Below are positions 1 to 64,000 of a stretch of DNA of 64,000 bases, one piece after another (position 1 is the stretch's first letter; each line of letters starts with the position of its first letter). The stretch is from an uncultured bacterium. Its GTDB lineage: Bacteria; Bacteroidota; Bacteroidia; J057; JADKCL01. The DNA lies in assembly GCA_963923035.1 (NCBI GenBank), contig CAWUKT010000025.1, positions 2,163 to 66,162 of the forward strand, written 5' to 3'. Under the pieces are notes generated by a model. The model saw nothing but the letters and a program-made list of their open reading frames with translations. It had not been told where the DNA came from and searched no databases. Both the position numbers and the translations under genes were made by a program.

Positions 1-148
1 ACAGCAAAACCGATTCACCTGCGCGGAAGAAAATGTGGCGGCCCGGGACCAGGGAAAAGCATTCCAGGCCAAGTTTTCCTTCGTAAAATTCCCGGGTACG
101 GTTCAAATCCGAAACGTAGAGGCAGGTTTCTTTGATGCGTTGGATCAT
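1..148 (-). CDS. VOC/glyoxalase-family protein, N-terminal fragment (gene runs off the left edge)
   Basis: Own translation of the minus strand from ATG at 148 gives MIQRIKETCLYVSDLNRTREFYEGKLGLECFSLVPGRHIFFRAGESVLL. This resembles the N-terminal module of glyoxalase/bleomycin-resistance/dioxygenase proteins. The frame is open to position 1. It is absent from the ORF track because there is no stop in the window. Confidence 0.55.
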   Translation of the reverse strand, partial: MIQRIKETCLYVSDLNRTREFYEGKLGLECFSLVPGRHIFFRAGESVLL

Positions 149-211
149 GGGTGGAAATCAAATGAAGGGGGTAAATGCAAAAAGCGCCCCCTCGAAAGGC
201 GACGCTTGATG

Positions 212-284
212 AGCCTCCCACGGGACTCGAACCCGCGACCTGCTCATTACGAATGAGCCGCTCTACCAGCTGAGCTAAGGAGGC
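212..284 (-). tRNA. tRNA-Thr (anticodon CGU)
   Basis: The 73-nt minus-strand sequence GCCTCCTTAGCTCAGCTGGTAGAGCGGCTCATTCGTAATGAGCAGGTCGCGGGTTCGAGTCCCGTGGGAGGCT folds as a cloverleaf. Acceptor GCCTCCT/GGGAGGC, D-arm GCTC/GAGC, anticodon stem GCTCA/TGAGC with loop TTCGTAA (anticodon CGT), T-arm GCGGG-TTCGAGT-CCCGT. CCA is not encoded. Confidence 0.9.
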
Positions 285-293
285 GAAGGAAGG

Positions 294-325
294 CAAAGAT
301 ACAGGTAGGGACTTGTTTCTTACAA
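294..325 (-). promoter_or_regulatory. Bacteroidota-type promoter for tRNA-Thr (-33 TTG / -7 TATCTTTG)
   Basis: The minus strand reads TTG-(21 nt)-TATCTTTG-(9 nt)-tRNA 5' end. TATCTTTG matches the Bacteroidetes -7 consensus TAnnTTTG exactly. Confidence 0.5.
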
Positions 326-340
326 ATATTTTTTGGAAAA

Positions 341-1501
341 ATGCACATGCAATACCCTGACCTCGAAGGTCCCACTTTGCTGCTGCGCCCTGACATCGCC
401 CAGCGCAATATCCGCCGGATGGCGGCCAAGGCACATCGAAGTGGCACCCGCTTCCGCCCCCACTTCAAAACCCACCAGTCCCACCACATCGGGCGCTGGT
501 TCCGGGAAGCTGGGGTCTCCCACATCACGGTCTCCAGCCTGGCCATGGCCGAATATTTCGCGGCCGACGGCTGGGAAGACATCACCATCGCCATCCCAGT
601 CAACCTCCGTCAATTGCCGCGACTGAATGCCCTGGCCCGCCAGGTCCGGCTACATGTCATCGTCGATGCGCCGGCCGTGGCCACAGTCCTCAAGGACGGC
701 ATGGAGGTGCCCCTCTCGGTCTGGGTCGAACTCGACTGTGGGGATGGCCGCACCGGCATTCCCTGCTCCGATACCGAGCGGGTCCTGGCGACGGCCTCCG
801 TCATCCGCGATGCCGCCCTGCTCACGCTGGGCGGGCTCATTTCCCACGCCGGTCAATCCTATTCCCAGGTCTCCCCCAGCAATGCCATTGCCTTTTTCCG
901 TCAGCAACTGACTACCATCCAGGGCGTGCGGAGCTTCCTCGCCCAGCAGGGATTTTCTCCTGACATGGACATTTCGCTGGGAGATACGCCTACGTTCAGC
1001 ATCCTGGACGATTTGGAGGGGCTTGAAGAAGCCCGGCCAGGGAACTTCATCTTCTTCGACCAGATGCAGATGGGGATTGGCGCCTGTGGGATCAATGACG
1101 TGGCCGTGGCGATGGCCTGTCCGGTCATTTCCATTGCGGCCCACCGGGCGGAAGCCATTGTGCATGGCGGTGCCGTCCACTTTTCGAAGGATTACCTCAG
1201 CGACGACGACCATCCCTACAAGAATTTTGGGCGAACGGTTTGGCCAATTCCAGGGGGCTGGGCGCCATTCGGGGAGCATTTCCTGCACAAACTCAGCCAG
1301 GAACACGGAACTGTACACTTCAATCCGAGCAATGCGGTGGATGAGATTCGCCACGGAGACCTTTTGTTTTTCCTTCCCATTCACTCCTGCCTGACCGCCG
1401 ATCTGATGGGAGAATTTGCCCTGTTCGAAGGGGGAACAGTCACGGGTTGGGTGGAGACGATGCTGAAACCGAGTTCACATAGAGTTCATTTGGCTGAATA
1501 A
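341..1501 (+). CDS. PLP-dependent D-TA/DSD1-family enzyme (alanine-racemase-N-like fold; D-threonine aldolase / D-serine dehydratase-like)
   Basis: 386-aa ORF. The N-terminus (PTLLLRPDIAQRNIRRMAAKA...RPHFKTHQS) has the HxKT-type PLP-lysine context of this family. The C-terminal part resembles the D-serine dehydratase-like domain. Confidence 0.75.
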   Translation: MHMQYPDLEGPTLLLRPDIAQRNIRRMAAKAHRSGTRFRPHFKTHQSHHIGRWFREAGVSHITVSSLAMAEYFAADGWEDITIAIPVNLRQLPRLNALARQVRLHVIVDAPAVATVLKDGMEVPLSVWVELDCGDGRTGIPCSDTERVLATASVIRDAALLTLGGLISHAGQSYSQVSPSNAIAFFRQQLTTIQGVRSFLAQQGFSPDMDISLGDTPTFSILDDLEGLEEARPGNFIFFDQMQMGIGACGINDVAVAMACPVISIAAHRAEAIVHGGAVHFSKDYLSDDDHPYKNFGRTVWPIPGGWAPFGEHFLHKLSQEHGTVHFNPSNAVDEIRHGDLLFFLPIHSCLTADLMGEFALFEGGTVTGWVETMLKPSSHRVHLAE

Positions 1502-1523
1502 GGAGGATGGGACAAATTGCGAA

Positions 1524-2153
1524 ATGGAACATCATGCGCCTGCTCTTTTCCCCGAATTGATCGCCTTTCTCCAAACGCTGGAGGCATCCTCTATCCCAGA
1601 GGATCGGCGGGCGGCCCTGGATCCCGTGGCCAGCTATTTGAAGGCGAAAAACTCCTCTCCCATCCACCTGAATTTTATCTGCACGCACAATAGCCGTCGC
1701 AGCCAATTTGCCCAGGTCTGGGCCACGGTCATCGCGGGCTACCTGGGAATTTCACATCTGACTTCCTGGTCAGGCGGAACCGAGGCCACGGCAATGGCGC
1801 TTCCGGTAGGGGAAGCACTGGAAAGGGCGGGATTGAAATGGGAAAAGGGAACGGGTGAAAATCCGGTCCAGCGATTCCATTTTGGGGCGGGTTTCTCACC
1901 GGTGGAATGTTTCTCCAAGACCTTTTCCGATGCCTACAACCCGCAGGAGAATTTTGTGGCGGTGATGACCTGCAGCGAGGCGGATCAGGCTTGTCCCTGG
2001 GTGCCGGGCGCTTCTAAACGCATTGCACTCCCCTACCGCGATCCCAAGATCGCGGACCATACGCCCCAAGAGGCCGCCACCTACGACGAACGGAGCCGCC
2101 AGATTGCGCGGGAAATGTTGTACATGTTGAGAAATGGATTTGAAATCAACTAA
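1524..2153 (+). CDS. Low-molecular-weight phosphotyrosine phosphatase / ArsC-like arsenate reductase family protein
   Basis: 209-aa ORF with a CX5R P-loop (FICTHNSRRS) and a downstream MTCSEADQACP segment typical of the LMWP/ArsC family. It lies 22 nt after the upstream gene on the same strand. Confidence 0.7.
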   Translation: MEHHAPALFPELIAFLQTLEASSIPEDRRAALDPVASYLKAKNSSPIHLNFICTHNSRRSQFAQVWATVIAGYLGISHLTSWSGGTEATAMALPVGEALERAGLKWEKGTGENPVQRFHFGAGFSPVECFSKTFSDAYNPQENFVAVMTCSEADQACPWVPGASKRIALPYRDPKIADHTPQEAATYDERSRQIAREMLYMLRNGFEIN

Positions 2154-2165
2154 GCGGTGTTGATT

Positions 2166-2804
2166 TCAGCTCTTGGTTAAGGTTTTGCGCCCCACCACAC
2201 TGCAAATCGGGCATACCGCCGGGTCGTGGCCCCGCGCTTTGCAGTATTCGCGCCCGAAATAGATGATCTGAAGGTGCAACTTGTTCCAGCGCTCTTCCGG
2301 GAATACCCGCTTCAAATCCTTCTCGGTTTGGACCACATTCTTGCCCGTGCTGAGGTTCCAGCGGTAAGCGAGGCGGTGGATATGGGTGTCGACGGGAAAT
2401 GCAGGCACGTCAAATGCCTGGCTCATCACGACGGAGGCTGTTTTGTGGCCAACCCCAGGCAATTCTTCGAGGGCCTCGAAGGAAGCCGGGACATGGCCGC
2501 CGTACTTGTCGACCAAGGTCTGACTCAATTGGGAAATGGCCTTGGATTTGCGCGGCGCCAGGCCGCAAGGGCGGATGATCGCTGCGATGTCTTCGACGGG
2601 CACCTGGGCCATGGCGGCCGGAGTCCCCGCCATGTCAAACAAGCTCGGGGTCACCGTATTGACCCGGGCGTCCGTGCATTGGGCGCTCAAGAGGACCGCC
2701 ACCAGCAAGGTATAGGGATCGCTGTGGTCCAAAGGAATGGGCACTTCCGGATACAATTCCTCCAATTTATCCAGGACAAAGGCAACGCGTTCGGCTTTTT
2801 TCAT
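2166..2804 (-). CDS. nth: Endonuclease III
   Basis: 212 aa. HhH-GPD motif (LPGVGHKTASVVM...VDTHIHRL) and a C-terminal 4Fe-4S Cys cluster (CKARGHDPAVCPIC). Confidence 0.93.
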   Translation of the reverse strand: MKKAERVAFVLDKLEELYPEVPIPLDHSDPYTLLVAVLLSAQCTDARVNTVTPSLFDMAGTPAAMAQVPVEDIAAIIRPCGLAPRKSKAISQLSQTLVDKYGGHVPASFEALEELPGVGHKTASVVMSQAFDVPAFPVDTHIHRLAYRWNLSTGKNVVQTEKDLKRVFPEERWNKLHLQIIYFGREYCKARGHDPAVCPICSVVGRKTLTKS

Positions 2805-2812
2805 GCTGCTTT

Positions 2813-5446
2813 CTATTCCAAAATGGCCTTTTTGATTTCCTGCAACTTCAGCAGGGCTTCCACCGGAGTCATCCGGTCAATGTCGCATCCCGCCAGAACT
2901 TCGCGGATTTTCAACGTATCCGCATCCTTCAGCTCGAACATGTTCAACTGGATGTCGCGCCGGCTGCTGAACTTCACCGCCTGCGCTTTTTCCTTGTCGT
3001 CCACCCGGTTCTGCTCAAAATGCCGCAGCAATTCCTTCGCCCGCTTGACCACGGACTTGGGCATGCCCGCCATCTGGGCCACATTGATACCAAAGCTGTG
3101 CTCGGAACCGCCGGGAATGAGCTTCCGCATAAAGATGATTTTGCCCGACACCTCCTTCACCGAAACATTGTAGTTCTTCACCCGCTCCATCCGGTGGGTG
3201 ATCTCATTCAGTTCGTGGTAGTGGGTGGCAAACAGCGTTTTGGCGGCGCATTGGGGGGATTCGTGCAAATGTTCCACCAATGCCCAGGCGATGCTGACGC
3301 CATCGTAGGTGCTGGTTCCGCGGCCGATCTCGTCCAGCAAGATCAGGCTCCGGCGGGTCGCTCCGTTGACGATCCGGGCCGTCTCGTTCATCTCGACCAT
3401 GAAGGTCGACTCGCCGCTCGAAATATTGTCGCTGGCGCCGACCCGGGTGAAGATCTTGTCCACCAGGCCAATCGTGGCGCTGTCGGCCGGCACGAAGCTC
3501 CCGACCTGCGCGAGCAGCGTGATCAGTGCCATCTGGCGCAGAAACGCCGATTTACCGGCCATGTTGGGACCGGTGATGATAATGATTTGTTGCTGGGAAT
3601 TGTCGAGGAAAACGTCGTTGGGAACGTAGTGCTCGCCGCTGGGTAGGCTCCGCTCAATGACCGGGTGCCGACCGCTGCGGATGTCGATGGCCTCCTCCTC
3701 GGATATTTCCGGTCGGTGGTACTGGAACCGCCGGGCTACCCGCGCAAAGTCCATCAGGACATCCAATTCCGCGATGAGACGGGCATTCTTCTGGATGGCC
3801 TGCAAGTACTCCTGGAGCCGCTCAACGAGCTCCTGGTACAATTGGGTTTCCAAGGTGAAGATGCGCTCCTCCGCGGTCAGGATCTTGTCCTCGTACGCCT
3901 TCAACTCCTCGGTGATGTACCGTTCGGCATTGGTGAGTGTCTGTTTCCGGGTCCATTCCGGGGGAACCTTGCTGGTTTGGATGCGGGAAACTTCGAGGTA
4001 ATAGCCGAAAACTTTATTAAAGCCTATTTTGAGCTTGGGGATTCCAGTCCGCTCAATCTCACGACGTTGCATGGCCATGAGCATCTCTTTGGAATTGTCG
4101 CGGAGGCTGCGCAATTCATCGAGTTCTTCGTTGACGCCGGAGCGGATGACACCGCCGGTATTGAGGTTGTTGCTGGGGTCTTCTTCGAGGTAATGGGCAA
4201 AGTTTCCGAGGGCTCCATCGACGTTGGCGAAGGCCTCGACCTTGCGGTTCAGGGCTTCTTCCGCAAAGTCCGCCAGGACCTGGCGAATGGGGTCTTGCAG
4301 CCGCAATGAATTGCGGAGCAGCATGGCCTCCCGGGGCTGTATTTTCCGCGTCGCCAATTTCGACACCAGCCGTTCCAGGTCCCCCATTTTCCCGAACAAA
4401 TCCTCCAAGCGCCTCAGATTCTCCGGATCCTTGATGAAGGTCTCCACGGCTTCCAGCCGCGCATCGATGGCTGTCTTGGACTTCAGGGGGAACAGCAGCC
4501 ATTTCCGAAGCAAACGGGCCCCCATCGGCGTCAGGGTATGGTCCAGGACATCGATCAGGGATTGGCCGTCGGGATGGTTCGGGTGAATGAGTTCGAGGTT
4601 GCGGATGGTGAACTGATCGAGCCAAACGAAATCAGAATCGTCGAACCGCAACAAGGACGAGACGTGGGCAATGTCTTCCTGCTGGTTTTCGCGGAGGTAA
4701 TGGAGAATGGCTCCCGCCGCAGTCACGGCCTCTTCGTCATTCTCCAGGCCAAACCCCTTCAAGGAACGGGTTCCAAAGTGCTCCGTAAGTCGCTCATAAC
4801 CATAAGCATGCTGGAACACCCAATCTTCGATCCGGGAAAGGTAAAACTTGTCCCCAATCCCTTCTTTGAAATTGCGGAGGTCTTTGCGGGGAACCAGCAC
4901 TTCCGCTGGTTGCAGCGATTGGACAAGATTGCGGATACGTCCGAGGTCTCCATTGAGGCAAAAGAATTCTCCGGTGGAAACTTCGATGAAGGCAGCGCCT
5001 ACCTCCTGCCCGCGAAAATGGACCGCAGCAAGGTAATTGGATTCTTTCTGGTTGAGAATTTTATCCGACAATGCCACCCCCGGCGTGACCAACTCGGTGA
5101 CGCCCCGCTTGACGATCCCCTTGGCCTGCTTCGGGTCCTCCAATTGGTCACATACCGCGACCCGTTGGCCGGCCCGCACCAACTTGGGCAAATAGGTGTC
5201 CAGGGAATGGTGGGGAAAGCCCGCCAATTCCACGTCCGATCCACCATTGTTCCGTTTGGTGAGGACGATGCCCAGGATATTTGCCACCTTGACCGCATCT
5301 TCCCCGAACGTCTCGTAGAAGTCCCCCACCCGAAACAACAAAACAGTCCCCGGATACTCTGACTTGATCCGGTTGTATTGCAGCATCAGGGGCGTCTCCT
5401 TGGTCTTCTTCTTTTTGGGACGGCCTTTTGTTTTCGTATTTGCCAT
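2813..5446 (-). CDS. mutS: DNA mismatch repair protein MutS
   Basis: 877 aa. Mismatch-binding N-terminus (FRVGDFYETF), Walker A GPNMAGKS, DEIGRGTSTYDG and a THYHEL segment. It ends 8 nt upstream of nth on the same strand. Confidence 0.97.
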   Translation of the reverse strand: MANTKTKGRPKKKKTKETPLMLQYNRIKSEYPGTVLLFRVGDFYETFGEDAVKVANILGIVLTKRNNGGSDVELAGFPHHSLDTYLPKLVRAGQRVAVCDQLEDPKQAKGIVKRGVTELVTPGVALSDKILNQKESNYLAAVHFRGQEVGAAFIEVSTGEFFCLNGDLGRIRNLVQSLQPAEVLVPRKDLRNFKEGIGDKFYLSRIEDWVFQHAYGYERLTEHFGTRSLKGFGLENDEEAVTAAGAILHYLRENQQEDIAHVSSLLRFDDSDFVWLDQFTIRNLELIHPNHPDGQSLIDVLDHTLTPMGARLLRKWLLFPLKSKTAIDARLEAVETFIKDPENLRRLEDLFGKMGDLERLVSKLATRKIQPREAMLLRNSLRLQDPIRQVLADFAEEALNRKVEAFANVDGALGNFAHYLEEDPSNNLNTGGVIRSGVNEELDELRSLRDNSKEMLMAMQRREIERTGIPKLKIGFNKVFGYYLEVSRIQTSKVPPEWTRKQTLTNAERYITEELKAYEDKILTAEERIFTLETQLYQELVERLQEYLQAIQKNARLIAELDVLMDFARVARRFQYHRPEISEEEAIDIRSGRHPVIERSLPSGEHYVPNDVFLDNSQQQIIIITGPNMAGKSAFLRQMALITLLAQVGSFVPADSATIGLVDKIFTRVGASDNISSGESTFMVEMNETARIVNGATRRSLILLDEIGRGTSTYDGVSIAWALVEHLHESPQCAAKTLFATHYHELNEITHRMERVKNYNVSVKEVSGKIIFMRKLIPGGSEHSFGINVAQMAGMPKSVVKRAKELLRHFEQNRVDDKEKAQAVKFSSRRDIQLNMFELKDADTLKIREVLAGCDIDRMTPVEALLKLQEIKKAILE

Positions 5447-5574
5447 TTTGGAGCCTCTCTCAGATTTCCATACCTCGCAGAACTACAAAAATGGCCATTC
5501 TAGCTTGGCTCCGACCCAAGGAGTTGTCCACAAATCGGAAAGTTTCGTGGATTGGGAGCGCTCAGGAAGTCTCT

Positions 5575-5607
5575 AAAATGGCAAAAGGCCACCCGTCGGC
5601 GGCCTTT
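5575..5607 (-). terminator. Putative intrinsic terminator downstream of the M4 protease gene
   Basis: Stem AAAGGCCACC / GGCGGCCTTT (9 of 10 pairs) with loop CGTC. On the minus strand it is followed by a T-rich run (TTGCCATTTT). Confidence 0.5.
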
Positions 5608-5630
5608 CACACGGACATAAATTGAATGCC

Positions 5631-8159
5631 TTATTGCTTTTGAATCTTAATCGTTTCGGAGATGTCTCCCGTTTGGACCCGGACGAAATAGATGCCGGCC
5701 GCGAAGGAAGACAGGTTGACTTGCTCATCGATCAGGTCAACGCTTTCCAGATTCGTTCTCCACAGCACCTTACCATAGACATCGGAAACCTGGATATTGA
5801 CAGCTTCTGCCCCGATCAATTCCTGACGGATATTGACGAAGTCGGTGGCAGGATTCGGCCAAACGTAGAGCTTGTTGTCCATCTCCCGGTCATTGGAAAC
5901 CAAGCAGGACCACGAGGCTTCGAAGCCCGCACGCTGGTTCACGCCATTGGTGAACTCGCGGATGGTGAGGCTGGTGGAACTGGAAACGATGGTACCGGGG
6001 TTATTGGTTCCGGTGAAGGTGCCAATGAGCGGGGAGAAAATGCTCGGACCGTCGTAAATCCGGATATAGTCGCCGGGGGCGTAGTCAAATGAAGTAAAGG
6101 TCAGGGCAACGTTGTTGTTCTGGTTGGAAGCGATCGTCACCGTGGACAAGGAGTTGTTCGGGTAATCGCCGCTGCCACCGGCGTCGAACAGGAATCCGTT
6201 ACAGGTCTGGGCCAACAAGGTATCGCCACCTCCAGGCATGTTGATCGGGCAAGTCTGGTTGAAGTCGATCACAATGCGAGCGGCGGTGAAAACGGTATCG
6301 GCATTGCCCTGGCAATCGTAAGCGACCAAGGTCACGTCGTAGCTACCTGCATTTTGGTACACGTGGGTCGGGTTGATCTGGGTGCTGGTGCCGCCATCTC
6401 CAAAGCTCCATTCAAAGCTGAATGCGGACTCGGAGGTATTCTGGAATTGAACCACGGCGGGAAGCGAGCAGAACAGGGTATCGCTGGCATCGTACTTGGC
6501 CGCGAGGGTACCCGTGTAGGCAGTTCCGACGCCGACTGCTTGCCAGGCGTTCATGGTTTGGAATACGCGGTTGTCACAGCTGCCAAAGAGGTCGATGGCC
6601 GATTGGATGGCGTAGAACCGGGCCTCGGGGTAATTGGAGCTGGGCGTCAGGTAGACATCGTTGTTGCGGTAGGCGATGGCAGCGGCGTCCGCCATGCCAA
6701 TGCCCGTCACGTTGTAGGCATTGCCCAGGTCGTTGGTGGCATTGCCGCCATTCACGAGCAGGTAGAACCAGAAGTTTTGGACGCCACTGTTGATGTGGAC
6801 ACCACCGTTGTCAAACGTACCGGTAAACCAGTTGGAGCCGAGGTAGGTATCGGGATCAAAGAAGTCATTGGGATTGGACATGCTGCGGAAGGCACCGATG
6901 TCTTCGCCGATCAACCAGTTGGCCGTAGCGGGCTTGCCAAAGAATTCGATGGTGGTTCCGAAGATGTCGGAGAAGCTCTCGTTCAGGGCGCCACTTTCGT
7001 TCTGGTAGATCAGCCCGGAAGAGTTGCCGGTCACCCCGTGGGTGAATTCGTGGCCACAGACGTCGATGCCGGTCAGTGGAGACTGGTTGCCGGGGCCAGC
7101 GCCGTAGGTCATTACCTGGCCGTTCCAGAAGGCATTGAAGTAGCTGTTGTCGTAGTTGACGAAGCTGACGAGCGGGCTGCCCTGGTCGTCAAAGCTGTTG
7201 CGGCCGAAGAGCGTGAAGAAGTATTCAAAGGTCTGCTCGGCGCCCCAGTGGGCGTCGAGGGCCCCAATATTGTGGGCGTGGTCGAGGATGTCCCAGTAGT
7301 TGTCGTCGTCGATCAGGTCGACGGCGTTGTTGTAATTGGTTCCATTGGCCATGTCGAAGGTGGCAATGGCGGTACCGTTGTTGCCTTGCTGGAGGAGGTA
7401 CTCACCGGCCGTACTGTCGGTGGTGATGCCCTGGAGACCGCTGTACTTGGTCTGGGCCAGGCCGGGACGGTCGACGGTATGGATTTGGTTGTGGCGGAAA
7501 ATGACTTCGCCGTTCTCAGCATCTACATAGATGAATTCGCGAACGTGGGGCTCGGAAGCATACACGTCAAATTTCCAGGCCAGGCGGAACTGGTCATTGG
7601 TGGAACCGAGATCGTTGTGCATGTATACCAGTTCGCCACTGGGCTGGTAGGTGGCATTGGGGTCCTTGGTAAAGGCCTTCAGCCATGCTTCCTGACCCGG
7701 AATTTCCCACATGTAGGTCGTTCCATTGATCGTATTCAGGGCTTGGTTCAAGGCCAGGGATTTGTCCAGAATGGTAGAAGGATGGTGCGTCATGGGATAC
7801 ATTTCCCCGTTCATCGTCTTCACCAAACCATTCAGGGTATGGACCTTCCAAACGGTCGCATCGATTTTGTAACCGCGGTGGGTCGGCTGGAACTCGATGT
7901 GTTTCCATCCCAGGTAGTCATCCCGCACACGATCAAACTCCAGGTGATCGTTTTCGCCGGGGACAATGTTTTCGTCGAGGAACCGGAGAAATTCACTGGC
8001 GGTGAGTTCCTGTCCGGGAGCAAAACGGATAAATCGGATGAGGTTATTGTCATCGGTCTTGACCTGGGTGGTGCGAGTCTGCCAGGGCCACTCATTTTGC
8101 CCCCAGGAACTGCCAGCCAACAACAATGTCATCAAAGAGAAGAGGAAAACTTTTTTCAT
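5631..8159 (-). CDS. Secreted thermolysin-family (M4) zinc metalloprotease with PKD domain and T9SS C-terminal sorting domain
   Basis: 842 aa. Signal peptide, HEFTHGV zinc motif plus GALNESFSD, a PKD-like WSFGDGGTS...YDVTLVAYD segment, and the C-terminal tail VWPNPATDFVNIR...GIYFVRVQTG. Confidence 0.9.
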   Translation of the reverse strand: MKKVFLFSLMTLLLAGSSWGQNEWPWQTRTTQVKTDDNNLIRFIRFAPGQELTASEFLRFLDENIVPGENDHLEFDRVRDDYLGWKHIEFQPTHRGYKIDATVWKVHTLNGLVKTMNGEMYPMTHHPSTILDKSLALNQALNTINGTTYMWEIPGQEAWLKAFTKDPNATYQPSGELVYMHNDLGSTNDQFRLAWKFDVYASEPHVREFIYVDAENGEVIFRHNQIHTVDRPGLAQTKYSGLQGITTDSTAGEYLLQQGNNGTAIATFDMANGTNYNNAVDLIDDDNYWDILDHAHNIGALDAHWGAEQTFEYFFTLFGRNSFDDQGSPLVSFVNYDNSYFNAFWNGQVMTYGAGPGNQSPLTGIDVCGHEFTHGVTGNSSGLIYQNESGALNESFSDIFGTTIEFFGKPATANWLIGEDIGAFRSMSNPNDFFDPDTYLGSNWFTGTFDNGGVHINSGVQNFWFYLLVNGGNATNDLGNAYNVTGIGMADAAAIAYRNNDVYLTPSSNYPEARFYAIQSAIDLFGSCDNRVFQTMNAWQAVGVGTAYTGTLAAKYDASDTLFCSLPAVVQFQNTSESAFSFEWSFGDGGTSTQINPTHVYQNAGSYDVTLVAYDCQGNADTVFTAARIVIDFNQTCPINMPGGGDTLLAQTCNGFLFDAGGSGDYPNNSLSTVTIASNQNNNVALTFTSFDYAPGDYIRIYDGPSIFSPLIGTFTGTNNPGTIVSSSTSLTIREFTNGVNQRAGFEASWSCLVSNDREMDNKLYVWPNPATDFVNIRQELIGAEAVNIQVSDVYGKVLWRTNLESVDLIDEQVNLSSFAAGIYFVRVQTGDISETIKIQKQ

Positions 8160-8657
8160 AAACCGTTTGTATATACGTCCCAGTAAATATTACAACAAGT
8201 GGTTGAAATAATTAATTGTTTAACCAACGAATCCCCAATAAACGAAAAAGGTAGCGGTAGAAAAAGTCTTGGCAGCGTCAATCAGGACGCCTTGGCCCGA
8301 TCGGAACAGTTCCTCAGGGCCAGGATTTATTTTTTCAACACTTATCCACATTCTAAAAAGGGTAACCGCACGAAAAGGGCAAAATTTTCGGGCTGAAAAG
8401 TCTCTCCGGAGAATACATTGGGGAAGTTTTCAGAATTCCTTTTACCATTGTTCACCTTGAGTTTACTTTTTCGTTAACCCCGGGGAGAATATGCCCCTCC
8501 AGGGGGCCACTTTTTCCACATTTCGCCATTTGGGATACCTTTTCGAAAGCCGTAATTTATGGTAGGCAAAATAAACCTGTGCCCATAGTGCACTTCAAGG
8601 GATTGAATCCCACGCTGCTTGTTTCTTTAGGACCAATTATTCAATCGCAGAATTTCC

Positions 8658-10736
8658 ATGTTCAGGCTCATCTCCCTCCTGTCGCTCTTATTTTTGGCCG
8701 GGTCTTCCCTGCTCGCCCAACCTGTCTTCATCAACGAATACCATTACGACAATGTCGGTACCGATGCCGGAGAAGGCATTGAGGTGGCGGGACCGGCCGG
8801 AACGCCCCTGAACTGCTTCCAAATCCTGCTGTACAACGGCGCCAACGGACAGGTGTACAGTACCCTGACCTTGTCCGGGACCATCCCGGACCTCTGCAAC
8901 GGCTTTGGGTCGGTTTTCTTCACCGCTTCCCTCCAAAATGCCCAGACCAGCGGGGTCGGCAGCGGCGATGGATTCGCCCTGGTCTTCGATTCGACCGCCT
9001 GCCTGGGCTTCGGCGGCGACAGCGTCATCCAGTTCTTGAGCTACGAAGGCACCTTTACCGCCACCAATGGGGCGGCCGCCGGCATGACATCCACTGCCCT
9101 CACAGTGGATGAAGCAACACCGGTCCCCGTCGGGTCCTCGATTCAACTGACCGGGAACGGCAACGACTATACCGACTTCACCTGGACCACCGATACCAGC
9201 AGTTACAACGCCATCAACCCCAACCAGACCTTCAATGGTGCCTGCGGAGCCATCACCGCCTCGCAATTCACCTTTACCTCCACGCCCAATGGCTGCTTGC
9301 TCACCACGACCAACTTTCCGGTCTCGGTCTGCGCGACCAATGGCGGAGGCGCCATTGACGGGTCCTATTCAGGCTTTGTCAGCCTGAGCGTGGCCAGTGG
9401 CCCCGGGAACCTCGTCGGCACCAACATCGCCCCGCTCATCGGAGGCTGCGCCAATTTCACCAACCTTTCCTTTGATACGCCCGGCACCTACGTCCTCAAC
9501 GCCACCGATGGCTCTTTTTCCAACAACTCCGTCAATATCTACGTCAATACCCAATGCACCACCTGTCCGTCCCTGACCGGTTCGGTCATCGATGCCTGCG
9601 GAACGAACGAAGGGCGCAATGAAATCCTGTTTTTCAATTCGGGAGATTTTGCCATTCCCCTCTCCTACCCGGAATTCAACCTGACCTACGGCCAGTCGAG
9701 CCCGCCAAGCACGACCTATTCAAATGGCTTCACGTCCAACGCGACCTATATCAATACCTTAAACACGAATGCCGGCTGTACCATTTTCGTGGATGCCGCT
9801 TCAGTGGGCACCATTCCGCCGAACAGCTCCTTCATGCTGATGCGCTCCAATCCGGATTTTGCCTACAATTTCAGCGCCTGGTGCAGCCAAACCATTTATG
9901 TGGCGTTTGTGACGGATGCGAATTGGGTGGAAATCGGGAATTTTAAGAACTGCGTGGATTGTGGAGCGGCCCAGAACGGCAACTTGCCGCGCTTTTTCCG
10001 GACCGATTTTACCGGCCTCACCAATGGCCCGACCTGCCAATTCGATTATTCCTATACGCCCTGTACCGATCTGGTTTGCCCGGGAGGCGGAACCGGTAAT
10101 AGCAGCGGTGATGGCGTGCAGTGGGCCTATGGCGGCGGTGGCATCGATACGGCGTGGAACCAATGCACTCCGGACCTCCGTACCTTGCTGCCGGTGGAAT
10201 ATGAACTGCCGTTGCAAGGCTACCGGGAAGACGACCGGGTCCGCCTGAATTGGTCGACTGCGACGGAGGTACAATCCTCTCATTTTGTGGTGGAGCGGAA
10301 GGATGAATGGAGCAATGAATTTCAGGCCATCGGGGAACAAAATGCGATGGGCAATTCGGATGCAGCGACCTATTATAGTTTCTTCGACCATCTGCCTCCA
10401 GATGGCACCTTGTACTACCGGCTCCGCCAAGTCGACCTCAATGGAGATGTGACGTTCTCCCAGGTGCTGGCGCTGCGGCCCCACGCCGGGGCCCAGGCTC
10501 CACAGGTGCGCCACCTGGCCGACCAGCACCTGCTGGAAATTGGCTTTGCCGGCGCAACCTACGCCCAGGTCCGCCTGCTGGACCTCAACGGGCGGGTTTT
10601 GCAGATGTCGCCGCGGCTCGATGCCAGCCAACAGCCGCAAATAGCGCTGTCCACCGCCGGATTTGCATCCGGCTTGTACCTTTACGAGATTGTAACCGAT
10701 GCGGCCCGCTACGCGGGTAAATTCATGGTACAATAA
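8658..10736 (+). CDS. Secreted lamin-tail-domain (LTD)-like protein with T9SS C-terminal domain
   Basis: 692 aa. Signal peptide, then VFINEYHYDNVGTDAGEGIEVAG (LTD-like, as in ExeM/NucH-type N-termini). C-terminal Por_Secre_tail-like segment (GLYLYEIVTDA...). Confidence 0.8.
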   Translation: MFRLISLLSLLFLAGSSLLAQPVFINEYHYDNVGTDAGEGIEVAGPAGTPLNCFQILLYNGANGQVYSTLTLSGTIPDLCNGFGSVFFTASLQNAQTSGVGSGDGFALVFDSTACLGFGGDSVIQFLSYEGTFTATNGAAAGMTSTALTVDEATPVPVGSSIQLTGNGNDYTDFTWTTDTSSYNAINPNQTFNGACGAITASQFTFTSTPNGCLLTTTNFPVSVCATNGGGAIDGSYSGFVSLSVASGPGNLVGTNIAPLIGGCANFTNLSFDTPGTYVLNATDGSFSNNSVNIYVNTQCTTCPSLTGSVIDACGTNEGRNEILFFNSGDFAIPLSYPEFNLTYGQSSPPSTTYSNGFTSNATYINTLNTNAGCTIFVDAASVGTIPPNSSFMLMRSNPDFAYNFSAWCSQTIYVAFVTDANWVEIGNFKNCVDCGAAQNGNLPRFFRTDFTGLTNGPTCQFDYSYTPCTDLVCPGGGTGNSSGDGVQWAYGGGGIDTAWNQCTPDLRTLLPVEYELPLQGYREDDRVRLNWSTATEVQSSHFVVERKDEWSNEFQAIGEQNAMGNSDAATYYSFFDHLPPDGTLYYRLRQVDLNGDVTFSQVLALRPHAGAQAPQVRHLADQHLLEIGFAGATYAQVRLLDLNGRVLQMSPRLDASQQPQIALSTAGFASGLYLYEIVTDAARYAGKFMVQ

Positions 10737-12288
10737 AGTTCCCATCAAATTCGATCGTCTCCGTACACCTCTGTTTTGGATCCTGGCCGTGGCCATGGTC
10801 GGCTGGCGCTTTGTCCATTTCGGACCGCAGATCGACAGCCCCCACCAGTGGCGGCAATGCGATACAGCGAATTATATCTATGATTTTCATGAAAATGGCA
10901 TCGACCTGCTGTATCCAACGGTCTGTTGGATGGGCGGGTACAAGACGGTCATCCTGGAATTTCCCCTCCACGAGGCGGTCGCGGCGACCTTTTACAATGT
11001 CTTCGGAGCCGATCACCGCTGGGCCCGGCTGACCACCCTCCTGTTTTTCCTGGTGGCGGTGGTGTACCTCCACCGGTTCGTGGTCCTGATCAGCCACCAA
11101 CGGCTGGCGCAATGGGTGACCTTGGTTTATTTGGCATTGCCATTGGGGATTTTTTATTCGCGGGCGATTCACATTGATTTCGCGGCGGTAGCATTGGCCC
11201 ACGGCATGGCCTTTCACTACGCCCGCGGCTTCAAACACCGGAGATGGAAGGATTTTGCCATCGGGGCCTTGTTTGCCGGACTCGCCTTGATGACCAAGGC
11301 GCCTTATGCCTTTTTCCTTTTCCTCCCCCTTCTCCACCTCGCATCCCGGTACTACTCCCTCAAATTGCTGCTGCACCAGGCCCATTGGTTCATCCTTCCG
11401 CTGGTGGGTTTTGTCCTCTGGCAAATGCACGTCCGGGCCGTCAATGCGGCAGCTCCCGATTGGTACTTCATTCCGCATTACAGCAAGTTTGTTGACAAAT
11501 GGGGCTGGTACTTTGGGATTTGGGAAATGCGGGAGCTGACCTGGGTGTGGCGGGTCATTGCGGGGCGGGTCCTCTACGAGGTGGCAGCGGGTTGGTACGG
11601 ATTGGTTCCATTTGCCGCGTCCCTCCTCACCTTGGGATGGCGGAATCTGGCCGCCTGTACCTTTCGGTGGTGGTTGCTGGGGACCGGATTGTATGTCTTC
11701 ATTTTCTTCAACCTGAATTTCGTCCACAACTACTACCAAATCCCACTCATGGTCCCGGTGGCATTCTTCCTGGGGTACCTGTTGTATGAATTGGAAGGAC
11801 GATTGGACCGCTGGAAATGGGGTTGGGGAATGGTCATGGGAATGGTCTTGTGGGGGGCATTGGCGGGAAATGGAATACGGCTGACAGAAGGTATCGGATT
11901 GAACGGACCGGAAATGCAACATTTTGGTGATTATTACCGGACCAACCCCTTTATGGTCGCGGCCGGGGAAGTCATTCAAAAGCAGACTGAACGGCAAGAT
12001 TTGGTCATTGTGAGCTATGGAGGCCTGGATTGCCGGGCTCCGCACCTGCTGTACCGGTCCAGACGTCACGGCTGGAGCATTGAAGATCACGCCCTCACCC
12101 CGGCCCTATTGGATCAATTGCGGGCGGAAGGTGCCACCCACCTCGCCTGGTTTTTTATCCACACTCCCTCGAGGGCCCTGACAGATTATCTCCGCCCATT
12201 CCCATTTTCCGAACACCACTTCTCAGCGGGTGATCCTCCACTTTTCATTTATTCCTTTACGTCCCCCTCCCCCAAAAAGCTCAACTAA
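10699..12288 (+). CDS. Polytopic membrane glycosyltransferase, GT39/ArnT(PMT_2)-like
   Basis: 529 aa with many TM helices. The segment HQWRQCDTANYIYDFHENGIDLLYPTVCWMG...EFPLHEAV resembles the ArnT/PMT_2 family. The start is uncertain: the ORF overlaps the upstream gene by 38 nt and an internal Met lies at 10795. Confidence 0.7.
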   Translation: MRPATRVNSWYNKVPIKFDRLRTPLFWILAVAMVGWRFVHFGPQIDSPHQWRQCDTANYIYDFHENGIDLLYPTVCWMGGYKTVILEFPLHEAVAATFYNVFGADHRWARLTTLLFFLVAVVYLHRFVVLISHQRLAQWVTLVYLALPLGIFYSRAIHIDFAAVALAHGMAFHYARGFKHRRWKDFAIGALFAGLALMTKAPYAFFLFLPLLHLASRYYSLKLLLHQAHWFILPLVGFVLWQMHVRAVNAAAPDWYFIPHYSKFVDKWGWYFGIWEMRELTWVWRVIAGRVLYEVAAGWYGLVPFAASLLTLGWRNLAACTFRWWLLGTGLYVFIFFNLNFVHNYYQIPLMVPVAFFLGYLLYELEGRLDRWKWGWGMVMGMVLWGALAGNGIRLTEGIGLNGPEMQHFGDYYRTNPFMVAAGEVIQKQTERQDLVIVSYGGLDCRAPHLLYRSRRHGWSIEDHALTPALLDQLRAEGATHLAWFFIHTPSRALTDYLRPFPFSEHHFSAGDPPLFIYSFTSPSPKKLN

Positions 12289-12499
12289 ACTGTCCTTTTT
12301 ATTCTACTTTCTGTCCACGTGTTGATATTTTTTGTAAACTTGAGTAAGGATCATTGGGAATGAGCTTCGAATCTCATGCTTTCGACCAAATTTGTCTTTT
12401 TCAGCAGGTTGTCTCCCATTTGAATTTGAAACGCTTTGCACCAAGTACCTAGTGACATCATTGGTTTTTTTGTTTTTTGTTGAATTTGCTGTACTAAAA

Positions 12500-12838
12500 A
12501 TGAGAGTTAAATATTTATTGCCAAGTCTTGCCCTTGTATTGCTGCTGAGCTTTGCAGGAAAGACTGTCCACGCCCAACACCATTTAGGTGGAATCAAGAA
12601 GGTCGAGGAAGCGGACCATTTGGTGACCTATGACATCCGCGTCGAGCGGATGGACGGTGCCAGTGAAGCCCGCCGCCTTGAAAATGGCTTGCTGGAGAAG
12701 CAGGGCATTGTCCAGGCCGATGCAGACGCCCAGCAACGGGTGGTGCGTGTCGTGGTAAAGCCCATCATCGACCCCAAGATCTTGGAATCCATCGTGGATT
12801 ACCACGGCTTTGTGGTGTCCAAATCCTTTGATGAATAA
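12500..12838 (+). CDS. Small secreted protein, HMA/ferredoxin-like fold without metal Cys (hypothetical)
   Basis: I chose the internal ATG at 12500 because it gives a signal peptide (MRVKYLLPSLALVLLLSFAGKTVHAQ). No recognisable motif. It lies 17 nt upstream of the next gene. Confidence 0.55.
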   Translation: MRVKYLLPSLALVLLLSFAGKTVHAQHHLGGIKKVEEADHLVTYDIRVERMDGASEARRLENGLLEKQGIVQADADAQQRVVRVVVKPIIDPKILESIVDYHGFVVSKSFDE

Positions 12839-12855
12839 CCGTGGAGGATGGAATT

Positions 12856-14919
12856 ATGAAAAAAGCATTACTCTTCAGCATTTCCCTTGCCTTCACGTTG
12901 TTTCTGGCGCTCCCCACCTCGGTTCAGGCCCAGTGCAATTCCAGCGGAGGCAACTCCCTCGGTGCGATCAATCCAACCGGTATCCCACAAACCACCGGTT
13001 GCGTCACCGGAGGTGACTATTTTACCTTCACCGGCGTCCCGGGTCAGATCTATACCTTTTCCTTCTGCAATGGGGGTGGAACAGCGACATTCGATACCCA
13101 GATCACCATCACCGACAACTCGGGGACTCCCGTCACCGGTGGCTACAACGATGACAATTGCGGATTGCAATCCGAAGTCTCGTGGGTATGCTCCGCAGCG
13201 GGCACCTACCGGGTCTATATCACCAATTATAACTGTGTCACCGGAACCACCTGTGGAACCCTGGCCTATGCTTCCGCGAGTCCGCCCGCGGGTGGCTACT
13301 GCACCACAGCAGTTCCCGTTCCCTCCATGCCGTTCAACCTGACCGGCCAGACGACCTGTGGCAAGCTGGACATCTTCTCCAGTGCGAATACCTGTGGAAG
13401 CGTCTACATGAACGGCGAGGACATGGTATTCGAGTACACCTCCGCGGGAAGTGAGACCATCGACATTGCCCTGGCCAATACTGGTACCTTTGTTGGCGTC
13501 TTTGTCACCCTGGGCTGCCCGGACGACGCGAGCTCGGTGTGTATTCCTCCTTCCGGCTCCGCGGGAGCCTGTGGATCGGGCGGGGCGGCCAGCAATACCT
13601 CAAGCACAGGCAACCCCTCCGCGACCTTTACCTTGGGAGCGGCAGGCACCTATTACATCACCGTATCGACCTTCCCCGCGCCTCAATGCACTCCATTTGA
13701 CATCAGCATCACTCCCAGCAGCGCTACCGGAACCTTACCGGGCCTTGGCTGCTATACCACGAGTAGCATCACCTATTCGCCCGATCCCTACAACTCCGGC
13801 ACGATTCTGGCCTTCCCCGACGATGAATTTTCCAATATTGTCCCGATTGGCTTCAACTTTTGCTTCATGGGCAATGAGTACAGCAATATGGTTGTGTCAT
13901 CCAATGGCTACGTCACATTTGAGACCGTTTGCGCCGGCGAATATTCGACCTATGTCACGGAGGCTATTCCTACCACGAATGACGACGTGCTGAACAGCAT
14001 CCTGGGATTCTGGCAGGACATCGACCCAAATGTGGGCGGAAACATCCGTCTCGCGACCTTGGGAACCGCTCCGAACCGAAGGGCCGTGGTGAATTACGAA
14101 TCTATCCCCTTGTTTTCGGCAGCTTGTAATTCCATGTTGTTCACGGGCCAGATCGTGATGTACGAAACGACGAATATCATTGAGGTCAATATTCAGAACA
14201 AGCCCATCTGTACGAGCTGGGAAAATGGTGAAGCGGTTCAGGGCCTGAACGATGCCACCGGGACAGTAGCTGTGGTCTTCCCCGGCCGCAACGATACCCA
14301 GTGGATCGTGAACAATGATGCCGTGCGGTTCACCCCGACCTGTGATGTCTGCAATACCATTTTACCGGTCAGCTACCTCACTTTCTCCGGACAAGCCACT
14401 GAACAAGGCAACCTGATTCAATGGGACACCCATATTGAGAATGGCGTGCAGGAATTTGTGTTGGAGCAAAGTGCCGACGGCCAGACGTTCCGGACGATTG
14501 ATTCCCGCTCGGCTGTGGGCTCGGCAACTGAAGGCGCCGCCTACGAAGTGCTCGACCGGAATCCCCTGCGTCCGATCACCTACTACCGCCTCCGCGAAAT
14601 CAATTCCGACGGCGCGGTGAGCTATTCGGAAGTCATTTCGGTACAGCCCGATGCCGCCCTGGACCCCGTCCGCAATATCTACGTGGACAATATCTACGGC
14701 CAATTGGTCGTCGATTTGGACATGGTCAATGCAGGGGAAATTCAGTTTGACATCATGGATGGAATGGGCAAGGTCGTCTTCCGCGCGGATCAATACGTGG
14801 TGGCAGGCGCGCAAACCCTCCGGTTTGATGTTTCTCAACTTGCCAATGGATACTATATCCTTCGGACGTCTGATGCCACCCGGATGCTGGACGCCCGCAA
14901 GTTTGTCATTGCGAAATAA
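12856..14919 (+). CDS. Secreted NIDO-like-domain protein with T9SS C-terminal domain
   Basis: Start at MKKALLFSISLAF...AQ (signal peptide). The central module DDEFSNIVPIGFNFCFMGNEYSNMVVSSNGYVTFE...FWQDIDP is nidogen-like. C-terminal sorting tail (GYYILRTSD...KFVIAK). Confidence 0.85.
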   Translation: MKKALLFSISLAFTLFLALPTSVQAQCNSSGGNSLGAINPTGIPQTTGCVTGGDYFTFTGVPGQIYTFSFCNGGGTATFDTQITITDNSGTPVTGGYNDDNCGLQSEVSWVCSAAGTYRVYITNYNCVTGTTCGTLAYASASPPAGGYCTTAVPVPSMPFNLTGQTTCGKLDIFSSANTCGSVYMNGEDMVFEYTSAGSETIDIALANTGTFVGVFVTLGCPDDASSVCIPPSGSAGACGSGGAASNTSSTGNPSATFTLGAAGTYYITVSTFPAPQCTPFDISITPSSATGTLPGLGCYTTSSITYSPDPYNSGTILAFPDDEFSNIVPIGFNFCFMGNEYSNMVVSSNGYVTFETVCAGEYSTYVTEAIPTTNDDVLNSILGFWQDIDPNVGGNIRLATLGTAPNRRAVVNYESIPLFSAACNSMLFTGQIVMYETTNIIEVNIQNKPICTSWENGEAVQGLNDATGTVAVVFPGRNDTQWIVNNDAVRFTPTCDVCNTILPVSYLTFSGQATEQGNLIQWDTHIENGVQEFVLEQSADGQTFRTIDSRSAVGSATEGAAYEVLDRNPLRPITYYRLREINSDGAVSYSEVISVQPDAALDPVRNIYVDNIYGQLVVDLDMVNAGEIQFDIMDGMGKVVFRADQYVVAGAQTLRFDVSQLANGYYILRTSDATRMLDARKFVIAK

Positions 14920-14940
14920 GCTCAAAAAAACCGATACCAG

Positions 14941-14979
14941 CGAGGGCGGTTGCTTCGGCAATCGCCCTCGTGCTATTTT
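14941..14979 (+). terminator. Intrinsic terminator after the 12856-14919 gene
   Basis: 13-bp stem CGAGGGCGGTTGC / GCAATCGCCCTCG (one G-T), loop TTCG, followed by TGCTATTTTG. Confidence 0.65.
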
Positions 14980-15063
14980 GCCCGCCCAATTTTATTTCTC
15001 GTTCCCCTCCCCTTGCCAAATCAATTCACTGTGTTTACGGGTCTGTTTCAAAGATCGCTTGGC

Positions 15064-15147
15064 GCGTCCAGCGTCGAGGTGGGCGCGTCCAGCGCCGAGG
15101 CGGAATCGTCCAGCGTCGAGCTGGGCCCGCCCAGCCATTGGGCGGAG
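15064..15147. repeat. Tandem 21-bp repeat, 4 units (GCGTCCAGCGTCGAGGTGGGC consensus)
   Basis: Units start at 15064, 15085, 15106 and 15127. Unit 1 vs 2 matches at 17/21, and 1 vs 3 at 19/21. Unit 4 is degenerate. Confidence 0.75.
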
Positions 15148-15437
15148 GGGGCCTAAAGGTCCGCTGGACACCCCCGACCTATCCATAGGGCTCGCCCGGT
15201 GGACAGGCGAACGCGCCCTCCGCTGAGCTGGGCTACCCCGGTTCCGCTTTAGGGGTCCCCCAGCGCTTCGCCGGGCGGTCCTAACCCATCCCCCAGCCGA
15301 GCCCAGCGCATTGGCGAGCCCACTGACCTGGCCCCTGGACCAACGGACCTCTGCGTTGGCCTCGCCCCCCGAAGGTCTGAACGCGCTCACTCCCTCGGTC
15401 CAATTGCCTAGTCGGGCAGTAACACGAACCCACTCCT

Positions 15438-15479
15438 GCAAAAGACAAGGAGAGCATGACCACAGCCGTGCTCTCCTTG
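15438..15479 (-). terminator. Intrinsic terminator after the 15511-17688 gene
   Basis: Perfect 11-bp stem CAAGGAGAGCA / TGCTCTCCTTG (15446-15456 / 15469-15479). On the minus strand it is followed by TCTTTTG. Confidence 0.65.
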
Positions 15480-15510
15480 CTCTTGAAGTGATGCGCTCCT
15501 GAAGCGCGAA

Positions 15511-17688
15511 TCAGTTGCTGACGCTTCCGCGGATGCTGTTGGAGAGGTAATACCCGTCCAAAATTCCGATCAGGGGATTGTTGAAGCGGCGGACCGCATT
15601 TCCGGGCTGACCGGCCTGGGGAAGAATGGAGGGCGGAGGATCGGGGAAATTTTGGTTGAAAATGCTTCCCAGGAAGGGAACCGAAACGTCGATGTTCACG
15701 AAGATGACACCGGTATCGCCGGGCATGCCGTAGTCGCCGCCGTCGCCGCCTTGGGCATTCGGAGTCACAGTAATGGTCACCCCGGAGATGTCAATCGCAA
15801 ACGGCACATTCAGGATGCCACCGGGACCGCCCGTGGCGGTCGGTCCTGTTCCTGCATTTCCACCCGCCTCATAAAAGAGGGGCAACGCCGAGGTTCCCCC
15901 CAGGCCAGCACCGGCGCCACCGCCACCGCCAGCTCCGAAGTTGATCGTACCGAGCACCGGAATGCTGACGATTTCCAGGGCCACCGAGGCGCCACCGCCA
16001 CCACCACCGTAGATGTTGCCATCCAGGTTGTCGATATTGGTGCGGGTCGTCAGGTGAATCGCGTCTCCCCCATCGTCGCCAGGATCACCAAAGGTCGTGA
16101 AGCTACCTCCGGATCCGCCATCGCCTCCGCGGGCCAGGATACTGCCCCGGTTGCGGATGCCCACCTGAGAGTTGGCCGCCAGGTTGCCCGTCGTCAGCGC
16201 CGGAGCGGTCGTCGACGAAGCCGTCACCTGGATGCCCTGGGGCACTTCCAGCACCACACAAATGGGAATATTGGTGGGAAGGTTGTTCGCCGCCTGAAGG
16301 TCGTAGTCCTGTTGCGGCGTATTCAAGGTCACTTCGAAGCAGGAATCGATGGTCACCTCAAAGATTTGAATCTTGATCCGGTCCCCACAGACGGCCTGTA
16401 CCGCAATGGGATAGGTCCCCGGCTCGGCAAAGACATCGGCCTCCACCGTCAGGCGACTGGTTCCCGATGCAAAGACGGAATAATTGCTCAGGGTAGCCGT
16501 GGCTCCCGCGGGCAGGTTGTGCAGCAGGAACATGGCAATGCCCTGGGGATTACCGGTCGTTTGGTTCAGGGTGATATTGGTGCCCGCCGTATCGATGGTT
16601 GTACGGTTGATGATGCCGGCGGTATCGGAAATCGAGATGTCGAAGACACAGTCGTCACAGCTTTCCTGAAATACGGCCAGCCAGCACTCGCCATTGAAGT
16701 ATTGGAGCAGGCTGTCGGTGACATTGTAAATGACCAGTCCGTCGGCGGCGTTGAGGATCGCGTCGCGCTGTTGGGTGGTCATGCGAGGGGGCAGGAAGCC
16801 CTTTTCCGTGGAATTCAATTCCAGGATGGCGCTGGGATCGACGGTGGTCGTCCCAATGCCCACGGAGCCGGTGTCCCGGACGGCATCACTGCCGATCAGG
16901 GTCCACACAATGTTGTTAATGGTGTCTCCGATGATAGAAATGCCATTTCCGGCCGTGAGGACCATGCCCGAGCTGTCCGGCGCGGGGATCCACTGGCCAA
17001 TGCCAGCGTCGTACTTGAGGACGTCACCGGCCTGGGGAGCCGAACCAGAAACCGGGGTCCCCTGGATGCCCACCACAGTGAGGCTGTCGATCCCGACGGC
17101 GTCGCCGGTGTGGGGAATCGTCGAAAAGACGGTTCCCGTCAATGTCATGCCCGCGCCAGCGGTATAGGTCGTATTGGTATCGTTGGATAGGGTCCATTGG
17201 GTGCCATCCCAGCGGATGATCTGACCCGGCAAAACGCCCACGGTATTGACATCGATCAGATCGTTGAGGCTCAAGTCCACACTACCGGCTTTGTCGGCGT
17301 AGAGGGCGAAGGGAGCGGACAGCAATTCGGAGGTGCCCATCAGGAAATAAGAGGTTCCGCCATTGGGGTCCATTTCGACTTGCAGCCATTGGTCCGTATC
17401 CTCCCAAACAATCCCGGCAAAGGTGCCGGTTACAGCGATGCCCCGGCCCACCTGGATCGTGAACAGTCCGAATTGGTTGGTCGTGACTGTATGGGTCTCG
17501 GTATACTCCACCGGGCCGAATGGACCACCTTTCTTGATGGTGAAGCGCAGGCCGATGGCTTGGTTGACCAAGGCTTGCCCGTTGATGTCCCGGGCGATGG
17601 CCTGGTAGTTCAGGGCATCGGGGGCTTGGGCAAAGGTCATGGAACTGGTCAAGAGCAAGCCGACCAGCAGGGTCCAGAAGTATTTCAT
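15511..17688 (-). CDS. Secreted tail-fibre-like protein with C-terminal glycine-rich region (no T9SS CTD)
   Basis: 725 aa. Signal peptide, then an N-terminal LNYQAIARD...RFTIKKG...TNQFGLFTIQVG module and ELNSTEKGFLPPRMTTQQRDAI...GLVIYN, both typical of Bacteroidota tail-fibre-domain proteins. C-terminal GGDGGSGG / GGGGGAS / GAGGGGGAGAG runs. Confidence 0.85.
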   Translation of the reverse strand: MKYFWTLLVGLLLTSSMTFAQAPDALNYQAIARDINGQALVNQAIGLRFTIKKGGPFGPVEYTETHTVTTNQFGLFTIQVGRGIAVTGTFAGIVWEDTDQWLQVEMDPNGGTSYFLMGTSELLSAPFALYADKAGSVDLSLNDLIDVNTVGVLPGQIIRWDGTQWTLSNDTNTTYTAGAGMTLTGTVFSTIPHTGDAVGIDSLTVVGIQGTPVSGSAPQAGDVLKYDAGIGQWIPAPDSSGMVLTAGNGISIIGDTINNIVWTLIGSDAVRDTGSVGIGTTTVDPSAILELNSTEKGFLPPRMTTQQRDAILNAADGLVIYNVTDSLLQYFNGECWLAVFQESCDDCVFDISISDTAGIINRTTIDTAGTNITLNQTTGNPQGIAMFLLHNLPAGATATLSNYSVFASGTSRLTVEADVFAEPGTYPIAVQAVCGDRIKIQIFEVTIDSCFEVTLNTPQQDYDLQAANNLPTNIPICVVLEVPQGIQVTASSTTAPALTTGNLAANSQVGIRNRGSILARGGDGGSGGSFTTFGDPGDDGGDAIHLTTRTNIDNLDGNIYGGGGGGASVALEIVSIPVLGTINFGAGGGGGAGAGLGGTSALPLFYEAGGNAGTGPTATGGPGGILNVPFAIDISGVTITVTPNAQGGDGGDYGMPGDTGVIFVNIDVSVPFLGSIFNQNFPDPPPSILPQAGQPGNAVRRFNNPLIGILDGYYLSNSIRGSVSN

Positions 17689-17690
17689 TG

Positions 17691-18221
17691 TCAGTACTTA
17701 ATCACGTTTATCTTATGGTAGCTCACATGCTCGGCACCCCGCTTGGGCGACTCGTAGACCACCCGGAGCATGTACATTCCCTGCGCCAATCCTTCCAATT
17801 GGAGCTGGTCTTCCCGCAGTCCACCGGTATACCGGGTTTCCTGAACCGGCAATACTGCCACGCCATTGAGGTTGATCATTTGGAGGCTCAGTTCGCCGGG
17901 GTAGCGCAACTGGTAACGGATGTTCAGGTGGTCGCTGGCGGGGTTAGGGAAAATCACAAACTCTTCCATGATCTCAGCCGCATCGGCCACGTTGATGGCG
18001 GTGACTTCCGGCTGTTGAAAACCTTGGGTCAGGAAATGTTGATTCGCGAAAAAGGTTTCCACCATCGACATTTCCCCTACCGTAAAGGAAAGGGAAGCCC
18101 CCGCGGCGGAGTTCTCGAAGTAGTCACCAGCGGACGCGTATACAAATGGTGTCACCGACTGGGCGGAAACAAACCAAAAGCATCCAAGGGCCCCAAGAAA
18201 TAATCCTAAATGTTTGATCAT
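17691..18221 (-). CDS. Small secreted protein consisting of a short N-domain plus T9SS C-terminal domain
   Basis: 176 aa. Signal peptide, an SFTVGEMSMVE...LTQGFQQP motif, then FPNPASDHLNIRY...GMYMLRVVY sorting tail. It ends 2 nt before the downstream gene start. Confidence 0.8.
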   Translation of the reverse strand: MIKHLGLFLGALGCFWFVSAQSVTPFVYASAGDYFENSAAGASLSFTVGEMSMVETFFANQHFLTQGFQQPEVTAINVADAAEIMEEFVIFPNPASDHLNIRYQLRYPGELSLQMINLNGVAVLPVQETRYTGGLREDQLQLEGLAQGMYMLRVVYESPKRGAEHVSYHKINVIKY

Positions 18222-18345
18222 GGGATAAGCATCTCTGTTTCTGCAATTTGGAGAAAGTCAGAGACAAAGTCAAAGCAAGTCATCCACCGGCTGTCCTCAT
18301 TTCAAGGCTTTCCAGATCGTTCCAATGGGGGATTTCTACCGCGCT

Positions 18346-19002
18346 TCAGGAGTAGAGACTGTCAAGGAAATCGGGGTGCTGGCGGAGAAAGTCAAGGACC
18401 TTTCTCATGCACTTGCATTTCCGGACCTTGGTGACATTTTCATTGGCGTAGCCGAGGCGAATGGCGATGGACTCCAGGCTGTATCCTTTGAAATAATATT
18501 GCCTTAGAATCTGTCCGCACTTGCCCGGCAGGCTGTCCAACAGTTGCCCCATGGTTTGGCTCCGCTCGAGGGCCAACAGGGGAAACAAAACCGAATCTTC
18601 CTCCAGTTCGTCTTTGCAATGTCCTTCCTCCAGGCGTTCCATGCCCCGGTACTTGGAGCGGCACATTTCTTTCCAACGAAACCGGCAGATTTGATACAGG
18701 TAGGTATCCAGGGCGCATTCTCCCTGGAATTTCCCCGCCCTCAACTGAACGAGAAGCCGCTCCATGCCATCCTGCACCAGGTCCCAGCTGTCCATTTCCG
18801 GCTCCGGTCCCCATACCACCCAATTCAACAGGCGGGGCCTGACCCGCGCATAGAGCTGCCGCACCGGGCGATAGCCCTCCGGTCCAGGCGTCAAAAGTGC
18901 GGCAATGATTTCGTCGTCGGAAAAGGTCCGATGGGGGGAATTCTCTCCCCAACAGTTCCTACACATGGCCCCCCTCCATTTCCATTTTCCCCAACTTCGC
19001 AT
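18346..19002 (-). CDS. RNA polymerase sigma-70 family factor (ECF-like)
   Basis: Region-2-like DLVQDGMERLLV...DTYLYQICRFRW and region-4 HTH YSLESIAIRLGYANENVTKVRKCKCMRKV. The true start may be the internal Met at 18966. Confidence 0.75.
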   Translation of the reverse strand: MRSWGKWKWRGAMCRNCWGENSPHRTFSDDEIIAALLTPGPEGYRPVRQLYARVRPRLLNWVVWGPEPEMDSWDLVQDGMERLLVQLRAGKFQGECALDTYLYQICRFRWKEMCRSKYRGMERLEEGHCKDELEEDSVLFPLLALERSQTMGQLLDSLPGKCGQILRQYYFKGYSLESIAIRLGYANENVTKVRKCKCMRKVLDFLRQHPDFLDSLYS

Positions 19003-19634
19003 CCATCGACCTTGAAACCATTTCTTGCCCCTCTGACTTCATACCTCCACGCAATTCCCATACGGAAGGAACTGCCAGCAATAACAATCCTTTCATTTGA
19101 CAATAATGTTACGGTTTAAAAAAATCCAAAAGTCGCCCGCTGATTCACAGCGGGATAAGCATTTAATCCGTTAAGCATGGAGGAATTACCTCCCAATTTT
19201 CACCGGCCGAAATCCTGCGGAGATACCCTCAGGCGCTCCCGGGCTTCCCTTCCAAAGGCAAAAAGAAAGGATGCCCATCAGGCAATAAATCATAATTGAG
19301 GTGCTTTCTCACTCATTCCACCCCTTCGGCCCTTGTTCTAAGTCTGTAAGTAGACAATGAATTGACAAAAGTTCAATTAAACTATACTCCTGACCACTAG
19401 ACTCCAAGAACGGATTTTTCGATTTGTCCGAATAATCTTCAAGATTTTTGTAATTTTTCACCAGACGCTATGGGTGACAACCCTATTACTTGTCAATACT
19501 CGTTAACTAGATCAGACGGCGAAATCAGTTTCGAATTACACTTTGCTTGCCTCATAGGTATTTTTTCAAAGAAAGAGAGAACAAAAGCAAGAACGCCTGA
19601 ACTCGATCAATTTGTCCTGAACTAACAACTGGAT

Positions 19635-21116
19635 ATGGCTCAAAAAAAACTGTTTTTATTGCTGGGGGAACTGGATGGGAAGGACCTCAAACAATTCAAT
19701 CAATTCTTGCAGTCCGGGCTGGAGCGGGTGCAGCCCCGCGAATTGAACGCCTGGAATACGTTGTATCAGCTCATAGAAGAAGCTGGTTTCAGCGCTCAGA
19801 TCGATTGGGTTGGGTTGGAAGAAAAAGGCCCTAAAATGGACCGGAGGGTGGAATCTCAATTGTCCCAACTCCTGCAAAACTACATCGAATACCAGCAATT
19901 CAGGTCCAGCCGTGGCCTCCGCCATCTCGTTCGGCTTCAGGCCTTTAACCGGGATCACCTGAAAAAATTCTTTGATCAGCTGTACAAGAAATCGGATAAG
20001 GAACTGGGCAAGAAAAACAGCCGAACTCTCCTCCTCTCCCACGCGATCCAGGAAGAACAAGCCATTTTCCAGAGCCGCAAGACCGGCCGCCAACCCCGCG
20101 AAAGCCTGGAACGCATCAATTCCTCTTTCGACAACTATTTCCTCGCCCAAAAACTCAAATACGCCTGCGCGCTCCTCACCCAGAAGGACATCTTCGCCAA
20201 CCGCGACCAGAATCCCCATTTTCCCCTGATTGACACCATCGTCGCCTACCTCACCGAAATCGAGGATACCGATCCGGCCCGCGACTACGATCCCCTCGTC
20301 TGGATGTTCCTCCAGGTCTACCGCCTCCTCAATCGGCTCCCCGAAGAGACCGACCGGGCCATGGACCGCCTGATCCAACTGCTCGACCAGCACAGCGACG
20401 ATTATACCCTCGATGAGGTCCGCGACCTCAATCAGCACGTGATCAATTATTGTATCCGGAACATCCTCACCTACAATTCCCAGCACCACATTGCCGTGCT
20501 GGCCAACCGCTACCATATCTTATTGGAAAAGGGGCTCCTGCTCAACCGGGAAGGGAAATTGTCGCCGAACCACTTCAAGAATATCTCCATGATCATGGCC
20601 CGGAACCGGGAAGCGGAATGGCTCGACCAATTCATCGAAGGCTATTCCGGTCGCCTGACGGGCCCGAAAGATACCGGTGCCCCGGAATTCGGGCGGGGCA
20701 TCCTGAAATTCTTTCAGGGCGATTACAAGACGTCCCGCAAGTACTTCGAGGACGTCCTGACCCACCACGAAGACGTGTTTTTCGGCCTGGATGCCCGCGT
20801 ATACATCACCCGCACCATTTTCTACGAGCGCAAGACCAATCCCGATTGGTGGATCGAATTGGACAAGTTCCTGGCCTCATTTCGGATGGCCATGCGGCGG
20901 CGGCGCGACCTCATTTCGGAGTTCCACATCAACAACTACCTCGAATATATCCGGGCACTGACCCAGATGAGCCGCTTGGTGGAGGTTCCGGTAAAGAAGG
21001 AGCAGTGGAAAGGGTTAATAGAATTGAAGGAGGAGCTGAAGGGACGGGAAAATGTGGGGGGAAAGGTCTGGTTGATGGAGCAATTGGAAATATTGATGGA
21101 AGAAAACAGGGCTTGA
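19635..21116 (+). CDS. Hypothetical all-helical (TPR-like) cytoplasmic protein
   Basis: 493-aa ORF with coding-like composition, no signal peptide and no motif I can name. It is divergent from the sigma factor gene across a 632-bp spacer. Confidence 0.7.
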   Translation: MAQKKLFLLLGELDGKDLKQFNQFLQSGLERVQPRELNAWNTLYQLIEEAGFSAQIDWVGLEEKGPKMDRRVESQLSQLLQNYIEYQQFRSSRGLRHLVRLQAFNRDHLKKFFDQLYKKSDKELGKKNSRTLLLSHAIQEEQAIFQSRKTGRQPRESLERINSSFDNYFLAQKLKYACALLTQKDIFANRDQNPHFPLIDTIVAYLTEIEDTDPARDYDPLVWMFLQVYRLLNRLPEETDRAMDRLIQLLDQHSDDYTLDEVRDLNQHVINYCIRNILTYNSQHHIAVLANRYHILLEKGLLLNREGKLSPNHFKNISMIMARNREAEWLDQFIEGYSGRLTGPKDTGAPEFGRGILKFFQGDYKTSRKYFEDVLTHHEDVFFGLDARVYITRTIFYERKTNPDWWIELDKFLASFRMAMRRRRDLISEFHINNYLEYIRALTQMSRLVEVPVKKEQWKGLIELKEELKGRENVGGKVWLMEQLEILMEENRA

Positions 21117-21147
21117 TCAGGTCCCTGTCTTCTTCCCAAGGGTCAGG

Positions 21148-22044
21148 CTATTTCCGTTGCAGTTGGATTTGGCGTCGGAAAATGGTGCCGTCAGCGTGTC
21201 GCAGTCCGAGGACATAGGTTCCCGGCGCCAGGTTCAGGCTCGGCGAGGTCCATTCGGTGTTGGCCGGACGCCAATGCCCGACTTGCTGGCCCTGGAGATT
21301 CCAGAGGTAAACGTCAGCCACGGGTTGGTCTCCACTTCGGATCGAAAGTTGATCGACCACGGGGTTGGGGTAGACTTCGAGCTGGCTCAGGTGTTCGTCC
21401 AAGGACTCTTCGGTGGTCGTGGAGGACCATTTGAAGGCATCGAGATTATCCTCCATCACAATCCCGCCTGCGGTCGGAATCCGCAAGCTCGCCTGGGCAT
21501 CCCCTTTGACGTAGATCTTCCCAATCAATCCATGGCCGCTGGCCGAACCACAGTTGTCTACGGACAAAATCAGGTGGATTTCATCCCGGGTGCCATTCAG
21601 CGAGGCGTTGGCAGAGACATTGGCGCCGGCCCAGCTTTCGTCGACGTCGGTCACCAGAAAGGAGCCGGAATCCAGACCGCGACTCAGTTCAAGGTCCACT
21701 TCCAGGCCGTGGAAATCCGTAAGTGAATCGGTGGACTCACCCAGATAAATCTCAATTTCCCAATCGTACGTATGCTCAGAGTCGAGCTTCTGGACCTCAG
21801 TCCGGAAGGTATAATTGCTCAGGTCATACGCAGTGGTGTCACAGGCGTCGGCGCTGGCCCAAAGGCAAATGGCCAGCAAAAACACCAGACAGATTCGTGT
21901 CACATAGCGAAAATAATTGGCGCCTCGGGGCGCACCGACCACAGTGTCGGCTTCGTACGGAAAGTTTTCCAAACTCTCAATTTTCTCGGTCAAGGCAATA
22001 GGGGTTCCTTGGGCAGGAATCGCCCCAATCAATTGTTTGTTCAC
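21148..22044 (-). CDS. Hypothetical secreted protein with T9SS C-terminal domain
   Basis: 298 aa. Hydrophobic signal/anchor (ICLVFLLAICLWASADA) and the C-terminal tail VYPNPVVDQLSIRS...GTYVLGLRHADG. Confidence 0.75.
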   Translation of the reverse strand: MNKQLIGAIPAQGTPIALTEKIESLENFPYEADTVVGAPRGANYFRYVTRICLVFLLAICLWASADACDTTAYDLSNYTFRTEVQKLDSEHTYDWEIEIYLGESTDSLTDFHGLEVDLELSRGLDSGSFLVTDVDESWAGANVSANASLNGTRDEIHLILSVDNCGSASGHGLIGKIYVKGDAQASLRIPTAGGIVMEDNLDAFKWSSTTTEESLDEHLSQLEVYPNPVVDQLSIRSGDQPVADVYLWNLQGQQVGHWRPANTEWTSPSLNLAPGTYVLGLRHADGTIFRRQIQLQRK

Positions 22045-22236
22045 GTTTTTTTGTACACTAAAATTTGAAAAAGTCGCCCTACTCTATTGTGCGCCGGGGC
22101 TTTTCGGACAACCACCCCGGGATTCGAACCACTTCTAAAGGCATTTAAAAAAGACTAAAAACCAATTTTCTGCATGCAATTCACCCTATTAGTGACTTTG
22201 GAGGGGAAAAGGTTAACGGGAACAATCAATTTTTTT

Positions 22237-22268
22237 CAAAAAAAATAAGGCCCCCATCAGGAAGCCTT
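22237..22268 (-). terminator. Intrinsic terminator after the CDGSH gene
   Basis: Stem AAGGC/GCCTT (22247-22251 / 22264-22268), followed on the minus strand by ATTTTTTTTG. Confidence 0.55.
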
Positions 22269-22298
22269 AGATAGCATGTTTTCAAACCGGGCTTTCGC

Positions 22299-22538
22299 TT
22301 ACAACTTGGAATGGGAGCCATCGCAGAATGGCTGGCCGTTCGTATGCTTGCAACCGCAGAGGTAATAGGTCTTGGCCTCCGAGATGTCGACCTTGGAGGG
22401 AACAAAATCTGAGCCCTTGTGGGAGCCATCGCACCAAGGTTGCTTGCTGCTGTTGCCACAGGTACACCACCAGTAGGTGCCGGGTTCAAGATCGACTCCG
22501 TAGGGAGCTTTTTGGGGGATGTTCGGGGAATCTGCCAT
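22299..22538 (-). CDS. CDGSH iron-sulfur domain protein (two CDGSH motifs)
   Basis: 79 aa with two copies of C-x-C-x(8)-C-D-G-S-H: CTCGNSSKQPWCDGSH and CGCKHTNGQPFCDGSH. Confidence 0.9.
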   Translation of the reverse strand: MADSPNIPQKAPYGVDLEPGTYWWCTCGNSSKQPWCDGSHKGSDFVPSKVDISEAKTYYLCGCKHTNGQPFCDGSHSKL

Positions 22539-22594
22539 GAATTTCGCTGTTAAGTCAATACCATATTCAATGTCACAACATCAGAATTCGCCAT

Positions 22595-22628
22595 TTGGTT
22601 CACTTTTCCTGCCTTTTTCCTATCTTTA
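22595..22628 (+). promoter_or_regulatory. Candidate promoter (-33 TTG, -7 TATCTTTA) for the 22658 gene
   Basis: TATCTTTA at 22621-22628 matches TAnnTTTG at 7 of 8 positions. TTG lies 23 nt upstream, and the ATG lies 29 nt downstream. Confidence 0.4.
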
Positions 22629-22657
22629 ATTGACATTCAAGCTGATCCCAACCGGTT

Positions 22658-24769
22658 ATGCGCATCATTTGCTTCCTCTTGCTCTCGGTCGTCTCCCTTT
22701 CCGGACAACCGCTTCCGGAAGCATTTCGGGCCTCAGATTTTGCCCGGACGGTAGGCCTGCGCGAACCTGTCCCCTCCCAACGCATTTGCCGGGACTTTTT
22801 TGAGGTCCTCGCCGAACACAATGTGCCTCCGCCCCCAATGGTCGAAGGTCGCTATTACATCACCAACGAAATCGACCTCGCCACCCAGCTGCTTTCTCCG
22901 GTGTACAACCGCCATGTCCTCTGGGTCCTGCATTTTCCGCCTGGCACCTACGAACTGACCCGCCAACAAGAAATTCTCTACGACAACCTCGTGATCCAGG
23001 GCGAGGGCCCTGGCCAAACCCACTTCGTGGCCAATGAAGGCATTGGCAACTGCTTCAATGTGCTGGGACGCATCGACGAGGACCAGGCTTGGGTCGTCCA
23101 CGGCCAGGACGGCCAGTCGTGGTTCCACCTCTACGAACGCCCCGAAGCGCCCGCTCCCCTATTCCCCGGCCAGTTCGTATTCCTGTCCCGTGCCGATCCC
23201 GCACCCAGTTGCAAACCCGCCAGCGTCGGGCAGATCGTTCAGTTGGGGAACCGCAACGGTCCCCAATGGAGCACCACGCATCCCCTGCGCATCGATTTCC
23301 CCTCGGCTTCCGCCCGGCTCCAACCGATGAGACCCCGCCGCAATGTGGGCTTCGAAAACTTCAGCCTGGACGCCACCGGCCGGGATTTTGAATCGGCCCG
23401 GAGCCAGGCCAGCAATTTCTCCTTCCAATACGTGGTAAATGGCTGGGTCCGCGGCGTGGAAAGCGTGAAACCGCCCTACCAGCATGTCCGCATCGACAAA
23501 TCGTCCAACATCGAAGTCTCGGGTTGCCACTTCCGGGATGCCCACCGCCACGATGGCGGCGGAGGCGGCCGTGGCTACGGAATCAATTTCCAGAATGCGG
23601 CCGGCGAATGCCTCATTGTCAACAATGTCTTCGAGCAGCTGCGGCACGCCATCGTCTTTCAATACGGCTCCAATGGCAATGCGGTCGCCTACAACTATAC
23701 CCTGAACAATGAACCCGAGGGCGACAAGGGCCTTGAGGATTTGATTTTTCACGGGGCCTACCCGTTTCGGAACCTGGTCGAGGGGAATTCGGTGGAGGAA
23801 ATCGAATTTGACCTGGCCAATGGCTGGAATGGGCCCTATAACCTGCTCTACCGGAACCACGTCCGCACCAAGGGCATTCGTTCCCAATCCAATTTGAGTA
23901 CCGGGTGCCGGAAGTGGTCCCGGACCAAATCGATTGCGGTGGTGGGCAATGTGACCGATCAATGCGTGAATTTGGCGCGGGGCGATCATTTTGAGGCGGT
24001 GAACCAGTCTTCGGGGGATCGGTGTTCCCCGGATGCGGCCCCGCAGGATTGGCCGGCCAGCTGGATGTATGATGAACGGCCGGACTTCTTTCCAGCCGGG
24101 GTGCCGTGGCCGCAGGCGGGGCCGGATTCGGAGAACCAGGACTTGAGTCCGGCGGGCTTGCGCTATTTGTCGGGCGGCGCGACGACGTATTGGGCAGGCG
24201 AGGATTGCCTGCCATGGGGTACCGGAGCTCCGTTTCGGGCGGAGGTCTATGTGGATACCTGCCGCGACAGCGGCGTGGACAGCCCCGGCAAGCTGATCCT
24301 CTGGATTCAAGGTGGCCAGGGTCCCTACGACATCCAATGGCCTCCCCAGTTGACTCCCAATGGCGATTTCTCCGCAATATTTACCGACAGCGGTCCTTAT
24401 CAAATCCAGGTCCGGGACCGGCAGGGACAAGCCCTGAACCTTACGGGCGATTTACCCGATTGCATTCCTGCTGCTTTCCCTCCCTTTTCCTCCCATTCCA
24501 GCGCCCAGATTCCCTTTTTGGCCAGCATTTTCCCGAACCCCTCCTCCGGCCCCGCTCAAATTTTCCTCTGGCTTCCCTCCCACGCCCAGCCCTCCATTGA
24601 CCTTTTTTCCTCCACCGGCCATTTCATTTCCTCCATTTCCCTGCCCCAACCCCTCGCACCCGGCCACCACCGCATTGATTTACCTACGCCTACCTTCTCA
24701 ACGGGCATCATGTACTGCCGCATCACCTGGAACGATCAGGTCGAAGTCCTGAGGATCGTCCGGCAATGA
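22658..24769 (+). CDS. Secreted right-handed beta-helix (pectate-lyase-superfamily-like) protein with T9SS C-terminal domain
   Basis: 703 aa. Signal peptide, repetitive beta-helix-like region (GGGGRGYGINFQNAAGECLIVNNVFEQLRHAIVFQYGSNGNAVAYN), and the tail IFPNPSSGPAQIFLW...MYCRITW. Confidence 0.82.
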   Translation: MRIICFLLLSVVSLSGQPLPEAFRASDFARTVGLREPVPSQRICRDFFEVLAEHNVPPPPMVEGRYYITNEIDLATQLLSPVYNRHVLWVLHFPPGTYELTRQQEILYDNLVIQGEGPGQTHFVANEGIGNCFNVLGRIDEDQAWVVHGQDGQSWFHLYERPEAPAPLFPGQFVFLSRADPAPSCKPASVGQIVQLGNRNGPQWSTTHPLRIDFPSASARLQPMRPRRNVGFENFSLDATGRDFESARSQASNFSFQYVVNGWVRGVESVKPPYQHVRIDKSSNIEVSGCHFRDAHRHDGGGGGRGYGINFQNAAGECLIVNNVFEQLRHAIVFQYGSNGNAVAYNYTLNNEPEGDKGLEDLIFHGAYPFRNLVEGNSVEEIEFDLANGWNGPYNLLYRNHVRTKGIRSQSNLSTGCRKWSRTKSIAVVGNVTDQCVNLARGDHFEAVNQSSGDRCSPDAAPQDWPASWMYDERPDFFPAGVPWPQAGPDSENQDLSPAGLRYLSGGATTYWAGEDCLPWGTGAPFRAEVYVDTCRDSGVDSPGKLILWIQGGQGPYDIQWPPQLTPNGDFSAIFTDSGPYQIQVRDRQGQALNLTGDLPDCIPAAFPPFSSHSSAQIPFLASIFPNPSSGPAQIFLWLPSHAQPSIDLFSSTGHFISSISLPQPLAPGHHRIDLPTPTFSTGIMYCRITWNDQVEVLRIVRQ

Positions 24770-24811
24770 GATGAATTTCGGAGGCGGGTAAAAATTGATG
24801 CGGAGAAGACC

Positions 24812-24819
24812 TATCTTTG
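24812..24819 (+). promoter_or_regulatory. -7 box TATCTTTG upstream of recN (and of the small ORF)
   Basis: Perfect TAnnTTTG match, identical to the tRNA-Thr box. The nearest TTG is only 14 nt upstream, which is shorter than usual. Confidence 0.45.
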
Positions 24820-24823
24820 CGGG

Positions 24824-25072
24824 GTGGGAAAAAGAAACGTTCGGATCCGCCGCCATGAACTGAAGCGGAGATTGCAGGAAATCAAAGGTGAAACCGTCCA
24901 TGTCATCATGCTGGAAGGAACGACGTATGCGGGGAAATGCATGGAGGTGAAGCCCGATGCCCTGGTCATTCGGGACGCAAATGCCCGGTGGACCAGCCTG
25001 CGCCGCCACACCCATACCCTCCCACTCTCCGACATCCTGGAAGTGATATTTGACAAAGTCACCGATTACTGA
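24824..25072 (+). CDS. Small hypothetical protein upstream of recN (start uncertain; may be 24908)
   Basis: 82-codon GTG-initiated ORF ending 2 nt before recN. The -7 box at 24812-24819 predicts a transcription start at or after the GTG, which favours the internal ATG at 24908 (54 aa) or a non-coding leader. Confidence 0.4.
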   Translation: MGKRNVRIRRHELKRRLQEIKGETVHVIMLEGTTYAGKCMEVKPDALVIRDANARWTSLRRHTHTLPLSDILEVIFDKVTDY

Positions 25073-25074
25073 AC

Positions 25075-26802
25075 ATGCTTGCCAAGCTATACATCCGCAA
25101 TTTCGCCCTGATCGAAGAACTGGAAATTCAGTTGGGGGCTGGGTTCAATATCCTGACCGGTGAGACCGGCGCCGGAAAGTCCTTGTTACTGGGTGCCATT
25201 GGGTTGATCCTCGGCCGTCGGGTGGACTATTCGATGATTTTTGATCCGGGGAAAAAATGCATTGTGGAGGCCAGTTTTGCCCACCTTCCGGTGGGCATCC
25301 GCTCCGAATTGTCGGGCCACGATGCCTTTGACCTCGAAGACGGCGACCTCGACGACCAGGGCCATCACCAGATCACCATTCGCCGCGAGGCCGCTTCCTC
25401 CGGCAAGTCCCGCGCCTTCATCAACGATACACCCGTTTCCCTGGCCATTCTGCGCGAAGTCACCTCCCTCCTCGTCGACCTGCACGGCCAGCACGAAAAC
25501 CAACGGCTGCTCTCGCCTGATTTCCAACTCCGGCTCCTCGACCAATACGCCGAAACCGCCCCCGCGGCCAAAGCATTCGGCCAATTGCTCCGCCAGGCCA
25601 ATCAACTGCGGAAAGAAATTGCCGAAATGGAACAGGAAGAGCGCAATGCCCGGGAACAGCAGGACTTTTTCCGCTTCCAATTGAAGGAGTTGAAAGATGC
25701 CCGCCTCGATCCGGAGGAAGAGGAAGGCCTGGAACAACAGCTGGAGCTGTTGCAAAATGCCGAAGAAGTCGAGCAATCCTTGTCCCAAGCCACGCAGGGC
25801 CTGTACGACGACGAAATGTCGCTCTACAACCGCCTCTCGGAGCTGCTCGCTCCCTTGGAAAATGTCGCCCACCTCGACCCGCGCATCAAGGAGCAGGTCG
25901 ATCGCCTGAACGAATTCAGCTACGGCCTCGAAGATGCCGCCCGCGAATTGACGCGCGTCAGCGACAGCATCGAAACCGATCCGGCGACCCTCCACGAAGT
26001 CGCCGAACGTGTTGACCTCCTCAACCGGCTCAAAATGAAGTATTCGGTGCGGAGCATTGCCGAATTGGTGGAAGTCCGGGACGAATACGCCGAAAAGGTG
26101 GGCCGCTTCGAATCCTTGGGACAGGACATCGCCGGTCGCCAAACCCAATTGGAAAAGATCGGAAAGCAATTGGTGCAGCAGGGAAAAGAGCTGGAGAAAA
26201 AGCGGCAGGCGGTGACGAAAAAATTGAAGGGAGAAATCGATGGGCTGCTGAAAGAAGTTGGGCTGGAAAATGCCGCCTTCGAAGTGGCTGTTGAACGCAC
26301 GCTGGATCCAAAAGGTTCCCTGACCATCGGGAAGGAAACGCTGCGCCCGACGCCGTCGGGCATCAATACGGTCGAATTTCGCATTCGAACCAATAAGGGC
26401 ATGCCCATGGGCAGCCTGAATGCCACTGCCTCAGGCGGTGAAGTGTCGCGGGTGATGCTGGCCATCAAAGCTGCCCTGGCCGCCAAGGCCGAGCTGTCCG
26501 TGCTCATCTTCGATGAAATCGACACCGGCATCAGCGGTGAAGTCGCCAACAAGGTGGGCCGCGTCATGCAGAAGCTCTCCGCCAATTACCAACTCATTGC
26601 CATCACCCACCTTCCTCAAATTGCTGGCAAGGGCCACCACCACTTCAAATTGTACAAGGAAGTCCAGGGCGAACGGACCACGTCCAGTATCCGGCCCCTG
26701 GAAGGCGATGCCCGCGTTCTGGAACTGGCCGAAATGCTCAGTGGAGAACCGCCGAGCGAATCTGCCATCCGGAATGCCCGCGAGTTGATCTCTACACAAT
26801 AA
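25075..26802 (+). CDS. recN: DNA repair protein RecN
   Basis: 575 aa. N-terminal Walker A GETGAGKS, long coiled-coil middle, and C-terminal ASGGEVSRVMLAIK signature plus VLIFDEIDTGISG. Confidence 0.95.
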   Translation: MLAKLYIRNFALIEELEIQLGAGFNILTGETGAGKSLLLGAIGLILGRRVDYSMIFDPGKKCIVEASFAHLPVGIRSELSGHDAFDLEDGDLDDQGHHQITIRREAASSGKSRAFINDTPVSLAILREVTSLLVDLHGQHENQRLLSPDFQLRLLDQYAETAPAAKAFGQLLRQANQLRKEIAEMEQEERNAREQQDFFRFQLKELKDARLDPEEEEGLEQQLELLQNAEEVEQSLSQATQGLYDDEMSLYNRLSELLAPLENVAHLDPRIKEQVDRLNEFSYGLEDAARELTRVSDSIETDPATLHEVAERVDLLNRLKMKYSVRSIAELVEVRDEYAEKVGRFESLGQDIAGRQTQLEKIGKQLVQQGKELEKKRQAVTKKLKGEIDGLLKEVGLENAAFEVAVERTLDPKGSLTIGKETLRPTPSGINTVEFRIRTNKGMPMGSLNATASGGEVSRVMLAIKAALAAKAELSVLIFDEIDTGISGEVANKVGRVMQKLSANYQLIAITHLPQIAGKGHHHFKLYKEVQGERTTSSIRPLEGDARVLELAEMLSGEPPSESAIRNARELISTQ

Positions 26803-26812
26803 AGGCGTTCCC

Positions 26813-26857
26813 AAAAAAGAAGCGGGCCAAGGATTTCACCTGGCCCGCTTCTTTTTA
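26813..26857. terminator. Bidirectional intrinsic terminator between recN and the convergent T9SS gene
   Basis: Perfect 11-bp stem GAAGCGGGCCA / TGGCCCGCTTC (26819-26829 / 26841-26851), flanked by an A-run upstream and a T-run downstream. Confidence 0.8.
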
Positions 26858-26871
26858 TTCCTATTGTTCCG

Positions 26872-28671
26872 TTACAGCTTCACAATTTTCAATACGGCAC
26901 TGCCGTCCTCTCCCCTTACCCGAACCGAGTAAACCCCGGGGGCCAGATCGCCCATGTCAAGCTGGAGGTAGCGCTGGCCTTTCCATTGGCTCGTTTGCAG
27001 AACCCTTCCCTGGAGGTCCACAATTTCGACCTCTAATTCCCACATGACTTTCCCAAATTCAAGTTTCAAAACCTGTCCCACCGGATTGGGGAAGGCCTCA
27101 ACAGTCGTGCCCAACGTATTCCGGGAGCCAATTCCGAGGGTAATGTCGATGCATTCAGAACGAATGGTGCATCCATTCAGGGTCACATCCACCGCAAAAC
27201 TACCCGTGGAGGTAATGGCGAAGGTCTGCCCGGTCTGCCCCGCAATCGGCTGGCCGGAAATGCAATCTATCCACTGGTAAGTCGCTCCATTCTGAATGGC
27301 GATCAATACCCCACTGTTGTTGGTGACGGCATTGTCGACATTGGAAACGGCCAGCTCGGTGGTGACGATGCTGTCACATCCGGCCGTCGTGGAGAGCGTG
27401 TCCACGTAGACCCCGGCGGTGGTTTGGAAGGCCCCTCCGACAAGAATGGAATCGCCCGAGCAAATGGTATCGTTCACCGAGGCACTCGCCGGAGCCAGCA
27501 CCGTCAAGGTCGTCGTGACGGTACTGTCACACCCGTTTCCAGCCGTCAGGACATCCGTATAGGTCCCGGCCGTGGTCTGGAAAGCGCCGCCTACAAACAA
27601 GCTGTCGCCCTGGCAAATCGATGCCGAAGCGCTGCTCTGGCTGCTGGGAAGGACCGTCAGCGTCGTTTCGACCGTACTGTCACAACCCGCGGGGGTGGTA
27701 AAGACATCGGTGTAAACACCGGAAGTAGTTTGGAACGCCCCTCCCACAAACAGGCTGTCCCCATCACAAATGATCGCACCACCAATTATCACAGGACTGG
27801 GATTGACGGTCAAATCGGTGATGATGATTGAATCGCAACCGCCGTTGTCGGTGAGGGAATCGGTGTACAATCCGCTCGAGGTCTGGAAGCCACCGCCCAC
27901 GAAGAGGCTGTCTCCATCGCAGATGGAGGCGCTGGCATTGGTGGTCGTCGGCGAACATCCCGGAGCGGCCGTGATGGTCACATCGTCGATGGAGAAGGCC
28001 GGATCCGCTCCCGTGGTGGAAATATTGTTCACAAATCGGAATCCGAAGCGCAAAGTGGGCTGGTTGTCGAACGCCGGATTGGTGACCGTCTGCTGAATCC
28101 AACTGACCTGCCCAAAATAACTCGAAATCGGTGCTGTCACCTGGGTCCATGAGGTTCCGCCATTGGTGCTGTAATGGAGCTCACCAATTGAAAATGAAGA
28201 CATGGCTCCTATCCACCAAAAGGTCAGCGTCACATTGGTCCGCCCCACGGTGTTCACATCGTTGGTCATTCGCGCGAAATTGCTTTCGGCCCCCTGACAG
28301 GTGCCATCCGCCGGTTGGTAGTTGGCGTTCAGGACATTGTCGTTAGCCGCTTCGTCGGCCAGCAGGTGCAGGTAATTTCCGTTGGCATTCGAGATGGTCA
28401 TCGGCTGAGGAGGGGTATTGGCTACCGTGAATGTAAATGGAAAGCCAAGACAAATCAGCGTGCCCGATCCTCCTACATAGGTACTGTTAATGACCCAATC
28501 GTTGAACCCTCCGGGATTACCGCCCAGATCGGTGGTATTGAGGGTAAAAGAGGTGGGAGTGCCTTCAAAATCTTCAAAAAAGAGGGTGTCCTGGGCGGAA
28601 AGGGTAAAAAATCCTCCGCAACCAAGCAACAGCAAGAGGGTAAGCGTAAATTTTGAGGTGTTGATTTTCAT
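26872..28671 (-). CDS. Secreted protein with four tandem Cys-containing ~48-aa modules and T9SS C-terminal domain
   Basis: I start at MKINTSKFTLTLLLLLGCGG (28671). There are four repeats of IC-x-GDS-x-FVGG-x-FQT-x-x-G-x-YTD...GCDS-x-V-x-T-x-LTV, then the tail FPNPVGQVLKLEF...GVYSVRVRGEDG. Confidence 0.85.
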   Translation of the reverse strand: MKINTSKFTLTLLLLLGCGGFFTLSAQDTLFFEDFEGTPTSFTLNTTDLGGNPGGFNDWVINSTYVGGSGTLICLGFPFTFTVANTPPQPMTISNANGNYLHLLADEAANDNVLNANYQPADGTCQGAESNFARMTNDVNTVGRTNVTLTFWWIGAMSSFSIGELHYSTNGGTSWTQVTAPISSYFGQVSWIQQTVTNPAFDNQPTLRFGFRFVNNISTTGADPAFSIDDVTITAAPGCSPTTTNASASICDGDSLFVGGGFQTSSGLYTDSLTDNGGCDSIIITDLTVNPSPVIIGGAIICDGDSLFVGGAFQTTSGVYTDVFTTPAGCDSTVETTLTVLPSSQSSASASICQGDSLFVGGAFQTTAGTYTDVLTAGNGCDSTVTTTLTVLAPASASVNDTICSGDSILVGGAFQTTAGVYVDTLSTTAGCDSIVTTELAVSNVDNAVTNNSGVLIAIQNGATYQWIDCISGQPIAGQTGQTFAITSTGSFAVDVTLNGCTIRSECIDITLGIGSRNTLGTTVEAFPNPVGQVLKLEFGKVMWELEVEIVDLQGRVLQTSQWKGQRYLQLDMGDLAPGVYSVRVRGEDGSAVLKIVKL

Positions 28672-28925
28672 ACGTTTTGCAAGTGACTGTCCCAATAAGG
28701 TAATAAAAAGAAAGGTGGAGACAAGGGGATGAAATAGTTTACCGGAGGAAATGAAATGGCTGGGAAAAGGGAAGGTCGGGAAAAGAGGGGGTAGAAATCA
28801 TTCGGGCAAGCCGGGCCAGGGGATTTAGCCCCGAAAAGGCAACTATCAGTTTACACCAAAAATAAACATACTATTGCCATATAGGTCAGACTTACTATCA
28901 AAAAGCTCCGAAAACGGAGCGAAAT

Positions 28926-29200
28926 GGTGGAAGGTTGGTTAGGATTGGTGGAAACTTGGATAGTTTTTGTAGAAACTTCCGTATCGGGAGTGGAAACTTC
29001 CATGTTTTTGGTGGAAAGTTGGGCCCGATCAGTCGAAGTTTCTACCGATCGTGCCCGTTATGGGAGTGTCATTGGTAGAAGTTTCGACAAATGGGGCCCA
29101 ACTTTCTATGTTTTGGGTGGAAGCGTGGACCAATTTGGTGGAAAGTCGCAGCTCCGCCGTGGAACGGCCGGGCTACTCAATAGAAGGTCCTAGCATTTCC
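28926..29200. repeat. 21-bp-phased tandem array, ~13 units, core GT(G/A/C)GAA(A/G)(C/G)TT(C/G)(C/G)
   Basis: Core starts at 28927, 28948, 28969, 28990, 29011, 29032, 29075, 29117, 29138, 29159 and 29180. Degenerate units sit near 29051 and 29096. Spacing is exactly 21 bp, apart from one extra nt between 29032 and 29075. Confidence 0.85.
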
Positions 29201-29368
29201 AGGGAGGGCCGCGCCAGGAAAGTAAAAGGGTGAAGCTCCACCGTGCAAACTTCCTCTCTTGAGCCGGAAAAGAGAGGGGGCGCCGTCCAGGCCGCCATTT
29301 TTTAAGCTCCCTTTTTCCCATTGAAAACTCCCTTCCCGCCCTTCTAATATTCTTCCTAATTTAGCCGC

Positions 29369-30013
29369 ATGAGTTCATCCCCCCAACGCGGTCAATTCAT
29401 CGTCTTTGAAGGCATCGATGGCAGTGGCAAATCCACGCAGGTGCGCCGACTCGCCCAACGCCTGGAATCTGAAGGCTTGTCCGTTCATACGACCTTTGAA
29501 CCGACCAAATACCGCATTGGCTCCATCCTGCGCCGGATTCTCACCGGCCAGGAGCACGCGCATGAGGCCACCATCGCGGCGCTGTTTTCAGCCGATCGGC
29601 TGGACCATATCCACCATCCCGACTACGGGATGGACGGACTCCTGGACCGTGGGACCACGGTCATTTGCGACCGCTACCTCTTTTCTTCCTACGCCTACAA
29701 TACCCAATCCACTCCCCTCCAGTGGGTCTACCAATTGAATGCTGAAGCGGCGGAGGCCCTCCCCGCCGACCTGACCATTTTCCTCGACCTCCCTCCTGCG
29801 GTCGCCATGGAGCGCATCCAGCAGAACCGAACCAGCGTCGACCACTACGAATCCCTGGACACCCTCCAAGGCGTCTATGACCGGTACCAGCAGGCATTTT
29901 CGGAAAAGGGGAAGCCGGAAAAAATTCACCGCATCGACGCCCAACTGGACATGGATGCGGTGAGTGAATTGATTTGGGAGCGGGTCACGCCCCTGTTTAC
30001 CACCAACGCTTAG
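29369..30013 (+). CDS. tmk: Thymidylate kinase
   Basis: 214 aa. P-loop FIVFEGIDGSGKSTQ and a DRY-type segment (ICDRYLFSSYAY). Confidence 0.93.
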   Translation: MSSSPQRGQFIVFEGIDGSGKSTQVRRLAQRLESEGLSVHTTFEPTKYRIGSILRRILTGQEHAHEATIAALFSADRLDHIHHPDYGMDGLLDRGTTVICDRYLFSSYAYNTQSTPLQWVYQLNAEAAEALPADLTIFLDLPPAVAMERIQQNRTSVDHYESLDTLQGVYDRYQQAFSEKGKPEKIHRIDAQLDMDAVSELIWERVTPLFTTNA

Positions 30014-31698
30014 AACAAACCGGTGATCTGACCGTCGGCGTCGATGTCGATTTTTTCGGCACTGGGCGTGCTTGGGAGACCCGGCATCCGCAACATATTT
30101 CCGAGGATCGGAATCACGAATCCTGCCCCCGCTGCAATTTCGATTTCCCGCACCGTCATTTCGAAGCCTTCCGGCCGTCCCAGCAGTTTGGGGTTGTCGG
30201 AAAATGAGCTCTGGGTCTTGGCCATGCAAACCGGGAGCTTTTCGAGGCCCAGGCGGTTGATCCGCTTGATGTTCAGCCGGGCCTTCGGCTGGAAGACCAC
30301 CGATCCGGCTCCGTAGACCTTCTTGGCGACGGCTTCGATTTTGTTCGCGACCGAATCTTCCCAATCGTAGATCGGCTGGTAACGGCCGGTAAATCCATTG
30401 ACGGCGGCGACGACTTCGGAGGCGAGGTCCTTCATACCAGCTCCGCCGTGCTCCCAACCTTCCGCGATGGCCACCCGGGCACCCAATGATTCCACGTGGG
30501 CCTTCAGCCAATCGAGTTCTTCCTGGGTATCGCTGACAAAGCGGTTGATGGACACCACGGCCGGAACGCCGTAGAGATTGATGTTCTCGAGGTGCTTTTC
30601 GAGGTTGACGACGCCCTTTTTCAGTGCTTCCAGATCGGGCTGCTTCAAATCCGCCAGGGGCTTGCCGCCGTGGTACTTGAGCGCGCGCACCGTGGCCACC
30701 AGCACAATGGCGCGGGGAGACAGGCCCGCATAGCCACATTTGATATTGAGGAACTTTTCGGCGCCGAGATCGGCGCCAAAACCGGCCTCGGTCACGACGT
30801 AATCGCTGAGGCTCAGGCCCATCTTGGTCGCGATGACCGAATTGGTGCCCTGGGCGATATTGGCGAAGGGGCCGCCGTGGATGATGGCGGGATTGCCTTC
30901 AAGGGTCTGGACGAGGTTGGGCTTGATGGCGTCTTTGAGGAGCGCCGTCATGGCACCGTGGGCATTCAAATCCCGGGCGTAGACCGCTTTGCGGTCATAG
31001 GTATCGCCGATATAGATATTGCCAATCTTCTCCTTGAGGTCGGCCAGGTCCTTGGCCAGGCACAAGATGGCCATGATTTCGGAGGCCGCCGTGATGTTAA
31101 AGCCTTCTTCCCGGGGAACGCCGCCGCTTTTTCCGCCCAACCCTACCACAATGTTCCGCAACGACCGGTCATTCATGTCCATCACCCGCTTCCACACCAC
31201 CGTCCGCGGATCAATCCCCAGGCTCCGCTTGGAGTTCTGGATATTGTTGTCGATCAACGCTGAAAGCAGATTGTTTGCCTTTTCGATGGCAGAAAAATCC
31301 CCGGTAAAGTGGAGGTTGATTTCCTCCATGGGCACGACCTGGGAATAGCCTCCGCCAGCCGCTCCTCCTTTGATGCCAAATACCGGCCCCAGAGAAGGTT
31401 CCCGCAGGACCACCATCGCCTGTTCGCCGATCTGGTTCAGGCCCTCCGTCAATCCAATGGACGTCGTGGTCTTGCCCTCACCGGCCGGTGTGGGCGTGAT
31501 GGCAGTTACCAGGACCATTTTCCCATTTCCCGCTTTCTCCTCATCAATCAAATTCAGGGGGAGTTTGGCTTTGTAGCGGCCATACATCTCGATCCCATCT
31601 TCTTCAATGCCGAGGTTGTGGGCAATGTTGCGGATGGGCTGCATAGAAGCCGCCTGGGCGATCTCAAGATCGCTGAGGTAGGTCTTTTGAGTAGACAT
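30010..31698 (-). CDS. fhs: Formate--tetrahydrofolate ligase
   Basis: 562 aa. TPTPAGEGKTTTSIGL nucleotide-binding motif and family-wide similarity along the full length. Confidence 0.97.
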   Translation of the reverse strand: MSTQKTYLSDLEIAQAASMQPIRNIAHNLGIEEDGIEMYGRYKAKLPLNLIDEEKAGNGKMVLVTAITPTPAGEGKTTTSIGLTEGLNQIGEQAMVVLREPSLGPVFGIKGGAAGGGYSQVVPMEEINLHFTGDFSAIEKANNLLSALIDNNIQNSKRSLGIDPRTVVWKRVMDMNDRSLRNIVVGLGGKSGGVPREEGFNITAASEIMAILCLAKDLADLKEKIGNIYIGDTYDRKAVYARDLNAHGAMTALLKDAIKPNLVQTLEGNPAIIHGGPFANIAQGTNSVIATKMGLSLSDYVVTEAGFGADLGAEKFLNIKCGYAGLSPRAIVLVATVRALKYHGGKPLADLKQPDLEALKKGVVNLEKHLENINLYGVPAVVSINRFVSDTQEELDWLKAHVESLGARVAIAEGWEHGGAGMKDLASEVVAAVNGFTGRYQPIYDWEDSVANKIEAVAKKVYGAGSVVFQPKARLNIKRINRLGLEKLPVCMAKTQSSFSDNPKLLGRPEGFEMTVREIEIAAGAGFVIPILGNMLRMPGLPSTPSAEKIDIDADGQITGLF

Positions 31699-31764
31699 AA
31701 TCAGATTTTAGGATTCACACGCGGCCAAGATAGGTCTTTTTAGCCCGATCGTCAATGGACCTAA

Positions 31765-31798
31765 ATATGAAAAGGAGGAAACCGTCGGCTTCCTCCTT
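31765..31798 (-). terminator. Putative terminator after the tail-fibre/T9SS gene
   Basis: Perfect 9-bp stem AAGGAGGAA / TTCCTCCTT (31772-31780 / 31790-31798). The tail on the minus strand is only moderately T-rich. Confidence 0.5.
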
Positions 31799-31822
31799 AC
31801 AACTATGAGAAACGAGAATGTA

Positions 31823-33271
31823 TTACTTGGACTTGGTGATGATCATGCGCTTGACGTCGACTTCTTTGCCATCGGCGATGAGGGCGTAGAGGTACATGCC
31901 AGCGCCAAACAGGTTGCCGTCGAGCTGGTAAGCGCTTTCACCTCGGTCGGTGATGGCCGCTTCGAGGACCTGGTTGCCCTGCATATCATAAATGTAAAGG
32001 GTGGCATTGTTGACGGAGGACGGCAGGTAGTAGCCAATCTCAGTCACGCTCTCAAACGGATTCGGGTTGTTCTGGTACAGCTTGGGGAGGAGTTCCTGGC
32101 TGCCGGTCTCGTCGCGGGTAAACTTGGACACCTGCTGCTGGAGCTCTTCGATGAGGGCTTTTTGCTCCTCGATCTGGACCTGCTGCTCCTGGATGGCTTT
32201 GACCAGAATCGGGCTCATGAGCGCATAGTTGATGCCCATGCGGGTGTCTTCGGTAACTTTTACCGGGACCAATTCGCCTTCTTCGTTCAATTCGAAGTCT
32301 TCAGCCGGATCGTAAACGATGTCCGGGAGGATCTCATTGACTTCCTGCGCGATCAGACCAACCTGGGTGCCTTTTTCGGGCTGGGCCTTCCAATCGTAGG
32401 TGACCGGACGGAGGTCCATGACTTCGTTCAGACCGTAGGTAGCGTCCTGGATATTGGTTTTGTCGCGGCGGTCAGAGGTCTGGATCACCCCGTTGGTGGC
32501 GAAGACGTCGTCCCAGCGGAAGGTGGCGTTTCCGAGGTCACGGGAATTGTTGACGGAAGGAACAATGGTCGAAGAACTGGTGGTGACGAAGCCACCGCCA
32601 TCTTCAAAGTATTCTACGGAGCCAAACCGAACCCGGCCGTTCACGAAGAGGCGTTCGGTGGTCAGCGGGGTTCCGCCGATGCCGACATTGCCATTGCTTT
32701 CGATCTGCATGCGGGTCACAGGTGCCGCCGTGGGAGAACTGCCATAGTTGAACAGCAGGCGGTTGTTGGAGCTGGTACCGCCCCAAACAATCGCGAGGTC
32801 CCGGGTGGTGGAATTCCGCTCGATCAGGTTGAAGATGCCAAAGTTCTGGTTCCATTGGATCCGTTTGCCGTAGACACTCGCGCCGATTCCGGCGGGGCCG
32901 GAACCGATGCCGATCCACTTGGCCGTGCTGGAGATATTGCCGAAGCCACCGGCCTCGAGGTGACCCAGGTTGTTGTTCGAGCCAAAAGGACGGAACAAAG
33001 CAAGGGCGTTGCTGGTATTGGAACGGGCAACGTCAAAAACTTGCTGACCATTGAAGGAGATCCCGAAGGAAGTCGAAGACCCATTGGGGAAGCGAATGGT
33101 ATAATCATCCTGAACATCAAAGCGAACATCTCGACCGTCAAAGACTGTAAATTGACCGGCCAAATCGCCATCGTCAAGATTTAAGACTTCAAAAGTTCCA
33201 GTTTGGGCATAAGATTTTCCTGCCCCCAGGAGGAGAAGGACTCCCAGGCAGAAGATTAGAGACTTTTTCAT
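31823..33271 (-). CDS. Tail-fibre-domain protein with peptidase-S74-type intramolecular chaperone domain, coiled coil and T9SS C-terminal domain
   Basis: I start at MKKSLIFCLGVLLLLGAGKSYAQ (33271). SDRRDKTNIQDATYGLNEVMDLRPVTYDWK...GLIAQEV is the S74 chaperone-of-endosialidase signature. This is followed by an EQQVQIEEQKALIEELQQQV coiled coil, then the NPNPFESVTEIGYYLP...GMYLYALI tail. Confidence 0.88.
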   Translation of the reverse strand: MKKSLIFCLGVLLLLGAGKSYAQTGTFEVLNLDDGDLAGQFTVFDGRDVRFDVQDDYTIRFPNGSSTSFGISFNGQQVFDVARSNTSNALALFRPFGSNNNLGHLEAGGFGNISSTAKWIGIGSGPAGIGASVYGKRIQWNQNFGIFNLIERNSTTRDLAIVWGGTSSNNRLLFNYGSSPTAAPVTRMQIESNGNVGIGGTPLTTERLFVNGRVRFGSVEYFEDGGGFVTTSSSTIVPSVNNSRDLGNATFRWDDVFATNGVIQTSDRRDKTNIQDATYGLNEVMDLRPVTYDWKAQPEKGTQVGLIAQEVNEILPDIVYDPAEDFELNEEGELVPVKVTEDTRMGINYALMSPILVKAIQEQQVQIEEQKALIEELQQQVSKFTRDETGSQELLPKLYQNNPNPFESVTEIGYYLPSSVNNATLYIYDMQGNQVLEAAITDRGESAYQLDGNLFGAGMYLYALIADGKEVDVKRMIITKSK

Positions 33272-33552
33272 GATGTAAAAAGAGTGAGTTGAGGGTAAAA
33301 ATTGCCGAAAAATTGATTGAATCTCGAGAACTGACAAGAACTGGCGGTTCCTGTCTTGGGCATGCTAAATGGAGAACGGTGAATAGCCCTACTTGTTCGA
33401 CCAATACACTTAAAGATTCGACAAAAATTAATTAATTAACGATTAGTTCACTTTGGTTCCTTCATTTTTCCTTGCCTTCCATTAAACCATTTCCCTTCTC
33501 CCCCATCTAAGGGTTGTTTAAAACGTAAATCATCAACCCTCATTTATTTAAC

Positions 33553-35052
33553 ATGAAAACCTCAATCATTTTTACCCTCTTATTGTACTTTTCGTGCCCT
33601 TTCGTCTCGGCTCAGGTCTTCGACGGAATGTTTCTCGGGCCCGAAACCCAGCTGGGAGACCCCAATATCAGCTACGGCAACCCGGAATTTTCCCCCGACG
33701 GCAAGTACATGATCTGGTTCGAGCACGATACCCTGCTCCCTTCGGGGGAAGCCTACGGCAAGATGTGGCATTGTGGCATCGACATCGATACCAAGGCCCT
33801 GATTCCTGCGGATGGAAAAGGCTATTTGGCGTTCAATTCGTCGACCTATAAGCGGGCCAATATTGGGATTGATTCCAATGGGCCGTACTATGTCGGCGTC
33901 AACCTCGCCGGGCGTTTTGTGAAGGTCGAGATCACGGGCAATACCACGGGAACCAAGACCATCCTGCCTACGGCCCCGGATGTGCAGCGCCGCGGCATTT
34001 TTCCTTCGAAAAATCCCAATAGCAGCAAGCAGTACGTCTTTTATTTCCGGGCCGATGACTATCCCTTGCCCGGCGATGCCGATTCCATCGATGTGCGCTT
34101 CATCGACCTCGACTTTCCCACCAAGGAAATCCTGGTGGAACGTCAGTATGAGCCCGCCGGAGGCGGCTGGGCGGCCATGGACCTGGCGGTTCCCCGCTGG
34201 TTCAATGACCTCCACGAATTCACCTACGGTTATTTTGATGCGAACAACCGCAACCAGACCCGCCTCGTGGAGATCACTTCCGACACCAATTTTACAACCA
34301 CGAACATCACCAATGATGCGGTCCAACACAATGATCCCAGCCCGTTTTACTACCAAAACAAGCGGTATATCATGCCTGGGATCAATGGAGGACTGGAAAT
34401 TCGGACCTACCGCGAGCCTTTCATCGGCAATATCTTCAACCAGTTCCAAAGCTCGATTCCGGATACTTCCCTGTCCTTCCTCGACCAGCCCTGCCGGGCC
34501 CTGTCCAATGAGCCGTTTGTGATCAACGGCAATTACTATTCGGTCTTTTTGCTCAGCGACTGTGCGCAGGGCGGTGCCTTCGTCAACAGCCGCGGCGAAG
34601 TCTGGCTGCACAAAATTGATGGCTCGTCCTCTCCCCTGCTGGTGCGCGTGAGTGAACCGGATACCGTCAATGTCATCAACGAACCCGAAGTGGTGTCCAA
34701 TGGCCAAAAGGCCTGGCTGGTCTATTCCAAGTTTCCCATCGGCCAATTTTCCCAGGGCCAGGACCGCATGTTCATGAAACTGCTGCGGGTACTCCCGACG
34801 CCCACTTCCAAGATGGAACCGACGGGCGGGCCGCAAGTGGCGCCCAACCCGACTGCCGGCGTGAGCCGCCTCAATTGGCCGGGACAGGTACCGGAGTTCA
34901 GCCTCCAGGTCACGGACATGACAGGTCGGACCATTCTGGAGGCCGAAAATACCAGTGAGATTGACCTCTCCACCCATCCCGCCGGCCTTTATTTCCTGAA
35001 AGTACGGGCTGCGGATGGCCAAGAATATGCTTACCGCATCGTACGAAATTGA
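33553..35052 (+). CDS. Secreted beta-propeller-like (PD40/TolB-like) protein with T9SS C-terminal domain
   Basis: 499 aa. Signal peptide, a PD40-like NPEFSPDGKYMIWFEHD motif, and the tail APNPTAGVSRLNW...GLYFLKVRAADG. Confidence 0.78.
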   Translation: MKTSIIFTLLLYFSCPFVSAQVFDGMFLGPETQLGDPNISYGNPEFSPDGKYMIWFEHDTLLPSGEAYGKMWHCGIDIDTKALIPADGKGYLAFNSSTYKRANIGIDSNGPYYVGVNLAGRFVKVEITGNTTGTKTILPTAPDVQRRGIFPSKNPNSSKQYVFYFRADDYPLPGDADSIDVRFIDLDFPTKEILVERQYEPAGGGWAAMDLAVPRWFNDLHEFTYGYFDANNRNQTRLVEITSDTNFTTTNITNDAVQHNDPSPFYYQNKRYIMPGINGGLEIRTYREPFIGNIFNQFQSSIPDTSLSFLDQPCRALSNEPFVINGNYYSVFLLSDCAQGGAFVNSRGEVWLHKIDGSSSPLLVRVSEPDTVNVINEPEVVSNGQKAWLVYSKFPIGQFSQGQDRMFMKLLRVLPTPTSKMEPTGGPQVAPNPTAGVSRLNWPGQVPEFSLQVTDMTGRTILEAENTSEIDLSTHPAGLYFLKVRAADGQEYAYRIVRN

Positions 35053-35074
35053 GATTTTTCTTGAACGTAGTTGT

Positions 35075-35107
35075 CCCGAACCGCTCCGGCGGTTTGGGGA
35101 TTTTTTT
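35075..35107 (+). terminator. Intrinsic terminator after the 33553-35052 gene
   Basis: Stem CCCGAACCGC / GCGGTTTGGGG (imperfect), loop TCCG, followed by ATTTTTTT. Confidence 0.6.
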
Positions 35108-35130
35108 CTTCAATATCCCCAACCCATCAT

Positions 35131-35529
35131 TCAATTTCCATTCCCGAACAACTGCCCCCAGGGAATCACAAAGGGCAACAGCGCCACCCATACCACGAAA
35201 AACCACGCCATCGCGCGGGGAAAATTCTGGCCCTGCATGACGGCGGGCAATGCGACCACCAGCAGCCAGCTTCCTTTGTAAATCAATTGGAAGAGGAGCA
35301 CGAGGGACATTTGGCGGGGGAGAAATAAACCTATGGCGGACAGGAGGAAGATGGCTCCCCACAGGGCCCCGACGAGGCGGATGGCTTCCGAATAGGCAAA
35401 TCCCTGGGTGAAAACGGTGGCGTGGGCAGTTTTCGGGAAAAAGAGACTGGAAATGCTGATCCAGCCGGCCACCAGGACATTGGCGGCGTACATGAGTTTC
35501 ATCGTGATCATGGGACCAAGATCACGCAA
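35131..35529 (-). CDS. Hypothetical small integral membrane protein (about 4 TM helices)
   Basis: 132-aa ORF with four hydrophobic stretches and no identifiable motif. It is on the same strand as DUF2141 and 39 nt downstream of it. Confidence 0.55.
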   Translation of the reverse strand: MRDLGPMITMKLMYAANVLVAGWISISSLFFPKTAHATVFTQGFAYSEAIRLVGALWGAIFLLSAIGLFLPRQMSLVLLFQLIYKGSWLLVVALPAVMQGQNFPRAMAWFFVVWVALLPFVIPWGQLFGNGN

Positions 35530-35568
35530 GGCTCACAGAACCCGGCTAACCCGGGTTAGGAAATGCAA

Positions 35569-35988
35569 TCAATCGATTTCGATGGAGATGGTCTTGGAGC
35601 TGCCGGTGAAACTGAAGCTGCAAGACTCGAAGGAAGGCGGACCGAAGGTCCCGGAGGCGTTGTTGGAAAAGCCGTAGTCTTCGGTGGGCATGCCGAAAAA
35701 GTTGGTGTTGAGCTCGCGGTTGCGGTCCTCGTCGTGGTAAATGGCCACGGAGTAAGTACCCCGGGGAAGATTGGAAAACCGAATGGTTTGGGATTCGCCC
35801 GTCACCGGAACTTCCCTCTTTTGGTAGGCATACTCATCGTCCGGGAACTCTTTGGACTGGTTGAACACCGCGATCCGGATATTGCCTTCCACCTCCTCAA
35901 TTCCCTTCACTTTCACATCCAGATTCTGGGCCATCCCCATTCCGATACCCAAAATTCCCAAGGTCAGAACCAACAAAGTCTTTTTCAT
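35569..35988 (-). CDS. DUF2141-family secreted protein
   Basis: 139 aa. Signal peptide, then GNIRIAVFN...YSVAIYHDEDRNRELNTNFFGMPTEDYGFSNN, the characteristic DUF2141 pattern. Confidence 0.85.
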   Translation of the reverse strand: MKKTLLVLTLGILGIGMGMAQNLDVKVKGIEEVEGNIRIAVFNQSKEFPDDEYAYQKREVPVTGESQTIRFSNLPRGTYSVAIYHDEDRNRELNTNFFGMPTEDYGFSNNASGTFGPPSFESCSFSFTGSSKTISIEID

Positions 35989-36051
35989 ACCCCATTACAA
36001 CGAGAATTCCTTCGGCTTAGTTTGGACGATGAGGACATTTTTCCCCGGAAA

Positions 36052-36088
36052 ATAAAAAAAACCGCCCCAGAGGGATTCCCCGGGGCGG
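36052..36088 (-). terminator. Intrinsic terminator after the 36109-38091 gene
   Basis: Stem CCGCCCC / GGGGCGG (36062-36068 / 36082-36088), followed on the minus strand by a run of 8-9 T. Confidence 0.75.
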
Positions 36089-36108
36089 CCGTTCTGAGAC
36101 GAAATTGC

Positions 36109-38091
36109 TTACCTGCTTATAATTAGCTTTTCGTTGAATTGTCCGAGTTCGGAATCTACGCGGATGAAGTAGGCTCCGGCGGGCAAGTCAGCAGCGTTGA
36201 ACCAGACCTTGTGCTCACCCGGGGTGAAGCGGGCTTCCTTCATGACCTGGACCAATTGGCCTTGCATGTTGTAGATGGAGAAGTTGGCCTGGGTGGCTTT
36301 GTGGAATTCAACCGAGATCGCGCCAATTCCAGAGGCGGGGTTCGGGAACACACCCAGAGAGCGGCTTTCTTCGATCGGAGCAGCGGCGGAGACGCCGTTG
36401 TCGGGACCAGCAGCAGCTACGTTCAGGACTTCGTTCCGCTTGTAGTTGTCGTCGTAGCGGACGAGAGCACCTACCAGACGCATGTCGTTGATGTCAATTC
36501 CCGCGTCGAGCGTGAAACTGAACTGCTCTACGAAGACGTCGCCGGGGTTGACCGTCGAGGGGATGGTGCCGGTCTGACCGAAGCCGGTCAGGGGCAGCTG
36601 GCGCACGACGCCGTCGATGCTGCGGGAACCATGCTTCACATTGTCTTCTACTACGTAGAGGACGAAGCGCAGGTCACCCATTGCGTAGTCGACAAAGCGG
36701 GAGACCAATTGGCCGGTGACTTCGCGGGTCGCGGGATCAAACTGGTTGTAGACCTCTACGCTGACCGGGGTCAGGGCGTTCAGGCGGTTGGTTACATCGG
36801 TGTTCCAGCTGGCGGAGTTGACAACCGGATTCTGGCCGAAGGTACGGCCGGCACGGTCAACCATGCCCATCGGAATGCCCACCACGTTGAAGAAGGTGTT
36901 CAGGCCGGTGCTGTTGTTGACCAGAGAGGTAGAACCCGTCAGGTGAACCTGCACCGGGAATACCTGGTTAGGCCAGCTCGACACGAGGTCGTCGGCGTCG
37001 TCCATACCGTAAGCGGTACAGCCACAAGCGGTTCCCTGGAAGGTTTCCACGAGGATGTTCTTCGGAGCGCTGTTGCCGATCATGGTGACCAGATCGATGT
37101 CAAAGGTGTCGTTGTCGGTTTGGAGGTCGCCGTTACCATTCAGGTCGCTGATCCAAACTTTGAGGTGGTAGCCCTGGCCTGCGGTGGGGAAGTCCAGGAC
37201 GTTCGGGATGACGTATTCAAATTCACCGCCGTGGGCGGTCAGGTAGAGCGTGTTGAGGCTCTGGGTGTTGACCGGACCGTTGTCCAACTGGTAGTTGAGG
37301 TCAAAGGTGGTCACACTGTTCTTTCCGTAGTTCTTGATGGTACCGCTGAGGTCATAGGTGCCAGCGGCCAGAGAGGGGCTGATGTTGATGTCTTCGGTGC
37401 CAAGGTCCCAATCGAACTGGGTGCCGGTGCGGTAGTCAAAGACGAAGTCGTCGAGGATGACCGACTGCAGGTCGGGGAACTGGGTCATGGGCGAGCTCTG
37501 GATCATGTGGCCATCGGTTCCCGATGCGTTTTCACATCCGAGTGTTCCATCGGTGGCGAAGGGGCTGGAAACAGATTCGTCCCATACGATGTCGAAGCTG
37601 GCGCCTTCGTACAAGCGGAGGGTCATGGTGACAGAAGCGGCCGTAGACTTCCGGGTGACATTGTCCCACTGGATACAAATGACACGGTGAGGCGCAGCGC
37701 CATACTCCCAGGTGCGCACGACGCCACCGGAGTTCAATTCGAAGTCGTCCCAAAAAGCGTAAATGGCATTGTTGGGGCCGCCAGGATCCGGAATGGCAGT
37801 GTTGCTTCCGTAGCTGACGGTGGCATTCTGATCGAAGGTGATGTAACCATTGTCAGAAACCTTGTAGCCATTCACAGACTGGCCAAAGAAGTTCCAGGTG
37901 AACGGCAGGTTGATCCAGGAAGAAAGGACGTCGTCTCCTGATGTCAGAAGATCGACATTCAAATCGGTCTGGTTGTAGTCATAAGGAGGCGCAGAGCCTT
38001 CCTCATAGATGAAGAAATAGTCTTGGGCGGGGAGCAGGTTGCCCACCATGACGAGCGTACAAGCAAACAGTAATCGTCTAAGTTTTTGCAT
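36109..38091 (-). CDS. Secreted NIDO-like-domain protein with T9SS C-terminal domain
   Basis: 660 aa. Signal peptide, then WINLPFTWNFFGQSVNGYKVSDNGYITFD...FWDDFEL, which is homologous in pattern to the module in 12856-14919. Tail FPNPASGIGAISVEF...GAYFIRVDS. Confidence 0.85.
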   Translation of the reverse strand: MQKLRRLLFACTLVMVGNLLPAQDYFFIYEEGSAPPYDYNQTDLNVDLLTSGDDVLSSWINLPFTWNFFGQSVNGYKVSDNGYITFDQNATVSYGSNTAIPDPGGPNNAIYAFWDDFELNSGGVVRTWEYGAAPHRVICIQWDNVTRKSTAASVTMTLRLYEGASFDIVWDESVSSPFATDGTLGCENASGTDGHMIQSSPMTQFPDLQSVILDDFVFDYRTGTQFDWDLGTEDINISPSLAAGTYDLSGTIKNYGKNSVTTFDLNYQLDNGPVNTQSLNTLYLTAHGGEFEYVIPNVLDFPTAGQGYHLKVWISDLNGNGDLQTDNDTFDIDLVTMIGNSAPKNILVETFQGTACGCTAYGMDDADDLVSSWPNQVFPVQVHLTGSTSLVNNSTGLNTFFNVVGIPMGMVDRAGRTFGQNPVVNSASWNTDVTNRLNALTPVSVEVYNQFDPATREVTGQLVSRFVDYAMGDLRFVLYVVEDNVKHGSRSIDGVVRQLPLTGFGQTGTIPSTVNPGDVFVEQFSFTLDAGIDINDMRLVGALVRYDDNYKRNEVLNVAAAGPDNGVSAAAPIEESRSLGVFPNPASGIGAISVEFHKATQANFSIYNMQGQLVQVMKEARFTPGEHKVWFNAADLPAGAYFIRVDSELGQFNEKLIISR

Positions 38092-38569
38092 AGTCTGGAT
38101 TTCGGGTTAACAAAAAACAAGGAAAACAGAATCCTTGCCCAAAGAACGTGGGTTAGTACTCGGCGTATTCCAAACAAATGATGATAAGTAGTGTCACCAT
38201 GAATATAGGCATAAAAAGTCGTGGAATAGAAAATCAGGGATGAGTGGTGCGAATGTGGTAACCAACGGTCATTTCCCCCTCATGTTTGGTGGCCCTTTGT
38301 GAAGGAATGGTCCCCCCACCTGACTGAACGGTACATCCCTCCGGACTGGTAGCCCCAACTGCCCAAACCAACCTAAAAGCTGCGTGAAAATGGAGTCAAA
38401 TCCCTTCCCCAGGAAAATATTTCAACTTTAGAACTAATTAATTTTAGGCCTTTGGGGGGAGAGAGGGGACATTTTGACGGGGAATTCCAGATATATTCAA
38501 AATAAGGCCGAACCAAACGCCCAACTTTTTGTTTAACCTTCATTAGGAAAAAGTAAAACACAAAACGTT

Positions 38570-39325
38570 ATGGTATTTGCAGATGTACTTACATTGCCCA
38601 AGAACGACCCAGTAGCCTTTACTTTTTTCACTGGCTACATGGCGATGTTCGCGGCTTCGGTCTTCTTCTTCTTTGAGAGAGGCCGGGTCGACAACAAGTG
38701 GAAGACCTCTATGCTGGTATCCGGTCTGATTACCGGTATCGCAGCGGTCCACTACTATTACATGCGGGATTATTACCAGGCCACTGGTGAGAACCCCACC
38801 GTCCTCCGCTACATTGACTGGACCCTTACGGTGCCGTTGATGTGTATCGAATTCTATCTCCTCCTGCGTCCCGCCGGAGCAAAGAGCAGCCTCCTTGTAA
38901 AGCTAATTGGTGCCTCAGCCCTAATGCTTGTTGCCGGTTATATCGGTGAAGCATTCACGGATGGATCCATGGCTCACTCCGTTATTTGGGGTGTGATCTC
39001 CACCATCGGTTACGTTTACATCCTGTATTCGGCCTGGTTTGGTGAAATCAAGCAGCTGGCTGCTAACAACTCTTCTCCCAAAGTACAGAAAGGTATCAAG
39101 GCTCTGGCTTGGTTCGTTCTGGTTGGTTGGGCCATCTACCCGATCGGCTACATGGCCATGCCTGGTGGTTGGCTGGGTGCTGACGGCGCTGGTCTCCTCC
39201 GTCCGTCTGACCTGGACCTCGTTTACAACGTTGGTGACGCCATCAACAAGATCGGCTTCGGTCTGGTTGTCTACGGTATCGCTATCAACGAGTCCCGGAA
39301 GGCTTCTGCCGCTACCGCAGCTTAA
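38570..39325 (+). CDS. Proteorhodopsin-family light-driven proton pump (DTE motif)
   Basis: 251 aa, 7-TM pattern. RYIDWTLTVPLMCIEF gives D/T/E at the PR D97/T101/E108 equivalents. His in VHYYYM corresponds to H75. The retinal Lys is in DAINKIGFG. Met sits at the spectral-tuning position (PR 105). Confidence 0.95.
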   Translation: MVFADVLTLPKNDPVAFTFFTGYMAMFAASVFFFFERGRVDNKWKTSMLVSGLITGIAAVHYYYMRDYYQATGENPTVLRYIDWTLTVPLMCIEFYLLLRPAGAKSSLLVKLIGASALMLVAGYIGEAFTDGSMAHSVIWGVISTIGYVYILYSAWFGEIKQLAANNSSPKVQKGIKALAWFVLVGWAIYPIGYMAMPGGWLGADGAGLLRPSDLDLVYNVGDAINKIGFGLVVYGIAINESRKASAATAA

Positions 39326-39345
39326 GTTGTCCTCGATCAAGAATA

Positions 39346-39378
39346 AAAAGGGATGCCCACCGGGTTTCCCTTTTTTTC
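39346..39378 (+). terminator. Intrinsic terminator after the rhodopsin gene
   Basis: Stem AAAGGGA...TCCCTTT with inner CCC/GGG pairing, followed by a T-run (TTTTTTTC). Confidence 0.7.
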
Positions 39379-39692
39379 TTTTGTTTCCTCCAGCCCCCTC
39401 CCCTTCTTTCGTTTTTCTGATTTGTCCTATCTCTTCATTGTCCCTTCTACCTGCTGAGCGTTCCTGATTTTCCTTTCCCTTCGTCTCCTCCCTTTATTTC
39501 CCCTTCCTTTCTCTCACTCCCTTCATTTCCCCAGACCAATCCCTTCCAATTCTCCTTCCTCCATTCTTTCCCTCCAATCCATCTGACATTTTCCCACTCC
39601 CATTTACCTTCCCTCACTTATCATGCTCCTCAACCTTCCAGTGACTCCTCCCTCCTTTCGGTTAACCGTTTCTCCTATCTCACATCAATAAA
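39379..39692 (+). other. G-depleted polypyrimidine (C/T-rich) tract on the plus strand
   Basis: By direct count, purines are 15-20% per 60-nt line between 39421 and 39600, and only 3 G occur in 39481-39600. No ORF of 60 aa or more starts inside it. Confidence 0.85.
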
Positions 39693-39938
39693 ATGCCAGG
39701 TGGGAAACAGCTTGAGCAGGAAAAAAGATGCCGGGGTCAAGGGAAGACGAATGATCATAGCCGTGATGCCTCAATCCTAAAAGTACGGATCAATTCCTGG
39801 GCCCAAACTCGCTACGCCCAATTGGCGATGTACTCCTTATATAGATGGGTTGAGTTCGGAATACTGGGGCCATTCTCAGTACGCCATATCCATCCGTCCA
39901 TTTGATTGGGGAGTGGAAGATCAAAGAATTGCAGGTAA

Positions 39939-39967
39939 CAAAAAAGGGCCTCTCAAACGAGAGACCC
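39939..39967 (-). terminator. Intrinsic terminator after the lipoprotein gene
   Basis: Minus strand reads GGGTCTCTC-GTTT-GAGAGGCCC followed by TTTTTTG. Confidence 0.7.
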
Positions 39968-39994
39968 TTGTTATAATAATTATGCGTAATCGAA

Positions 39995-41893
39995 TCAGGG
40001 GCAGGTCAGGTAGTTGTTCTGCTTGACACCGTCGCGGAAGGAGTTGTTGATCTTCTTGAGGGCGCCATTGATTTGACCTTTGGTGTAGGTAGTGGAGCAG
40101 CCACCGAGTACCTTGTCGGCTTCTTCGATGAGCTCGTTAACGCTCAGGCCAGCGAATACACCGTTTCGGATGAGGAGGTTACCGAAGGCGAAGTCAGCGT
40201 TGCCGAGGTTCGGGTCAACTTCGTCAAACTTCACGTTCATCTTAGCAGTAGCCAGGCGACCAGCGAGGGTAGAAGCAAATCCACCAGTGATGCCGGGGTA
40301 GCAAGCGTTGCTGAGGTTGCCGGGGCGGCTCAGCTTGAGGCCAGCGATGGCGCCGGAACCGGAGAAGGATACGGAGATGCGGGCTACGTTGTGGGCAGCT
40401 TCACCGTTGATGAGGGTAGAGACAAACTTGTGAGAGTTGTTGCCGATCTGGGGGCATTCCCACATTTGAGTGGTTCCGTCAGCGAACTGGAAGATGATTT
40501 CGTTGTCAGCGTGGTCGTCGAGGTCGAGCATGTCGAGGCCTTCAACGGAGATGGGCTGATTGAAGTCGAAGTAGATGATACCACCAGCAGCGTCGTCATC
40601 AGGATTGTCTACGCGACCGTCGTTGTTGTTATCACGAACGTTTTCAGCGAGGATGATGACGTTTCCGAGGGCCTGATCGTTGCGGCCAGCGGGGTTGGTT
40701 CCACCGTTGCCGATGCCGGGGCCACCGTAAGCCTGGTTGGGAGTACCGAGGTCGGTGTCTCCACCAGTCGGGTTGCTGGAGTCGAAGATGATGACATCAC
40801 CGGTGCGGCCGCCGTGGTTGCTGACACCAGAGATGGTCAGGCCAACTTCGTCGTACTGGGTGGTGATGAAGGTACCTTTGGCGAGCGGAGCGCCGTTGCC
40901 ACCCGTGAGACCGTCGGTGTCGAAGTCAACTTCGAAGGACTCGGAGGGGAAAAATCCGGGGCAGAGGTTTTCGTTCGGGTTTTTGAATTTACCGTTCGGG
41001 TCAGTCAGGTTGCTGGTAAGGATTTTGCCGCCTTTGGAGGGGAGGAAGTTGTTGGCTGCCTGAGCGGAGGAGAGGGTCATGGTGTAACCGGTGGCGCAAC
41101 CGAGCTGGAGACCAGCGGGGAAAGCGGAAGCGAAGAGCTGCTCACGTACGGTACCGCCGATGCCATCCTGGCCACATACACCGTAACCGCACTGGTTGAA
41201 GGTGGTGAAGTCGAGGGTACAAACTTGGGGAGCAGTACAGGGAACGTTGCACCAGGGGGTGATCAGGCCGTTGGTAGAATTCATTTGGGGGTTGTTACCG
41301 TCATTCCACTTGGTATTGTAGAGCCATACGACGTTTTCGGTGCCGGGGAGGAACTGGTTCGGGTCAGCGCTCCAGGGGCTGATCTGACCGATGGTGATCT
41401 TGGCGAGGACGACGTCACAGTCGGTGAAGTTGGTGGCAGCGACCTGGAAAGGCCAGCTGTTGACAACCGGGTTGATGTCGTCGGTGATCCAGCGGGCGTC
41501 GATGACGGGGATGCCGTTGGGGGCGAAAGTCAAGTCGGACATTTTACCAATGTAGACTTCCTGTTTGTTGGCGTACCATCCGTACTGGAGCTGGTAGCTG
41601 ATTTCGAAGAGGTCTTCACCGTTGATGTCCTGGCCGTTCATCATCTTAACGCTCTGGGCCCAGGGGGTTCCGGTAGCGCCGTTGAGGGTAGAACCAGCTT
41701 GAGCCAGATCAAGGTCAATGATCGGGCTGCAAATTTCTTCAAGGTTACGGTGCGGGCCGAGGGCGTCAGCCTGCAGGGAGGGGGATCCGTTGTTGGCAGA
41801 GTTGTCCTTGGGAGCGACGGTGTCGGGCTTACAAGAGAAGAGCACGAACGCCGTCAGGAAGGCCAAGCTCAGTGATTTAGTCAAAGATTTCAT
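39995..41893 (-). CDS. Hypothetical lipoprotein (no T9SS CTD)
   Basis: 632 aa. Lipobox LFSC after a signal peptide (MKSLTKSLSLAFLTAFVLFSCK). Gly/Asn/Asp-rich body with no motif I can name. Ends ...NNYLTCP. Confidence 0.85.
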   Translation of the reverse strand: MKSLTKSLSLAFLTAFVLFSCKPDTVAPKDNSANNGSPSLQADALGPHRNLEEICSPIIDLDLAQAGSTLNGATGTPWAQSVKMMNGQDINGEDLFEISYQLQYGWYANKQEVYIGKMSDLTFAPNGIPVIDARWITDDINPVVNSWPFQVAATNFTDCDVVLAKITIGQISPWSADPNQFLPGTENVVWLYNTKWNDGNNPQMNSTNGLITPWCNVPCTAPQVCTLDFTTFNQCGYGVCGQDGIGGTVREQLFASAFPAGLQLGCATGYTMTLSSAQAANNFLPSKGGKILTSNLTDPNGKFKNPNENLCPGFFPSESFEVDFDTDGLTGGNGAPLAKGTFITTQYDEVGLTISGVSNHGGRTGDVIIFDSSNPTGGDTDLGTPNQAYGGPGIGNGGTNPAGRNDQALGNVIILAENVRDNNNDGRVDNPDDDAAGGIIYFDFNQPISVEGLDMLDLDDHADNEIIFQFADGTTQMWECPQIGNNSHKFVSTLINGEAAHNVARISVSFSGSGAIAGLKLSRPGNLSNACYPGITGGFASTLAGRLATAKMNVKFDEVDPNLGNADFAFGNLLIRNGVFAGLSVNELIEEADKVLGGCSTTYTKGQINGALKKINNSFRDGVKQNNYLTCP

Positions 41894-42394
41894 TACACGC
41901 GAATTAGAATGATAGAAGTTGTTGAGAGGATTATACTCAGTTACTGTAGTTCAGAGTTAGTTCGACAAAAGTCAACTTTCACCGATTACATTCCAAAGAT
42001 GCACTTCCATGTAATATTTTCCAAACAATTTTAAGAAAAATTGCACATTCACTTTTATTCTTTCCTCCACCCCCCATTTTCCGCAATCTGAGCCTTTTGG
42101 GACCCTTATGACAAAATATTATTCGGCTAAGAAGCGCTTTTATCACTAATAATGAGCTAAAAAGCCTTCCAAAGTCTCATTTCCCCGCCCTTCAAATATG
42201 TAGGAGTTTCGAGCTAGGGTCCAAAAATACAGAGCCAGGAAACCCCTCTTTTTACACACTTCTAACAAAAACCTTTCATAAATGCCCCTAATCCCACCCT
42301 TCCATAGTCAACACCACAGAAACCCTCCATGTAATAAAAAAGACTAAAATGTAAATTTTTGATTTTGCTTGATGGGAACTTCCATCAAATGAGG

Positions 42395-44365
42395 TTAGGA
42401 TTCGGACGGGAAGATGAATTCGAAGGTCGTTCCGGCCCCGACTTTGGTATACAGGGCGATCTCTCCGTTCAATCGATCCGCCAACGACTTGACAATGGCG
42501 AGCCCCAGACCGTGGGAACTCTCGCCGCCCGTGGGACGGGCACTCAGCTTCTGAAATTTCTGGAAGAGCCGCTTTTGGTCCTCGGGCGAGATCCCCGGTC
42601 CTTCATCCTTTACATATAAGGTAGGCCGTCCCCCCAATTTCCGCACTCCGACCTCCACTTCCTTGCCCGCCGGGGAGAACTTGATCGCATTCGAAATGAA
42701 GTTGTCGAGGATGCGCCCGATGTCGCGGGGATCGGTTTCAACCTGCAAATCCCCCAATTCGAGGTTGGGACGGAGGTGAATCTCCTTTTTCTGGGCGTAG
42801 GGCTGGAATGAACTGATGCGGTTGTATACAAAGTCCCGCAGAGACAGCTCTACGGAATTGCCGTTGGATTCGGGCAAGTTACTGGCCTCCGCCTCGGTGA
42901 TCATCAAGAGGTCCTGGATCAGCTCCGCTCCCCCCTCGCTGGTTTTCCCGATCAGTCCCAGCATTTCCTGCCCCTGGGCAGAAAGGCCATCTTCTGACTT
43001 CAACATGCCGAGGATGGCCATGATCTTCTGGAAAGGAGCCTTGAGGTCGTGCGCCACAAAGCCGATCAGGCCATTTTTCTCGTGCATAGCAGCTTCCAGG
43101 GCCTGGTTCTTCTGGTCGACGGCATCTTTCTGCCGCAATATTTCTTTTTGCTGAGATTTGATCTTCTCATTGGTCAGCGACAGCTCCCGGTAGGCGGTCC
43201 GAACCTTCCGGTTCAGGCGCATGTTCACGAAAAACAGCCCGCCCAGCAGCAGGGCGATGGCTCCCAAGCCCACAATCAGGGTCCACTGGAACCGTTGGCG
43301 GGATTCGAGGACCGCCTGGTCCTTTAACAACAGTTCCCGGTCCTTTTCCAGAATCTCCAACTTTGCCGCTTTCTGGTCGGCATCGAAGACTGCGATGACT
43401 TCGTTCAGCTTGTTTTCTTCCCGGCTTTGAAAAATGGAATCCTTGCGGGCATTGTAATCTTGGATGGTCTCGTAGGCCCGACGGTAATTTCCCCGGGCAT
43501 ATTCCAATTGGGACCGAAACAGGAGCGCTTCGTGGCGTTCATCAAAATAGGAGGTCCAATTCGTCGCAGCCATGGTCGAATCGAGGTATTTCTCGGCCAG
43601 TTGGTACCGCCCGAGATCGATATAGGCCATCGCTATATTGTTATAGGTATTGGGCAGTCCGGAGGGATAGGCTTCGTGCTTTAGTCGCTTGGCCTCCATG
43701 AGGTGATCCAGGGCTTCTTCGTATTGGGCCAACTCGGTCAGCAGAAAGCCATAGTTGTTGTGGACCATGGAGTTCCTGAGGAGGTTATCGGGGTCGGGAT
43801 AACGGGTCAAAATGGTCTCGTACAAATCCAGCGCCTTGCTGTTGCTGTCCATGTCGTTGTAGGCGGACGCAAGGTTGATCAGGGGATAGGAAAGCTGGGG
43901 ATTCTCCATTTGGGAGAGCAAACGGAACGAGGTGAGGAAATACTCCTCACAATTGGAGTAGAGCTTGGTGGACTTGTGGAGGTTGCCAAGGGCGTTGTAG
44001 ACCCAAGCGACCCGGTTGGTATCCTTGCGCTGACGCGCCACAGCCATACACCGCTGGTAGTTTTCGAAGGCCTGGTCAAACAGGCCGGCGGATTCGTAGA
44101 GATTTCCCAGCCGGTAGGACGAAACGCTCATCCCCCGCTTGAAATCCAGCGAATCGGAAATGTCCAGCGCCAATTTCATGGATTGAACCCGAACCGGAAG
44201 GTCATCTTTGCCCAATTCATCCTCCAGGCCCCACAATTTTTCCACCAGCACCGTATCGCGATTATTTTCTTCCAACAATTGCTTCAATTGTTCACTCCCG
44301 CTTGCAGCACACAATACTGCAGACGACGTCAACAATACCAAACAAAAAAACAATCGTTGTATCAT
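42395..44365 (-). CDS. TPR-repeat sensor histidine kinase
   Basis: 656 aa. Signal peptide, TPR-like periplasmic/extracytoplasmic repeats, one TM helix (WTLIVGLGAIALLLGGLFFV), a coiled coil, H-box HDLKAPFQKI, and HATPase_c motifs (NFISNAIKFS, VKDEGPGI, GLGLAIV). Confidence 0.9.
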   Translation of the reverse strand: MIQRLFFCLVLLTSSAVLCAASGSEQLKQLLEENNRDTVLVEKLWGLEDELGKDDLPVRVQSMKLALDISDSLDFKRGMSVSSYRLGNLYESAGLFDQAFENYQRCMAVARQRKDTNRVAWVYNALGNLHKSTKLYSNCEEYFLTSFRLLSQMENPQLSYPLINLASAYNDMDSNSKALDLYETILTRYPDPDNLLRNSMVHNNYGFLLTELAQYEEALDHLMEAKRLKHEAYPSGLPNTYNNIAMAYIDLGRYQLAEKYLDSTMAATNWTSYFDERHEALLFRSQLEYARGNYRRAYETIQDYNARKDSIFQSREENKLNEVIAVFDADQKAAKLEILEKDRELLLKDQAVLESRQRFQWTLIVGLGAIALLLGGLFFVNMRLNRKVRTAYRELSLTNEKIKSQQKEILRQKDAVDQKNQALEAAMHEKNGLIGFVAHDLKAPFQKIMAILGMLKSEDGLSAQGQEMLGLIGKTSEGGAELIQDLLMITEAEASNLPESNGNSVELSLRDFVYNRISSFQPYAQKKEIHLRPNLELGDLQVETDPRDIGRILDNFISNAIKFSPAGKEVEVGVRKLGGRPTLYVKDEGPGISPEDQKRLFQKFQKLSARPTGGESSHGLGLAIVKSLADRLNGEIALYTKVGAGTTFEFIFPSES

Positions 44366-44874
44366 CGATTTAGCTTTACGAGCCGAAAGTTGTATACTTT
44401 TTCACTTACTGAACCATCTTAAATTTAAGAATAGTTCCTGAATTACAAACTCTAAGCCTGCGCATCCGAAAGGGAGAAAAGAAGAAGGCCGCGTGCCAAC
44501 GCAGCCTCCCGACATTAGTTTATGCTAAGGCATAATGAATCAGTCTTGTATATCTTGAGCGTTTCCTTGGTCACCCAAAAGGATTTAGATGAATGAAACG
44601 CGGCATTTCGAGGTCTTGGGATTTCAGAACTTCAATAAATGAACCCAATGTGTACGATTGATCGTTTAGGGATAAACTCAATATCTATAAAATAGTTTAT
44701 CACCTTGCTTTTTTTCGAAAAAAATTCTTTCTCCGTCACCTCCACGTCCTAAAGCCCCGTTCTTTCTTTTTGCTTGTTCCCTCCATCGTTCTCCATTGTT
44801 TTGCCCTTCTCCCCTACCCGACTCCCCATTTTCCCTCAAAGCCCGGCTCAACCCTGTCCCAAACACAGACCTTC

Positions 44875-44908
44875 TATATAAGAAGGCCACAGGCTCTCGC
44901 CCGTGGCC
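44875..44908 (-). terminator. Putative terminator after the 44931-45494 gene
   Basis: Stem GGCCAC / GTGGCC (44885-44890 / 44903-44908) with a 12-nt loop. On the minus strand it is followed by TTCTTATATAG. Confidence 0.45.
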
Positions 44909-44930
44909 CTGTCGATATAAGTGTACCTTA

Positions 44931-45494
44931 TCAGTCAATTCGAATCAATTTCCCTGAGCGCACCTCCTTCCCGATTGACATCCGGTAAAGGTAGGTTCCG
45001 GGAGGAAGGCTTTGGACGTCGGCCGTGAACTCGTGGAAGCCAGGCTCGAGGCGCGTTGCGGGAAGAAGTTCCGCCACCTGCCGACCGTGCAGGTCATACA
45101 TCGCGCCCTGGACTTCCGAGTCCGTCCCCACCTGGATGGCCATGTGCAATTCACTGCGCAGGGGGTTCGGCCCAATCGAAAATGAGCCGCTCGGTTCAGC
45201 GCTACTGGCCGCCTGCTTGCAGGATTCGTCGATCCGGGCGATCAGCTCGCCCCCCGGAGCAATGGAGAAACCTTCTCCGAGGCGAATGGAATGGCATCCC
45301 GTAATCTCAAGCCGGATCGGCGCCGCAATGTGGGTGCCCTCGTCCAGAATGATTTCGTCAGCGCCTTCAATGGTGCGGTCGGTGTCGATCCGCTCCGCTT
45401 CCAGGTGAAGGCTGGGGAGTGCTGCTTTCTGCTGGGCCATCAGAACCGTGGTCCCGATGCTCACCAGCAGCAGCATGGTGAATAGTTTTTTCAT
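44931..45494 (-). CDS. Small secreted protein with T9SS C-terminal domain
   Basis: 187 aa. Signal peptide and the tail IGPNPLRSELHMAIQ...GTYLYRMSIG. It starts 13 nt downstream of the preceding gene. Confidence 0.8.
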   Translation of the reverse strand: MKKLFTMLLLVSIGTTVLMAQQKAALPSLHLEAERIDTDRTIEGADEIILDEGTHIAAPIRLEITGCHSIRLGEGFSIAPGGELIARIDESCKQAASSAEPSGSFSIGPNPLRSELHMAIQVGTDSEVQGAMYDLHGRQVAELLPATRLEPGFHEFTADVQSLPPGTYLYRMSIGKEVRSGKLIRID

Positions 45495-45507
45495 GGTCAG
45501 GTCCTCC

Positions 45508-46626
45508 TTATTTGTTTTCGATGGAAGACAAGCGGGCTTTCAGTTCGGTATTTTCCGCTTTCAACTCGGCCAGGGACTTTTCCTGTTGAATGGTGTACAG
45601 GGTCAATTCTTCCACCTTCTTCAAGAGGACCTTTTGCATTTCTCCCACCGAAACGCCGTCTTCCACATCTTTCGCGGAGGGAACTTCCGGCAGGTGCTTG
45701 TGCGTGTTGACAAAGGCTTCCACTTCTTCGAGGTCCCGGAGTTCGTAATCGGATTCGAAGACGTAATCGGGCCAGCTGGTGCTGTTCTGAATGGTGATGC
45801 CCTCCGCGAGGATTTCGCCGTCAACTGTCATCAGGTAGCCACCCGGAACGAAGGTGCGGGGATTGTAGCCCACATTGAGCTGGGTGTTGAGGAAGTTGTG
45901 GCGAACCAGGGTGTACTCACCGCCAAAAGAACGGCCATTGTAGGAGACGCCGCCGCCATCAGGGACGATCCGGGCCAGGTTGCCGCCGCCAAAGTTGATG
46001 GCGTCGTCGAAGTAGACTTCGCCCTGGACTTCCAGCTTGCGCACGGTCGGAGTCCGTCCGATGCCAACGTTGCCATTGTTTTGGATGACCATCTTTTCCG
46101 AAGCGGCCCCGCCAGCTCCTGTCACCATCGAAATGTCATCGTTGATGGCGTACAGCTGGGTATTCCCATTGAGGGAGCGGAGTACGAGGTCACCGGCTTG
46201 GGCAGTGGGGGAATAAAAACCGGGGTTGGTGGCGACGGCCATTTGGGCTGTGAACCCGCCGCCGGAAAGCCGCAGTGCCGGATTGGTGGAGTCCACAATG
46301 TGCAGCTTGTCGGAGGGATTGACGATCCCGATGCCTACGCGGCCATTGGACCGGACAATCATGCGCTCCTGGTTGCCCACCCGGAAGTGGATGTTGCGAC
46401 CGGAGCCCGCATTCAGATAGGTCGTACAATTATCGGCCTGGAGGAGGGCGTAATTGTTGCCATTGATGCAATTGACATTGCCGAAGACGGCGAAGCCGGC
46501 ATTTTGCGGCCAGGTTCCGTAGGCGCCCTTGCCGACGGTCTGGGTCTGCGCCACCAGCAGGACGGGGAACAGCCCGAGGACGAGCAAGGCGAGGCGTTGA
46601 AAAAGGGTGATTGTTGATGAGTTCAT
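45508..46626 (-). CDS. Secreted tail-fibre-like protein with C-terminal coiled coil (no T9SS CTD)
   Basis: 372 aa. Signal peptide and a repetitive beta region. C-terminal WPDYVFESDYELRDLEEVEAFVNTHKHLPEVPSAKDVE...EELTLYTIQQEK, a pattern recurrent in Bacteroidota tail-fibre-like proteins. Confidence 0.8.
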   Translation of the reverse strand: MNSSTITLFQRLALLVLGLFPVLLVAQTQTVGKGAYGTWPQNAGFAVFGNVNCINGNNYALLQADNCTTYLNAGSGRNIHFRVGNQERMIVRSNGRVGIGIVNPSDKLHIVDSTNPALRLSGGGFTAQMAVATNPGFYSPTAQAGDLVLRSLNGNTQLYAINDDISMVTGAGGAASEKMVIQNNGNVGIGRTPTVRKLEVQGEVYFDDAINFGGGNLARIVPDGGGVSYNGRSFGGEYTLVRHNFLNTQLNVGYNPRTFVPGGYLMTVDGEILAEGITIQNSTSWPDYVFESDYELRDLEEVEAFVNTHKHLPEVPSAKDVEDGVSVGEMQKVLLKKVEELTLYTIQQEKSLAELKAENTELKARLSSIENK

Positions 46627-46873
46627 GTAATGATTGTTAAATTGAAAATGGATTAGTTAAGGCATGCAAAGGGGGGCTTGGTTCGGAAACCAAGGGTCAC
46701 CCAAAGCGTAAATCATGGTAGAGGATAAAGTCCTGAGGCCATTTTGGAAATGGCGCCAAGTGTTTGTTACAGGTCAATAGTAACAGTTTTCCTCTAGCTG
46801 AACCGCCATTTTTTTCGTTTTTAGTACAATCACCCGCACAACTACGTAGTTTTACGGGGTCAATTCTCCGCAA

Positions 46874-48121
46874 ATGCGTCTACTGTACCAGCGCTACGAA
46901 ACCTGGATGGTCAATTTGATTGACCAACGCCACCAAGGCCAGCAACAACTCCTGTTACCGGCCATTGCGGTATTCCTGATGGCCACCATCGGAGGGTTCT
47001 TCTCCTTTCTCTTCTCCCTGGTCTTCGTTTCGGCGGCGGAAGATTCGTTTTTCTGGATGTTCTTGTTCCAGGTGTTCTTCAGCGTTGTCTTCCTCATTTC
47101 CTTCGTTCAGGGCTGGGTTTCTCTGAAAACCCTCATTTTCATCTTCGTTTTCTCCAATTCCCTGTTCACCAGCTCGGTCGCTTTCGCGGACGGCGGGTTG
47201 GATTCTCCTTTTCTGCCCTGGCTTTCCCTGGCTCCCTTCGTCAGCTTCCTGTTGATGGGCTACCGGGGATTCGTGGTTTGGGGCGGCGTCGCCATTGGCC
47301 TTTTCATCCTGTTTGTTTTCCAACCCCGGCTCCTCCCTCCGCCCCCTCCGATTCCCAATCAATCGGTCAGCCTGTATTCTTATACCGGTCTCTACCTCGC
47401 GGAAATGCTGACGGTGGGGCTGATCGTATGGGTCCGGCGCCGGTCAGAACGGACGGCCCGCCAGCTCGATGCGAATTTTCAGGCGCGGCAGGATTTGGAA
47501 AAGGCCCGCTCAGCGGGCGCAATGGCCGAGCGGGAACAAATTTTGTCCCGGCTGCGGGAGCACCTGTCTCCCCGTTTGGAAGCGGTGCGGGAGGCCCAGA
47601 AGAAATGGTTTGCCGAGATGGGAACGCCGGTGGATGGTGCCAATGCCGAATTCAGGATTGGGGCAATTCAGGAAGAGGCGGAACGGATCGTACAGGACCA
47701 TCCCCGGCCGCCGGATGCGGCCGAAAACTTGCAGAATGCGATCACAGGCCTGGCGGATGAATTGCGTCGGGGCTTGGGCATCATGGTTGAATTGCGGGTT
47801 CCGGCCCAGCCGCTCATGCCCATGACGCCCGGGAACCTTCACCTTTTCCGGATTGTCCAGGAGGCCTGCCGGAACATCGCCCGGCACGCCCAGGCGAAAA
47901 AGGTCCGCATCTTCCTGCACAGCGATGATGACCAGCTCCTCCGGCTCGAAATCCACGACGATGGCATTGGCTTCCATCCCCAATCGACCCTGGGCCAGGG
48001 GCTCCAAAACATGAAAGACCGCGTGGCCATGATGGGCGGGCGGTTTTCCCTGGACACGGCCCCCGGCCGTGGCACCCGGATTTTCTGCGATTTTCAACCT
48101 TTGATGCGGCCCATGTCATGA
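46874..48121 (+). CDS. Membrane sensor histidine kinase (HisKA_3/NarX-type) with divergent H-box and intact ATPase domain
   Basis: 415 aa with a multi-TM N-terminus carrying a GGLDSPFLPWL motif. The DHp segment EREQILSRLREHLSPRL replaces the canonical ExxRIARELHD. Canonical N-box QEACRNIARHA, G1 HDDGIGF and G2 GQGLQNMKDRV are present. Confidence 0.85.
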   Translation: MRLLYQRYETWMVNLIDQRHQGQQQLLLPAIAVFLMATIGGFFSFLFSLVFVSAAEDSFFWMFLFQVFFSVVFLISFVQGWVSLKTLIFIFVFSNSLFTSSVAFADGGLDSPFLPWLSLAPFVSFLLMGYRGFVVWGGVAIGLFILFVFQPRLLPPPPPIPNQSVSLYSYTGLYLAEMLTVGLIVWVRRRSERTARQLDANFQARQDLEKARSAGAMAEREQILSRLREHLSPRLEAVREAQKKWFAEMGTPVDGANAEFRIGAIQEEAERIVQDHPRPPDAAENLQNAITGLADELRRGLGIMVELRVPAQPLMPMTPGNLHLFRIVQEACRNIARHAQAKKVRIFLHSDDDQLLRLEIHDDGIGFHPQSTLGQGLQNMKDRVAMMGGRFSLDTAPGRGTRIFCDFQPLMRPMS

Positions 48122-49356
48122 GCCAGCGCATCTCCATATCGCCCCTCAACCGACTCAGCCGCATTTTCCTCCGCAGCTTTCCCCCTCGGAGCCAGGAACT
48201 TCAACGGGCCTGGGTCCTCACTTATCTCGGAGGGATGGTGCAGCTCTTCACCCTCTTCTTCATTGTCCTGTACTCCCTCCTCGAGCTTCCCGTACCGGCC
48301 ATCATCTGCCTGTATGGGTTTCTGAGCGTATTTGTGGAGTACTGGATGATTTTTCGGAAAAAATGGACCCGGCTGGCGGCTCATTTTTATTGCTTGACCA
48401 CGGTCATCTTCTTTTGCGGCTTCTCTTGGTTCTCGGGCGCCATTGATTCTCCCTTTATTCCCTGGCTGGCCACCGCCCCGATTGTCGCGGCCATCACCCT
48501 CCCCTCCCGCGATACCTTGCTCTGGGTCCTCATCGGCCTCGCCCTGATGGCGGCCCAGGTGGTGCTGGAGCCCTATGCTCCGTCCAAATCCTACCTGGGT
48601 TACCCCGAAATGGCGTCCTCCATTCGCGGAATTGCCTACGGGTCATTTTTCTTGTTCGCCCTCTCCATCATCCTGATCTACGACCAAGTCCGCAAGGATT
48701 TGGACCGTTATGAACGTCTGGCGGCGCGGGAAGGGGAAGCGGAAGGAATGGACCTCCGGGAACACCTAGCGGGTCGGGAAGCCGAACGGCAGCGCATTGC
48801 CCGGGAATTCCACGATCATCTGGGAACGGTCTTGACGGTACTGCGGCTGCGACATCAAGGCCTGCCGGAAGAATCGCCCGCCGCCCAGACCTTTTATAAG
48901 GAGTTGGCTGAAGTCGCCGGTTTCCTCAACTCCATTTCGCGGGGCTACTCGGTCCATTCATTGCGGGATTTTGGGTTGGAGAAAGTGGTGGAGAAAATGT
49001 TGTTGGAATTGGAGGCGGAAAAGGGGATTGAAACGGAATTGATCGTAGATGCCGGGGAGACGACTAATTTTTCGGTGCTGGAAATTGATTTTTTCAGAAT
49101 GGTACAGATATTGGTCGAAGTGTGCCGGCTAGATCCCCAGGTACAATTTGTCTCCTTCCAATTCCTCACCCTGGACCAAAGGGTTCAGTTTTTGGCTGAG
49201 TTGGAGGGACTTTCTTCCCTTGAAATCGCCACTCAGCATCCGGGCTGGACCGAATTGCTGGACCGGGGCCGGGTGGAAGGCGCAGACCTGACCGTTGAGT
49301 TTTCCCCGCAGCGGGGCCTCACCCTCATTTATGAAAACAAACTAACGCAGACATGA
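48118..49356 (+). CDS. Paralogous membrane histidine-kinase-like protein with canonical H-box but degenerate ATP-binding domain
   Basis: 412 aa. Same TM architecture (GAIDSPFIPWL) and a canonical HisKA_3 box EAERQRIAREFHDHLGTVL. The C-terminal domain lacks recognisable N/G1/G2 boxes (VQILVEVCRLDP, LAELEGLSS, HPGWTELLDRG). ATGA overlap with the upstream gene. Confidence 0.8.
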   Translation: MSQRISISPLNRLSRIFLRSFPPRSQELQRAWVLTYLGGMVQLFTLFFIVLYSLLELPVPAIICLYGFLSVFVEYWMIFRKKWTRLAAHFYCLTTVIFFCGFSWFSGAIDSPFIPWLATAPIVAAITLPSRDTLLWVLIGLALMAAQVVLEPYAPSKSYLGYPEMASSIRGIAYGSFFLFALSIILIYDQVRKDLDRYERLAAREGEAEGMDLREHLAGREAERQRIAREFHDHLGTVLTVLRLRHQGLPEESPAAQTFYKELAEVAGFLNSISRGYSVHSLRDFGLEKVVEKMLLELEAEKGIETELIVDAGETTNFSVLEIDFFRMVQILVEVCRLDPQVQFVSFQFLTLDQRVQFLAELEGLSSLEIATQHPGWTELLDRGRVEGADLTVEFSPQRGLTLIYENKLTQT

Positions 49357-50006
49357 AAACGATCAAATTGATGCTGGCCGATGATCACGAGTTGATCCGA
49401 TCCGGAATCCGCCACCTCCTTCAACAGGAACCTTCGGTGGTTGTGGTAGGAGAAGTGAGCAGCGGACAGGAACTCCTGCGGGAAGTGGAGAGCCAACAGC
49501 CCGATGTGGTGCTGATGGACATTGAGATGCCCCAGATGAATGGATTGAAGGCGGCGGAAGAGGTTTTGAAGAAATTCCCTGATTTGAAAATTATCCTGTT
49601 GACGATGTATACTGAGGAGCATTACCTGGAACGTTGTCTGGAGATCGGTTGTCGGGGGTATTTGCTGAAGCAATCGGATACGGGGGAAATCCTGGAAGCC
49701 ATCCGGCAGGTCTACCAGGGCGAGGTCTATTTTGGGGCGGGTGTCTCCAAGCACTTCCTGCAACGTTCTGTTACGCGCTCCGGCCTGAACCCCAAGCTGG
49801 GGAAGGCCCGGCTGTCCCGTCGGGAGACGGAAGTCCTCCATTTGATCGCGGAAGGGCTGAGTTCCAAGGAAATTGCCGACAAGCTGTTCATCAGCGTGCG
49901 GACCGTGGAAACGCACCGCAGCAATATTCTGCACAAGCTGGAGCTTCAGAATACGGCCCAATTGGTCCGCTATGCGATCAAGCACAAGCTGGTCGATCTC
50001 GGCTGA
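49353..50006 (+). CDS. NarL/FixJ-family response regulator (REC + LuxR HTH)
   Basis: 217 aa. DD...D (LADDHE, VLMDIEMP) receiver signature and C-terminal LSRRETEVLHLIAEGLSSKEIADKLFISVRTVETHR. ATGA overlap with the upstream kinase-like gene. Confidence 0.93.
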   Translation: MKTIKLMLADDHELIRSGIRHLLQQEPSVVVVGEVSSGQELLREVESQQPDVVLMDIEMPQMNGLKAAEEVLKKFPDLKIILLTMYTEEHYLERCLEIGCRGYLLKQSDTGEILEAIRQVYQGEVYFGAGVSKHFLQRSVTRSGLNPKLGKARLSRRETEVLHLIAEGLSSKEIADKLFISVRTVETHRSNILHKLELQNTAQLVRYAIKHKLVDLG

Positions 50007-50018
50007 GAAAACGCGGGT

Positions 50019-50046
50019 AAATGGGAGCCTGGTTTCGTCCCATTTT
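50019..50046 (+). terminator. Putative terminator after the response regulator
   Basis: Perfect 8-bp stem AAATGGGA / TCCCATTT with an 11-nt loop. The T-run is short. Confidence 0.45.
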
Positions 50047-50217
50047 CACCTCCACCGTTCACGGCCTTTGCCGTGAAGAGATTTCTGTTTGTTTTCCCCC
50101 TTTTCCAGACCGTCTATTTATCCTTGTTATCCCCACCCCAACCGTTCAAAACTGTTTGTGTTTTTGGATTCTTCTCCCCAATTTAGCGGCCTGTAATACA
50201 CCAAAAACAGCTCTACT

Positions 50218-50730
50218 TTGGAACTACAAACACTACTCTTCTGGATATTTGCCATCATGGGTGTGGCCGGTGGAGTTGGACTGATTCTGAACCGGAATCC
50301 TGTTTACTCGGCCTTGAGTCTGATCATCAACTTCTTTGCCATCGCTGGGCTCTATCTGACCCTCGAAGCGGAGTTCCTGGCGATCATCCAAATCCTGGTC
50401 TACGCCGGGGCGATCATGGTCCTTTTCCTGTTCGTGATCATGCTCCTCAACCTGAGTAAAGAACCCAAACAATCCCCCTTTTCGGTGGGCATCATTGCCG
50501 GGAGTATCCTGGCCATTGCCTTTTTGGTCGAGATGTTCATCGCATTCCAGGGAGTTGGGGCAGCTGGCGCTGCCGAGCCGTTCCGGTTCAATACCACCGA
50601 GGTGATCGGTCGTTTGATGATGACCACCTACCTCTTCCCCTTTGAAATGATTTCGGTGATCCTGATTGCGGCCCTGATCGGCGCGATTGTGATCGCGAAA
50701 AAGTATAACTACGAGAACGAAAATCAGTAA
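50218..50730 (+). CDS. nuoJ: NADH-quinone oxidoreductase subunit J
   Basis: 170 aa. NRNPVYSALSLI...AEFLAIIQILVYAGAIMVLFLFVIMLL is the NuoJ signature. The TTG start was chosen to retain the first TM helix. An alternative ATG at 50257 would truncate it. Confidence 0.85.
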   Translation: MELQTLLFWIFAIMGVAGGVGLILNRNPVYSALSLIINFFAIAGLYLTLEAEFLAIIQILVYAGAIMVLFLFVIMLLNLSKEPKQSPFSVGIIAGSILAIAFLVEMFIAFQGVGAAGAAEPFRFNTTEVIGRLMMTTYLFPFEMISVILIAALIGAIVIAKKYNYENENQ

Positions 50731-50733
50731 TAA

Positions 50734-51039
50734 ATGGAACCCAACGCCTATTATTACCTCGCAGTCAGCACCTTCATGTTCGTTTTGGGCATGGTAGGAG
50801 TCCTGACGCGTAAGAATGCGATCGTCATTTTTATGTGTGTGGAGCTGATGCTGAACGCGGTCAATCTATCTTTGATTACGTTCTCCCGGATGCACAACGA
50901 TGCCAGTGGTTCAATGTTGGTGTTCTTTGTAATGGTCGTGGCAGCCGCGGAAGCGGTCGTCGGTTTGGCCATTATCATCTCGATGTTCCGAAACAAACAG
51001 GATATCGACATCAACAATTTCAACCTCTTTAAGTGGTAG
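50734..51039 (+). CDS. nuoK: NADH-quinone oxidoreductase subunit K
   Basis: 101 aa, 3 TM. Contains [10 protein letters not shown] and [13 protein letters not shown], carrying the conserved Glu residues. Confidence 0.93.
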
Positions 51040-51060
51040 CCCTCAAAATTGAATTGATCC

Positions 51061-53166
51061 ATGCAACCTGAACTGCTCAGTCTGGTCCTTCTCCTTCCCG
51101 CCCTCGGCTCCTTGCTGATTGGGATTGGAGGATTCGTAGCGCCTTCCCTGCGGAAGCAGGAAGGACTCATTGGAGCCCTCGGTACCCTCATGGTCCTGGT
51201 TCCTTTCGTTTTGGTGGTCATTACTTTCCTGAATTACGAAGCGCCGATTGAGTTCGGCTTGCTTGGTGGTCCGGATTCCCTCCACTGGATGCAATTGGGG
51301 GATTATACCCTCAATTTTACCTATCGCTTTGACGAATTGTCCCTGATCATGGCCATGGTCGTTACGGGTGTCGGGTCGCTGATCCACATCTATTCAATTG
51401 GCTATATGCACGGGGACCGTGGCTATTATAAGTTTTTCCTCTACCTGAACCTCTTCATCTTCTCGATGTTGAACCTCATCCTGGGCAATAACTTGGTGGT
51501 GCTGTTCCTGGGTTGGGAAGGTGTAGGTGCCTGTTCCTACTTCCTGATCGGTTTCTGGTACGAGGACATGCAAAAGGCCGCTGCCGCTCAGAAGGCCTTC
51601 GTGGCCAACCGTCTGGGTGACTTCGCGATGCTGACCGCCATGATGATGATTTTCAACATCACGGGCACCCTGACCCTCGGTGGGGAAGGCGGCATCCTCG
51701 ATCCTGCCAACCTGGCCCTCTTCGAGGGAACCACTGAGCAATGGCTCGTCCCGCTGCTCCTGTTCCTGGCCGCGACGGGTAAATCAGCCCAGATTCCCCT
51801 ATACGTCTGGCTACCAGACGCCATGGCCGGTCCAACTCCAGTTTCCGCCCTGATCCACGCCGCGACGATGGTGACCTCGGGGATTTACCTGATTGCCCGT
51901 ACCGGCACCATGTTCTCAGGCAATCCCGATCTCGGCATTACCGGCGCGCCGGAAATCATGATGATCGTCGGCATTGGAGGGGCCTTGACCGCGTTGTTGG
52001 CCGCCTTGATTGCGGTCGGGCAAAATGACATCAAGAAGGTTCTGGCCTATTCTACGGTCTCCCAGCTGGGCTTTATGTTCATGGCTTTGGGCGCTGGCGC
52101 CTTTACCACGGCCATTTTCCACGTGATGACACACGCCTTCTTCAAGGCCTGTCTCTTCCTTGGTTCCGGATCTGTGATCCACGCCATGGAACATATGCAC
52201 ACGGTCGACGATCCCCAAGACGTCCGTACCATGGGCAACCTGAAGAAGTATATGCCCGCGACGCACATTACCTTCTTCATCTCGACCCTCGCCATTGCGG
52301 GTATCCCGCTGCTGTCTGGTTTCTTCTCCAAGGACGAAATCATGACCATGAACTTCCTCAACGGAGTCAGTGGCGAAGGCGTTTACTTCGGCATTTGGGC
52401 CATCGGAATGTTTACCGCCTTCCTGACGGCTTTCTATATGACCCGGGTTTACCACCTCACGTTCCGCGGCAAGGAGCGCTTCCCCGATACGAAGCATCCC
52501 CACGAAAGCCCGGCGACCATGACCATTCCGCTGTATATCCTCGCGGGTCTGGCCATCGTTGGAGGGTATATCGGTATCCCGGCCGTATTCGGACACGGCA
52601 AGTACCACTGGCTGAACAAGTTCCTTGGTGGTGGCGGTGGTCACCATGAGGCCGCTGGCCATGAAGCCGCCGGTCACGGGGCTGAGCACGCTGCGGACCA
52701 TGCCGCCGGAGGCGCTGAGCACGCGCTGGGCGCCGTCGACATGAGCCACATGCACCATGTGGAAGAATATGCTTCCCTCGGACTCGAAATTTTCCTGATT
52801 GGATTCTCGATCCTGATCGCCCTGGGTGGGGTGGCCATTGCGTGGCGCTTCTATACCAAGCATCAGGTTGAAGGCGACGTCATCCTGCGCAAGCGATTGG
52901 GCAAGCTCCACGTAGCCATGGAAAACAAGTTCTACGTGGATGAAATCTACGAAGCCATTCTCCTGAAGCCCTTCGTTTGGTTGGGCAGCAACTTCATCAT
53001 GGCCATTGACCGGTACGTGATCGATGGCATTGTCCGGGGAATCGGAGATTTCATTTTGTTCCTCGGTGATGGCATCAAGACCCTGCAAACCGGTTTGGTA
53101 GGTCAGTATGCCTTGCTGCTGGTGATTGGTGTGGTGAGTATCCTCACCTACCTCTTCGTATTCTGA
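51061..53166 (+). CDS. nuoL: NADH-quinone oxidoreductase subunit L (with His-rich insertion)
   Basis: 701 aa. Antiporter-like core (FLGWEGVGACSYFLIGFW, SALIHAATMVTSGIYL, AYSTVSQLGFM), plus a 44-residue Gly/His/Ala-rich insertion before the C-terminal helices. Confidence 0.95.
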   Translation: MQPELLSLVLLLPALGSLLIGIGGFVAPSLRKQEGLIGALGTLMVLVPFVLVVITFLNYEAPIEFGLLGGPDSLHWMQLGDYTLNFTYRFDELSLIMAMVVTGVGSLIHIYSIGYMHGDRGYYKFFLYLNLFIFSMLNLILGNNLVVLFLGWEGVGACSYFLIGFWYEDMQKAAAAQKAFVANRLGDFAMLTAMMMIFNITGTLTLGGEGGILDPANLALFEGTTEQWLVPLLLFLAATGKSAQIPLYVWLPDAMAGPTPVSALIHAATMVTSGIYLIARTGTMFSGNPDLGITGAPEIMMIVGIGGALTALLAALIAVGQNDIKKVLAYSTVSQLGFMFMALGAGAFTTAIFHVMTHAFFKACLFLGSGSVIHAMEHMHTVDDPQDVRTMGNLKKYMPATHITFFISTLAIAGIPLLSGFFSKDEIMTMNFLNGVSGEGVYFGIWAIGMFTAFLTAFYMTRVYHLTFRGKERFPDTKHPHESPATMTIPLYILAGLAIVGGYIGIPAVFGHGKYHWLNKFLGGGGGHHEAAGHEAAGHGAEHAADHAAGGAEHALGAVDMSHMHHVEEYASLGLEIFLIGFSILIALGGVAIAWRFYTKHQVEGDVILRKRLGKLHVAMENKFYVDEIYEAILLKPFVWLGSNFIMAIDRYVIDGIVRGIGDFILFLGDGIKTLQTGLVGQYALLLVIGVVSILTYLFVF

Positions 53167-53190
53167 TTGAACTCATTTTCAACGATATAC

Positions 53191-53216
53191 AGCCCGGCAA
53201 TTGCCGGGCTTTTTTA
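53191..53216 (+). terminator. Intrinsic terminator after nuoL
   Basis: Palindrome AGCCCGGC-AATT-GCCGGGCT followed by TTTTTA. Confidence 0.8.
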
Positions 53217-53333
53217 TTTGTCTCCCCTCCTTCCCTGCATTTCTCTTCCCTCCTCTTTTTGGTGGAAAAAACTTACCCACATTCCCAGCCCCAACCGAGA
53301 GCCCGCGCGTTCTCCTTCATCCAATATTTTTTG

Positions 53334-53341
53334 TAGCTTTG
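53334..53341 (+). promoter_or_regulatory. -7 box TAGCTTTG upstream of lpxD
   Basis: Perfect TAnnTTTG match 23 nt before the ATG at 53365. It lies inside the spurious N-terminal extension of the tracked ORF. Confidence 0.5.
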
Positions 53342-53364
53342 CCCGAATATGTGCTTGGAAATGT

Positions 53365-54405
53365 ATGAAGTTAACGGTCGGTGAAATCGCCCAACTCATT
53401 GGAGCGGAGGTAGACGGAGACGGTACCCTGCCCATTACCGGATTGGCCAAGATTGAAGAAGGTCAGCCCGGTACCATTACTTTTTTCGCAAATCCCAAAT
53501 ACGAGTCCTTTATCTATTCGACTCAGGCCAGCGCCATCATCGTGCCGGCGGATTGGGAACCGCGGGAATCGGTTTCTCCCACCCTACTGCGTTCCAAGGA
53601 CCCCTATTCTGCCTTTACGGCCCTCCTCCAGAAGGCCAATGAAATGCTCCAGCAAAAGTCGGGCATTGAATCTCCCAGCTTTATCCACGAAACGGCCAAG
53701 GTCGGCAAAGATGTCTACATCGGCGCCTTTGCGTATATCGGAGCCGGAGCGGTGGTCGGAGATGGCGCAAAAATTTATCCCCAAACCTACGTCGGCGACT
53801 ATGCGCGGGTAGGTACCAACAGTACCCTCTACGCCAATGTCGCTTTGTACCATGCCTGCCAGGTCGGTGCCAATTGTATTGTGCATTCCGGGGCGGTCAT
53901 TGGGAGCGATGGATTTGGATTCGCGCCGCAGGGAGATGGGAGTATGAAAAAAATCCCCCAGACTGGAATCGTGCGGGTGGAAGACAATGTAGAAATCGGC
54001 GCAGGAACTGTGATTGACCGGGCTACTTTGGGAGAAACGGTCATTCGGGAGGGGGTAAAATTGGACAACCTCATCCAGATCGCCCACAATGTAGAAATTG
54101 GCGCCCATACCGTCATTGCTGCCCAAACCGGAGTTTCGGGGAGTACGAAGCTGGGGAAAAATTGTATGGTCGGAGGCCAGGTCGGCATTGTCGGCCATCT
54201 TCAATTGGCGGACCGCACCCAAATCGGAGCTCAAAGTGGCTTGTCCAAGTCGGTCAAAGAACCCGGCAAGGCATTCCGTGGGAGCCCCGCGCAGGATTAC
54301 CGCCAACAACTGCGGTCAGAAGCGGTTTTCCGCAACCTCGATGCCCTGGCCCGGAAGGTCCATGAGCTCGAAAAACAATTGAAACAACTGCAACAAGAAA
54401 GCTAA
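53365..54405 (+). CDS. lpxD: UDP-3-O-acylglucosamine N-acyltransferase
   Basis: Start at MKLTVGEIAQLIGAEVDGDG, a typical LpxD N-terminus. Left-handed beta-helix hexapeptide repeats. The 5' part of the tracked ORF (53167-53364) spans the nuoL terminator and a promoter box. Confidence 0.93.
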   Translation: MKLTVGEIAQLIGAEVDGDGTLPITGLAKIEEGQPGTITFFANPKYESFIYSTQASAIIVPADWEPRESVSPTLLRSKDPYSAFTALLQKANEMLQQKSGIESPSFIHETAKVGKDVYIGAFAYIGAGAVVGDGAKIYPQTYVGDYARVGTNSTLYANVALYHACQVGANCIVHSGAVIGSDGFGFAPQGDGSMKKIPQTGIVRVEDNVEIGAGTVIDRATLGETVIREGVKLDNLIQIAHNVEIGAHTVIAAQTGVSGSTKLGKNCMVGGQVGIVGHLQLADRTQIGAQSGLSKSVKEPGKAFRGSPAQDYRQQLRSEAVFRNLDALARKVHELEKQLKQLQQES

Positions 54406-54419
54406 GCAGATACGATTTA

Positions 54420-55811
54420 ATGTACGAGAAGCAACATACCATTCAGGAGCCGGTCTCCATTACCGGGGTAGGACTCCATACCGGGGTTGAAGTCACCATG
54501 ACCTTCCACCCTGCTCCCGAAAACCATGGCTTTGTCTTTCGCCGGATTGACCTGGAGGGAAGCCCCACGGTCAAGGCGGATGTCGACAATGTAGTCGACA
54601 CGGCCCGGGGAACGACCATTGCCGTGGGCAAAGCCAAAGTGCATACCGTCGAGCATACGCTGGCGGCCCTCGCTGGCCTCCAAATCGACAACTGCCTCAT
54701 CGATCTGAACGGTCCCGAACCGCCCGTCATGGACGGCTCCTCGATGGAGTTCATCCGCGTGCTGCGCCAGGTCGGCCTGGTCGAGCAAGATGCCGACCGG
54801 GAATTCTACGTGGTCGACCAGCCGATCCACTACTACGAGAACGAGCGTTCCGTGGACCTCGCTGCCATGCCCCTGGACGATTTCCGGGTCACGGTCATGA
54901 TCGACTACAATTCTCCTGTGCTGGGCAGCCAGCACGCCACGCTGATCAACATCGATCAATTTGCGCAGGAATTCGCGGACAGCCGGACCTTCTGCTTCCT
55001 GCACGAGCTCGAACCGCTCGTCGAAGCGGGTCTGATCAAGGGCGGCGACCTGAACAATGCCATTGTCGTGGTCGACAAGGAAGTCAGCCAGGAAGAACTG
55101 GACCGCTTGTCCGGCTTGTTCCAGCAGCCTGAAATCAAGGTCGCCGACGAAGGTATCCTGAACAACCTTGAATTGCGTCACAGCAACGAGCCGGCCCGGC
55201 ACAAGTTGCTCGATCTGATTGGTGACCTCGCATTGATTGGCGGCCCGGTGAAAGGCCAGATTCTTGCGGCCCGTCCCGGCCACAAGGCCAATGTCGAGTT
55301 CGCGAAGAAGATCAAGTCGGCGGTCAAACAGAGCAAGCTCAAGAAGAAATACCAGGGCAAGGAAACGGAAGGCGTGGTATTTGACATCAATGCCATCCAG
55401 AAAATTCTTCCCCACCGCTATCCCTTCCTGATGATCGACAAGATCACCGAGTTTTCGGAGACGGAGATTGTTGGGATCAAGAATGTCACGATGAATGAGC
55501 CTTATTTCCAAGGCCATTTCCCTGGCAACCCCGTCATGCCGGGCGTCCTCCAGATTGAGGCCATGGCCCAGGTAGGCGGTATTTTGTTGTTGAACAAAGT
55601 GGAAAATCCCGAAGATGTTTGGGTATATTTCCTTGCGATAAACAATGCCCGATTCAAGAAGATGGTTATTCCGGGCGATATCATTGAATTCCGGCTCAAA
55701 ATGGAAAGCCTGAAGCGCCGGATTTGTAAGATGAAAGGTAAAGGATATGTCAATGGAAAGGTCGTGTGTGAAGCCGACCTGATCGCGGGCCTGGTCGACA
55801 AAGACCAATGA
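54420..55811 (+). CDS. lpxC/fabZ: Bifunctional UDP-3-O-acyl-GlcNAc deacetylase / beta-hydroxyacyl-ACP dehydratase (LpxC-FabZ fusion)
   Basis: 463 aa. LpxC N-terminus (GVGLHTGVEV...HTVEHTLAAL...HKANVEF) and FabZ C-terminus (LPHRYPFLMIDKI...GHFPGNPVMPGVLQIEAMAQ). This fusion is typical of Bacteroidota. Confidence 0.95.
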   Translation: MYEKQHTIQEPVSITGVGLHTGVEVTMTFHPAPENHGFVFRRIDLEGSPTVKADVDNVVDTARGTTIAVGKAKVHTVEHTLAALAGLQIDNCLIDLNGPEPPVMDGSSMEFIRVLRQVGLVEQDADREFYVVDQPIHYYENERSVDLAAMPLDDFRVTVMIDYNSPVLGSQHATLINIDQFAQEFADSRTFCFLHELEPLVEAGLIKGGDLNNAIVVVDKEVSQEELDRLSGLFQQPEIKVADEGILNNLELRHSNEPARHKLLDLIGDLALIGGPVKGQILAARPGHKANVEFAKKIKSAVKQSKLKKKYQGKETEGVVFDINAIQKILPHRYPFLMIDKITEFSETEIVGIKNVTMNEPYFQGHFPGNPVMPGVLQIEAMAQVGGILLLNKVENPEDVWVYFLAINNARFKKMVIPGDIIEFRLKMESLKRRICKMKGKGYVNGKVVCEADLIAGLVDKDQ

Positions 55812-55870
55812 GAACGAATGATTGCTACCCTGGTGGCCGGGAGGGCCGCCTGATTTTTAGCCCGTGACCT

Positions 55871-55878
55871 TATATTTG
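55871..55878 (+). promoter_or_regulatory. -7 box TATATTTG upstream of lpxA
   Basis: Perfect TAnnTTTG match 41 nt before the ATG at 55920, in the 108-bp gap after lpxC/fabZ. Confidence 0.45.
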
Positions 55879-55919
55879 TTAGCGTTTAATCAGTCACAAG
55901 AGTGAGAATTGATACCGAG

Positions 55920-56714
55920 ATGTTAAAACAACCTCTAGCCTCCATACACAGCGATGCGCAGATTGCTGACGGGGTGCAAATCGATCCATTTGCCGTGATT
56001 TCCGGTGACGTCGTCATCGAAGAAGGCACATGGATTGGATCCCATGCGGTCATACAGGACGGAGCGCGGATTGGAAAGAATTGTAAAATCTTTCCGGGAG
56101 CGATCATTTCGACGATTCCCCAGGACCTCAAGTTCCAGGGAGAGTATTCGCTTTGTGAAATTGGGGATGGGACGACGGTCCGTGAATACGCAACGATCAA
56201 CCGCGGAACTTCCTGGGCCGGAGCTACCCGGATCGGAAAGAATGCGCTGATCATGGCCTATGTCCACATCGCCCACGATTGCATGATTGGCAACAATGTC
56301 ATCCTGACGAATGCCTGCAACCTGGCCGGCCACGTCGTCATGGAAGATTTCGCCCGCCTCGGCGGGATGTGCGGGGTTCACCAATTCGTCCGAATTGGTC
56401 GCCACGCGATGGTCCAGGGCCACTGTTCGGTCCTGAAGGACGTGCCTCCGTTCGCCCTTGCGGGCCGCAAGCCGCTCCGCTACACGGGCGTCAACTCGGT
56501 GGGTCTCCGCCGGGCTGGGTTCCAAAACCAGGAGATCACCACGATCCAGGACATTTACCGCCACCTCTACGCGACCGGCAACAATTCCAATGGCCTGAAG
56601 CGCATCGAGGACGAGATCAACGACAGCCCCTTCCGCGAGGAAATCCTCGAATTTGTCCGCTCGTCCGAGCGGGGCATCATCCGGGGCTACGGAACGCCCG
56701 ACGAAGAATCCTGA
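55920..56714 (+). CDS. lpxA: Acyl-ACP--UDP-GlcNAc O-acyltransferase
   Basis: Start at MLKQPLASIHSDAQIADGV, which matches the usual LpxA N-terminus. Hexapeptide repeats and a C-terminal helical domain. The tracked ORF begins at an upstream GTG (55902). Confidence 0.92.
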   Translation: MLKQPLASIHSDAQIADGVQIDPFAVISGDVVIEEGTWIGSHAVIQDGARIGKNCKIFPGAIISTIPQDLKFQGEYSLCEIGDGTTVREYATINRGTSWAGATRIGKNALIMAYVHIAHDCMIGNNVILTNACNLAGHVVMEDFARLGGMCGVHQFVRIGRHAMVQGHCSVLKDVPPFALAGRKPLRYTGVNSVGLRRAGFQNQEITTIQDIYRHLYATGNNSNGLKRIEDEINDSPFREEILEFVRSSERGIIRGYGTPDEES

Positions 56715-56721
56715 ATTTGCT

Positions 56722-57327
56722 ATGGTTCGATTGGAGGGCGAACATATCGGAAAGCGGTTTCACCGCCAATGGATCTTCCGAAAGGTCAACCTGTCCCTCC
56801 AATCGGGTGACCGCCTCCTGCTGACCGGCTCCAATGGATCAGGGAAATCAACCCTGCTGCGCATCCTCGCCGGCCAATTGACGCCCACCGAAGGAAAAAT
56901 CCGCCTTTTACTGCACGATAAACCGGTTGATCCGGAGCTGTGGTACCGCTACCTCAGCTGGTCCGGTCCCTACATGGACCTATACCCTGAGCTCACCCTC
57001 TACGAAGCCATCCGGCTCCACCAGCGCTTTCGCCCTGGTTATATTGGAGCGGACGACATCATTTCCCACCTCCAACTTACCCCCCACCGCGACAAAGAAC
57101 TCCGCAATTTTTCTTCAGGCATGCTGCACCGGGTGAAAGTCGGATTGGCTTTGTTCTCGAAAAGCCAAATTCTGATCCTGGATGAGGCCACGACGAATAT
57201 GGACCGGAAGAACAGTGAACTGATCTGGAAGTTGACGCAGGAATTTCAGCAGGGCCGCCTGCTGATCTGGGCCAGCAACCGGGAGGACGAATTCGATTGG
57301 TTCGAAATGGCACTCGATTTAGGTTAG
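56722..57327 (+). CDS. ABC transporter ATP-binding protein (stand-alone ATPase)
   Basis: Start at MVRLEGEHIGKRF (56722). Walker A GSNGSGKST, signature variant FSSGMLHR, Walker B ILILDEATTNMD. Confidence 0.85.
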   Translation: MVRLEGEHIGKRFHRQWIFRKVNLSLQSGDRLLLTGSNGSGKSTLLRILAGQLTPTEGKIRLLLHDKPVDPELWYRYLSWSGPYMDLYPELTLYEAIRLHQRFRPGYIGADDIISHLQLTPHRDKELRNFSSGMLHRVKVGLALFSKSQILILDEATTNMDRKNSELIWKLTQEFQQGRLLIWASNREDEFDWFEMALDLG

Positions 57328-57336
57328 ATTTGTACT

Positions 57337-57711
57337 ATGGAAGATGAAAAACCGGTACGGTTGACTTCCCGGTTCCAGCGTCGCGCCTACGCATTGCTGA
57401 TCCTGGCCATCTTGTTGATCCCCTTCGGATTGGTCACCGCCTACCAACGGGCCATCGCCGTGCGGGACCACCAACTGATTTCTATGGGCGAAGCGCCCGG
57501 TCCCGATGAAGGATTTGAAATCCTGATCCTCTATTTGTACCTGCCTTTTGTCTTCATCACCACCCTCTGGCTGGCCTATATGTTTTTTTCCCGCCACCAA
57601 TGGAAACGCAGCGAGTTTGGATGGCAAGCCGCAGTTGTTGTCATTCTGGGAGTATTGCCTTCCATCGGAGTGAACTTTTTCTTCGTCAATATCTGGCCTA
57701 CCCTTCCTTAG
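57337..57711 (+). CDS. Hypothetical small membrane protein (about 3 TM helices)
   Basis: 124-aa ORF 9 nt after the ABC ATPase gene, with three hydrophobic helices and no motif. Confidence 0.55.
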   Translation: MEDEKPVRLTSRFQRRAYALLILAILLIPFGLVTAYQRAIAVRDHQLISMGEAPGPDEGFEILILYLYLPFVFITTLWLAYMFFSRHQWKRSEFGWQAAVVVILGVLPSIGVNFFFVNIWPTLP

Positions 57712-57828
57712 CCGAAATAAAAAGGTTTTACCGTTCAGGAGATGATTTGAGCAGTTGGGAAACAAATGCTGATAGTTGGCAAATGGAATTTTTATATTCT
57801 GATTCCATCAAAAAAATCTATTTCCTAT

Positions 57829-60150
57829 ATGTTTAACAAATACCTGCTAACCCTATTACTCATCCCCTTGCTCTATTTACCCTCCAATGCTTCCCACCTC
57901 ATGGGAAACGATTTACGGATCGTATGTGTAAATAACTGTACCACCCGTGTTGAATTGCGCTTGTACCGCGATTGTACGGGTTCGAACTTTATTTCACCTA
58001 CCCCCGTCCAATTTACCCCTACCAGCGGTTGCGGGCAGCCGATATCCCTAACCGGATGGTCGGTCCAGCTCACCACCGAAGTCACCCCGATTTGCCCCAC
58101 GGTTCCCACCAATTGTACCACTCCCGGAGCGACCTTCAATGGGGTCCAGGAATTCTATTGGGAACGGGAATATGACATGTGTAACCTGGTCGGCTGTACC
58201 TATGACATTTCGTATTCGACGTGTTGTCGGAACACCATCATCACTTCCGGAGCGGCCAACAACAGCATCTACTTCGAGAATTCCTATACCGTTGGGGCGA
58301 CCTGCAACAACTCACCGGAGTTCCTGAACACGCCGTTGTTCTATGCGTGTGCCGGCCAATTGGCGGCCATCAACATGGGTGCATTCGATGCCGACGGCGA
58401 TTCCTTGACCTATGCCTTGGCTTCCTGCTACAACAACAACAGTACCAGCCCGGTGACTTATGCCGCCGGTTATTCCCCCACTGCTCCCTTCGGTCCCTCT
58501 TGGAACGTCACTTTGCATCCGACCACAGGTGTCATGACCATGGATCCCCAACCGGGCAATATCATGGTAGGCGTAGTATGCGTGGAAACGAATGAATACC
58601 GCAATGGCCAGTTGATCGGTACCAGTGTCCGGGACATCCAGGTATCCACGATCGCCTGTCCGTCGCAGAATGTGCCGATTGTGAGCGCGCCTTACAACCT
58701 CTCCCCCGGCGGTACGGTCGTCAACAACAATACCGTGAGCTTCTGCTCCGGATCGAATGTCTGCTTTGACATCAACATTGTCGAGCCGGACTCCGCCATG
58801 GGCCAATCTGCGACCATCTGGTGGGACCAGAGCTGGGCCGGTGCGACCTTCACTGAAGTCGGCAACCCCAGCAATACGGACACGCTGAGCGGAACCTATA
58901 TCAATGGCCGCTTCTGCCTGCCCAATCCCGCCCCCGGCAATTATGCCGTGGTCTTCTCCCTCCGCGACAACAGCTGTCCGGTCTTTTCCTACGTGGATTT
59001 TGTTTACAATATCCAGATCACGGCTACGGCCAGCAACTTTGTGACGGCTTCCTCCACCACAATTGATACCTGTGGTTCGGATACGGTGACCTTGGATGCT
59101 TCGGCTCTGTCCGGCACCTACGCCTGGTCCAACGGCATGACGACGCCTTCCATCGATGTCTATCAACCCGGTACGTATACCGTTACGGTTACGAGTGGAA
59201 CTGGATGCGGGGGCGTAGATTCCGTGGAAGTGTTGCCCACCGCCATTCCCCAAATCACGGGTCAGGTCAGCACGCCTTCACCGGGACTCCTTGCATTCTC
59301 TCCGGTTTACCTCGTCTGGCACGATCCGAGCACCCAGAGCTTGTTCGCCCTCGATACGGTTACCACCGATGCCAACGGTAACTATGCGTTCTGTAAGTTC
59401 CCCGAAGATACCCTCTACGTAAAGGCCGCTCCTCAATTGCCGACCTATCCCAACTTCCTGCCCACATATTCCGATACGGCGGTGTTCTGGAACAATGCGG
59501 AAGCCTGGTTGAAAGGCGGGGCTCCCCATGTCGTCGACTTTGAAGTGCGCTCCGGAACGAATCCGGGCGGTCCTGGCTTCATTGGCGGGTTGATCTCGCA
59601 GGGAGCCAACAAAACCTCCGGCGTCGGCGATCCCGTGCCGGATGTGACGGTGTTCATCCGCGAGCAAAGCTCGGGTGACTATTATGGCTATACCACCACG
59701 GACAACGATGGCTATTTCTCCTTCAGCAATTTGCCGCTGGGGCAGTATGAAATCGCGGTCGATGATCCCGGGGTCGACGAGGACAACGTCCCCAGTTTGA
59801 ACCTGACGAGCCAGGCGCCTTCGGTAGACAGCCTGGACTTCCGTCTCCATTCCACCTATCTGGAACTGTTCGTTCCGACGTCGGTGATCAGTGCTGCGGG
59901 GGTAGTCGCGGTGCAGATCATGCCCAACCCATCCAACGAATCTGCTTATATGCTCCTGGAACTGCCGGCTGAGATGCCGGTATCGGTAGAGATCTGGGAC
60001 GTACAAGGCAAGCAGTTGGAGCAAGTCCTTCGGGAAACGGTGGGTACCGGTCGTCATCTGTACGCCCTGCCTGAATTGGGTGCAGGCATCTATTTCGTGA
60101 AGGCGAATGTGGGCGGAGAAATGATTGTTCGGCGCATGGTGCGCAAGTAA
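57829..60150 (+). CDS. Large secreted Cys-rich adhesin-like protein with carboxypeptidase-regulatory-like domain and T9SS C-terminal domain
   Basis: Start at MFNKYLLTLLLIPLLYL. N-terminal SHLMGNDLRIVC...VELRLYRDCTGS module (the YRDC type seen in gliding-associated adhesins). DADGDSLTYAL, then TTDNDGYFSFSNLPLGQYEI, and the tail MPNPSNESAYMLLE...GIYFVKANVGG. Confidence 0.88.
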   Translation: MFNKYLLTLLLIPLLYLPSNASHLMGNDLRIVCVNNCTTRVELRLYRDCTGSNFISPTPVQFTPTSGCGQPISLTGWSVQLTTEVTPICPTVPTNCTTPGATFNGVQEFYWEREYDMCNLVGCTYDISYSTCCRNTIITSGAANNSIYFENSYTVGATCNNSPEFLNTPLFYACAGQLAAINMGAFDADGDSLTYALASCYNNNSTSPVTYAAGYSPTAPFGPSWNVTLHPTTGVMTMDPQPGNIMVGVVCVETNEYRNGQLIGTSVRDIQVSTIACPSQNVPIVSAPYNLSPGGTVVNNNTVSFCSGSNVCFDINIVEPDSAMGQSATIWWDQSWAGATFTEVGNPSNTDTLSGTYINGRFCLPNPAPGNYAVVFSLRDNSCPVFSYVDFVYNIQITATASNFVTASSTTIDTCGSDTVTLDASALSGTYAWSNGMTTPSIDVYQPGTYTVTVTSGTGCGGVDSVEVLPTAIPQITGQVSTPSPGLLAFSPVYLVWHDPSTQSLFALDTVTTDANGNYAFCKFPEDTLYVKAAPQLPTYPNFLPTYSDTAVFWNNAEAWLKGGAPHVVDFEVRSGTNPGGPGFIGGLISQGANKTSGVGDPVPDVTVFIREQSSGDYYGYTTTDNDGYFSFSNLPLGQYEIAVDDPGVDEDNVPSLNLTSQAPSVDSLDFRLHSTYLELFVPTSVISAAGVVAVQIMPNPSNESAYMLLELPAEMPVSVEIWDVQGKQLEQVLRETVGTGRHLYALPELGAGIYFVKANVGGEMIVRRMVRK

Positions 60151-60179
60151 AAAAGATTGAATAACAGCAGGTATTTAAT

Positions 60180-60214
60180 GGTGGGGCCGCCGGAGGGCGG
60201 TCTCACCTTTTTTT
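60180..60214 (+). terminator. Intrinsic terminator between the two adhesin paralogs
   Basis: Stem GGTGGGGCCGCC / GGCGGTCTCACC (10 of 12 pairs), loop GGAG, followed by TTTTTTT. Confidence 0.7.
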
Positions 60215-60299
60215 ATGGGTACAGTTGGCGGGAAAAAATGAACGGTTCACTCCTTTTCCAACACTTAGGCTTCCATTCCCATGCTAAATTGACCTTACC

Positions 60300-62606
60300 A
60301 TGAACCGCCTATTGTTATTTTTTACTTTGCTCTCGTCCTATTGTTCTCTCTACGCCAGTTCCTATATGGGGAATCGGGTGGAATTCGAATGTATCAATCC
60401 CTGTACGGTGCGGGTCACCCAAAGTCATTTCAAGTCGTGTAGCATCACGGCCTATTTGGGGCCTGCGATGGAACAAAAGGCCGCTTCGGGATGCGATACC
60501 CTCACGGCCATCGGGCCTTGGGTTCCCATTGGATCGATTCCCCATTGGAGACCTGCCTGTCCACTGGTTTCTACCTGGTGCGATTTCCAATCTATTGTCG
60601 CGGTCGAGGAATGGCGGTACTATCGGGACTTCAACGTCTGCCAGGGCAATCTCTGCCCCACCGAATTCTCGTTCAATTATTGCTGTCGCGGGGCTCTGAC
60701 TTCGGGCGCACCGCTCCAAACCAATTTTTCCAGCTACCTCTATACGCCCCAAGCCACCTGCAACAGCTCGCCATTCTATCCCCACGACCTGCAATTCTTC
60801 TTTTGCAACAATGAAATCAACGGCGTAGACCTCGGCGGCATCGATCCGGATGGCGACTCACTCGCCTACGCACGCGTTGCCTGCATGGTCGACTCCAATT
60901 CCAGCTTCGCCTATTCCCCCGGCTATTCGTTCCAACAACCCCTCGGCCCCGGCTGGCAAATCGACCTGCATCCCTCCACCGGCGTCCTGACCTTTACCCC
61001 GGTGGGAACCATCAGCGGGGCGGAATCTACCGTGATTTGCATTGAGACCAAGGAATACCGAAATGGCCAGTTGATCGGTCGGTATGTCCACGACCTCGAA
61101 GTCGGCTCCTGGGATTGTCCCGCCACGGATCCGCCGCAAGTCTCCCCCTTCTACAATCTCAGTACCAGCGGCCAGCTCATTGCTCCAGATACCCTTCAAT
61201 TCAGCTCGAACTTTCCGGTCAGTTTCGATTTCAACATCACCGAGACGGACAGCGCGTACGGGGCTTCTTCCTATATCAATTGGGACCAGAGCATTCCCGG
61301 GGCCAGCTATTTCGATGTCAACAATCCGGCCCTTCAGGATTCCCTGGAAGGCAATTTCTTCCGCAGCCGTTTTGCCTGGCCCAATCCGGTTCCCGGCACC
61401 TACCCCATTGTATTCCATCTGAAGGACGACCGTTGCCCGATTTTTCGGCGCCAGGACTTTGTCCTGCACCTCGTCATCAGCGGCCCCAGCCAATTCATTG
61501 CCGCATCGGGGACGGTCGTGGACACCTGTGGCGCCGATACCGTGGCGCTAGATGCTTCGTCCGTGGCCGGGACCTACCAATGGTCCACCGGCGCGACGAC
61601 ACCGAGTATCTCGGTGACCCAACCTGGCAGCTACGCAGTCACGGTGACGCTGCCCTCCGGCGTCCAGGGCCTCGATACCGTGCAAGTCCTGCCGATTGCC
61701 ATTCCGCAGGTCACCGGGCAGGTCGCGACCGCTTCCCAGGCGCTCGTGACGTTTACGCCGGTGTACATGGTTTGGCACGAACCGGTGACCAATAGCCTTT
61801 TCGCCCTGGATTCGACCATGACCGATGCAATGGGGAACTATTCCTTTTGCCAAATCCCCGAAGACACCATTTACATCAAAGCCGCTCCGCCCCTTCCATT
61901 TTACCCGAACCTCCTCCCGACCTACGCCGACACCGCCCTTTTCTGGAACAATGCCCAATTTTTTCTCCGCAATTCGGCCCCGGTGACGGCCTCTCCCATT
62001 GTACAGGCCGGGATCAATCCCGGCGGTCCCGGCTTCGTCGGCGGCTTGATCTCGCAGGGTGCCAATAAGACGGCGGGCTTCGGCGATCCGGTCCCGGGGA
62101 TCTCCGTTTTCGTTCGCGAAGTCAATTCCAACAGCTATCTCGGCCATACCACCACGGACCTCAACGGCTATTTTTCCTTCGCCAACCTGCCCATGGGCCA
62201 GTATGAAATCGCGGTGGACGCGGCGGGAGTGGATGCGGTCAATGTGCCCGCAGTGAACCTGACGGGTCAGACGCCGGTTTTGGACAGCCTGGATTTCCGG
62301 TTGCATTCCAGTTACCTGGAATTGGTGGTGCCGACGGCCTTGCCTGCTCCCAAAGGCGGGATTCAGGCCCGCGTGTCGCCGAATCCTTCGGCGGGAACGG
62401 CCTATTTAATGCTGGAAGTGCCGGAGGAAATACGAATTGAAGTGGGGATTTGGGATGGAAAAGGAAAACAGGTCGGAGAAATGGTGGATCAACGGCTGGG
62501 AAATGGGCGGCATGTGCTGGGCTTGCCTGAGCTGCCCGCTGGAATCTACTTTATTCAGGTTCGGGCCCGGGGGGAAGTGCAGGTTTTGAAGGTGGTCAGG
62601 CAGTAG
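60300..62606 (+). CDS. Paralog of the preceding Cys-rich adhesin-like T9SS protein
   Basis: 768 aa with the same architecture. The C-terminal half is closely collinear with 57829-60150, for example GINPGGPGFVGGLISQGANKTAGFGDPVP vs GTNPGGPGFIGGLISQGANKTSGVGDPVP. Tail SPNPSAGTAYLMLE...GIYFIQVRARG. Confidence 0.88.
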   Translation: MNRLLLFFTLLSSYCSLYASSYMGNRVEFECINPCTVRVTQSHFKSCSITAYLGPAMEQKAASGCDTLTAIGPWVPIGSIPHWRPACPLVSTWCDFQSIVAVEEWRYYRDFNVCQGNLCPTEFSFNYCCRGALTSGAPLQTNFSSYLYTPQATCNSSPFYPHDLQFFFCNNEINGVDLGGIDPDGDSLAYARVACMVDSNSSFAYSPGYSFQQPLGPGWQIDLHPSTGVLTFTPVGTISGAESTVICIETKEYRNGQLIGRYVHDLEVGSWDCPATDPPQVSPFYNLSTSGQLIAPDTLQFSSNFPVSFDFNITETDSAYGASSYINWDQSIPGASYFDVNNPALQDSLEGNFFRSRFAWPNPVPGTYPIVFHLKDDRCPIFRRQDFVLHLVISGPSQFIAASGTVVDTCGADTVALDASSVAGTYQWSTGATTPSISVTQPGSYAVTVTLPSGVQGLDTVQVLPIAIPQVTGQVATASQALVTFTPVYMVWHEPVTNSLFALDSTMTDAMGNYSFCQIPEDTIYIKAAPPLPFYPNLLPTYADTALFWNNAQFFLRNSAPVTASPIVQAGINPGGPGFVGGLISQGANKTAGFGDPVPGISVFVREVNSNSYLGHTTTDLNGYFSFANLPMGQYEIAVDAAGVDAVNVPAVNLTGQTPVLDSLDFRLHSSYLELVVPTALPAPKGGIQARVSPNPSAGTAYLMLEVPEEIRIEVGIWDGKGKQVGEMVDQRLGNGRHVLGLPELPAGIYFIQVRARGEVQVLKVVRQ

Positions 62607-62686
62607 AGATTGCTCGTGGGAGGATGTCTGAAATGTCTTGAGGAAAGAGAATTGCCCCTTTCCAAATAGTTCTCCAAATTGAATGG

Positions 62687-63490
62687 GTGAACCCAACTCT
62701 CCAAAAATCAACTTTCAAAATTCCCAAGATGGATTGCAGTTCGGAGGAAGCCTTGATCCGGATGAAGCTGCAAGCCTTTGCGGAGGTGAAAAGCCTGGAA
62801 TTTGATTTGCCGAAGCGGATTCTTTGGGTGTACCACCAAGAAGGGTTGGCTGAGGTGGAAAAGGCCATTCAGGACCTGAATCTGGGAGGAGAACTGGTTG
62901 GAAGTGAAGCAGTAGAAAGTGCGCCGGGGGAAAATGAGGCGAAGCAACGGAAACTGTTGTGGGTCGTGCTCGTCATCAATTTCGTTTTCTTTGGGTTGGA
63001 AATGGGCTTTGGATGGCTGTCACAGTCCATGGGACTGGTGGCGGACAGCTTGGACATGCTGGCCGATGCGGTTGTGTACGGACTGGCCTTGTTTGCGGTG
63101 GGTGCCGCGGTGGGGCGGAAAAAGAAAGTGGCTCAATTGGCGGGGATCTTTCAGATCCTCCTGGCCGTGATCGGCATCGTAGAAGTCGTCCGACGCTTTG
63201 TGGGCGCGGAGACAATGCCGGAATTTGGGACGATGATCATCGTGTCGGGATTGGCCCTGGTGGCCAATGGAGCCTGTTTGGTGCTGTTGCAATCGTCCCG
63301 GAGCAAGGAAGCCCATATCCAGGCGAGCATGATCTTCACCTCCAACGACGTCATCATCAACCTGGGCGTCGTCCTCGCGGGGGCGCTCGTCCATTGGACG
63401 GACTCCCGGCTGCCCGACCTCGCGGTCGGGTCCATCGTGTTTGTCATCGTCCTCCTGGGTGCCCGCCGAATCCTCAGCCTCGCCAAATAA
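62687..63490 (+). CDS. Cation diffusion facilitator (CDF) family transporter with N-terminal HMA-like domain
   Basis: 267 aa with a GTG start. N-terminal FKIPKMDCSSEEALIRMKL...LEFDL (HMA-like with one Cys), then CDF TM signature LEMGFGWLSQSMGLVADSLDMLADA. No long cytoplasmic C-terminal domain. Confidence 0.8.
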   Translation: MNPTLQKSTFKIPKMDCSSEEALIRMKLQAFAEVKSLEFDLPKRILWVYHQEGLAEVEKAIQDLNLGGELVGSEAVESAPGENEAKQRKLLWVVLVINFVFFGLEMGFGWLSQSMGLVADSLDMLADAVVYGLALFAVGAAVGRKKKVAQLAGIFQILLAVIGIVEVVRRFVGAETMPEFGTMIIVSGLALVANGACLVLLQSSRSKEAHIQASMIFTSNDVIINLGVVLAGALVHWTDSRLPDLAVGSIVFVIVLLGARRILSLAK

Positions 63491-63577
63491 GCCATTTGGT
63501 CCTCCATTTTCCCGCTCCTTTTCCTTTGTTTTCCCCCACTCCCCTTCCTTTCTCTCCGAAAAACTCGATCTTCGGGC

Positions 63578-64000
63578 ATGGCATTACCATCCCGCATTGG
63601 CACCTTGCTACTGGGCTTCCTGGGGCTGTTCAGCTCCATCCAAAGCGCCCATATCCCCGATACCGCCCAGGTCCGCCAACTCCTGGATTCCTGTTGGAAC
63701 CAACTGTATACCGATCCTCAAAATGCCCGCCAATTGGCCGGAGAGGCCCTGATCATCTCCCGGGAAGGTGATTTTCCCGATTGGACGGCCCAGAGTTTGA
63801 ACCGGATTGGTGTGGTGTGCTGGGCCCAGGCGGAATATGACAGCGCCCTCCACTGGCTGAACCTCGCCCACGCCGAGTACGCCGCCATCGACGACGCCGC
63901 CGGGATGGGGGCCGTTTCCAACAACCTCGGCATCACCTATATGGCCCTCGACTACTACGAACTGGCCATGCAGTCCCTGATGGATGCCATTCCGGCCATG
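63578..64000 (+). CDS. TPR-repeat protein, N-terminal fragment (runs off the right edge)
   Basis: Own translation from ATG at 63578 gives MALPSRIGTLLLGFLGLFSSIQSAH... (signal peptide), then TPR-like SLNRIGVVCWAQAEYDSALHWLNLAHAEY...VSNNLGITYMALDYYELAMQSL. The frame has 141 codons without a stop. It is not in the ORF track because it is open-ended. Confidence 0.7.
   Translation, partial: MALPSRIGTLLLGFLGLFSSIQSAHIPDTAQVRQLLDSCWNQLYTDPQNARQLAGEALIISREGDFPDWTAQSLNRIGVVCWAQAEYDSALHWLNLAHAEYAAIDDAAGMGAVSNNLGITYMALDYYELAMQSLMDAIPAM

Follow-up and report, generated by a model that had tools for sequence, protein, structure and literature searches.

A strictly phased 21-bp repeat array, possibly a set of protein-binding sites, in the divergent intergenic region upstream of tmk in an uncultured Bacteroidota bacterium

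In Rep_3 iterons (e.g., those of Acinetobacter and Psychrobacter plasmids), direct repeats follow one another every two helical turns or so (21-22 bp); these iterons usually number 3-9 units and combine a conserved core with a less constrained remainder and an adjoining AT-rich tract. In direct-repeat partition centromeres (parC of the R1/pSK41 type, sopC), some ten or more units in phase are loaded with a filament or superhelix of a single small DNA-binding protein. ArcA-type response regulators bind phased direct repeats, and the operator arrays of ArcA, OmpR/PhoB, BvgA/NarL-type, LytTR and ArgR proteins place two to five sites on one face of the DNA, at 11- or 21-22-bp spacing, upstream of promoters (LytTR sites are 9-bp repeats 12 bp apart, and ArgR boxes lie 21 bp apart). 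In DnaA-box clusters (oriC, datA, Bacillus DBCs), short boxes that end in CCAC point the same way and lie next to an AT-rich tract. Bacterial intergenic minisatellites or VNTRs may likewise form tandem arrays of ~21 bp in the non-coding DNA of one lineage, typically with near-identical units and a varying copy number. Lastly, ToxI-like RNAs are encoded by near-identical tandem repeats of ~34-45 nt, followed by a terminator and then by an endoribonuclease toxin gene.

The locus described here is a repeat array in a 697-bp divergent intergenic space, between a gene for a T9SS-tailed protein on the minus strand and tmk on the plus strand, in a 64,000-nt stretch of an uncultured Bacteroidota genome (hereafter the window, meaning the whole stretch that was analysed). 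Among known analogues, Rep_3 iterons (22-bp period) and ArcA-type regulators have the same geometry. The features of the region are as follows.

26872-28671, minus strand: gene for a 599-aa protein with a T9SS C-terminal sorting domain (gene calls; Pfam Por_Secre_tail, 1.2e-08)
28850-28905, no strand: AT-rich tract of ~56 bp, ~29% G+C as counted from the sequence vs 55% in the window
28905-28920, minus strand: terminator-like hairpin GCTCCG-TTTT-CGGAGC (six pairs, five of them G-C, loop of 4), then the T-run TTTTTG
28927-29052, plus strand: left block of six direct 21-bp units with the core GT(G/A/C)GAAnnTT, PWM scores 15.9-22.2
29014-29106, no strand: central imperfect palindrome (arms 29014-29049 and 29071-29106), with PWM matches on both strands at 29029/29048 and 29072/29091
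29075-29200, plus strand: right block, units at 29075, 29096, 29117, 29138, 29159 and 29180, phase +1 relative to the left block
29201-29284, plus strand: vestigial in-phase units of the decaying right array edge (register table), overlapping a hairpin at 29253-29277
29298-29303, plus strand: T6 run behind a weak G+C stem, read from the sequence and not listed by the terminator scan
29369-30013, plus strand: tmk, thymidylate kinase (Pfam Thymidylate_kin, 2.7e-43)

Between 28927 and 29200, 13 register positions follow one another in strict 21-bp phase, and about 11 of the 13 keep the core GT(G/A/C)GAAnnTT. When the sequence is laid out in rows of 21 bp, the GT(G/A/C)GAA cores of the left block fall at 28927, 28948, 28969, 28990, 29011 and 29032, with a 5' extension TTG/TGG and variable spacers of 8-11 nt, and those of the right block fall, past one extra base that is the single slip in the register, at 29075, 29117, 29138 and 29159. 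Conservation of the core extends further 5', to about TTGGTRGAARnTT. The core is lost at register positions 29054 and 29096, and the unit at 29180 has ATAGAA instead of GT.GAA. Weak in-phase units continue at 29222 (GTAAAA), 29243 (GTGCAAACTTCC) and 29264 (CCGGAAAA), so that vestiges reach ~29264, and a direct repeat (29150-29164 and 29234-29248) is spaced by 84 bp, or 4 x 21. In the best units the core is a pseudo-dyad, TGGAA-nn-TTCCA.

The array is real, and its phase and core are far beyond chance. All seven plus-strand pairs of GT[GAC]GAA at 21-bp spacing in the window lie inside it, the two-unit pattern GTRGAAnnTT-N11-GTRGAAnnTT has five matches vs 0.03 expected (at least five in 0 of 100 shuffles), and base autocorrelation peaks only at lags 21, 42 and 63 (0.48, 0.46 and 0.41). 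An earlier note on this DNA had proposed such an array, and the row layout, the two-unit statistics and the autocorrelation bear out its strict phase. The single extra nucleotide that it placed between the 29032 and 29075 cores, its two decayed units and the reverse complementarity of GAAACTTC and GAAGTTTC, on which its pseudo-dyad rested, are likewise found; of the core starts that it listed, ten stand and 29180 does not. A PWM made from the array units, scanned across the window, gave no comparable cluster outside the array, of the kind that would signal a regulon. By end-to-end ratio, the left half of the array is predicted to be intrinsically curved: it ranks in about the lowest 5% of the window and drops under the 1% level at its left edge, a weak support for a binding array.

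All of the evidence for function is internal, namely the contrast between core and spacer, the contiguity of the conserved columns and the kept phase. Mean pairwise identity is 0.60 in the ten core columns and 0.33 in the eleven spacer columns, with 0.26 for random sequence, in agreement with the earlier claim that the core is conserved above the spacers. The variance of column conservation exceeds that of a uniform-decay null at P = 5e-5 under a star phylogeny and at P = 0.03 under a coalescent duplication tree, the latter being the more realistic null and only moderately significant. The five most conserved columns lie within six adjacent positions (P = 0.005), and the register persists for ~270 bp across near-saturated spacers with one slip, situated in the loop of an inverted duplication. 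The unit at 29096 has kept its spacer (identical to that of the 28990 unit at 9 of 11 positions) and lost its core, the opposite of what selection on the core predicts.

The reading that we prefer, tentatively and at rather less than an even chance, is that of an array of protein-binding sites on one face of the DNA that serves the divergent promoters. We infer that the contrast between core and spacer is due to selection, that the ligand is a protein on duplex DNA and that the promoters are affected. Such an array would have begun with the tandem duplication of one 21-bp unit, followed by direct and inverted block duplications, in new intergenic space made by an inversion of the T9SS-tailed gene relative to tmk. 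The 8-11-nt spacers would then have drifted almost to random, with a contiguous core of ~10-13 nt (TTGGTRGAARnTT) and the register of 21 bp, or two helical turns, being kept. This would leave ~11 putative same-face sites for one sequence-specific DNA-binding protein, a candidate for cooperative binding or oligomerisation along one face of the helix, and the array might act as an architectural or regulatory platform for both divergent promoters by occlusion, looping, bending or titration. Should the core prove to be a binding site, this uncultured Bacteroidota lineage would possess a chromosomal platform of unusual length, with ~11 one-face sites before tmk and a secreted-protein gene, and the array would point to an undescribed filament-forming regulator.

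At the centre of the array, two 36-nt arms of 83% complementarity form an inverted repeat around a 21-nt loop at 29050-29070 that contains the mini-hairpin CCC-GTTAT-GGG; the palindrome includes both the decayed unit 29054 and the +1 slip. Because of this inverted repeat (29014-29049 / 29071-29106), units 8 and 9 (29075 and 29096) are reversed copies of units 6 and 5 (29032 and 29011), and they look plus-oriented only because the core itself is a pseudo-palindrome. The slip lies in the loop between the arms and is therefore read as a probable product of the inverted duplication rather than of a random insertion. The same central hairpin dominates the predicted folds of both strands.

The array is non-coding. 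No frame is open through the whole array on either strand in a six-frame translation, owing to the +1 slip and to stops, and pN/pS among units is 0.78-1.07 over the six frames, against a column-shuffle null of 1.02 +/- 0.23. Array translations match no Pfam family, and a search of 1.84 billion protein representatives gave four weak matches, of which the two inspected are translated repeat junk. The earlier note had come to the same conclusion by arguing that the core shifts reading frame between the two halves of the array; the conclusion holds, but the argument carries less weight than the note gave it, since a once-frameshifted pseudogene would have the same appearance, and coding was therefore tested by these other means. 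A relic or frameshifted small gene of seven-residue repeats (V-E-x-x-x-x-x), on the plus strand from the ATG at 28924, would attribute both the core conservation and the register of 21 bp (7 codons) to earlier selection on a protein. It agrees with a unit length of exactly seven codons, with an ATG exactly at the array start, with a hexamer core that varies at one base alone, the third of a Val codon (GTG, GTA, GTC), and with a V-E frame that is stop-free across 12 units once the slip is allowed for. We nevertheless consider it very unlikely. The pN/pS of the V-E frame is 0.86, within the null, the conserved TT falls across a codon boundary, and codon 3 is more conserved at its third position than at the other two; moreover, a protein of such residue composition is implausible, no gene was called there in the source assemblies, and the frame has neither a Pfam family nor a real homologue among the protein representatives.

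The distribution of the array is narrow. Three independent assemblies (the window, L001 and L230) agree in unit number, and two SNPs separate them over the 697 bp between the genes, so that these strains are too close for a polymorphism test of selection; the contig of a 96%-identity strain (L003, JGI 3300003881) begins at window position 29351, just beyond the array. Since the unit number is constant in the three assemblies, the array is not a hypervariable VNTR, and a contingency locus or VNTR is also rejected by the spacer identity of 0.33. The array is absent upstream of tmk in relatives whose Tmk is 71%, 64% and 58% identical, around recN in relatives with RecN at 77-66% identity, and beside the orthologous T9SS gene in relatives in which that protein is 49-56% identical; the relatives that RecN brought up in a metagenome scan were all at 33-44% identity. 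The array is thus restricted to one species and not conserved outside it. In the relatives with the 49-56% identical protein, the T9SS gene, tmk and nuoJKL are arranged in tandem, and the array position is a rearrangement junction, or synteny breakpoint. The earlier note had named absence from close relatives as one part of what would speak against its proposal; all sampled relatives lack the array, at both flanks.

A search of other genomes for the core at 21-bp periodicity, as the earlier note had proposed, defined no family. The pattern scan of 185,579 species genomes found more than 118 similar loci in other phyla, but scrambled-core controls, run in viral contigs, were as productive as the true pattern, which gave 23 stretches there where four scrambled cores gave 13, 10, 17 and 28. 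Most cross-genome matches are near-perfect repeats (spacer identity 0.7-1.0 in most), coding heptads (L029, L038, L042) or Rep_3 plasmid iterons (L024, L058, L067), and the array loci elsewhere have no neighbouring gene family in common, their neighbours being unrelated housekeeping genes. A cross-phylum family of GTGGAA 21-bp arrays was therefore rejected, as the core is not over-represented relative to scrambled cores, and the cross-phylum arrays are background. Such arrays are common in prokaryotic DNA, and a pattern search across genomes without scrambled-pattern controls would wrongly imply a family spanning many phyla.

These observations bear on the main rival explanation, a decaying minisatellite without function, which we consider possible but somewhat unlikely. 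It holds that slippage or unequal recombination at the rearrangement junction expanded a 21-bp unit, that the resulting array is in decay and that the semblance of a core comes from duplication history and chance. This would fit the absence from every sampled relative and the location at a synteny breakpoint, the abundance, in both prokaryotic and viral DNA, of tandem arrays whose period is 19-23 bp (10-28 stretches for scrambled cores vs 23 for the true one) and the unrelated housekeeping genes that adjoin similar arrays elsewhere. It would also fit the loss of the core in two central units and at both edges, the higher-order structure of direct and inverted blocks, and a tree-based null of only P = 0.03. 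It is harder to reconcile with spacers near saturation (0.33 vs 0.26 for random sequence) beside a core at 0.60, with the contiguity of the conserved columns (P = 0.005) and with a phase kept with one slip, as neutral decay to saturation should presumably give several indels. The copy number is also constant in the three assemblies, and bacterial genomes tend to delete useless DNA. The array differs from typical VNTRs in having near-random spacers, a kept core and a fixed copy number in place of near-identical units and a varying one. If it is an eroding minisatellite, the lesson is one of caution, since phase-locked 21-bp arrays with a shared-looking core are common background.

A replication element, i.e., a chromosomal origin or DnaA-titrating cluster, or the iterons of an integrated or remnant plasmid-type origin, was weighed as well. 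This explanation takes the core reverse complement GTTTCCACC to resemble TTTTCCACA-type DnaA boxes and the AT-rich tract at 28850-28905 to be the unwinding element. In our own alignment, GTTTCCACC fits TTWTNCACA, which we take to be the relaxed DnaA-box consensus, at 7 of 9 positions; next to the array lie the ~56-bp AT-rich tract and a hairpin, the cumulative GC skew has a local low at ~24-30 kb, and Rep_3 plasmid iterons have the same GTGGAAGGTT core and a ~22-bp period. We judge it highly improbable all the same. There are no canonical DnaA boxes in or near the array, and their number in the window is that expected by chance: with at most one mismatch, TTATCCACA-like boxes number 11 in the 64 kb vs 10.2 expected, and none lies in 28700-29370. 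Same-oriented DnaA boxes of T. maritima interact best at a 2-bp interspace (PMC10316083). With 9-mer boxes this gives a period of 11 bp, vs 21 bp in the array. GC skew shows no sign change, and the cumulative skew is flat over 28-36 kb and lowest at 64 kb, in a window whose 64-kb length limits the power of the test. A chromosomal origin would be conserved in relatives, and the array is not. An oriC or DnaA-box cluster was rejected on these grounds: the boxes, the period, the skew and the absence from relatives.

The iteron and centromere versions of the earlier note fail as the oriC version does: no rep, par or dnaA gene, DnaA boxes or skew switch accompanies the array. Neither rep, par, dnaA, dnaN and integrase genes nor any mobile-element context was found in the 64 kb (Pfam, neighbours and 40 ORFs), where the wider context comprises mutS, recN, tmk, fhs, nuoJL and lpxD/lpxA, and blastn of the array against 72,556 plasmids gave no match. 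Although the array shares tandem 21-bp repeats with Rep_3-like origins, that identity was rejected because there is no Rep, helicase-loader or primase family and no plasmid, phage or integrated-element context. The true iteron loci L024, L058 and L067 carry Rep3_N/Rep3_C and ParA genes beside iterons with overlapping core letters (GTGGAAGGTTTGTCAC), whereas the array has no initiator or partition genes, comprises at least 13 units of far greater degeneracy and has an inverted duplication as its middle. A direct-repeat partition centromere was likewise rejected, there being no ParA/ParM/TubZ or RHH/ParB family among the annotated ORFs; unlike known centromeres, the array has no adjacent parA/parM or parR/parG-type genes, lies among chromosomal housekeeping genes and consists of diverged rather than near-identical units. 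From the earlier interpretation, the non-coding nature, the undescribed unit and the conserved core are retained and the centromere and iteron versions are not; nor are an oriC, a cross-genome family or conservation in relatives supported. Its repeat-RNA and regulatory-platform readings are both possible.

A repeat non-coding RNA would be ~400-450 nt long, more likely from the minus strand, would end at the hairpin and U-run at 28920-28900 and would display ~13 UUUCCAC (or GUGGAAA) motifs around the long central hairpin, e.g., as a sponge for an RNA-binding protein. We regard this as unlikely, though less so than the relic gene. It is supported by the canonical terminator-like minus-strand hairpin just outside the array, which no upstream minus-strand gene needs, by predicted folds far more stable than shuffles on both strands (z = -6.1 and -6.6) and by a weak Bacteroidetes-type minus-strand -7 box at 29363 (TAnnTTTG scan). 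Most of that stability, however, stems from the central inverted duplication, which history at the DNA level explains as well; hairpins are not conserved at the level of the unit, there are no homologues to show covariation, the promoter is weakly supported and the terminator on the plus strand fails to convince. A strict 21-nt register would also be unexpected in a sponge RNA such as CsrB or RsmZ. Rfam 15 yielded no family for the array even at E <= 10 that bears on it, the best hits being two miRNA models (19 bits, E 0.35-1.2), and only tRNA for the whole window (the one tRNA lies at 211-284). The empty Rfam and plasmid searches accord with the earlier statement that no described element has such a unit, and a literature search by sequence and keywords found nothing relevant to the array. 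A type III toxin-antitoxin repeat RNA was rejected, the units being 21 nt long and degenerate and the downstream gene an ordinary thymidylate kinase; tmk is conserved in relatives without the array, and its stop overlaps that of the convergent fhs by 4 bp.

Returning to the reading of protein-binding sites at divergent promoters, the array lies ~170 bp upstream of the tmk start and ~250 bp upstream of the start of the T9SS-tailed gene. A perfect -7 box, TATTTTTG, is present on the minus strand at 28864-28857 (0 mismatches in the TAnnTTTG scan), paired with a -33 element with one mismatch at a spacing of 22. TAnnTTTG is the Bacteroidetes-type -7 consensus of Bacteroides promoters, on which basis the box within the AT-rich tract is likely to be the promoter of the T9SS-tailed gene. 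The hairpin at 28905-28920, which the earlier note had placed upstream of the array, is confirmed, is terminator-like on the minus strand by virtue of TTTTTG, and sits between the array and this candidate promoter. The downstream hairpin and T6 run that it had described are also found in the sequence (CCTCTCTT...AAGAGAGG at 29253-29277 and 29298-29303), the T6 run being a possible but unconvincing plus-strand terminator.

The array resembles phased operator arrays in its position at divergent promoters and in the pseudo-dyad of its best units, and differs from them in having 11-13 sites and no adjacent regulator gene. No candidate gene for a binding protein was found beside it by Pfam among the neighbours and window ORFs, and the nearest regulator gene, for a NarL-type response regulator (49353-50006), is 20 kb off. 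We know of no published consensus of a phased regulator that matches the core; sigma-54, LacI, IclR, LytTR, ArgR, Spo0A and ECF -35 motifs, compared as leads only, do not fit in spacing or sequence. MITE terminal inverted repeats or an invertible segment (28761-28797 vs 29300-29344) were rejected, as the matches are not collinear; they reflect tracts rich in purines and in pyrimidines that lie close to the promoters, on the two divergent sense strands.

Structurally parallel arrays are present in Rossellomorea aquimaris (at least four loci) and Solibacillus silvestris (three arrays, one of ~28 units). It is conceivable, if quite doubtful, that these and the present array form an undescribed class, chromosomal and maintained by the host, which combines a conserved core and strict 21-bp phase with a free spacer and loads a filament of a putative DNA-binding protein; equally doubtful is the more specific suggestion that such arrays serve, e.g., as nucleoid-structuring, silencing or titration platforms independent of plasmid Rep/Par systems. 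If the core is a binding site, the parallel arrays in cultivable Bacillaceae would offer a route to testing the platform idea.

The array is real and lies far beyond chance expectation. It occupies the space between two divergent genes:

26872-28671, minus strand, gene for a 599-aa protein with a T9SS sorting tail
697 bp between 26872-28671 (minus) and 29369-30013 (plus), divergent intergenic space hosting the array
29369-30013, plus strand, tmk (thymidylate kinase)

When the sequence is laid out in 21-bp rows, the left GT(G/A/C)GAA hexamers start at 28927, 28948, 28969, 28990, 29011 and 29032, and the right hexamers, one extra base later, at 29075, 29117, 29138 and 29159. Register position 29180 reads ATAGAA, the core is gone at 29054 and 29096, and weak in-phase units extend to ~29264. 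A position-weight matrix (PWM) gives a consensus of approximately TTGGTRGAARnTT, which includes a preference for TT at core positions 9-10 and for TTG/TGG on the 5' side. The two-unit pattern has 5 matches against 0.03 expected, all seven plus-strand in-phase core pairs of the 64-kb window fall inside the array, and the only peaks in base autocorrelation are those at lags 21, 42 and 63. The coordinates, example units, hairpins and T-run of the earlier note all proved right. No second array-like cluster was found by PWM scan of the 64-kb window; the only other matches above 13 bits on both strands are lone core-like palindromes, TTGATGGGAACTTCCATCAA at 42369-42388, immediately past the stop codon of the histidine-kinase gene (42395-44365), and CCGGTGGAAACTTCGATGAA at 4971-4990, within mutS. 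The array belongs to the familiar intergenic tandem direct-repeat arrays and is no new category. A separate, unrelated 21-bp tandem repeat, GGCGCGTCCAGCGTCGAGGTG (15061-15135; 3.6 copies, 77% matches), sits in a G+C-rich gap between two convergent genes.

Mid-array there is an inverted repeat, overlooked in the earlier note, with 36-nt arms (29014-29049 versus 29071-29106) that are 83% complementary. Units 29075 and 29096 repeat units 29032 and 29011 in reverse orientation, yet still look plus-oriented because the core GTCGAAGTTTCTAC is a pseudo-palindrome. The sole +1 slip is located in the 21-nt loop separating the arms, and is therefore read as having arisen with the inverted duplication, not as a random insertion. 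The spacer of unit 29096 is identical to that of 28990 at 9/11 positions, and this direct block similarity, together with the inverted arms, indicates that the array grew by direct and inverted duplications.

The array is non-coding, as previously claimed: no frame is open through all of it on either strand, pN/pS among units (0.78-1.07 over six frames) lies within the column-shuffle null (1.02 +/- 0.23), and Pfam yields no match. Descent from a heptad-repeat coding sequence is very improbable; the 60-aa ORF has four weak matches among 1.84 billion representatives, the two inspected being translated repeat junk, and the V-E frame splits the conserved TT across two codons. A repeat ncRNA, likelier on the minus strand, also seems unlikely. 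Both strands fold far more stably than shuffles (z ~ -6), but mainly because of the central inverted duplication, and Rfam yields no match, even at E <= 10.

The evidence for function is internal to the array only. Mean pairwise unit identity is 0.60 over ten core columns and 0.33 over eleven spacer columns (random, 0.26), variance among columns exceeds the uniform-decay null (P = 5e-5 under a star phylogeny, P = 0.03 under a coalescent duplication tree), and the five most conserved columns are adjacent to each other (P = 0.005). Spacer drift to saturation is expected to bring several indels and the loss of useless DNA. The 21-bp register is unbroken save for the one slip in the palindrome loop, and this retention of core and phase despite saturated spacers argues for a constraint on helical spacing, which would favour a duplex-DNA ligand over an RNA role. 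We tentatively suggest that the array is a same-face row of putative protein-binding sites serving the divergent promoters. Against selection, one unit has kept its spacer and lost its core, and neither a partner protein nor a regulon is visible; a decaying minisatellite without function is only somewhat less likely than the binding-site reading. A wedge model weakly suggests that the left half of the array is curved: by end-to-end ratio it ranks in about the bottom 5% of the window, and its left edge falls below the 1% level. The strongest intrinsic curvature predicted in the window by this model is at 46741-46781, upstream of a histidine-kinase gene (46874-48121), and at 28491-28531.

Read on the minus strand, the flanking hairpin (28905-28920) resembles a terminator, with TTTTTG next, and lies just upstream of a minus-strand -7 box, TATTTTTG, at 28864. 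This box perfectly fits the Bacteroidetes-type consensus, and is probably the promoter of the T9SS-tailed gene. On the other side, tmk (plus) and fhs (minus) are convergent, with stop codons overlapping by 4 bp (30010-30013); they have no space for terminators of their own, and terminator-like sites are only weak and within coding sequences. C/T-rich low-complexity tracts are repeatedly intergenic in this genome (e.g., 24474, 22604, 29300-29345), and a C/T-rich 29-bp tandem repeat (39467-39532, 2.3 copies) lies downstream of the rhodopsin gene (38570-39325).

The geometry of the array is iteron-like, but its genetic context is not. The gene content of the window is that of ordinary chromosome (mutS, recN, tmk, fhs, a rhodopsin gene, nuoJ/L, lpxD/lpxA, many T9SS cargo genes and one tRNA), with no rep, par, integrase or dnaA genes. 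The centromere/iteron candidate of the earlier note falls on this plain setting without rep or par, and a plasmid iteron set or centromere is rejected on these absences, integrase included, together with the lack of any blastn match in the plasmid collection. A chromosomal origin is likewise rejected: besides the missing dnaA, canonical DnaA boxes are about as frequent as chance predicts, with none in the array region, and the array marks no turn in cumulative GC skew. In T. maritima, DnaA boxes of the same orientation interact best with 2 bp between them (PMC10316083); 9-mers so spaced have an 11-bp period, whereas the array period is 21. Overall, a replication element is hardly credible.

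The array is specific to one lineage. The same species occurs in three further assemblies, two of which cover the whole array with an identical unit count and differ from the window by two SNPs over the intergenic region, one of which falls on the degenerate third base in unit 1. The third, the short-read assembly of SRR17458640, is interrupted within the array (contigs ending at 28940 and starting at 29128). The repeats defeat that assembler, and contig collections may contain too few arrays of this sort. A JGI contig (3300003881) from a strain or sister species, 96.2% identical to window 29351-31889, begins 18 bp before tmk, immediately beyond the array. Comparing the tmk-upstream locus, as proposed earlier, revealed only short, unrelated regions without the array in Tmk relatives at 71%, 64% and 58% identity. 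In RecN relatives at 68% and 66% identity, nothing within 10 kb repeats at 21 bp with this core; the closest (RecN 77%) shares the window's order of recN then the T9SS gene, and shows no phased units over the 321 bp up to its contig end. In relatives with a 49-56% identical T9SS-tailed protein (L227, L228, L229), the T9SS gene, tmk and nuoJKL are in tandem and nearly abutting, with T9SS gene-tmk gaps down to 8-9 bp, whereas the window has an inverted T9SS gene, fhs after tmk, and nuoJ/L at 50.2-53.2 kb. The divergent arrangement is therefore derived. The array occupies intergenic DNA made at the rearrangement junction.

The wider genome search for the motif, also proposed earlier, returned only background. 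A scan for three phased cores, with each species represented by a single genome, gave >118 loci in many phyla, mostly non-coding arrays with a commonest period of 21 bp. It should be noted that the scrambled-core control used the viral collection and the >118 loci come from the genome collection; in the control the true pattern hit 23 stretches, against 13, 10, 17 and 28 for four scrambled cores of matched composition. Neighbouring ORFs form only generic superfamilies, except Rep_3 and ParA beside 22-bp Acinetobacter and Psychrobacter iterons, and further neighbours are housekeeping genes. With scrambled cores similarly frequent and no specific neighbour family, a cross-phylum array family is rejected; the matches are a general population of 19-23-bp tandem repeats picked by the search pattern. 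The Acinetobacter/Psychrobacter loci (L024, L058, L067; also L023, L049, L073), with iterons GTGGAAGGTTTGTCAC(n6), an adjoining AT-rich tract and Rep3_N/Rep3_C and ParA genes close by, are ordinary plasmid origins that share the GTGGAAGGTT core by coincidence.

Core-plus-variable-spacer arrays in Bacillaceae parallel the window array, whose importance grows if those prove functional. The genome of Rossellomorea aquimaris EaN35-1 alone carries four or more non-coding arrays:

L091, ~1928-2050
L098, ~4830-4960
L053, 7893-8000
L046, ~6155-6260

Each has 5-7 units of CTT-G(T/G)GGAACTTT plus 8 variable nt at strict 21 bp; the architecture is like that of the window array, but the bases flanking the core differ. 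Spacer identity is 0.36-0.45 in L091 and L098 (the most diverged), compared with 0.60-0.73 for L053 and L046. Two convergent intrinsic terminators exactly bracket the L091 array, which has no sigma-70-type promoter. Solibacillus silvestris SAF-065 has a long array (L048 6577-7160) of ~28 AAA-GTRGAA-nn-TT units with variable spacers and a 7-unit higher-order repeat, non-coding because in-frame stops recur, and two shorter ones (L048 1481-1574, L050 681-810), of which one separates mecA from coiA.
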